Under the pieces are notes generated by a model. It ran no database searches and was not told the DNA's origin. It saw nothing but the letters and a program-made list of their open reading frames with translations. Position numbers and translations under genes: made by a program. A stretch of DNA of 20,000 bases from an uncultured virus (IMG/VR IMGVR_UViG_3300047160_035018). Taxonomy: Duplodnaviria; Heunggongvirae; Uroviricota; Caudoviricetes. The DNA is taken from IMG/VR virus record IMGVR_UViG_3300047160_035018; one strand, 5' to 3'. Positions within the stretch are counted from its first letter, which is position 1. The number at the start of each line of letters is the position of its first letter. This document shows, one piece after another, positions 1 to 20,000 of this stretch.

Positions 1-2
1 CC

Positions 3-320
3 GCACCCGACGGCCGGCGCGTCCCGCTCATGGCCGTGCCCAGCGAAGAGACCTTCGCCGAGAAGTACGCCGGCAAGCTCGTCCAGTGCGAGCGCATCGG
101 CGCCGCCTTCATGGCCGTGAACCTCCGGTTCCTAGAGGACATCATGCCCGAGCCGCCGTGGTTCGTGCACGAGGCGCGCATGATGGGACAGCGTGAGGAG
201 CGCCTCCACGCCTACGGTGAGGACGCGGGCTTCTGCATCGCCGTCCGCGCGCGCGGCGGCACCATCCTCTGCGATGGCCGGTTCCTACCCAAGCACGTCA
301 TGAACGCCGAGCGGCGGTGA
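3..320 (+). CDS. Hypothetical protein (probably 5'-truncated by the window edge)
   Basis: Frame is open from base 3, codon usage is GC3-rich, and the stop overlaps the next start (GTGA). Confidence 0.7.
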   Translation, partial: APDGRRVPLMAVPSEETFAEKYAGKLVQCERIGAAFMAVNLRFLEDIMPEPPWFVHEARMMGQREERLHAYGEDAGFCIAVRARGGTILCDGRFLPKHVMNAERR

Positions 321-667
321 GGTCCATGCGGAGTCTGCGGACCATCCAGCGGTTCTTTCATCGCGAGTACCTCCGGACGAAGGCGCTGACCCGCCAGGAC
401 GACCTCACAGCGGGCCACCTCGCGATTGACGTCGCGACCGAGCGCATGCGCGTGGCCGAGCTCGAACACCTCCTCGAGGAGGCCCGGGAGCGGCTCGCGC
501 GGCGAGTGTGGGAGTTCGAGACCTACCAGTTCCACGGCATCGTGCCCGACCGGAAGGGACTCAAGAAACGCATCGATGCCGAGGCCAAGGAAAAGGTCCG
601 GCGCGCTCTGCGCGACGGCGGAGATCCGGGCCCTTCTGGCACCTCATCGGCGCCGCGCCCGGAGTGA
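317..667 (+). CDS. Hypothetical helical protein
   Basis: GTGA coupling at 317 (alternative ATG at 326); predicted helical/coiled segment RVAELEHLLEEARERL. Confidence 0.7.
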   Translation: MRSMRSLRTIQRFFHREYLRTKALTRQDDLTAGHLAIDVATERMRVAELEHLLEEARERLARRVWEFETYQFHGIVPDRKGLKKRIDAEAKEKVRRALRDGGDPGPSGTSSAPRPE

Positions 668-670
668 CGC

Positions 671-943
671 TCACATCTCGTCGGAGAAGACCCAGTAGTT
701 GCCGGGCGCCACCTGCTTCCGCTTGTGGACGACGCTCGTCCTTCGCTCGATCTGGCGACCGTAGGGGTCATCCCGGGATGCGTCCCCGGTCACGTAGACC
801 AGGTTGCATCCCGGGTCGCCCCATTCCGACTGGTACTGGGGGTGGGCCGGCGAGCCCCACCAGATCGTGACCAGTGCATCGTGAGCGCTTCCGTGCTCGT
901 CGACGTACTTGACCGCCGCTCCGACCTCGTATGTTCGCTCCAT
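671..943 (-). CDS. Small phage hypothetical protein (90 aa)
   Basis: ATG at 943 after GAGGCGGAG. MERTYEVGAAVKYVDEHGSAHDALVT...NLVYV...DPYGRQIERRTSV resembles a recurrent small phage protein. Confidence 0.75.
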   Translation of the reverse strand: MERTYEVGAAVKYVDEHGSAHDALVTIWWGSPAHPQYQSEWGDPGCNLVYVTGDASRDDPYGRQIERRTSVVHKRKQVAPGNYWVFSDEM

Positions 944-993
944 CTCCGCCTCGCTCTCCGCGGCTCCGTCGCCGCGCAGAACGCGCCGGGACG

Positions 994-1083
994 CTACTTC
1001 TTCTTGCAGATCCGACGACCGCGAGGGTGCTTGAGCTTCCCATGCTTGCAGGGGTGCTTCTTCTTGCGCTTGTGCTTGGCCAT
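994..1083 (-). CDS. 29-aa highly basic peptide MAKHKRKKKHPCKHGKLKHPRGRRICKKK
   Basis: Translated by hand; not in the ORF track. SD GAGGGAG upstream of ATG 1083, TAG at 996-994, all Lys codons AAG. Confidence 0.75.
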   Translation of the reverse strand: MAKHKRKKKHPCKHGKLKHPRGRRICKKK

Positions 1084-1177
1084 GTCGTTCTCCCTCGTGG
1101 TTGGGTTGTCCGTGGACGAGCATCGCGTGACCCGGCCAGGGACGTCAATGAAAGGTGCCGTTTTTCTCCGTGGGGCC

Positions 1178-1183
1178 TATGGT
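1178..1183 (+). promoter_or_regulatory. Candidate -10 element (TATGGT) of a leaderless transcript
   Basis: TAnnnT hexamer 6 nt before ATG 1190; same geometry as 4147-4152. Confidence 0.35.
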
Positions 1184-1189
1184 GGGGTC

Positions 1190-1717
1190 ATGGCCTTCGA
1201 CGTGGGAACGAGTTGCGTGATCGAGGAGACCTTCCAGCTCCCGGCCTGCCTTCAGGGCGACCCGGACACGCTGAAGCTCCACGCCGCGATCTCAAAGGTC
1301 ACGACCTACCTCCAGGATCACTGGATCCCGAAGGACCCGTTCGACGTGCCCTACGTCTACCGGACGGCGTACCTCCCCGACTACGTGACGGCGAACGACA
1401 GCGCGGCGCTGGGCCGCATCATGCGCCAGGCCGTGGCCCGCGGCATCAGCCTGCCCGTCCTCCTCGGTCCCCTCGTGGCGAGTGGCCCGGACGTCCAGGT
1501 CACGCCCGATGATGTCGTCTACGTCGCCGCCAACGCCGGCCCCATCGCCGATGCGATGGACCCACTGCTGACAGAGATCCAGGCCGTCGACGCCGTGACG
1601 CCGCCGCCCGCCACGAACTGGCTCTTTGTCACCGCGGTCGTCGCCGGGGCCCTCCTTCTCGGCGCGGCCATCGCCGGCGCCTACACCGAGCACATGAAGG
1701 ACCGCCGTGCGGCCTAG
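1190..1717 (+). CDS. C-terminally membrane-anchored hypothetical protein (175 aa)
   Basis: ATG 1190 (MAFDVGTSCV...). C-terminal hydrophobic helix WLFVTAVVAGALLLGAAIAGAY followed by a basic tail. The track's upstream extension overlaps minus-strand genes. Confidence 0.75.
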   Translation: MAFDVGTSCVIEETFQLPACLQGDPDTLKLHAAISKVTTYLQDHWIPKDPFDVPYVYRTAYLPDYVTANDSAALGRIMRQAVARGISLPVLLGPLVASGPDVQVTPDDVVYVAANAGPIADAMDPLLTEIQAVDAVTPPPATNWLFVTAVVAGALLLGAAIAGAYTEHMKDRRAA

Positions 1718-3704
1718 CTTCCTCGGAGGAGGCGATTTCGGTCTGGGCGAGCTCGCGGCCGAACCGACTGTTCAGGCGCAGTTGAGTAACCAGTTCGACA
1801 AACTCCGTCACTTCCCCGGTCGGCGCAACTGGGATCTTCTCTATGGTCAGATGATCCATGGTCCGATCGCTGGTTACCAACCCTGGGTCGTCGTTGATGC
1901 GCGCAAGCCGGGCCGTGCCCAGATCATCGGCCCACACTTTTCGACGGAGATGGCTCTCGTGACTGCGGTCGAGAAGCACGACACCACCGAGGGGGACCTC
2001 GCGAACATTCTGCGTGAGATGCGCTACAAGAGCCGAGCACCGGCAGCGCGCGTTCCGCAACTGGTCTACACGTACTACGACTTGCCCGGCGTGAAGTACG
2101 GTCGGACCGACGACGACCGATGGCAGGCGTACGACGTGACCGGGGACCGGCCCGTGCCGCTCGGGCCGAGCTACGAGAGCCAGGGCGAGCTCGTCGCGGC
2201 GTTCGACTTCCTGTCGCGCGAGCCCGCAACGTTCCGCAAGGAAGCACGAGCCCTCGTCAAGCGGCGCCAACGCGAGAAGGCCCAGAAGGCCCAGAGGGCC
2301 AAGAAGCCCCAGCCGTCCCCAGCGACGAAGACCCAGAGCCGAGGGGTCAAGCCCTTCGCGCTCATGATCAACCCGAAGACCCTCGATCTCGTCGAGATGT
2401 ACCGGAGTCCGAGTCACAACTACCGCCTGGGCTTCCTCGGCAAGCCCGAGTCCTGCATCGCCAACGCCTACACGGCCGAGGACGCCGATCTGGATGGCCA
2501 GTCCTACGTCCGCATCCACTCGCCGGGCACCTGTGAGAACCCCGCCGACTTCTCTGTTGGCGGTGTGAACCCCGAGTACCAGGGCGACAAGTACGGCCTC
2601 CTCCTCTACGCCGGCGTTGCCGTCGACGCCTACCTGAACCGTGACTATAAGGGCGTCTTCTCCCAGGAGGGCACCCGCTCGCGCGATGCCGACAAGCTCT
2701 GGTCGGGTCTCGTCAAGCACGGGACCGCCCACGACGTCGAGGGTCACCTCGCGACCGAGGAAGAGGTCGAGAACACAGATCAGTTCTGCTGCGAGGTCGA
2801 AGCGCCGGGCCAAGCCTGGTTCGACGTGCGGCGGAACGGCTCGAAGGTCTACCGGAAGGAGATCTGCGAGAACCTCGACTACACCGAGATGGTCGAGTCC
2901 GACGACGCCGGGACCTTCCAGGTCATCAAGGGTGAGGAGATGCTCGACTCCGGCTTCGTCCTCTGGGCCTCGAACCTCGAGGACGATGCCCAGACGGCCC
3001 CCGTCGACCTCGCCGTCCGGGCGAAGGTCAAGGACAAGGACGGCGCGCTCCGGCTCGGGCAGATCCTACGCGACAAGTACGGCGAGACGGCCTATCTCTC
3101 GTTCATGGGACGCACCGACATCCGCGAGCTCTTCGGCCAGCACCGCCTGCCCGGGATCTCCGGCACCGCCAAGCCGCCCGAACTCCCACCTCTCTCGGAC
3201 CGGTCCAAGCGCCTCATCGCGCTCTTTGACGACCTCCCCGCCGTCGGTAAGGACCTCGAAGGACCCGACATCACCTCAGCCATGACCTCTGCGCGGTCGA
3301 GCTCGGGCCGCGACCTCGATGGCCCCGCGCTCGATGGCCCCGCGCTCGGAGATCTCGGGGCCCGTCCGCGGCGCGCCGAGGAACCCGAGGGGAACGAGCG
3401 CATGGACCTCCTCGCCGAGCGGGACCGGCTCTGGCGAGAGCAGGAGCGCTGGGCCTTCCGCTCGGGCCCCGCCGCCCGCAAGAAGGAAAACGAGATCGAG
3501 GCCGAGATCCACAGGGTGGAGGAGCGAATCCGGGCCCTGCCGCGGACCACCCTGGAAGGGATCTACGCGGGGTCCGGGACGGCCATCGTCCTCGTCTTGG
3601 CCGGCGGCGCACTCCTCGGCGGGCTCCTCTGGGCCCTCCTCCGGGCCCACCCGGCCCCGGTGGCCCCGGTCCCCTTGAACCCACTCCAAGGAGCATGGCG
3701 ATGA
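1707..3704 (+). CDS. Large multidomain protein with duplicated N-terminal module, GNAT-like domain and C-terminal TM helix
   Basis: 665-aa ORF. GNAT motif-A-like VNPEYQGDKYGLLLY and downstream SRDADKLWSGL; TM AIVLVLAGGALLGGLLWALL near the C-terminus. Confidence 0.75.
   Translation: MRPSFLGGGDFGLGELAAEPTVQAQLSNQFDKLRHFPGRRNWDLLYGQMIHGPIAGYQPWVVVDARKPGRAQIIGPHFSTEMALVTAVEKHDTTEGDLANILREMRYKSRAPAARVPQLVYTYYDLPGVKYGRTDDDRWQAYDVTGDRPVPLGPSYESQGELVAAFDFLSREPATFRKEARALVKRRQREKAQKAQRAKKPQPSPATKTQSRGVKPFALMINPKTLDLVEMYRSPSHNYRLGFLGKPESCIANAYTAEDADLDGQSYVRIHSPGTCENPADFSVGGVNPEYQGDKYGLLLYAGVAVDAYLNRDYKGVFSQEGTRSRDADKLWSGLVKHGTAHDVEGHLATEEEVENTDQFCCEVEAPGQAWFDVRRNGSKVYRKEICENLDYTEMVESDDAGTFQVIKGEEMLDSGFVLWASNLEDDAQTAPVDLAVRAKVKDKDGALRLGQILRDKYGETAYLSFMGRTDIRELFGQHRLPGISGTAKPPELPPLSDRSKRLIALFDDLPAVGKDLEGPDITSAMTSARSSSGRDLDGPALDGPALGDLGARPRRAEEPEGNERMDLLAERDRLWREQERWAFRSGPAARKKENEIEAEIHRVEERIRALPRTTLEGIYAGSGTAIVLVLAGGALLGGLLWALLRAHPAPVAPVPLNPLQGAWR
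3315..3348 (+). repeat. 15-bp tandem repeat (CTCGATGGCCCCGCG x2 plus partial) encoding LDGPA-LDGPA-L
   Basis: Exact in-frame repeat read directly from the sequence. Confidence 0.9.
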
Positions 3705-4117
3705 CCGGCAAGGACATCCTCATCGGTCTCGGCATCGGTGTCGCCGGGGCCCTCGTCGGCGCCGCCATCGTGATCCGGCGCGCCTCCACCCTGACCCTCC
3801 TCGGCGAGGGACTGGACGGCCGGGTCATCGCGCTCGAGGGCCGGGTCGGGGTCCTCGAAGAGCGCGCCGACCACGGTATGGAACTCCTCGCCGGCTTCGG
3901 ATCGCGCATCGAGGTCCTCGAACGGAGACGGCCCCAGATCGAGTACGTCTTTCACCAGGTGCCCCAGCAGGTGCCGATGCCCCAGCAGGCACCTCAGGCG
4001 ATGGCGCCCCGGCCGCCGGCGCCGCGGCCCGTGGTTCCGCTCCTCTCGGCGCCCGACACGCGCGACGACTACAACGACATGCTGGCCCGCCGGTTCTCGC
4101 GGCTCGAGCTCAACTAG
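3695..4117 (+). CDS. N-terminally membrane-anchored coiled-coil protein
   Basis: TM ILIGLGIGVAGALVGAAIVI, heptads RVIALEGRVGVLEERA, Pro/Gln-rich tail. SD AAGGAG; alternative start 3701 (ATGA overlap). Confidence 0.8.
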   Translation: MAMTGKDILIGLGIGVAGALVGAAIVIRRASTLTLLGEGLDGRVIALEGRVGVLEERADHGMELLAGFGSRIEVLERRRPQIEYVFHQVPQQVPMPQQAPQAMAPRPPAPRPVVPLLSAPDTRDDYNDMLARRFSRLELN

Positions 4118-4124
4118 CCTTTCA

Positions 4125-4152
4125 TTTACTGGAGCGTATCGGGGCGTACCAT
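4125..4152 (+). promoter_or_regulatory. Candidate sigma70-type promoter (TTTACT-N16-TACCAT) for a leaderless lysis-operon transcript
   Basis: Lies in the only intergenic gap before the lysis operon; -10 is 6 nt before ATG 4159; no SD. Confidence 0.4.
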
Positions 4153-4158
4153 GGTTCC

Positions 4159-4572
4159 ATGCTGGCACGTGAAGTCCCCATCCTGCCCGCGACGCCAGAG
4201 CCACGGTCCCCATGGCGCCAACTCTGGCTGATGATCCAGTTCGGGGTGCTCCTCGGCGCCTTCGTGGTGGTGACACTCAGCATCGCGATGCTGCGCGCTC
4301 CGGCGGAGGGCCTGACGCTCCGCGAGCCGGCCGCGGCCATCATCTTCGAGCTCGAGAACGCTAGCGTGGACACGCCCGTCGCCGTCTGTGCGGCCGAGCC
4401 CGGCCGCCCTTTCGACGTCCGGCCCCTCTGGGTGCAGGTCACCATCGTGGCCTTGGTCTCGACGACGGCCGCGGCGCTGGGCACGATCCTTACGCGGTGG
4501 CTCTTTCCCCCTTCCGCCCGCCCAGGCCCGTCAGCCCCGCCCGCCGAGCACGGCCACTGGAGCGGTGAGTGA
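4159..4572 (+). CDS. Two-TM membrane protein (possible holin/antiholin)
   Basis: Two hydrophobic helices (LWLMIQFGVLLGAFVVVTLSIAML; LWVQVTIVALVSTTAAALGTIL); first gene of the coupled operon containing the endolysin. Confidence 0.65.
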   Translation: MLAREVPILPATPEPRSPWRQLWLMIQFGVLLGAFVVVTLSIAMLRAPAEGLTLREPAAAIIFELENASVDTPVAVCAAEPGRPFDVRPLWVQVTIVALVSTTAAALGTILTRWLFPPSARPGPSAPPAEHGHWSGE

Positions 4573-4985
4573 GCCAGGGACCCGAACAGGGCGCGCCGTC
4601 GGGTCCGGTCGTCGACCCGCCGAGCGCGGGCTCGCACCAGGGGTGGACCATCGGCGAGCGTCTGGCATTCCTTCAGGGCATGGTGAGCGAGTACAAGGAG
4701 CACACACCCTCGTTCGAGCAGATGCGCCTCGAAGTCACCGGCGCCGCGAACCGGATCGAGACCGCGATGAAGAAGTCGCTCGATGAGCGCGGCCTGCCCA
4801 CGCCCGTTCGCATGCTGGGCTGGCTCCTCGGCGCCGTGGTCGCGATCGTCGCCACGTCGCTCGGCGTCGGCTGGAAGCTGAACCAGGAGATATCGGCGTT
4901 CGAGCTCCAGACCCACGACCTCGAGCGGGACGTCCTCGATCTCAACAAGCGGGTCGAGGCGCTCTCCCAAAAGGTGCACCCGTGA
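4569..4985 (+). CDS. Single-TM coiled-coil protein
   Basis: GTGA coupling; TM MLGWLLGAVVAIVATSLGVGW followed by coiled coil. Confidence 0.75.
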   Translation: MSQGPEQGAPSGPVVDPPSAGSHQGWTIGERLAFLQGMVSEYKEHTPSFEQMRLEVTGAANRIETAMKKSLDERGLPTPVRMLGWLLGAVVAIVATSLGVGWKLNQEISAFELQTHDLERDVLDLNKRVEALSQKVHP

Positions 4986-5167
4986 GTTGGTCCATCGAGC
5001 GCATCGAGAAAAAGCTCGACCAGCTCTCCGAGAGCGTCGACAAGCTCGTGACCTTGGTCGAGATCCTCATCCACGTCGCCACGAACCAGGGCGCGACGAC
5101 CCTCGAGACCGACGCCGCGCTCCTTGTCCGGCTCGCCGACAAGATCCACTCCGAGAGGCACGCTTGA
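4982..5167 (+). CDS. Small coiled-coil hypothetical protein
   Basis: Overlaps both neighbours by 4 nt; IERIEKKLDQLSESVDKL heptads. Confidence 0.7.
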   Translation: MSWSIERIEKKLDQLSESVDKLVTLVEILIHVATNQGATTLETDAALLVRLADKIHSERHA

Positions 5168-5949
5168 GCGTTGTCATCGACGGCAAGCCCGAGCTCGTGC
5201 CCGGCATCGCATCGGCCTCATTCCTCGACGCGCCGTCGATGCGGGTTCTCCGCGAGGACCGGAGGCCGCGCATCACGAGTTGGATCCGCTCGATCATCCT
5301 CCACACGACGGTCGGTGACGAGCCCCAGGTCGTCCGGCCCGGAAAGGGGACCGGGGGGATGGCGGCGCGTACCGTCGGCGCGTGGCAGACCGACTACCGG
5401 CACGCCGGCTCGCACCTCATCATCGACGGCGACGGCTCGGTCTTCTGTCTCGCCGACCTCCTCCGCGAGGCCACCTATCACGCGACCACCATCAACGAGG
5501 TCTCGGTCGGGATCGAGATCTGCCAGAGCCCCGGCCTCGAGATCTGGCAGGCCCAGATCGATGCGGCGATCGCACTCTGCGACTGGCTGACCGGTCGGTT
5601 CGGGATCCAGCAGCAGATCCACGCGCCGTACCGCCCGAACTACCCGGTCCGGCGGCTCGCCAACGGCGGGCTCGACTGCGTGGGGATCTTCGGCCACCGG
5701 GACCAGACCGACCAGCGTGGCCGCGGCGACCCGGGTGACGCGGTGCTCGCCGCGCTGCAGCTCGCCGGCTACGAGTCCTTCGACTATGCCTCGGACCACG
5801 ACAAGGAGGCCTGGCGCCTGCGCCAGAGCGCACTCGGCGTTGGCGCCGACGGTATCCCCGGTCCGGACACCGTTCGAGCGCTCCTCGCGGCCGGCTACCC
5901 GCAGGGCTTGTGGGCCATGCGCGCCTCTCCCGCCCCGGACGCCGCATGA
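5164..5949 (+). CDS. Endolysin: N-acetylmuramoyl-L-alanine amidase (Amidase_2) with C-terminal peptidoglycan-binding motif
   Basis: Motifs IILHTT, SHLIIDGDG, YHA, NEVSVGIEI, FGHRD...DPG; PG-binding-like QSALGVGADGIPGPDT. TTG start at 5164 (TTGA overlap, SD GAGAGG). Confidence 0.9.
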   Translation: MSVVIDGKPELVPGIASASFLDAPSMRVLREDRRPRITSWIRSIILHTTVGDEPQVVRPGKGTGGMAARTVGAWQTDYRHAGSHLIIDGDGSVFCLADLLREATYHATTINEVSVGIEICQSPGLEIWQAQIDAAIALCDWLTGRFGIQQQIHAPYRPNYPVRRLANGGLDCVGIFGHRDQTDQRGRGDPGDAVLAALQLAGYESFDYASDHDKEAWRLRQSALGVGADGIPGPDTVRALLAAGYPQGLWAMRASPAPDAA

Positions 5950-6272
5950 GGGAGAAGCTCACCAAACTCGAAGGGCTCGTCGCCGAGGCCGTGAAGGAAG
6001 CCGAGACCAACGAGGCCACGATCAACGGGCTCCGGGCCGAGCTCGCAGAGCACGTGACCGAGTGCGCCGGCGCGCGCGCGGCGCTCCACGCCGACTTCGA
6101 GGCCGAGTTCAAGCGACACGCCGCCGTCGAGGAGGTGGTCCACAAGCGGCTCTCGTCGGACTTCGACCTCGCGGCCGCACGCCGGCACCGGCTCGTCGAC
6201 TACTTCTACCGACTCCAGAAGGACCTGGACGACATCAAGGACGCCCTCGAGGCGGAGGAGCAAGGCTCATGA
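5946..6272 (+). CDS. Coiled-coil hypothetical protein (108 aa)
   Basis: ATGA overlap with the amidase stop; helical heptads throughout. Confidence 0.75.
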   Translation: MREKLTKLEGLVAEAVKEAETNEATINGLRAELAEHVTECAGARAALHADFEAEFKRHAAVEEVVHKRLSSDFDLAAARRHRLVDYFYRLQKDLDDIKDALEAEEQGS

Positions 6273-6937
6273 CCGACCAAGCGACAACGACGATCACCCC
6301 GACCCCGGCCGCTCCGCCGGACCCGGGCTATACGACGACGGAGTTCTACATGTCGCTCGCCGCCGTCATCCTGGGCGCGTTCATCGCGTCGGGACTCTTC
6401 CCGTCCGACTCCATCGTGATGAAGATCACCGGGATGGTCTCGAGCGTCCTTGCCGCCTTCGGCTACAGTCTGTCCCGCGGCATCGTCAAGGCGGCCTACC
6501 ACCGGGCCCAGGCGGCACTGCCGGCGGCCGCCGCGGTCGCGCTGGCCCTCCACCTTTCGGCCTGCGCCTGCACCGGAAGTGGCGCGAACAGCGTCGCGTG
6601 TGTGGTCCAGCACGACCTCATCGACTGCTCCGAGTCCACGCTCGTCACCGAGGCGCCCGGGTTCTTGCCGTTCGTCTTCGAGATCGCCACCTTGCTGACT
6701 GGCCAGGGCGGGACCTTCGACTGGAGCGGGTTCGAGGCGGCGCTGGCCAAGCTGCCCTTGAAGGATGCCGCCTGCGTGGCCGGCGAGCTCGAGGCATCGT
6801 TCGGGGCGCCGACCATGAAGGCCTCGCCCTTCGCGGTCCGCGTCGCCGAGGGCTACGAGGCCGGGTGGCGCGCCTGGATGGGGAAGACGTTCCCCACGGG
6901 CACGCGGGTCAAGGTCAGAAGCGGGGCAACCCTGTGA
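6269..6937 (+). CDS. Holin-like membrane protein fused to a lipobox-bearing C-terminal domain
   Basis: PGYTTTEFY...GYSLSRG..K pattern of small two-TM phage holins, then AAAAVALALHLSAC (Cys99) and about 120 further aa. SD GGAGGAG, ATGA overlap. Confidence 0.65.
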   Translation: MTDQATTTITPTPAAPPDPGYTTTEFYMSLAAVILGAFIASGLFPSDSIVMKITGMVSSVLAAFGYSLSRGIVKAAYHRAQAALPAAAAVALALHLSACACTGSGANSVACVVQHDLIDCSESTLVTEAPGFLPFVFEIATLLTGQGGTFDWSGFEAALAKLPLKDAACVAGELEASFGAPTMKASPFAVRVAEGYEAGWRAWMGKTFPTGTRVKVRSGATL

Positions 6938-7689
6938 CGCTCCGGCTCGGCAAGCTTCCGCCGCGGGTCGACCCGCGCACGCTCCAGATGGCGAAGTACC
7001 TCGTCAGTTCCGGTGGGCCACTGCCGGCGCCGCCGGCGCGCCGTACATGGTCCCAGGCGGCCTCACCGGCCTGGGGCATGATGAAGAACGACGAGCTCGG
7101 CGACTGCACGTGCGCGGCCGCGGGCCACGCCATCCAGGTCTTCTCGGCGAACGCCGAAGCGGAGATCACGCCGACCGACGACCAGATCCTCGCCGCGTAC
7201 GAGGGCGCGTGCGGCTACGTCCCGGGCCAGCCCGACACCGATCGCGGCGGCGTCGAGCTCGACGTCCTCTCTTACTGGCAGAAGACCGGCATCGCCGGGG
7301 TCCAGATCGAGGCCTTCGCCGCGTGCGAGCCGGGGAACCATACCCACGTCAAGGCGGCCATCGACCTCTTCGGCGGCTGCTACATCGGGCTCGCCTTGCC
7401 CGCGTCGGCCCAGCGCCAGGTGGGCTCGGTCTGGTCCGTGGTCGCCGGACCATCGGCCGAGCCGGGCTCCTGGGGCGGCCATGCCGTGTTCGTGCCGGAC
7501 TACGACCGCCACGGCCTCACGTGCATCACCTGGGGCCAGCCGCAACGCATGACGTGGGGCTTCTGGCGGAAGTACACCGACGAGGCCTACGCGCTCCTCT
7601 GCCCGGACCTCTGGGCGCCGAATGGCGTCGCGCCGTCGGGGTTCGACATCGCCGCGCTGCGTGCCGATCTGGCACTCGTGGCGGGGTAA
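6934..7689 (+). CDS. Papain-like cysteine peptidase
   Basis: WGMMKNDELGDCTCAAAGH (catalytic Cys region), WGGHAV (His), ITWG; GTG start at 6934 by GTGA overlap. Confidence 0.8.
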   Translation: MTLRLGKLPPRVDPRTLQMAKYLVSSGGPLPAPPARRTWSQAASPAWGMMKNDELGDCTCAAAGHAIQVFSANAEAEITPTDDQILAAYEGACGYVPGQPDTDRGGVELDVLSYWQKTGIAGVQIEAFAACEPGNHTHVKAAIDLFGGCYIGLALPASAQRQVGSVWSVVAGPSAEPGSWGGHAVFVPDYDRHGLTCITWGQPQRMTWGFWRKYTDEAYALLCPDLWAPNGVAPSGFDIAALRADLALVAG

Positions 7690-8036
7690 TGAGCGTGCCG
7701 ATCGACATCGGCCACGGTGTGACCATCGCGTGGACTGGATGGTATCCTGATCGGGGTCTGAACCCTCAGTACGACGGTATCCCGGACATCGAGCGCGTCG
7801 GGTTCATCGTCGAGCACGATAACCCGAAGTCGCCGACTGGGCGGTGCCAGGGTTTCTGCTACGTAGATACGCCAGAGACGGCACGCATCATCCCGGACGG
7901 TCGACATCGCTGGCAGGTCCTCTCGTGGGAGCCATTGACCCTCGCGCCGTCGATCTTGTGCAAGAGCCGGAATCCGGACGGCACCGAGTGCGGCTCCCAC
8001 GGCTACATCCGCGATGGCAGGTGGGTCCCGGCGTGA
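7689..8036 (+). CDS. DUF6527-like Cys/His metal-binding protein
   Basis: C-terminal PLTLAPSILC...CGSHGYIRDGRWV signature; TAATG overlap start. Confidence 0.6.
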   Translation: MSVPIDIGHGVTIAWTGWYPDRGLNPQYDGIPDIERVGFIVEHDNPKSPTGRCQGFCYVDTPETARIIPDGRHRWQVLSWEPLTLAPSILCKSRNPDGTECGSHGYIRDGRWVPA

Positions 8037-8380
8037 CGACCGTCGACCCACGCGGCACCCTGTCGCTCTTCCACATCCTGGAGAGCGGCATCAAGAACCA
8101 ACTCGCCGAGATGGAGCGCCTCCGTGCCGAGGTGCGCGACGCCCTGGCCGGCCTGGAGAAGTTCCGGCAGGCGACGATCGCGACGGTCGAGGGGTGGCGC
8201 GACGAGCTCTCGCGCGTGCTCGGCAACACCGGGCGCGTGCTCGACGGGATGACAGCGCTACGTGAGGAGGTCCAGGGCGCCATCAACCTCCGCTCCAAGG
8301 CGGACGCGGCGTCGACGCGGGCCACGAGTCAGATCGCGCGGCCGCCGACGCTGCGAAAGAGACCACCACCCAGGAGGTGA
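8033..8380 (+). CDS. Coiled-coil hypothetical protein
   Basis: GTGA overlap start; amphipathic helices and basic tail. Confidence 0.7.
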   Translation: MTTVDPRGTLSLFHILESGIKNQLAEMERLRAEVRDALAGLEKFRQATIATVEGWRDELSRVLGNTGRVLDGMTALREEVQGAINLRSKADAASTRATSQIARPPTLRKRPPPRR

Positions 8381-8383
8381 CCC

Positions 8384-8578
8384 GTGCCGAACCCGGGCGA
8401 ACTGCACTGCCGTTCGAGGGGAGAACCCGGGAAGCCCGGCAAGGTGGGATCGGCGGTCTGCGGGGCACCGGTCCGCCAGGACCAGATGACCGACGACTTC
8501 CGCGACGTCACGTGCCGCCGGTGCTGGGCCGAGATGAGCCGCGCCGCGCACCAGCAACGGCGCAGCGTCAGGGCCTGA
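8384..8578 (+). CDS. Small zinc-finger-like protein
   Basis: H...VCG...VTCRRC pattern; SD AGGAGG upstream. Confidence 0.65.
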   Translation: MPNPGELHCRSRGEPGKPGKVGSAVCGAPVRQDQMTDDFRDVTCRRCWAEMSRAAHQQRRSVRA

Positions 8579-8596
8579 GATGGACACGCAGACCTC

Positions 8597-9247
8597 CTAC
8601 TCGAGCGGGCTCGCCTCGGCATGGCCGGCCGATAGGCTCACGTTGCCGCCGCCGTCGATGCCGCCGAAGGTCTCGAACGTCGAGAACGTGCCGTCACAGT
8701 TGAGATCGCCGATCGCGTCGGCGTAGAAGTACTCACCCGCGCCGGTCCCGGTCGGGATGGTGCCGTCGCCGAGCGTCGGAGCTGCCTTCGTGATGGTATC
8801 CACGCCTCCCGTGGCCCCCGAGCCTTGGTCGTGGTTGTACATGTAGGCGTAGTAGTGTGGATCGGTCATCGCGAACTTGAGCTGCTGCCAGGCCTGATCG
8901 GTCCAGATCACCGGGTTCGGCTGGCACTTCCCGACGCCGGCGATGGTGCAGCAAGGGTGCCCGCCAGCGATGGCCGGCTCGGTGTCACCGGTCGCGCCCG
9001 CCGCGCCCGCGACGCCCGGGAACTGTCTGGCCACGGGGATCGCCGTCCCCGCGGCGTTCATCTCCTCGTGGTAGTACGAGGTCGCGCCCTCCGCGATCTT
9101 CTTGATGTTCGTCGTGGCCTCGGTCGTCTTCGACTTACGAACGTTCTTCATGAACGCCGGGATGGCGATGGCCGCCAGGATCCCGATGATGGCCACGACC
9201 ACCATGAGCTCGATCAGCGTGAACCCGTTCTTGATCGTCTTCCGCAT
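8597..9247 (-). CDS. pilA: Type IVa prepilin (myxobacterial-type major pilin), 216 aa
   Basis: MRKTIKNG|FTLIELMVVVAIIGILAAIAIPAF class III signal with Glu5; C-terminal CC...W..L.F.M.DPHYY...GDLNCDG.FSTF. SD GGAAGGAG before ATG 9247. Confidence 0.92.
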   Translation of the reverse strand: MRKTIKNGFTLIELMVVVAIIGILAAIAIPAFMKNVRKSKTTEATTNIKKIAEGATSYYHEEMNAAGTAIPVARQFPGVAGAAGATGDTEPAIAGGHPCCTIAGVGKCQPNPVIWTDQAWQQLKFAMTDPHYYAYMYNHDQGSGATGGVDTITKAAPTLGDGTIPTGTGAGEYFYADAIGDLNCDGTFSTFETFGGIDGGGNVSLSAGHAEASPLE

Positions 9248-9290
9248 TTTTTTCTCCTTCCGCGCAGCACCGCGCTGCGCATCCATCGGT

Positions 9291-9306
9291 AGCACATCAC
9301 GTGCCG
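9291..9306 (-). promoter_or_regulatory. sigma54 (-24/-12) promoter of the pilin gene
   Basis: Minus strand CGGCACG-TGAT-GTGCT with exact GG-N10-GC spacing, about 45 nt upstream of the ATG. Confidence 0.75.
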
Positions 9307-9322
9307 GCCGTCGTCGCCGTGC

Positions 9323-9710
9323 CAGAGTGTCCTCGAACGTCTCATGCTGGGGCCCGACGGTGCGCAGGTTCGCGAAGCGGCCGTCGAGCGCGAGCATGCG
9401 CAAGGGGAGGTTGTTGCCGGGCCCGAGTTGATTCACGAGCCACCCGACACAACCGGCCGATGAAAGGTCCGCAACATCCAGTGCAAGGCGTGTCCCTGGA
9501 GGGTCCAGACGGTCCCCGAGCGCGACATTCCAGACGGGTACTCGGCCGAGAAGCACGCGGCGCTGGCCTGCACCATCGCTGACCCCGGTAACCTTCGCGG
9601 CGTCGGGAGCATGATGGCCTGTCACGAGAGCGCTGTCGGCGCCGAGGTCCCATCTTTCGAGGGCGGCGCCATTTTGCGGCCCTACGGTGACGATTTTCGG
9701 CCTGCCTCAC
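9323..9710 (-). pseudogene. DUF6283-like gene disrupted by an internal inversion (9467-9653) plus 16 extra nt
   Basis: 5' piece on minus (GTG 9710), middle piece QCKACPW...MACHES on plus, 3' piece CVGWLVNQLGPGNN...QHETFEDTL on minus. Confidence 0.75.
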
Positions 9711-10009
9711 AGGAGCAAGATCCTCACGTGGTTCACGGCCACCACGCTGTAGAACAGGTCCGCCACGACGAGCGCCCAGACCGACAGGCGGCCGCCGTGC
9801 ACGATCGTCAGTGTGGCGCCGACCCCCACCCCGCCCACCTTGATGGCCCAGAAGAGGACCGGCGACACGGCCAGCGCCGCCGCCATCCACGGGACCCCCT
9901 CGTAGACGTTCACCCAGCCGTCGAGGAAGCGCAGCGTGGCCCAGGCATCGAAGGCGACGAGCACGCCGAGGACCGACGCGAGAACGATGATCCAGCGGCG
10001 GCGGGTCAT
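9707..10009 (-). CDS. DUF5658-like membrane protein
   Basis: Several TM helices with D..AT...L..G...E..P.M......P..F...K pattern. Confidence 0.65.
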   Translation of the reverse strand: MTRRRWIIVLASVLGVLVAFDAWATLRFLDGWVNVYEGVPWMAAALAVSPVLFWAIKVGGVGVGATLTIVHGGRLSVWALVVADLFYSVVAVNHVRILLL

Positions 10010-10269
10010 GGTCCCCTCCGTGGCTCAAGATCCGCGTGCCATGTGACAAACAGGACACTGGCCTCGGGCTCGATCTCGTAGAACTCGGTCGGCGCGTCCT
10101 CGTCGTCGGCGTCGCGCACGATGACGTCGTAGAGTTGGAACCTGTCCTCTGCCGGACTAAACCAGCCCTCCATGAACCTCTCGGCGGCGTCCTTGGCATT
10201 GTGGGCCTCGATGACCTTCCGGCCGACTTTGAGATCGCCAAGATTCGGGCACCAGCAGCGGAACCTCAT
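10006..10269 (-). CDS. Small phage hypothetical protein
   Basis: ATGA-coupled on both sides; IEAHNAKDAAERF. Confidence 0.75.
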   Translation of the reverse strand: MRFRCWCPNLGDLKVGRKVIEAHNAKDAAERFMEGWFSPAEDRFQLYDVIVRDADDEDAPTEFYEIEPEASVLFVTWHADLEPRRGP

Positions 10270-10532
10270 GGGCGTGCCTCCTCGACTCTATCGTACCCGC
10301 CCGGCATCTCCCAGACCCGGCCCTCGGGGTTCCAGGCGAGATGCACGCGGATGAGGAGGGCCCGCGAGATGCCAGCTCGGTAGCCGCGCGCCGGCGCGCC
10401 GGCCTTCGTGACCTCACGGACCAGGGCGCACGGAGCGTAGCCGTGGTCGCGCCGCACCTGGGTCACGGTGACGAAGTGCCCGCGCGTCGAGCGGAAGGTA
10501 TCACCCGCGTTGACGTGGATGCGGTCGGTCAT
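10266..10532 (-). CDS. Hypothetical protein (88 aa)
   Basis: ATG 10532 overlaps the upstream stop (ATGA). Confidence 0.7.
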   Translation of the reverse strand: MTDRIHVNAGDTFRSTRGHFVTVTQVRRDHGYAPCALVREVTKAGAPARGYRAGISRALLIRVHLAWNPEGRVWEMPGGYDRVEEARP

Positions 10533-11002
10533 GACGATGACGTACTCCTCACCGGGAACGCCACCGCCACAGACTTGACCCCACGCGCCCGCACGAGGAC
10601 GAGCACGACGGTTGCCGACGGCTCGCCCTTGCGACTGAGCCGCTGGATGGGCAGGAGCTCGAGCTCGACGGCCGCCGGCCTGGCCACCACTGGCAGGACC
10701 GCGCGCACCCGATCGTGGAGGTCGAAGGCCTCCTCTTTGGGCGCCGACCGGCTCTCCCACTTGTAGTGGGTCCACGTCGGCGAGCCCTCGGCGAAGGTCA
10801 TGGACACGAGGTCCTCCGGACCCGCGCCGCGTTGCACGGCCAGGACCAGGTTGGAAGCGACGAGCGCCATGACGGCGCCGTGGACGGCGTAGCCCTCACG
10901 GGCGGCGCGGGCGATCGAGGTGAAGCTCTGCTGGGTCGCCCACGTGCGCAACTCCTCGAGGACGGCGGTACGGTCGGCGTCGGTCATGGGTGCACCCTTC
11001 AC
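10529..11002 (-). CDS. Hypothetical protein
   Basis: Coupled within the leftward arm; alternative ATG at 10987. Confidence 0.7.
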   Translation of the reverse strand: MKGAPMTDADRTAVLEELRTWATQQSFTSIARAAREGYAVHGAVMALVASNLVLAVQRGAGPEDLVSMTFAEGSPTWTHYKWESRSAPKEEAFDLHDRVRAVLPVVARPAAVELELLPIQRLSRKGEPSATVVLVLVRARGVKSVAVAFPVRSTSSS

Positions 11003-11712
11003 TCAGCCTTCAACTTGAGGAGGCCGCGCGCGGCCAACTCGTCCATGCCGTCGAGGAAGTCCGGCCGGCCCCCCTGCGCGATCAGTCCATCCGCCAGCCG
11101 CCGCGCGCGATCAGCGACAGTTCCGGCCGCGTCCTGCGCCGAGCGCGACCAGCACGCGCGGCTGATCTCCACCGCTGTCAGGTCCAGCGCCGCGGCGCGG
11201 GCATGGGCGGACAGCGAGGTGTCCGCCGCGATCTCAGCCACGCGGGCTTCGTAGTATTCGACTGACCCGACTCTGCTCGTTACCGTCATCGTCTGTCCTC
11301 CCAGCGCGCGTCCAGCGCGCTCCTTCAGCCACACCGAGAGGGCGTGCAGATCAGCCTCACTGACACCGGCGCTCTCGGTGCCATCCCAGGACTCGGCCCA
11401 GTTCGCAGCGCTCTCGCGGCAGTACTCGTCCAGCTCGTCGCCGTCGAGCGCCCGCAACCCGTCGAGCTCGCCGGCGGCATCCGTCCAGTCGTACGCCGGG
11501 TGAAGGCGCAGGGGAAGCTCGATGGCGCGGATGGCCCGGTCAGTCGCAACCTCCCCGGCACTGAGACGCAGGCCGGCGCGATCGGCGACCCACTCACAGC
11601 CGGCGGCGTGCTCCTCGGCCAGGGCCGCCCACTTCGCGTCGTCGTCGACGGCCGGGATCTTGCCGTCCTCGACCTCGGCATTGCAGTAGTCGCACTCGTA
11701 GGTCTCGCTCAT
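10999..11712 (-). CDS. Hypothetical protein with N-terminal CxxC...H...C motif
   Basis: ECDYC...EHAAGCEW; ATGA coupling. Confidence 0.7.
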   Translation of the reverse strand: MSETYECDYCNAEVEDGKIPAVDDDAKWAALAEEHAAGCEWVADRAGLRLSAGEVATDRAIRAIELPLRLHPAYDWTDAAGELDGLRALDGDELDEYCRESAANWAESWDGTESAGVSEADLHALSVWLKERAGRALGGQTMTVTSRVGSVEYYEARVAEIAADTSLSAHARAAALDLTAVEISRACWSRSAQDAAGTVADRARRLADGLIAQGGRPDFLDGMDELAARGLLKLKAE

Positions 11713-12101
11713 AGCTTTCCCAACTCCTCGATCGTGGCGTCAAGATCCTCAGCCGCACTCGCGGCGCTCGCGCTCGCCGCCGGCTTCGTCGCCGTGGCGC
11801 GCGTGACGCGGGCGCTCGGGACACGGCGCATGATCGTGTCCAGATCGCCGATGAGCTCGCCGAGGATGCTCTCGGGCAACGGCCCCGACGCGCCGGCCGG
11901 CCGGACGAGGTTGGACAGCTGCGCGCGCGCCGCGCCGAGGGCATCCAACTGTCCCGCGACGTTGGCATCCGTCGAGAACGGCGTGAGACTCACGCCCCGC
12001 GCACGGAGCCACTGGTAGAGGCGGGCCTGACGCACGGACATTTTCTGCCCATGGGGCGTCAGCAGGGCTGGCGGGTTGAGGAGCGGAAGGGGGTTGCTCA
12101 T
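11709..12101 (-). CDS. Hypothetical protein
   Basis: ATGA coupling; SD GAGGAG. Confidence 0.7.
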   Translation of the reverse strand: MSNPLPLLNPPALLTPHGQKMSVRQARLYQWLRARGVSLTPFSTDANVAGQLDALGAARAQLSNLVRPAGASGPLPESILGELIGDLDTIMRRVPSARVTRATATKPAASASAASAAEDLDATIEELGKL

Positions 12102-12304
12102 GATTTTGTCTCCTCTGGAGACCGCTCGTCACCGTTATCCCACGCTTCCCGGTTGGCCCTGCGATCTGCCCCGGTGGGGAAGTCATCGTCCTCATCCGAG
12201 GAGTAGCGGAATGCCCCACAACGGTCGCAGTATTCGTGCTCCTCCGCACCAGCGCCGCCAGTCAAGATCGTCCCGCCGCATCCACTGTGATTCGTTGTTG
12301 TCAT
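12098..12304 (-). CDS. Small zinc-ribbon-like protein
   Basis: HSGC...YCDRC motif. Confidence 0.7.
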   Translation of the reverse strand: MTTTNHSGCGGTILTGGAGAEEHEYCDRCGAFRYSSDEDDDFPTGADRRANREAWDNGDERSPEETKS

Positions 12305-12306
12305 GG

Positions 12307-13539
12307 TCAGATCTCCAGGGGGCGAATGCGATTGCCCCGATCGTCAATCCAGATGGTCACGCCGCGCTCGTCGGCGCCGAAGTTCCGCGGCCAGGCGGGC
12401 CCGCCCGGGATGCCATCGGCGTCAACCCAGTCGGCGGCCGGCGCGGCCGGTGCCGCATCCACGGCCGGCGGCGCGGCCGGTGCAACCTCGACAACCTCAG
12501 CGGCCGGCGCGGCCGGAACCGGCGGGTCAGCGGCGCCGCTCATGTCGACGTTGGCGAACCGCGCCACAGCGTCAGCAGCGCGATCCTGCCAGTCGGGCAC
12601 AATCGGGCGATCTTCCAGGTCGAGGAGAACGGGCGCGCCCACGTCGCGACCATCCAGCTTGCCCTTCGCGTACTCGAGGGTCATGGCGAGATTGCGCTTG
12701 AGCTTCTCGACCAGATTGATCGCGGCAACGGCCGGCCGCTCGAACAGGTCGGAGTAGCGGTTGATCTTGGCGCGCCACTCCGAGATGAGACCGAATCGCC
12801 GCTCAAGCGCGCGGGTCCCGATCGCGCCATCCTCGTCGAGAGTGACCGCCGCCAGCTCCGCCTGCAGCGCCTCCGCCGCAACCCGCGCCTCCGCCTCGAG
12901 ACCGGCCAGGATGGTATCCACGGCCGCATCGCTCCGCATGGCGGGAATCTCGCCGACGAAATGACGGGTCGACGCGGCGACGGCGCCGATCATCTCCCGC
13001 CACAGCGCCGCATGCTTGGGGGGCACGTAGTACACCCCGCCACTGTCCCGCAGGACGGCCACACCGTCGCACGCATCGACACAGCGCCGGAGAAACAGGC
13101 TCATGTCGCCGTGGGCCAGCTCGCGCCGCGCCGCCTGGTAGGCGCCAGCGATGCGCGGCGCATCCGGATCGTGCGTAGGGGACCCATCGGGGTTGGACAC
13201 GACGATCCGATCCTTGTCGGACGGGTCGACCCGCACGACGAGCCGCGGGGCATACTCGGGCAGACCCGAGGCGAACCCCACGTCCACGATGGCCCAACCG
13301 CCGCCAGCGCTGGCGGGGAGCTTCTCGAGCCGCACGCCAGCCTTGCCCGCCGAGCGGATCGCCACACCTAGTGCCGCCTCCGGCGTCACGGGCTGAGGAA
13401 GCAACTTCTCGGGCAGGTTGCGCTCGGACCATGCCGCGACGAGCCGCGCAAGGTCAGCCGAGCCATGGAGCGACCAGCCAGCGATGAGGCCAAAGCCCGC
13501 GCCGCCGCCGTCGGTTACTGCGATGAGGTTGGGGGCCAT
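12307..13539 (-). CDS. DUF6744/DUF3150-like mobile-element protein with Ala/Pro-rich linker
   Basis: 410 aa; N-terminal G....WSL...L...W....L....LP and LRDSGGVYYVP motif; PAAPA repeats near the C-terminus. Confidence 0.6.
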   Translation of the reverse strand: MAPNLIAVTDGGGAGFGLIAGWSLHGSADLARLVAAWSERNLPEKLLPQPVTPEAALGVAIRSAGKAGVRLEKLPASAGGGWAIVDVGFASGLPEYAPRLVVRVDPSDKDRIVVSNPDGSPTHDPDAPRIAGAYQAARRELAHGDMSLFLRRCVDACDGVAVLRDSGGVYYVPPKHAALWREMIGAVAASTRHFVGEIPAMRSDAAVDTILAGLEAEARVAAEALQAELAAVTLDEDGAIGTRALERRFGLISEWRAKINRYSDLFERPAVAAINLVEKLKRNLAMTLEYAKGKLDGRDVGAPVLLDLEDRPIVPDWQDRAADAVARFANVDMSGAADPPVPAAPAAEVVEVAPAAPPAVDAAPAAPAADWVDADGIPGGPAWPRNFGADERGVTIWIDDRGNRIRPLEI

Positions 13540-13541
13540 GG

Positions 13542-13763
13542 CTACGCCCCCACCTTGCGGAGAAGCACCTTGACCGCCCGCTCGAGGCGGTCACGATACC
13601 GCTCCTTCAGCTGAAGGTCGCCCGAGCGACGCAGCGAAAACGCTGCGTCGCAGGCGATAGCCGCCAGTTCGTCAATTTCCATGTCGTCATCAATGCGGAA
13701 CGCGCGCGCATTGATGAGGAGACGGCACATCTCCTCCTCAGCCTCGGACCTAATGTAGGACAT
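13542..13763 (-). CDS. Hypothetical protein, first gene of the leftward arm
   Basis: SD GGAAAGG; follows a sigma54 promoter and hairpin leader. Confidence 0.75.
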   Translation of the reverse strand: MSYIRSEAEEEMCRLLINARAFRIDDDMEIDELAAIACDAAFSLRRSGDLQLKERYRDRLERAVKVLLRKVGA

Positions 13764-13772
13764 CTGGGAACG

Positions 13773-13818
13773 CCTTTCCGCTCTGTCCGCCAGAGCTTGC
13801 CGCGCCGTCCGCCGGCGC
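13773..13818 (-). promoter_or_regulatory. Twin pentaloop-hairpin leader plus SD (leftward)
   Basis: GCGCCG-GCGGA-CGGCGC, GGCAA, GCTCTG-GCGGA-CAGAGC, GGAAAGG. Confidence 0.75.
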
Positions 13819-13832
13819 CTGACCAGGTACCT

Positions 13833-13848
13833 TGCATCGCCCGTGCCA
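13833..13848 (-). promoter_or_regulatory. sigma54 promoter, leftward arm
   Basis: Minus strand TGGCACG-GGCG-ATGCA, one mismatch from TGGCACG-N4-TTGCW. Confidence 0.85.
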
Positions 13849-14061
13849 GCCTTTATATCAGTATAACTACCTGTTTTTACTTGCTCGCCATAGGGAGCCT
13901 GTCGCTTTTTCGGTCAGGCACGGTCCCGCGCGCCTGGCCACCGTAGCTACTTTACCTAGTAGTTTCGCAGTTATACGCCTCGCCTGTCGTGCCATCGGTC
14001 GCCTCTGACGCGAAACAGGACAGTCAGGCGGGTTGGCCACGTATTTACGCCTACTTACACG

Positions 14062-14077
14062 TGGCACGCCCGCTGCA
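14062..14077 (+). promoter_or_regulatory. sigma54 promoter, rightward arm
   Basis: TGGCACG-CCCG-CTGCA, one mismatch from consensus. Confidence 0.85.
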
Positions 14078-14088
14078 ATACCGTCCCT

Positions 14089-14138
14089 CGTGCCGACGGA
14101 CGGCACGCCAAAGGGCCCGGCTGACGGGCCCGGAAAGG
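14089..14138 (+). promoter_or_regulatory. Twin pentaloop-hairpin leader plus SD (rightward)
   Basis: CGTGCCG-ACGGA-CGGCACG, CCAAA, GGGCCCG-GCTGA-CGGGCCC, GGAAAGG. Confidence 0.75.
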
Positions 14139-14143
14139 TCCCG

Positions 14144-14683
14144 ATGGATACCATCTTCCCCAAGGGCCAGATTCAGGCTGTGGTTTCAGTGGCTTCGGAT
14201 GATTTCTGCCGTCAGGGCATCTATGGTGTCTCGGTCGGCGACGGCTATCTGTGCGCGACCGATGGCCATCGGCTCCTGCAGGTCAAGGCCACGGCTAGCG
14301 CCGCGCCGAGCGCCTACGTGGCGAAGGAAGGCCTCCAGATCGCCGCCGCCGCCGCCAAGGGCAAGGGTGCCGCCGTCCGGCTGAACGGCCGGATCGAGGC
14401 GCGCAACGGAGCTGGCGCGGTTCTGGCCACGGCCGAACTGGTCCCCATCGATGCCCAGTTTCCGCCCGTGGACCAGGCCATCCCGCAGGACGGGCCCGCC
14501 ATCGCGTCCTTCAACCCGCGGCTCCTGGGTGAAACGCTCCTGGCCATGGCCAGGGCGGGGTGTGAGTGTGTCTCCCTCACGTTCGCCGAGAGTGAGGCGC
14601 ACGTGTCACCGCTCAAGATCGCTGGCATCGCCGCCGATGGCGGCGCCGAGGTTGTGGCCGTCGTCATGCCGAGGAGAGCGTAG
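14144..14683 (+). CDS. Truncated DNA polymerase III beta-clamp-like protein (179 aa; central and C-terminal domains)
   Basis: ASDD..R..I.GV, ATDGHRL, FPP....IP, FNP..L and terminal VVMPRR match DnaN domain II/III motifs. SD GGAAAGG. Confidence 0.8.
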   Translation: MDTIFPKGQIQAVVSVASDDFCRQGIYGVSVGDGYLCATDGHRLLQVKATASAAPSAYVAKEGLQIAAAAAKGKGAAVRLNGRIEARNGAGAVLATAELVPIDAQFPPVDQAIPQDGPAIASFNPRLLGETLLAMARAGCECVSLTFAESEAHVSPLKIAGIAADGGAEVVAVVMPRRA

Positions 14684-14685
14684 CC

Positions 14686-15306
14686 ATGGCGCGCAGCAAG
14701 GCATGGCGTGTGACCGTCGACGGCAAGCGCTACCAGGCGCTCGAGGCTTCCGCCGTCCTCGACGATCATGGTTCCGGCGGCTTCAACCATCCGTCGTTGT
14801 GGCTGAAGTTCGGGCGCGTCGAGTCGGATGGATCGGTCGCGTCCGATGGGTACGGGGACCGGCGCCGCGTCACGGTGCAGATCCGCTATCAGCGCGACCT
14901 GTTCCGGTCGGATGACACCTACTTCCGCCCGGCGGAAGGTCGCATGGACACGCGGCTCCGGTGGAGCACGTGCTACGCCGGCCGCATCGCGCTCGACGAC
15001 GGCGCCAGCGTGCACATGGATCAGGAGTACACGCTCGGCACCGAGGACAGGCTCCGGATCAAGGTCGCGTCGCTCATCCGCGCGACGATCCGAGAGTACA
15101 ACATCAGTGCGGTCTACCACGATGAGTTTCAGGCGGCCGCCGCCGCCGTCGAAAAGCTCGGCTGTGGGGTGGCGTGGGAGTATCGCTCGCGCTCGCTCGG
15201 TGGCCTCGTGCCGCTCGGCTCGATTGAGGAGCGCTACGCGAACGAGCGTGCCGCCAAGGATGCCGCGCGCGCGGCCGTGCCCAGTTCCGACGCGGAGGTT
15301 GCATAG
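14686..15306 (+). CDS. Hypothetical protein (206 aa)
   Basis: TAGCCATG junction; SD GAGGAG. Confidence 0.8.
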   Translation: MARSKAWRVTVDGKRYQALEASAVLDDHGSGGFNHPSLWLKFGRVESDGSVASDGYGDRRRVTVQIRYQRDLFRSDDTYFRPAEGRMDTRLRWSTCYAGRIALDDGASVHMDQEYTLGTEDRLRIKVASLIRATIREYNISAVYHDEFQAAAAAVEKLGCGVAWEYRSRSLGGLVPLGSIEERYANERAAKDAARAAVPSSDAEVA

Positions 15307-15308
15307 CC

Positions 15309-15554
15309 ATGCGCATGCTTGTGCCTGGAGTCTGTCAGGGCCAGATCATCGAGTGCTCGTTCGGCTGGTGCCGCGGCGAGCTCTATCAGTGCGTGCTCGA
15401 CCGATCGGATCGCTCCGTCCAGTGGTACCGCGCCGATCCGGTCTCGCGAGATCGGCTACTCGACGAGGACTATGACGGAGCGCGGGATTGGGAGCCCACG
15501 GTGGATTCTTGGATTCCGTGCGACGAGCCCAACGACGACGAGGAGGAGGAGTAG
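15309..15554 (+). CDS. Hypothetical protein with acidic tail
   Basis: TAGCCATG junction; SD GGAGG. Confidence 0.7.
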   Translation: MRMLVPGVCQGQIIECSFGWCRGELYQCVLDRSDRSVQWYRADPVSRDRLLDEDYDGARDWEPTVDSWIPCDEPNDDEEEE

Positions 15555-15556
15555 CC

Positions 15557-15763
15557 ATGAGCCGGCGCTACACCCTCGACGATCTCAGGCACACGCCGCT
15601 CGGCGACGTTATCGCCGCTTGGCGCGCCGGGTCCGTCGACGATCGCACCTACGAGGAGTACCGGTGCCTCTGGCGCAACAGCGCGCCGCGGTTCTCGAAC
15701 GAGTGCAAGGAGCATGACGGCCACGATCCCGCGCAGTGTCCTCGCGTGACGGAGATGGGCTAA
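15557..15763 (+). CDS. Hypothetical protein (68 aa)
   Basis: TAGCCATG junction; SD GAGGAG. Confidence 0.7.
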   Translation: MSRRYTLDDLRHTPLGDVIAAWRAGSVDDRTYEEYRCLWRNSAPRFSNECKEHDGHDPAQCPRVTEMG

Positions 15764-15764
15764 G

Positions 15765-15998
15765 ATGCGCGCCCACTGCTCTTGCGGTGACAACCGCGTC
15801 CACGTGGTGGCCAGGCGTACAACCGCCGACCACGTAGGGCTCAAGCTTTGGTCAGACGGCGCCGTGACGAACGTCATCGGAGGGTACCCGCCGAGCATGC
15901 GGAAGGTCCCGGCCGCCCTGATCTTCGACTTCGCCGCCGAGGTCGAGGCCTACGACTGGTCCGAGCTTCACGTGCTCGGCCGGAAGGTGAGGGGCTAA
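15765..15998 (+). CDS. Hypothetical protein
   Basis: Flanked by 14-bp direct repeats GGGCTAAGATGCGC. Confidence 0.7.
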   Translation: MRAHCSCGDNRVHVVARRTTADHVGLKLWSDGAVTNVIGGYPPSMRKVPAALIFDFAAEVEAYDWSELHVLGRKVRG

Positions 15999-15999
15999 G

Positions 16000-16404
16000 A
16001 TGCGCCAGCGCCACCACTACGTGGTCCAGTACGTCATCACGGTCGACCGGCCGGAGCTGCGCGGGCCCACGTTTTTGACGACGGTCCGCCCGGGAACCAG
16101 GATCCCACAGGCCGCGGAGTACCTCACGCTCGCGGCGGCGCGCGCCCGGTACGATGATCTCAAGGACGGCATCGACGATTTCACGTCAGAGTACGTGTCC
16201 GTCATCGACGGGATCCGCCGTGAACCCTCCGCAAGCGCCGCCACCCGCTGGGTGAGGGGCGCGCCCACGATCCGCCGACGCCGCATCAAGGACGGCACGG
16301 TCCATGAGCCGCATCCTTGCCCGCGGTGCCAGGGCGAGACCTGGGAACCCACCGACATCAACTGTCTGGCGTGCCAGGCACTTGCGCGAGGATCCCATGC
16401 GTAA
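16000..16404 (+). CDS. Hypothetical protein with C-terminal CxxC...CxxC zinc finger
   Basis: CPRC...CLAC. Confidence 0.7.
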   Translation: MRQRHHYVVQYVITVDRPELRGPTFLTTVRPGTRIPQAAEYLTLAAARARYDDLKDGIDDFTSEYVSVIDGIRREPSASAATRWVRGAPTIRRRRIKDGTVHEPHPCPRCQGETWEPTDINCLACQALARGSHA

Positions 16405-16714
16405 CCGCTACGTGGTCCAGTACGTCATCAAGTGGTCGGGGTCGTGGAACGTGGTGGATAGGACGTCCTCCGGGGGACCCGTCGCGAACCATCTGAACCG
16501 CGCCGATGCGCGTGCCGACGCGAAGCGACGCAACGATGACGCCGGCCCGTGCACTGATTGCCGCGGCCGGGGCTGGCTGCACATGCGCTCCTCGGATACC
16601 GGCCCGCTCGACCACATCGAGCGCTGCGATACGTGCCGGTGCTTCACCAGCGACAAAGCGGCCGCGAAACAGCACGCCCACGACTGCGCGTGCGGGAGGA
16701 CGGCTCGGTCATGA
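16397..16714 (+). CDS. Hypothetical zinc-binding protein
   Basis: ATG 16397 after GAGGA; CTDCRGRG...RCDTC...H..DC; N-terminus duplicated from the previous gene. Confidence 0.7.
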   Translation: MRNRYVVQYVIKWSGSWNVVDRTSSGGPVANHLNRADARADAKRRNDDAGPCTDCRGRGWLHMRSSDTGPLDHIERCDTCRCFTSDKAAAKQHAHDCACGRTARS

Positions 16715-16782
16715 AGGACGACGAGGACGAGCTCGGGCCCGTCGAAGGTGTCTTTGCTCGAGACGACGAGGTGCCACGATGA
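16711..16782 (+). CDS. 23-aa acidic peptide MKDDEDELGPVEGVFARDDEVPR
   Basis: ATGA overlaps at both ends; SD GGAGGA. Confidence 0.45.
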   Translation: MKDDEDELGPVEGVFARDDEVPR

Positions 16783-16952
16783 AGTCCGCCCGTACCTACT
16801 GGGTCGTGGTCGAGATCCAGACCGGTGAGCGCCGGGTCTTCGAGACCGCGGCGGCCGCAGAGGCCTTCGCCCGCGAGCGCGGTGATTGCGAGGTCTACCC
16901 GGAGGAGTTGCGCCGAAAGGGACACGCGCTCGTCCCGGCGAGGACCGCATGA
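16779..16952 (+). CDS. Small hypothetical protein
   Basis: ATGA coupling; SD GAGG. Confidence 0.65.
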   Translation: MKSARTYWVVVEIQTGERRVFETAAAAEAFARERGDCEVYPEELRRKGHALVPARTA

Positions 16953-17248
16953 GCGCCTCGAGCGTCAAGTTCCGGCCGACCCACCGGATCGTGTTCGGCG
17001 CCGGCGAGATCGTGGTCATGCTGGTGGAGGACCGGATCGGCTGGGGCGGTCCCGCCTATACCGCCACGGAGTGGGACCACGCTGCGGTTCCCGACTGGGA
17101 GCTCGTCGATGGCCGATGGCTGTTCCAGGGCCGCGCGCCGCACCATCTCGGCCCGTATCGGGTCGTCCCCTTTCACTGGCAGGACATCCGCGCCCTGGAT
17201 GCCGCCACCGACCTCCTCGAGACCAAGAAGGAGACCGACCATGGATAG
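16949..17248 (+). CDS. Hypothetical protein
   Basis: ATGA coupling; GPAYT..EW motif. Confidence 0.7.
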   Translation: MSASSVKFRPTHRIVFGAGEIVVMLVEDRIGWGGPAYTATEWDHAAVPDWELVDGRWLFQGRAPHHLGPYRVVPFHWQDIRALDAATDLLETKKETDHG

Positions 17249-17510
17249 CTACGCCTCCGACATCCCGCTCGCCGTCGCCATCGCCGCCCACAACGGCACG
17301 TCGCACGTGCCCGAGGAGCGCGGCGCCGGCGAGGTCGCCGAGTACGCGAAGACCCTGGCGGGGGACTACGAGCGCCTCCTCACCTACGCCCGGACCGACG
17401 AGAAGCGGCTCAAGGCCGCCGGGTTCCGGTGGGCGCCGAGCCTGGGCTGCTGGCAGGCCTACCGCAACCACGCGACCCTCACCACGGCCAGGCGCGAGGC
17501 CGGGCTGTGA
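17241..17510 (+). CDS. Short, probably internally deleted DUF3560-related protein
   Basis: N-terminal AH.GTS..PE.RG motif joined directly to C-terminal LK..GFRWAPS.G.WQ motif; SD AAGGAG. Confidence 0.55.
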   Translation: MDSYASDIPLAVAIAAHNGTSHVPEERGAGEVAEYAKTLAGDYERLLTYARTDEKRLKAAGFRWAPSLGCWQAYRNHATLTTARREAGL

Positions 17511-17740
17511 GCGCCCCCAAGGTCGCTCTCAAGGTCGACGCCGACCAACTGGCCGAGATCCTCGCCGACTACGGGGCGGCGCGGCGCATCCTCCGCTGGC
17601 TCTCCCAGCAGCCCGGCCATGACACCTTCGCGCCGGACGAGGATGTGATCCACAAGCTGGCGCGCGACTACGCCACGAACTCCAGGGCCGAGACGAAGGC
17701 ACTGGATGCCGTCCTCGAGCTCGCCGGCGAGGACTGCTGA
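17507..17740 (+). CDS. Hypothetical protein
   Basis: GTGA coupling. Confidence 0.7.
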   Translation: MSAPKVALKVDADQLAEILADYGAARRILRWLSQQPGHDTFAPDEDVIHKLARDYATNSRAETKALDAVLELAGEDC

Positions 17741-17790
17741 GTGATCCCCAGGCGCCCGGCGGGCGCAACCACGACAGGAGGGCACGCACG

Positions 17791-17985
17791 ATGAACCTGG
17801 ACCAGTTCACACACGTCGTACAGCGGCTCGTCGGTGACTTCGAGGAGTTCGTCAAGCACCTGGCCGAGATCAAGGACGACGAGGCCTACCCGGAGACCCA
17901 GGCCGAGGATCTCTGGTTCGAGGACCTCGGCGACTTCTTTCAGGCCGACCCGCACCGGCGGCGGGGCAAGGTGCAGGCACCATGA
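17791..17985 (+). CDS. Small acidic hypothetical protein
   Basis: SD AGGAGG; D/E-rich. Confidence 0.7.
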   Translation: MNLDQFTHVVQRLVGDFEEFVKHLAEIKDDEAYPETQAEDLWFEDLGDFFQADPHRRRGKVQAP

Positions 17986-18242
17986 CATGCAACGGCGGTC
18001 ACCGGCTCGTCGTGAGCATCGGTTACGATTGGGAACTGGAGACGACGTGCGCAGCGTGGCGCGCGTGGGAGGACATGCCCACTCCTGAACGGAAGCAGAC
18101 GCCAGCACCAGGATGCAATGGAGAAGAAGCCTGGTGGTCGAAGAGTGAGGCCATCTGGAAGCCCATGGTGCTGGAGATGTCAGGCCACCTCCTCGCGCGC
18201 GTTCAGACGGCGCTGGATGCAGACGACGGAGCAGGCACATGA
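17982..18242 (+). CDS. Hypothetical protein
   Basis: ATGA coupling at both ends. Confidence 0.6.
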   Translation: MTCNGGHRLVVSIGYDWELETTCAAWRAWEDMPTPERKQTPAPGCNGEEAWWSKSEAIWKPMVLEMSGHLLARVQTALDADDGAGT

Positions 18243-18613
18243 TCGATCTCGACGAGGACAGTTACGTGGCGTGCATCTGGTTCGTGGCCATCGACGAGCC
18301 GCGGGGCAGTTACCTCGGCACGCTCTTTCGCCCGCATCCCGGTGCGTCGATGCGCTTCCACTACCGGACCCGGTACGAGGACGATGCCCAGGACGCACGG
18401 CTCGGGCGCTCCGCGACGCTCGTCGCCCTTGGCCCGGCCGAGGACATCGCCGCCATGGAGCGCGCCCTGGACGATTCCATCGGTCTTGTCGCCGCCGAGC
18501 TTGGCGCGCCACTCCAGAAGCTCAAAGTCCACGGCGGCATTCATCGCCTCGCCGAACTCAGCGAGACCGTGCCGTGGATGCACGCACGGTCGACCGCCGA
18601 GGTCAAGGCATGA
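18239..18613 (+). CDS. Hypothetical protein
   Basis: ATGA coupling at both ends. Confidence 0.75.
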   Translation: MIDLDEDSYVACIWFVAIDEPRGSYLGTLFRPHPGASMRFHYRTRYEDDAQDARLGRSATLVALGPAEDIAAMERALDDSIGLVAAELGAPLQKLKVHGGIHRLAELSETVPWMHARSTAEVKA

Positions 18614-18807
18614 AGAAGGAGTGGACCGCGCGGGATCTTGACGTCATCGGGCGCGCCGAGATGTTTCCCGCTGGCAACACGAGAGAGCGGCGGAGCCGAC
18701 GCTGGCGGTATGCCCGCCGCGCCTACTTCGCGAGCGGCCAGCACCGAGCTTGGACGCGGGTCCATACCGCAACGCTGATCCTTCCTCTCCCAGAGGGACA
18801 ACCATGA
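18610..18807 (+). CDS. Small Arg-rich hypothetical protein
   Basis: ATGA coupling at both ends; bridges to the Cas12m-like gene. Confidence 0.6.
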   Translation: MKKEWTARDLDVIGRAEMFPAGNTRERRSRRWRYARRAYFASGQHRAWTRVHTATLILPLPEGQP

Positions 18808-20000
18808 TCGTCTACAAGTTCTGGGCCGAGCCCGTCAGCAAGGAGGACCGTAACCTCCTCGCCCAGCAGCTCCGCATGGCGGCGCTCTACCGGCGCGAGC
18901 TCGCCCAGATCGAGAACCGCGCCCGGTTCCTTCTCCGCGCCGGCATCGGCTACCCCAGCGAGGAGCGGAAGGCCCACCGGACGCTCGTGAACACGGCCCA
19001 CGCCGAGGCGACCCGCGCCGCGCGCGCCCGCGCCAGCGACGCCGGCCTCTACTGGGGTACCTACCTCTGCGTCGAGAACGCCACCGACCAGTCACAGCGA
19101 ACGACCTCCCTCGCGAGCGACGTGGCCACGTTCTCACCCGCCGATGAGGGACTCCTGGGGGTCCAGATCCAGAAGACCAAGCCGCTCCGTACCGGCGAGG
19201 TCATGGGCGGTACGGACCGTCGACTCCGCATCGGCACCGAGCTCGTCGCCAAGCGCGAGGGCGGCGCGCGTCGGCTCCAGGTCCTCTGGTTCCGGGTCGG
19301 CTCGAACCCCGACGCCACGCCCGTCTGGGCCAAGCTCTACGTGCTCCTTCACCGGCCCCTGCCCATGTCTGCGGCGCCGACCCTGGGCGCCGACTCCGAA
19401 AATCGTCTCGGTCCCGACGTCAAGTGGGCGCTGCTCCGGTGCCGGCGCACCGGGCCGCGCCATCGCTGGGAGTTCCACCTCGTCCTCGACATGGAGGCCA
19501 GGGGCACGCCGCTCGCCCACCGCGCCGATGCCGTGGGCGTGGACATCGGCTGGCGGCGCGTCGACGCGGGCATCCGCATCGCGTACTGGCACGGCTCCGA
19601 CGGCCGCGAGGGCGAGCTCGTCGTGCCCGATGCGGTCGCACGGCGTGACGGGAAGTCGGACAGCCTGCGCTCCATCCGGGATGTCCAGCGGGACATCATG
19701 CAGGCGCGGCTGGTGGCGTTCCGGCAGGCAGTCTCTGCGGGCTCGAGGACGGGGCCCGACTTTGCGTTCAGCTGGTTCCTGGACGAGACGACCGCGCTCC
19801 ACAGTTGGAAGCGTATGGGCCGGTACGTCCACCTCTTCCGGCTCTGGTCCCAGCACCGCTTCGACGGCGACGAGAGTATGTACATCCAGGTCGAGAAGTG
19901 GCTGAAGCACGATCGCCACCTTTACAGTTGGGAGACGCACAACCGGCGCCGGCAGAGCCTCCAGGTCGCAGGGAGGGTGAGGCAGTTCGTGGTGGAGCTC
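18804..20000 (+). CDS. cas12m: Cas12m (type V-M/V-U1)-like, TnpB-derived RNA-guided protein; 3'-truncated by the window (first 399 codons)
   Basis: Hand translation, open to the window end: MIVYKFW...QQLRMAALYRRELAQIE...GLYWGTYL...GLLGVQIQ...FRVGS...PVWA...LHRPLP...WEFHLVL...AVGVDIGWR (RuvC-I)...GELVVP...WK...WLKHDRHLYSWE. Motif order parallels MmCas12m as I recall it. Confidence 0.82.
   Translation, partial: MIVYKFWAEPVSKEDRNLLAQQLRMAALYRRELAQIENRARFLLRAGIGYPSEERKAHRTLVNTAHAEATRAARARASDAGLYWGTYLCVENATDQSQRTTSLASDVATFSPADEGLLGVQIQKTKPLRTGEVMGGTDRRLRIGTELVAKREGGARRLQVLWFRVGSNPDATPVWAKLYVLLHRPLPMSAAPTLGADSENRLGPDVKWALLRCRRTGPRHRWEFHLVLDMEARGTPLAHRADAVGVDIGWRRVDAGIRIAYWHGSDGREGELVVPDAVARRDGKSDSLRSIRDVQRDIMQARLVAFRQAVSAGSRTGPDFAFSWFLDETTALHSWKRMGRYVHLFRLWSQHRFDGDESMYIQVEKWLKHDRHLYSWETHNRRRQSLQVAGRVRQFVVEL

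Follow-up and report, generated by a model that had tools for sequence, protein, structure and literature searches.

Both divergent early transcripts of an uncultured soil phage open, directly behind predicted sigma-54-type promoters, with a pair of tandem hairpins that carry five-base loops and lead straight into a Shine-Dalgarno (SD)-like sequence. The presence of these twin hairpins on both transcripts and their stable folding are confirmed, and comparison of the copies supports selection on the stem pairing. The explanation that we favour, which we judge about evenly balanced between right and wrong, is a structural role in the mRNA leader: the twin element would shield the 5' end, keep the ribosome site insulated and need no dedicated ligand.

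The window, which is the whole stretch of DNA analysed, is a 20 kb part of a 79,787-base contig. It contains an amidase, a type IV pilin and many short open reading frames (ORFs) without family assignment, which form two divergent runs, leftwards from 13763 and rightwards from 14144 (Table 1). The first protein of the left operon gave only generic helical matches in fold searches and is a plain helical bundle; more distant relatives of the second carry DUF6744. The first protein of the right operon shows similarity to a portion of the processivity clamp of DNA polymerases and had no relative in a word-indexed search. The eleven best metagenomic relatives of the pilin share 59-81% identity with it, the named matches further down the list are labelled Kofleriaceae and Bradymonadia, and the best NCBIfam model for the pilin is the myxobacterial PilA, at a score far below the cut-off. 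The phage probably infects myxobacteria (a Myxococcota host). Two further proteins without assignment, encoded at 1190-1717 and 1707-3704 (+), have by eye hydrophobic C-terminal stretches, and the 1190-1717 protein is conserved in the relative of the phage described below.

Promoters and transcription starts were placed with a sigma-54 consensus and a -24/-12 spacing rule that we take to apply here, which puts the predicted +1 at 13822 (left), 14088 (right) and 9280 (pilin). All three sigma-54 leaders of the window open with a stem, at the predicted +1 in the pilin leader and at +2 and +5 in the early leaders. The spacer between the divergent promoters holds three copies of CTGTC, presumably an activator-site motif, in 211 bases, against 30 in the whole window. 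It also contains an imperfect inverted repeat at ~13981-14030 (6 of 300 shuffles as high) and a short stretch in common with the equivalent spacer of the relative, L167 (7 of 300 shuffles as high); all three features are candidate activator sites. No activator motif was found to be common to the early spacer and the region upstream of the pilin gene (196 and 266 of 300 shuffles as high), and borrowing of pilin control by the early operons is therefore unsupported here. Sigma-54 promoters require an activator, and PilR is described as driving pilA in M. xanthus (PMC6211767).

Table 1. Promoters, leader elements and genes of the window; positions are counted from its first base.
Feature	Coordinates	Strand	Remarks
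Leftward sigma-54-type promoter (-24/-12)	13833..13848	-	From sequence; equivalent site in relative L167
Rightward sigma-54-type promoter (-24/-12)	14062..14077	+	From sequence
Sigma-54-type promoter of pilin gene	9291..9306	-	From sequence
Spacer between divergent promoters	13849..14061	.	AT-rich flanks; candidate activator sites
Left hairpin 1	13802..13818	-	6 bp; loop GCGGA; starts at predicted +5
Left linker	13797..13801	-	5 nt
Left hairpin 2	13780..13796	-	6 bp; loop GCGGA; adjoins SD
Left SD-like GGAAAGG	13773..13779	-	9 nt 5' of ATG 13763
Right hairpin 1	14089..14107	+	7 bp; loop ACGGA; starts at predicted +2
Right linker	14108..14112	+	5 nt
Right hairpin 2	14113..14131	+	7 bp; loop GCUGA; adjoins SD
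Right SD-like GGAAAGG	14132..14138	+	5 nt 5' of ATG 14144
Pilin-leader hairpin (single)	9262..9280	-	7 bp; C-G-closed loop GCGGU; first base at predicted +1; adjoins SD
First left-operon gene	13542..13763	-	73 aa; three helices; no family
Second left-operon gene	12307..13539	-	410 aa; marks the phage group
First right-operon gene	14144..14683	+	179 aa; processivity-clamp-like; phrog_947 E 2.8e-6, phrog_3007 E 2.7e-9
Type IV pilin gene, myxobacterial type	8597..9247	-	
65-aa ORF with arginine-rich stretch	18610-18807	+	Directly before Cas12m-like gene

The coordinates, order and loops of the twin hairpins, first reported in an initial annotation of this DNA, were confirmed from the sequence, as was the claim of perfect 6-7 bp stems with G-C-closed loops: all 26 pairs are Watson-Crick and each of the four loops is closed by G-C. 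The elements measure 39 nt (left) and 43 nt (right). Contigs from three of four sequencing runs, which may be the source or belong to one campaign, reproduce the hairpins letter for letter, thereby excluding an assembly slip. The window contains two tandem pentaloop pairs, both in the early leaders, whereas 100 shuffled windows have a mean of 0.05 and a maximum of 1; any twin of at least 6 bp was formed by 14 and 21 of 20,000 shuffled leaders. When loop sizes of 3-7 are allowed the window has four twins against a shuffled mean of 1.17, and it is thus loop size and position that stand out. Among 131 sigma-54-like sites, from the window and all comparison loci, a perfect stem of at least 6 bp lies at the start in five and a twin in two, both of them the early leaders of the window. 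In both leaders (13764-13779, -; 14132-14143, +) the first letters of the SD can also pair with a pyrimidine run 5' of the ATG, as a weak third hairpin of 3-4 bp.

Alignment of the left and right leaders, past the -12 box, gave a score of 51 compared with 21.7 +/- 5.8 for shuffled sequences, and since none of 2,000 shuffles reached 51 the two leaders are copies of one cassette. The 3' flanks are alike in all four hairpins, suggesting that hairpins 1 and 2 are themselves probably copies of one unit. Across the four copies 24 of 24 cells are paired, five of them changed on both sides, a count that derives from related copies and is not usable as a probability. Pairing as good was seen in 1 of 500 shuffles, and slid registers pair at 25-50%. 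The completely paired cells with their five double changes support selection on the stem pairing in the early leaders. The description of the stems as completely different was, by contrast, too strong: three of the six pairs are invariant in the four copies, among them the closing G-C and another C-G pair, and the two versions of hairpin 1 are set apart by a single pair (10 of 12 letters alike).

Whether the loop sequence is constrained is less clear-cut. Left and right leaders match at 8 of 17 free promoter positions, 16 of 24 stem positions, 8 of 10 loop positions and 4 of 5 linker positions; compared with the free promoter positions (8/17), the loops give P = 0.10 and the loops with the linker (12/15) P = 0.06. 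Loop letters agree with the consensus in 18 of 20 cases, for which P is 0.014, 0.025, 0.24 or 0.74 depending on the yardstick, 0.014 being obtained with the free promoter positions. Deviations are no fewer in the loops (2/20) than in the stem pairs (5/24; Fisher P = 0.43). These figures are at most suggestive of selection on the loop sequence, and the loop identity may be inherited rather than selected, because the leaders are copies of one cassette in which half of the stem pairs are invariant as well. The covariation-like pattern had been taken as a sign of a protein-bound RNA; the selected structure is supported by the paired cells, but protein binding is not established from the likeness of the loops, as the leaders share descent and loop conservation is borderline.

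Protein-led scans of viral contigs returned no relative, and a genome scan returned one, L167/L168 (G001:C15), a phage contig of 33 kb that belongs to the same group and lies in a bin labelled as an alphaproteobacterium, where it is probably mis-binned. It has four genes in common with the window phage (36-50% identity) and encodes a primase-polymerase as well as a helicase and a DNA polymerase, in support of the interpretation as a phage. In the relative, divergent sigma-54-type sites are retained in an equivalent gene setting; of the five matches in its genome, three lie on this contig. At two of these three sites the start codon is at the predicted +3, making the transcripts nearly leaderless, and at the third the leader is longer and forms two perfect hairpins, unlike those of the window in sequence and with tiny loops. 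No hairpin of at least 4 bp with the loop consensus of the window is present in L167 or L168. These comparisons indicate that sigma-54 early promoters are a trait of the phage group and that the twin element is not; the use of such promoters by two distant phages is interesting in itself. Loops not conserved in relatives had been named as a finding that would speak against a protein-bound element, and this applies in part, in that the only relative with DNA lacks them. The absence of the twin element from one distant relative limits the case for a lineage-specific operator and leaves room for it.

Searches for further copies, by a covariance model and in Rfam as the initial annotation had proposed, yielded none beyond the two leaders. 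Rfam gave no match at gathering score (best E 2.1 in 13600-14300), and the description of the element as a possibly undescribed motif therefore stands. The covariance model, R1, was built from two sequences only, the two leaders; with filters its only matches below E 0.28 were these two, in a search that took in 131 other loci and 1.58 Mb of sequence. Run without filters it also reported 7417-7497 (E 0.012), a candidate that we rejected as G+C bias, being antisense in a coding region with the first loop broken. The pattern scans used exact patterns, which leaders with other loops would escape: in viral sequences the strict twin pattern had no match, a promoter with one loop at least 120 (longest stem among the matches listed, 4 bp) and a promoter with two loops eight, with stems of only 1-2 bp. 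The strict pattern had 46 matches in metagenomes, none of which has two stems; a lone 7-bp stem in one of them falls within a coding region. Phage and plasmid collections held no real match, one search giving distant polymerases only. The twin-hairpin element is thus not catalogued and has so far been seen in one phage.

These searches bear on the idea that the hairpins are a DNA-level or near-neutral feature, namely inverted repeats that template switching has made perfect, promoter-adjacent sites for cruciforms or operators, or remnants of a small mobile repeat. Perfect Watson-Crick pairing in every stem would fit such an origin, and both strands fold almost equally well as DNA. Model R1, however, detects only the two leaders in the window and nothing in the other loci searched; REP-like mobile repeats, for comparison, are recognised by many dispersed copies. 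A conserved loop between variable arms is the reverse of a double-stranded operator, and the placement exactly between the predicted +1 and the SD in both leaders fits an element that acts as RNA. We consider a DNA-level origin very improbable.

Among known RNA elements the closest in layout are the targets of ANTAR proteins, described as dual stems of at least 3 bp with hexaloops, A at loop position 1, G at position 4 and conserved closing pairs, separated by a linker of 2-25 nt, or 5-12 nt in E. faecalis (PMC3369931, PMC8164766). Compared with the ANTAR targets on record (eutP, nasF, amiE and an actinobacterial translational type), the twin element likewise has two short stems, of 6-7 bp, its 5-nt linkers lie within the described range, the loop G at position 4 is found in 4/4 early loops (5/5 with the pilin loop) and the closing pair is invariant. 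The published accounts also include a sigma-54 leader under ANTAR control, nasF (PMC12591593), as the window leaders are sigma-54 leaders, and translational repression by ANTAR without a terminator (bioRxiv 10.1101/660928). An undescribed dual-hairpin operator of this kind, on which a dimeric host or phage protein would dock through both pentaloops and their closing pairs and so repress or time early-gene translation, would also account for the borderline positive signal in the loops. All four loops nevertheless fold as five bases, not the six of the ANTAR targets as described, and A occupies position 1 in only one of the four. ANTAR targets are further described as overlapping a terminator or holding the SD inside the stems, whereas the early leaders have no terminator-like site and their SD follows hairpin 2. 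No ANTAR, CsrA or N family was found among the 40 window proteins scanned, which represent 20 of the 79.8 kb; in addition the element is absent from the one relative, and descent accounts for much of the likeness between its copies. The twin element would at most work like an ANTAR target, and we regard such an operator as possible but unlikely. A fuller version, in which an ANTAR-like reader of R-C-K-G-A pentaloops on a G-C closing pair switches both early operons and the pilin gene at the RNA level, perhaps borrowed together with the host sigma-54 control of pilin, is likewise doubtful.

The initial annotation had offered two classes of protein-bound RNA, neither of which is borne out. The first is a CsrA/Rsm-type translational operator, in which the GGA of the loops and that of the SD would together bind a CsrA dimer. 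As in leaders bound by CsrA/RsmE such as hcnA, GGA is present in loops (three of the four) and at the SD of both leaders, and right hairpin 1 has the same A-C-GGA-C core as the hcnA loop, which is of high affinity (PMC4005645). The overlap of GGA with the SD is, however, a weak sign, common to many SDs. The bases of the A(N)GGA core are described as not exchangeable (PMC4005645), the first A included; both left loops are without the A and right hairpin 2 is without GGA, leaving one of the four loops that fits. No member of the CsrA family was found among the window proteins scanned. We find this reading scarcely probable at all.

The second class comprises boxB/nut-like sites, more broadly put- or nut-like antitermination, whereby RNA polymerase would be modified by the double hairpin of the nascent transcript, either unaided or together with an arginine-rich phage peptide, for read-through of the long early operons. 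A scan of the window with the boxA consensus gave six matches with one mismatch allowed, where 3.84 are expected; all six lie more than 2 kb from the leaders, and there is no room for boxA 5' of hairpin 1. Between 8000 and 20000, terminator-like sites are no commoner than by chance (5 against 3.4 expected). Nut sites are described as needing boxA, boxB and the arginine-rich N protein, and HK022 put as a double hairpin of ~65 nt (PMC8632103). The position of the twin element just behind both divergent early promoters, and its double hairpin in nascent RNA, recall put (PMC8632103), although the element is shorter at 39 and 43 nt, has simple perfect stems, adjoins an SD, follows sigma-54 promoters and is served by no terminators above chance. 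The lambdoid nut sites, P22 boxB included, carry GNRA-like pentaloops on both divergent early transcripts, and the window leaders may do so too. By sequence, three of the four loops are compatible with the P22 boxB type, in which extrusion of the third base leaves a GCGA tetraloop (PMC12550061, PMC9830547), and two fit GNRNA. In contrast to nut, the window has no boxA near the leaders, two hairpins per leader, one loop that begins with A and no N-like protein identified, and the equivalent transcripts of the relative are nearly leaderless. The arginine-rich 65-aa ORF could in principle supply a peptide, but has neither a family nor a usable look-alike; the other candidate, the 73-aa protein of the left operon, likewise has no family, and its helical fold is uninformative. 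We judge antitermination an improbable function of the element.

The gene that follows the 65-aa ORF (18804-20000, +) lies at the end of the right early operon and is truncated by the edge of the window; its product matches a solved CRISPR-associated DNA-binding Cas12m (E 1.3e-16). No CRISPR array was found near it among the repeats listed for the window. Mimicry of CRISPR repeats by the hairpins, considered on account of this neighbour, was rejected, there being neither a match to an Rfam repeat family nor an array among those repeats.

The hairpin that the initial annotation had likened to the early ones in the pilin leader is real, and occupies with a single stem both places, the predicted 5' end and the position next to the SD. 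Its relatedness is another matter, as its loop is closed by C-G and ends in U, and its alignment with the early leaders is not significant (203 and 829 of 2,000 shuffles score as high). Elsewhere, sigma-54 sites were found in 26 of 75 pilin loci, giving 24 distinct leaders, of which 13 have a stem of at least 6 bp starting in +1 to +8, compared with 2.1 expected; these 24 leaders look interrelated and a myxobacterial origin is established for none. Their loops are unlike one another. In three sigma-54 pilin leaders of other bacteria (L208, L214 and L216) the 5' hairpins are G-rich and have AGGA in their loops, which fits the CsrA core better than do the loops of the window.

The preferred reading, a structural leader, would begin with a promoter and leader cassette built, as the alignments suggest, from two copies of one hairpin unit, and duplicated in inverted orientation such that both early operons start alike. 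Selection has since then maintained the pairing, as the compensated changes show. Hairpin 1, only a few bases from the predicted 5' end, would hinder 5'-end-dependent decay, and hairpin 2 would lock up the G+C-rich leader just 5' of the SD, making the ribosome site act like that of a message without a leader. The likeness of the loops would come mainly from descent and from the compact folding of G(C)xGA loops, and the outcome would be long-lived, well-translated early messages made by the host sigma-54 polymerase. Structure at the 5' end is described as stabilising mRNA against RppH and RNase E, which need single-stranded ends (PMC3997798). The 5'-terminal stem-loop stabilisers of E. coli ompA and papA, as presented there, resemble the twin element in having a strong stem near the 5' end, here a predicted one, with the ribosome site open downstream, and differ from it in that the phage has two near-identical small tandem units with a common pentaloop in both divergent leaders, behind starts that are predicted. 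The compensated changes agree with a gain in half-life that would depend on pairing and not on sequence.

Several observations bear on the structural leader. By analogy, the stems that open 13 of the 24 sigma-54 pilin leaders, with loops unlike one another, would favour it, as would the stem at the predicted start of all three sigma-54 leaders of the window, the common descent and maintained pairing of the early leaders, and loops that deviate no less than the stem pairs; the relative does without the twin element, and the comparisons with CsrA, ANTAR and nut elements fail. Against it stand the loops and linker, whose greater likeness than the free positions is borderline, the pilin loop, which again begins GCGG, the invariance of the closing G-C and second C-G pairs, and the absence of G-U among 26 pairs (P 0.015 to 0.26), which is a little odd. 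In favour of insulation, the computed cost of opening the ribosome site is 8.86, 9.83 and 6.58 kcal/mol, within 0.6 kcal/mol of the values without the leader (8.59, 9.23 and 6.58). Shuffled leaders, however, often do equally well (38, 62 and 104 of 300), and the gain in access is thus not significant. At the 5' end of the left message, some four bases would stay unpaired ahead of the hairpin. As B. subtilis RppH is described as needing two unpaired bases and preferring three (PMC3997798), these would suffice for that enzyme, which argues against shielding. Stem-loops off the path are reported to barely hinder scanning by RNase E (PMC9943677), and by the same measure hairpin 2 would add little to stability.

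To our knowledge, little RNA-level control has been described in this phylum and phage group. Should a protein recognise the loops, the element would be a new class of RNA operator in both, and at 40 nt with four natural variants it is easy to test. If the structural reading is true, it would be a natural example of a phage duplicating a sigma-54 promoter and leader cassette for both of its early operons, and a compact stabilising leader for myxobacterial expression, although the mechanism would not be new.

Local duplication is common in this part of the early region. Two neighbouring early ORFs have a common 32-base start (16008-16039 and 16399-16430; 91% identity), and the gene junctions at 15748-15770 and 15983-16005 are repeated. 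Within ORF 11712-10999, a perfect 7-bp pentaloop hairpin (11303-11321, -) directly precedes an SD-like run that is followed by an in-frame start codon, and could mark an internal start there.

Follow-up and report, generated by a model that had tools for sequence, protein, structure and literature searches.

A Cas12m effector gene without the REC2 coiled coil at the end of a phage-like stretch of soil DNA

Results

A cas12m gene runs off the end of the window

The window, i.e. the whole stretch of 20,000 nucleotides analysed here (IMG/VR record IMGVR_UViG_3300047160_035018), ends within a cas12m gene (Table 1). Translation of 18804..20000 on the plus strand gave 399 codons free of stops, and the 3' end of the gene lies beyond the window. 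The initial annotation had described 399 open codons that are joined by an ATGA to the end of a phage small-gene operon and were missed by the ORF track, and both the translation and the letters confirmed this. The gene is absent from the track because its frame continues past the window end; it is listed, as 18750..20000 (3' open), only if the ends of ORFs may stay open. cas12m is translationally coupled to the upstream small ORFs. Its start codon (ATG, 18804-18806) shares two letters with the stop of the preceding frame (TGA, 18805-18807), and a second ATGA at 18610-18613 links the two preceding small ORFs. The ATG at 18804 is the true start, as judged from the AGAGGGA 5 nt upstream and from the N-termini of the relatives, which start with M-x-V-Y-K/R-Y/F-W-x-E-P where the window protein has MIVYKFWAEP.

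The window contains the 5' two-thirds of the gene. Relatives of 525-604 aa span 100% of the 399-aa query, and residue 399 aligns 10 residues ahead of the RuvC-II Glu in the relative P0009. The full-length protein is expected to have about 560 aa, with a stop about 0.5 kb past 20000, near 20.5 kb. Since the gene ends at residue 399 in the window, a frameshift or an array-less locus may follow downstream.

Table 1. Features of the window, with positions counted from its first letter
Feature	Position	Strand	Evidence
N-acetylmuramoyl-L-alanine amidase, endolysin-type	4987..5949	+	Pfam PF01510, E 1.2e-13; PHROG endolysin families, best 1.4e-14
phrog_19005 member, function unknown	6598..7689	+	PHROG, E 6.4e-43; tblastn matches in 4 phage records
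Small ORF of 124 aa, joined by ATGA to the ORF that follows, no family match	18239..18613	+	ORF list; Pfam/PHROGs
Small ORF, 65 aa, stop overlaps the cas12m start (ATGA), no family match	18610..18807	+	ORF list; Pfam/PHROGs
Putative Shine-Dalgarno-like motif AGAGGGA, 5 nt upstream of the start codon	18792..18798	+	Letters read
cas12m gene, 5' part	18804..20000	+	Open frame; PADLOC Cas12u1; PDB 23vw
First WED strand, residues 2-10	18807..18833	+	AF2 model E2-10, block pLDDT 93
REC lobe, three helices: residues 13-49, 52-79, 84-100	18840..19103	+	AF2 secondary structure
WED beta-barrel part, residues 116-228	19149..19487	+	AF2 strands; aligned to Cas12m2/GoCas12m, Z 19-20
RuvC first part: strands 244-275, helices 281-398	19533..20000	+	AF2 model; alignments
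Codon of the catalytic RuvC-I Asp (D247, within VDIGWR)	19542..19544	+	Invariant column; aligns with Cas12m2 His317

The surroundings of the gene look phage-like

The element looks phage-like by its endolysin-type amidase, which is the chief evidence, and by a few PHROG families. These surroundings agree with the phage-borne location that had been proposed for the gene. Capsid, portal and terminase genes were not found in the window, and its large ORFs gave nothing or weak matches when compared to phages, the Atlas and the PHROGs (E<=0.1). A megablast of 17000-20000 against phages had no match, and the Rfam, tRNA and promoter/terminator scans of the window gave nothing that exceeded chance. 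A tblastx comparison of the window to 83 related loci gave, apart from cas12m, only compositional noise with no HSP that exceeded about 50 bits, and therefore the window shares no synteny with these loci.

Relatives of the protein were found on 16 IMG/VR loci (15 distinct contigs) and on one GenBank phage. An integrase adjoins the gene at the locus L018, which encodes the nearest relative (49% identity). Identical contig pieces of the stretch, 151-330 nt long, were present in the soil-metagenome runs X1-X4 and leave the gene unextended, and none of the runs listed as carrying the stretch was an RNA run. The exact 61-nt end of the window had no match among viral, genome and metagenome contigs. 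One contig of 619 nt joins position 19167 to 19903 with 25 letters on one side and is probably a mis-join.

The protein belongs to the Cas12m family

The window protein was recognised by PADLOC as Cas12u1 (E 6.4e-38; match to positions 89-408 of the 533-position profile). In phmmer against the PDB, the sole match was the Cas12m structure 23vw (E 1.3e-16), and the 399-aa protein had no match in Pfam and NCBIfam. With a profile of its clade the PDB matches were 23vw (1.1e-83), Cas12m2 (3.5e-41), GoCas12m (7e-33) and UnCas12m4a (2e-32), whereas TnpB reached only about 1e-11 in its C-terminal part. The AF2 model (pLDDT 88.8) has the Cas12m-type fold with WED, REC and a RuvC with long helical inserts. 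Foldseek with this model gave 1.2e-14 for Cas12m2, 2e-5 for Cas12f and 4e-3 for TnpB. With VIA, 359-370 residues were aligned to Cas12m2 and GoCas12m (Z 19.1-20.4, rmsd 3.6-4.0), whereas Cas12f and TnpB had a Z of about 13-14, TnpB over 250 residues.

The initial annotation had called for such a comparison to Cas12m and TnpB by HMM and structure; the best matches were to Cas12m, and TnpB was weaker. The whole available length is homologous to V-U1/Cas12m effectors. Sequence, profile and predicted fold bear out the Cas12m-like effector that had been proposed and show that the protein is a Cas12m effector (type V-M, formerly V-U1). The V-M subtype is defined by effector phylogeny. The family is already known and so is its presence on prophages; V-M systems have been published from prophages and a myxophage (PMC11656645; bioRxiv 10.64898/2026.09.14.751636). 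For the names 'Cas12m3', 'Cas12m4' and 'UnCas12m4a', no paper was found in the literature.

The REC lobe lacks the REC2 insertion

A short REC region had been noticed from the sequence, and this held true: QQLR (residues 21-24) and LYWGTY (residues 82-87) are separated by 57 residues. The REC region has 71-74 aa in the window protein and 61-81 aa in its clade, compared to about 135 in most of the Cas12m family. In the HMM alignments, 23vw and 8pm4 carry about 55-65 extra residues at this point, and residues 3-71 and 50-88 of the short form align to residues 3-63 and 117-152 of the long form. The gap coincides with residues 53-120 of Cas12m2. Both Foldseek and VIA found the best structural match in the Cas12m2 state where REC2 (residues 53-120) is disordered, as stated in the methods of PMC10442227. 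The REC2 coiled-coil insertion, termed 'characteristic' by Omura et al. 2023, is absent from the window protein. We treat REC2 as a trait of the characterised Cas12m members and not as a feature that defines the subtype. In the alignment, GLYWGTY (with W84) falls on the region of Trp152 of Cas12m2, a residue that contacts the PAM (PMC10442227). A natural Cas12m without REC2 was not found described in PMC10442227, bioRxiv 10.64898/2026.03.26.714355 and PMC10691335, and the list of 134 variants of PMC11013384 may include short-REC members.

The RuvC-I aspartate is intact

D247, W250 and R251 are invariant across 21 relatives, and D247 aligns with His317 of Cas12m2 ('vaLhlGWR'; numbered as in PMC10442227). 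The RuvC-I Asp is intact, as had been claimed, but this is a known trait of other Cas12m proteins. D-E-D triads with an intact RuvC-I Asp were previously described for the Cas12m clades 3 and 4, for which a nuclease activity was raised as possible (PMC10442227). Among the types HEK/HQK, HDD, DED/NED and DED/DND/NED, the Asp of the window protein agrees with the DED types; RuvC-II, RuvC-III and the TNB zinc finger fall past the window end. The RuvC-II Glu, the RuvC-III Asp and the CxxC..CxxC zinc ribbon are at least 90% conserved in 20 close relatives, and the zinc-ribbon region of the relatives matches PF07282.

CRISPR arrays follow the gene in the relatives

Upstream of the gene, the initial annotation had seen no cas1/cas2, tnpA or array. 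The 38 candidate ORFs indeed had no match to cas1, cas2 or tnpA at E<=0.001 (Pfam, PHROGs), and no CRISPR-like array was found in 1-20000. The repeat motif of the relatives did not occur even once in the window (0 matches, 0.38 expected), and spacers from 66 array regions gave only chance matches of 14-18 nt to it. The absence of an upstream array says little because the arrays of the relatives sit downstream, past the window end.

In the relatives, a CRISPR array follows directly after the gene without adaptation genes. Among the loci with a stop codon and at least 300 nt downstream (n=63), an array of roughly 36-nt repeats started within -100..+600 of the stop in 49. By the strict test 14 of the 63 were array-less, and closer inspection of L021 and L023 uncovered mini-arrays in both, which left 12. 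Among the short-REC relatives, the downstream DNA was readable in L018 and L021 only. In L018, repeats of 36 nt begin 14 nt past the stop. The arrays of the nearest relatives hold just 2-6 repeats, and four of six repeats share a 7-bp stem and a 7-nt loop beside the spacer, with different letters in the stem.

Placement of the short-REC clade

The window protein falls into a small, well-supported clade with a REC of 61-81 aa. When rooted with TnpB, FastTree nested this clade deep, whereas a careful IQ-TREE placed it as sister to all other Cas12m proteins with 47% bootstrap, and the AU test did not reject the sister placement. A quick IQ-TREE was a poor search, since a constrained tree was 51 lnL units better, and was set aside. 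The TnpB-to-Cas12m intermediate that had been inferred for the protein is thus not established. The TnpB-rooted trees disagree on the root, and for this reason the idea is neither supported nor rejected.

Comparison to known systems

Cas12m2 of Mycolicibacterium mucogenicum (MmCas12m; 8HHL, 8HHM, 8HIO) and GoCas12m (8PM4) have the same WED-REC-WED-RuvC order with a TNB zinc finger, and arrays without adaptation genes as in the relatives of the window protein. They differ from it by a REC2 coiled coil of about 68 aa (residues 53-120) and by a His at RuvC-I (HDD) in place of the Asp. REC2 grips the PAM-distal duplex and helps to build an Arg-rich pocket (PMC10442227). The closest solved structure by sequence, the 577-aa Cas12m 23vw, has D-E-D-type motifs (IDLGWR, LEE, WDQD) but its helical REC part is longer by about 55 residues; no paper on it was found, and its name is taken from the depositor's molecule name alone.

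Among plasmid proteins, the clade matched best to MsCas12m from pMESIL02 of Allomeiothermus silvanus (WP_013159911.1, 536 aa; E 4e-43, 33% identity). It is a compact D-E-D Cas12m like the window clade and is described to process pre-crRNA, but it is plasmid-borne, stands outside the clade and has an intermediate REC of about 108 aa versus 71-74 in the window protein. The study that describes it reports dsDNA binding but no cutting for four D-E-D variants, which may or may not include MsCas12m. MvCas12m of the myxophage MV-1 is a phage V-M effector with a D-E-D triad and a small array of 8 spacers beside the gene, without cas1/cas2/cas4 (bioRxiv 10.64898/2026.09.14.751636). Compared by its description alone, it is probably of the long-REC type, with 610 aa and the RuvC-I Asp at position 305 instead of 247.

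TnpB (ISDra2; 8H1J, 8EXA) has the RuvC/zinc-ribbon core in common with the clade, and its REC of 74-87 aa in four plasmid TnpBs compares to 61-81 aa in the clade. TnpB, however, uses an omega-RNA and resides in IS elements, and Cas12m proteins including the window protein have about 80 residues more between RuvC-I and RuvC-II.

Discussion

The window encodes the 5' part of a Cas12m (V-M) effector without REC2 on a phage-like mobile element from soil, and we consider it probable that the protein binds its target and does not cut it. The complete protein would contain the RuvC-II Glu, the CxxC..CxxC zinc ribbon and the RuvC-III Asp, and a short array of about 36-nt repeats would begin within about 0.2 kb of the stop (near 20.5 kb). 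The protein would process its own pre-crRNA, with the 3' hairpin of the repeat kept as a 5' handle, and would bind PAM-flanked dsDNA that matches the spacer. Transcription or replication of the target would then be blocked without cutting, like with the tested D-E-D Cas12m proteins. Likely targets would be competing phages or plasmids, and possibly host genes. Without REC2 the guide-target duplex is probably shorter, with a length nearer that in TnpB (12 bp) than that in Cas12m2 (17 bp). We infer this mechanism by analogy to the characterised Cas12m proteins, all of which have REC2, whereas the window protein has none.

The same effector could act as an RNA-guided DNase, its D-E-D RuvC cutting DNA so that the phage destroys competitors. 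D247 is intact, close relatives retain the RuvC-II Glu and the RuvC-III Asp, the D-E-D triad is present in 132 of 150 representatives, and the REC has the size of that of TnpB, which cuts. However, four of four assayed D-E-D Cas12m proteins bound dsDNA and left it uncut (PMC11013384), and Cas12m2 did not regain cutting when its HDD was changed to DED (PMC10442227). The close relatives P0007 and P0019 have an Ala at RuvC-III, which suggests that selection is not on cutting. We regard a cutting enzyme as unlikely. An array-less regulator of the TldR kind, where a fixed guide RNA represses one host or phage promoter and does not serve immunity, is quite improbable. TldRs are nuclease-dead TnpB-like repressors, some of them encoded by prophages; they are RNA-guided DNA binders that silence transcription, as is proposed for the window protein, and prophage TldR proteins repress the host fliC (PMC10705468). 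The window has no visible array, 12 of the 63 relatives have no adjacent one, the nearest relatives have few repeats, and translation of the gene is coupled to a small-gene operon. On the other hand, the relatives have their arrays downstream, in a region that would fall past the window end, and both the RuvC triad and the zinc-finger/RuvC C-terminus were lost in TldRs, which use one fixed guide. The window protein keeps D247, and its clade keeps the E, the D and the CxxC..CxxC and has arrays.

An ordinary TnpB from an IS200/IS605 or IS607 element that inserted into the phage genome is disfavoured and very improbable. The C-terminal parts of the relatives match PF07282 and the NCBIfam guided_TnpB, though below the cut-off. 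A TnpB of this kind would lie in an IS element that has tnpA or conserved ends, and an omega-RNA would accompany it. On the 5' side of the gene tnpA was not found, and the start overlaps the upstream stop, which leaves no space for a left end. Moreover, the full-length matches are to Cas12m rather than to TnpB, and the relatives have CRISPR arrays. A binding Cas12m effector without REC2 is the reading that we prefer.

It is possible, though somewhat unlikely, that the REC2-less clade is the earliest Cas12m branch and gained CRISPR arrays while its REC was still TnpB-sized. Omura et al. proposed REC2 as crucial for the entry of Cas12m into adaptive immunity (PMC10442227), and a basal REC2-less clade would contradict this suggestion. 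Such proteins would use a short TnpB-like duplex of about 12 bp, or the missing arm could instead be offset otherwise, e.g. by pairing as in Cas12f. With 500-575 aa they would be natural DNA binders smaller than the engineered xCas12m.

The finding is useful more than surprising because the gene is incomplete and the family and its occurrence on prophages are known. Cas12m is a natural 'dead' Cas12 used in base and epigenome editing, where delivery is limited by size. One group has engineered a Cas12m of 581 aa (xCas12m). The natural branch of the window protein has 501-575 aa and no REC2, yet it is found beside CRISPR arrays. The locus adds to the cases in which a phage-like element carries a minimal CRISPR system free of adaptation genes, which most likely serves competition among mobile elements. 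A functional Cas12m without REC2 would directly test the proposal of Omura et al. and would reveal the minimum protein for stable RNA-guided DNA binding.

The gene at the window end encodes a Cas12m-like protein

Translation of the window from 18804 to 20000 (+) gave 399 residues without a stop. The frame is still open at the window end and is therefore listed only by an ORF search that accepts open ends. Its ATG overlaps the TGA of the preceding frame as ATGA, and the two small ORFs upstream are joined by another ATGA at 18610-18613. The start was confirmed by the relatives, which open with the same M-x-V-Y-K/R-Y/F-W-x-E-P strand. Translation and frame check thus bore out the initial annotation on the 399 open codons, the ATGA coupling and D247 within VDIGWR. 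As it had also stated, cas1, cas2 and tnpA had no match among the 38 candidate ORFs, and no CRISPR-like array was found within the window.

The 399-aa fragment was not recognised by Pfam or NCBIfam. In a defence-system library it was matched by the Cas12u1 model (V-U1, the former name of V-M; E 6.4e-38), and a model labelled Cas12f scored equally. When the fragment alone was compared with all PDB sequences, the only notable match was Cas12m 23vw (E 1.3e-16). A clade profile built from 21 close relatives matched 23vw (1.1e-83), Cas12m2 (3.5e-41), GoCas12m (7e-33) and UnCas12m4a (2e-32), and reached TnpB and Cas12f only via the C-terminal RuvC/zinc-ribbon part (about 1e-11 or weaker). The AlphaFold2 model of the 399 residues was confident (pLDDT 88.8). 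Foldseek placed Cas12m2 and GoCas12m on top (E about 1e-14), followed by Cas12f (2e-5) and TnpB (4e-3), and VIA-align gave Z 19.1-20.4 over 359-370 residues for four Cas12m entries and 13-14 for Cas12f and TnpB. The gene is real and Cas12m-like, as first proposed; a plain TnpB is very improbable.

The REC region is short and lacks REC2

In the AlphaFold2 model, only three helices (13-49, 52-79 and 84-100) separate a single WED strand (residues 2-10) from the WED barrel and RuvC. The short distance from QQLR to LYWGTY noted earlier was measured as 57 residues. In HMM alignments, 23vw and GoCas12m have about 55-65 additional residues mid-REC relative to the window group, and in pairwise alignments with long-form relatives, window residues 3-71 and 50-88 fall on residues 3-63 and 117-152. 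The gap corresponds to Cas12m2 residues 53-120, which are described as disordered along with the REC2 coiled-coil insertion in an intermediate state (PMC10442227). The top structural match of the model, with both Foldseek and VIA-align, was 8HHM, the REC2-less Cas12m2 state.

The claim of a short REC region held. The spacing between the first strand and the conserved Trp, compared over 114 distinct family sequences, was bimodal: the group of the window protein had 64-81 aa, and most of the remaining sequences about 130-143 aa. The distance was 74-87 aa in four TnpBs and about 108 aa in MsCas12m, the D-E-D (RuvC-I Asp, RuvC-II Glu, RuvC-III Asp) protein of Allomeiothermus silvanus plasmid pMESIL02. 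In a larger survey of the best 150 of 2,440 representatives (E<=1e-30), 24 of the 131 measurable proteins had at most 85 aa, these 24 being 501-612 aa in total length, and the short form is therefore a recurrent minority and not a one-off. The missing REC2 is what sets the window protein apart from known Cas12m. No natural REC2-less Cas12m was found described in a literature search that left aside a published list of 134 variants and Wu et al. 2022.

The carrying element

The matches of the other window ORFs are collected in the table; the endolysin, the two PHROG families, the RusA/clamp-like match and the pilin-like ORF all count as phage-like. The element is probably a phage or prophage, and otherwise another mobile element. 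Capsid, portal and terminase genes were absent from the window, and its largest ORFs had no matches. The ORF with the pilin matches seems to encode a type IV pilin-like protein and is carried by the element. Since the DUF6527 ORF and the phrog_19005 ORF occupy overlapping DNA in different frames, one of these calls must be an error.

Features of the window outside the cas12m gene
Feature	Position	Strand	Remark
Amidase-type endolysin	4987-5949		phage-like feature
phrog_19005 member	6598-7689	+	E 6e-43; matches in four phage genomes
DUF6527 match	7047-8036	+	E 1.8e-05; role unknown
Type IV pilin-like ORF	8597-9625	-	PF07963 N-terminal methylation motif, E 3.6e-08; PHROG 'pilin' moron, E 1e-12
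DUF5658 match	9707-10009	-	E 1.9e-06; role unknown
phrog_1574			further PHROG family
RusA/clamp-like match			weak
Short direct repeats	15748-15770 / 15983-16005		87% identical; at starts of neighbouring small ORFs
Short direct repeats	16008-16039 / 16399-16430		91% identical; at starts of neighbouring small ORFs

The direct repeats suggest that the small-gene operon upstream of cas12m holds tandem paralogues. Identical short pieces of the window were found in soil-metagenome runs. In one 619-nt contig (run X2, record 12), which continues beyond the window end, 19167 is followed directly by 19903, so that 735 nt of the gene are missing; because one side has only 25 letters, the junction is probably an assembly mis-join and not a deletion variant. 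In the nearest relative, L018 (49% identity, 530 aa), a tyrosine integrase (868-1779; phrog_1, E 1e-27) lies about 550 nt upstream of cas12m, which places that locus in an integrative element.

Catalytic residues and CRISPR arrays of the relatives

Relatives spanning 100% of the fragment were 525-678 aa long with 40-49% BLAST identity. Residue 399 aligns 10 residues ahead of the RuvC-II Glu of one relative, P0009 (530 aa), so the complete protein is expected to be about 560 aa long, with its stop about 0.5 kb beyond the window. The gene is thus incomplete here, and RuvC-II, RuvC-III and the zinc ribbon of the window protein would lie past position 20000. Across 20 close relatives, the RuvC-I Asp was invariant and the RuvC-II Glu, RuvC-III Asp and CxxC..CxxC ribbon were at least 90% conserved. 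Two close relatives, P0007 and P0019, have Ala at RuvC-III (D-E-A) in an otherwise conserved protein.

After two duplicates were dropped, 81 related loci remained, 63 of them with a stop codon followed by 300 nt or more of sequence. An array started within -100 to +600 nt of the stop in 49 of the 63, and 10 of 15 phage and IMG/VR loci had an array after the gene. On closer look, two of the 14 misses, L021 and L023, contained 2-3 repeats, and L023 has two nearly identical 22-nt spacers. The 36-nt repeats of L018 begin 14 nt past the stop. Repeats of the relatives terminate in ...GAC, and four of six that were folded had the same 7-bp stem and 7-nt loop adjoining the spacer, with different stem letters. 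The window gene is quite likely followed by an array as well; it would begin beyond the window end, near 20.5 kb. In L012, L028, L035 and L006, further CRISPR-like arrays (a second or a third) were seen a few kb from the gene-adjacent one.

Origin and function

Trees were built after removal of the REC columns. In the first (111 rows, three N-terminal fragments excluded), the window protein fell into a fully supported clade of 26 rows, of which 15 were short, 6 middle and 5 long. The long forms within this clade are secondary: L023 (246-2285) has a 135-aa REC in which the two-helix hairpin is duplicated in tandem, with YRRELVRIENLARVL... present twice, and acidic inserts of low complexity are present in P0002 and P0003. 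The initial annotation had read the protein as a TnpB-to-Cas12m intermediate, which we consider rather unlikely. A FastTree rooted with four plasmid TnpBs (113 rows, after exclusion of six fragments or long branches) nested the clade so that 17 sister groups branch off one after another before it, almost all of them long-REC, which, if true, would imply secondary loss. In a careful IQ-TREE analysis (57 rows), TnpB joined the clade stem, so that the clade and the whole rest of Cas12m became sister groups (47% ultrafast bootstrap; 44% of 200 bootstrap trees). This placement was not rejected by the AU test (p 0.94); long-branch attraction is possible because both stems are long.

DED, NED and DND triads are on record for clades of Cas12m (PMC10442227), and for V-M, a site under 'gradual inactivation', short arrays and absence of other cas genes have been described (PMC10691335). 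A preprint of September 2026 (bioRxiv 10.64898/2026.09.14.751636) presents Cas12m from a myxophage (610 aa; D305/E463/D555) with an array of 8 spacers, and among GenBank phages, Rctr197k encodes a relative next to an annotated CRISPR. With such cases already described, neither the intact Asp nor phage carriage nor a lack of cas1/cas2 is unusual for V-M.

An active nuclease, for which the catalytic residues are largely kept in close relatives, is unlikely; four D-E-D Cas12m variants are reported to bind PAM-flanked dsDNA but not to cut it (PMC11013384), and the D-E-A sequences of P0007 and P0019 hint that the clade is not under selection for cutting. A fixed-guide regulator of the TldR type (PMC10705468) is quite improbable. 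By analogy with the tested variants, the likely function is RNA-guided silencing without cutting: the complete protein would process its own pre-crRNA, bind PAM-flanked matching dsDNA and silence its targets, rival mobile elements or host genes, at the level of transcription or replication. It may work as a dimer, as Cas12f does. The duplex held by the REC2-less protein would probably be shorter.
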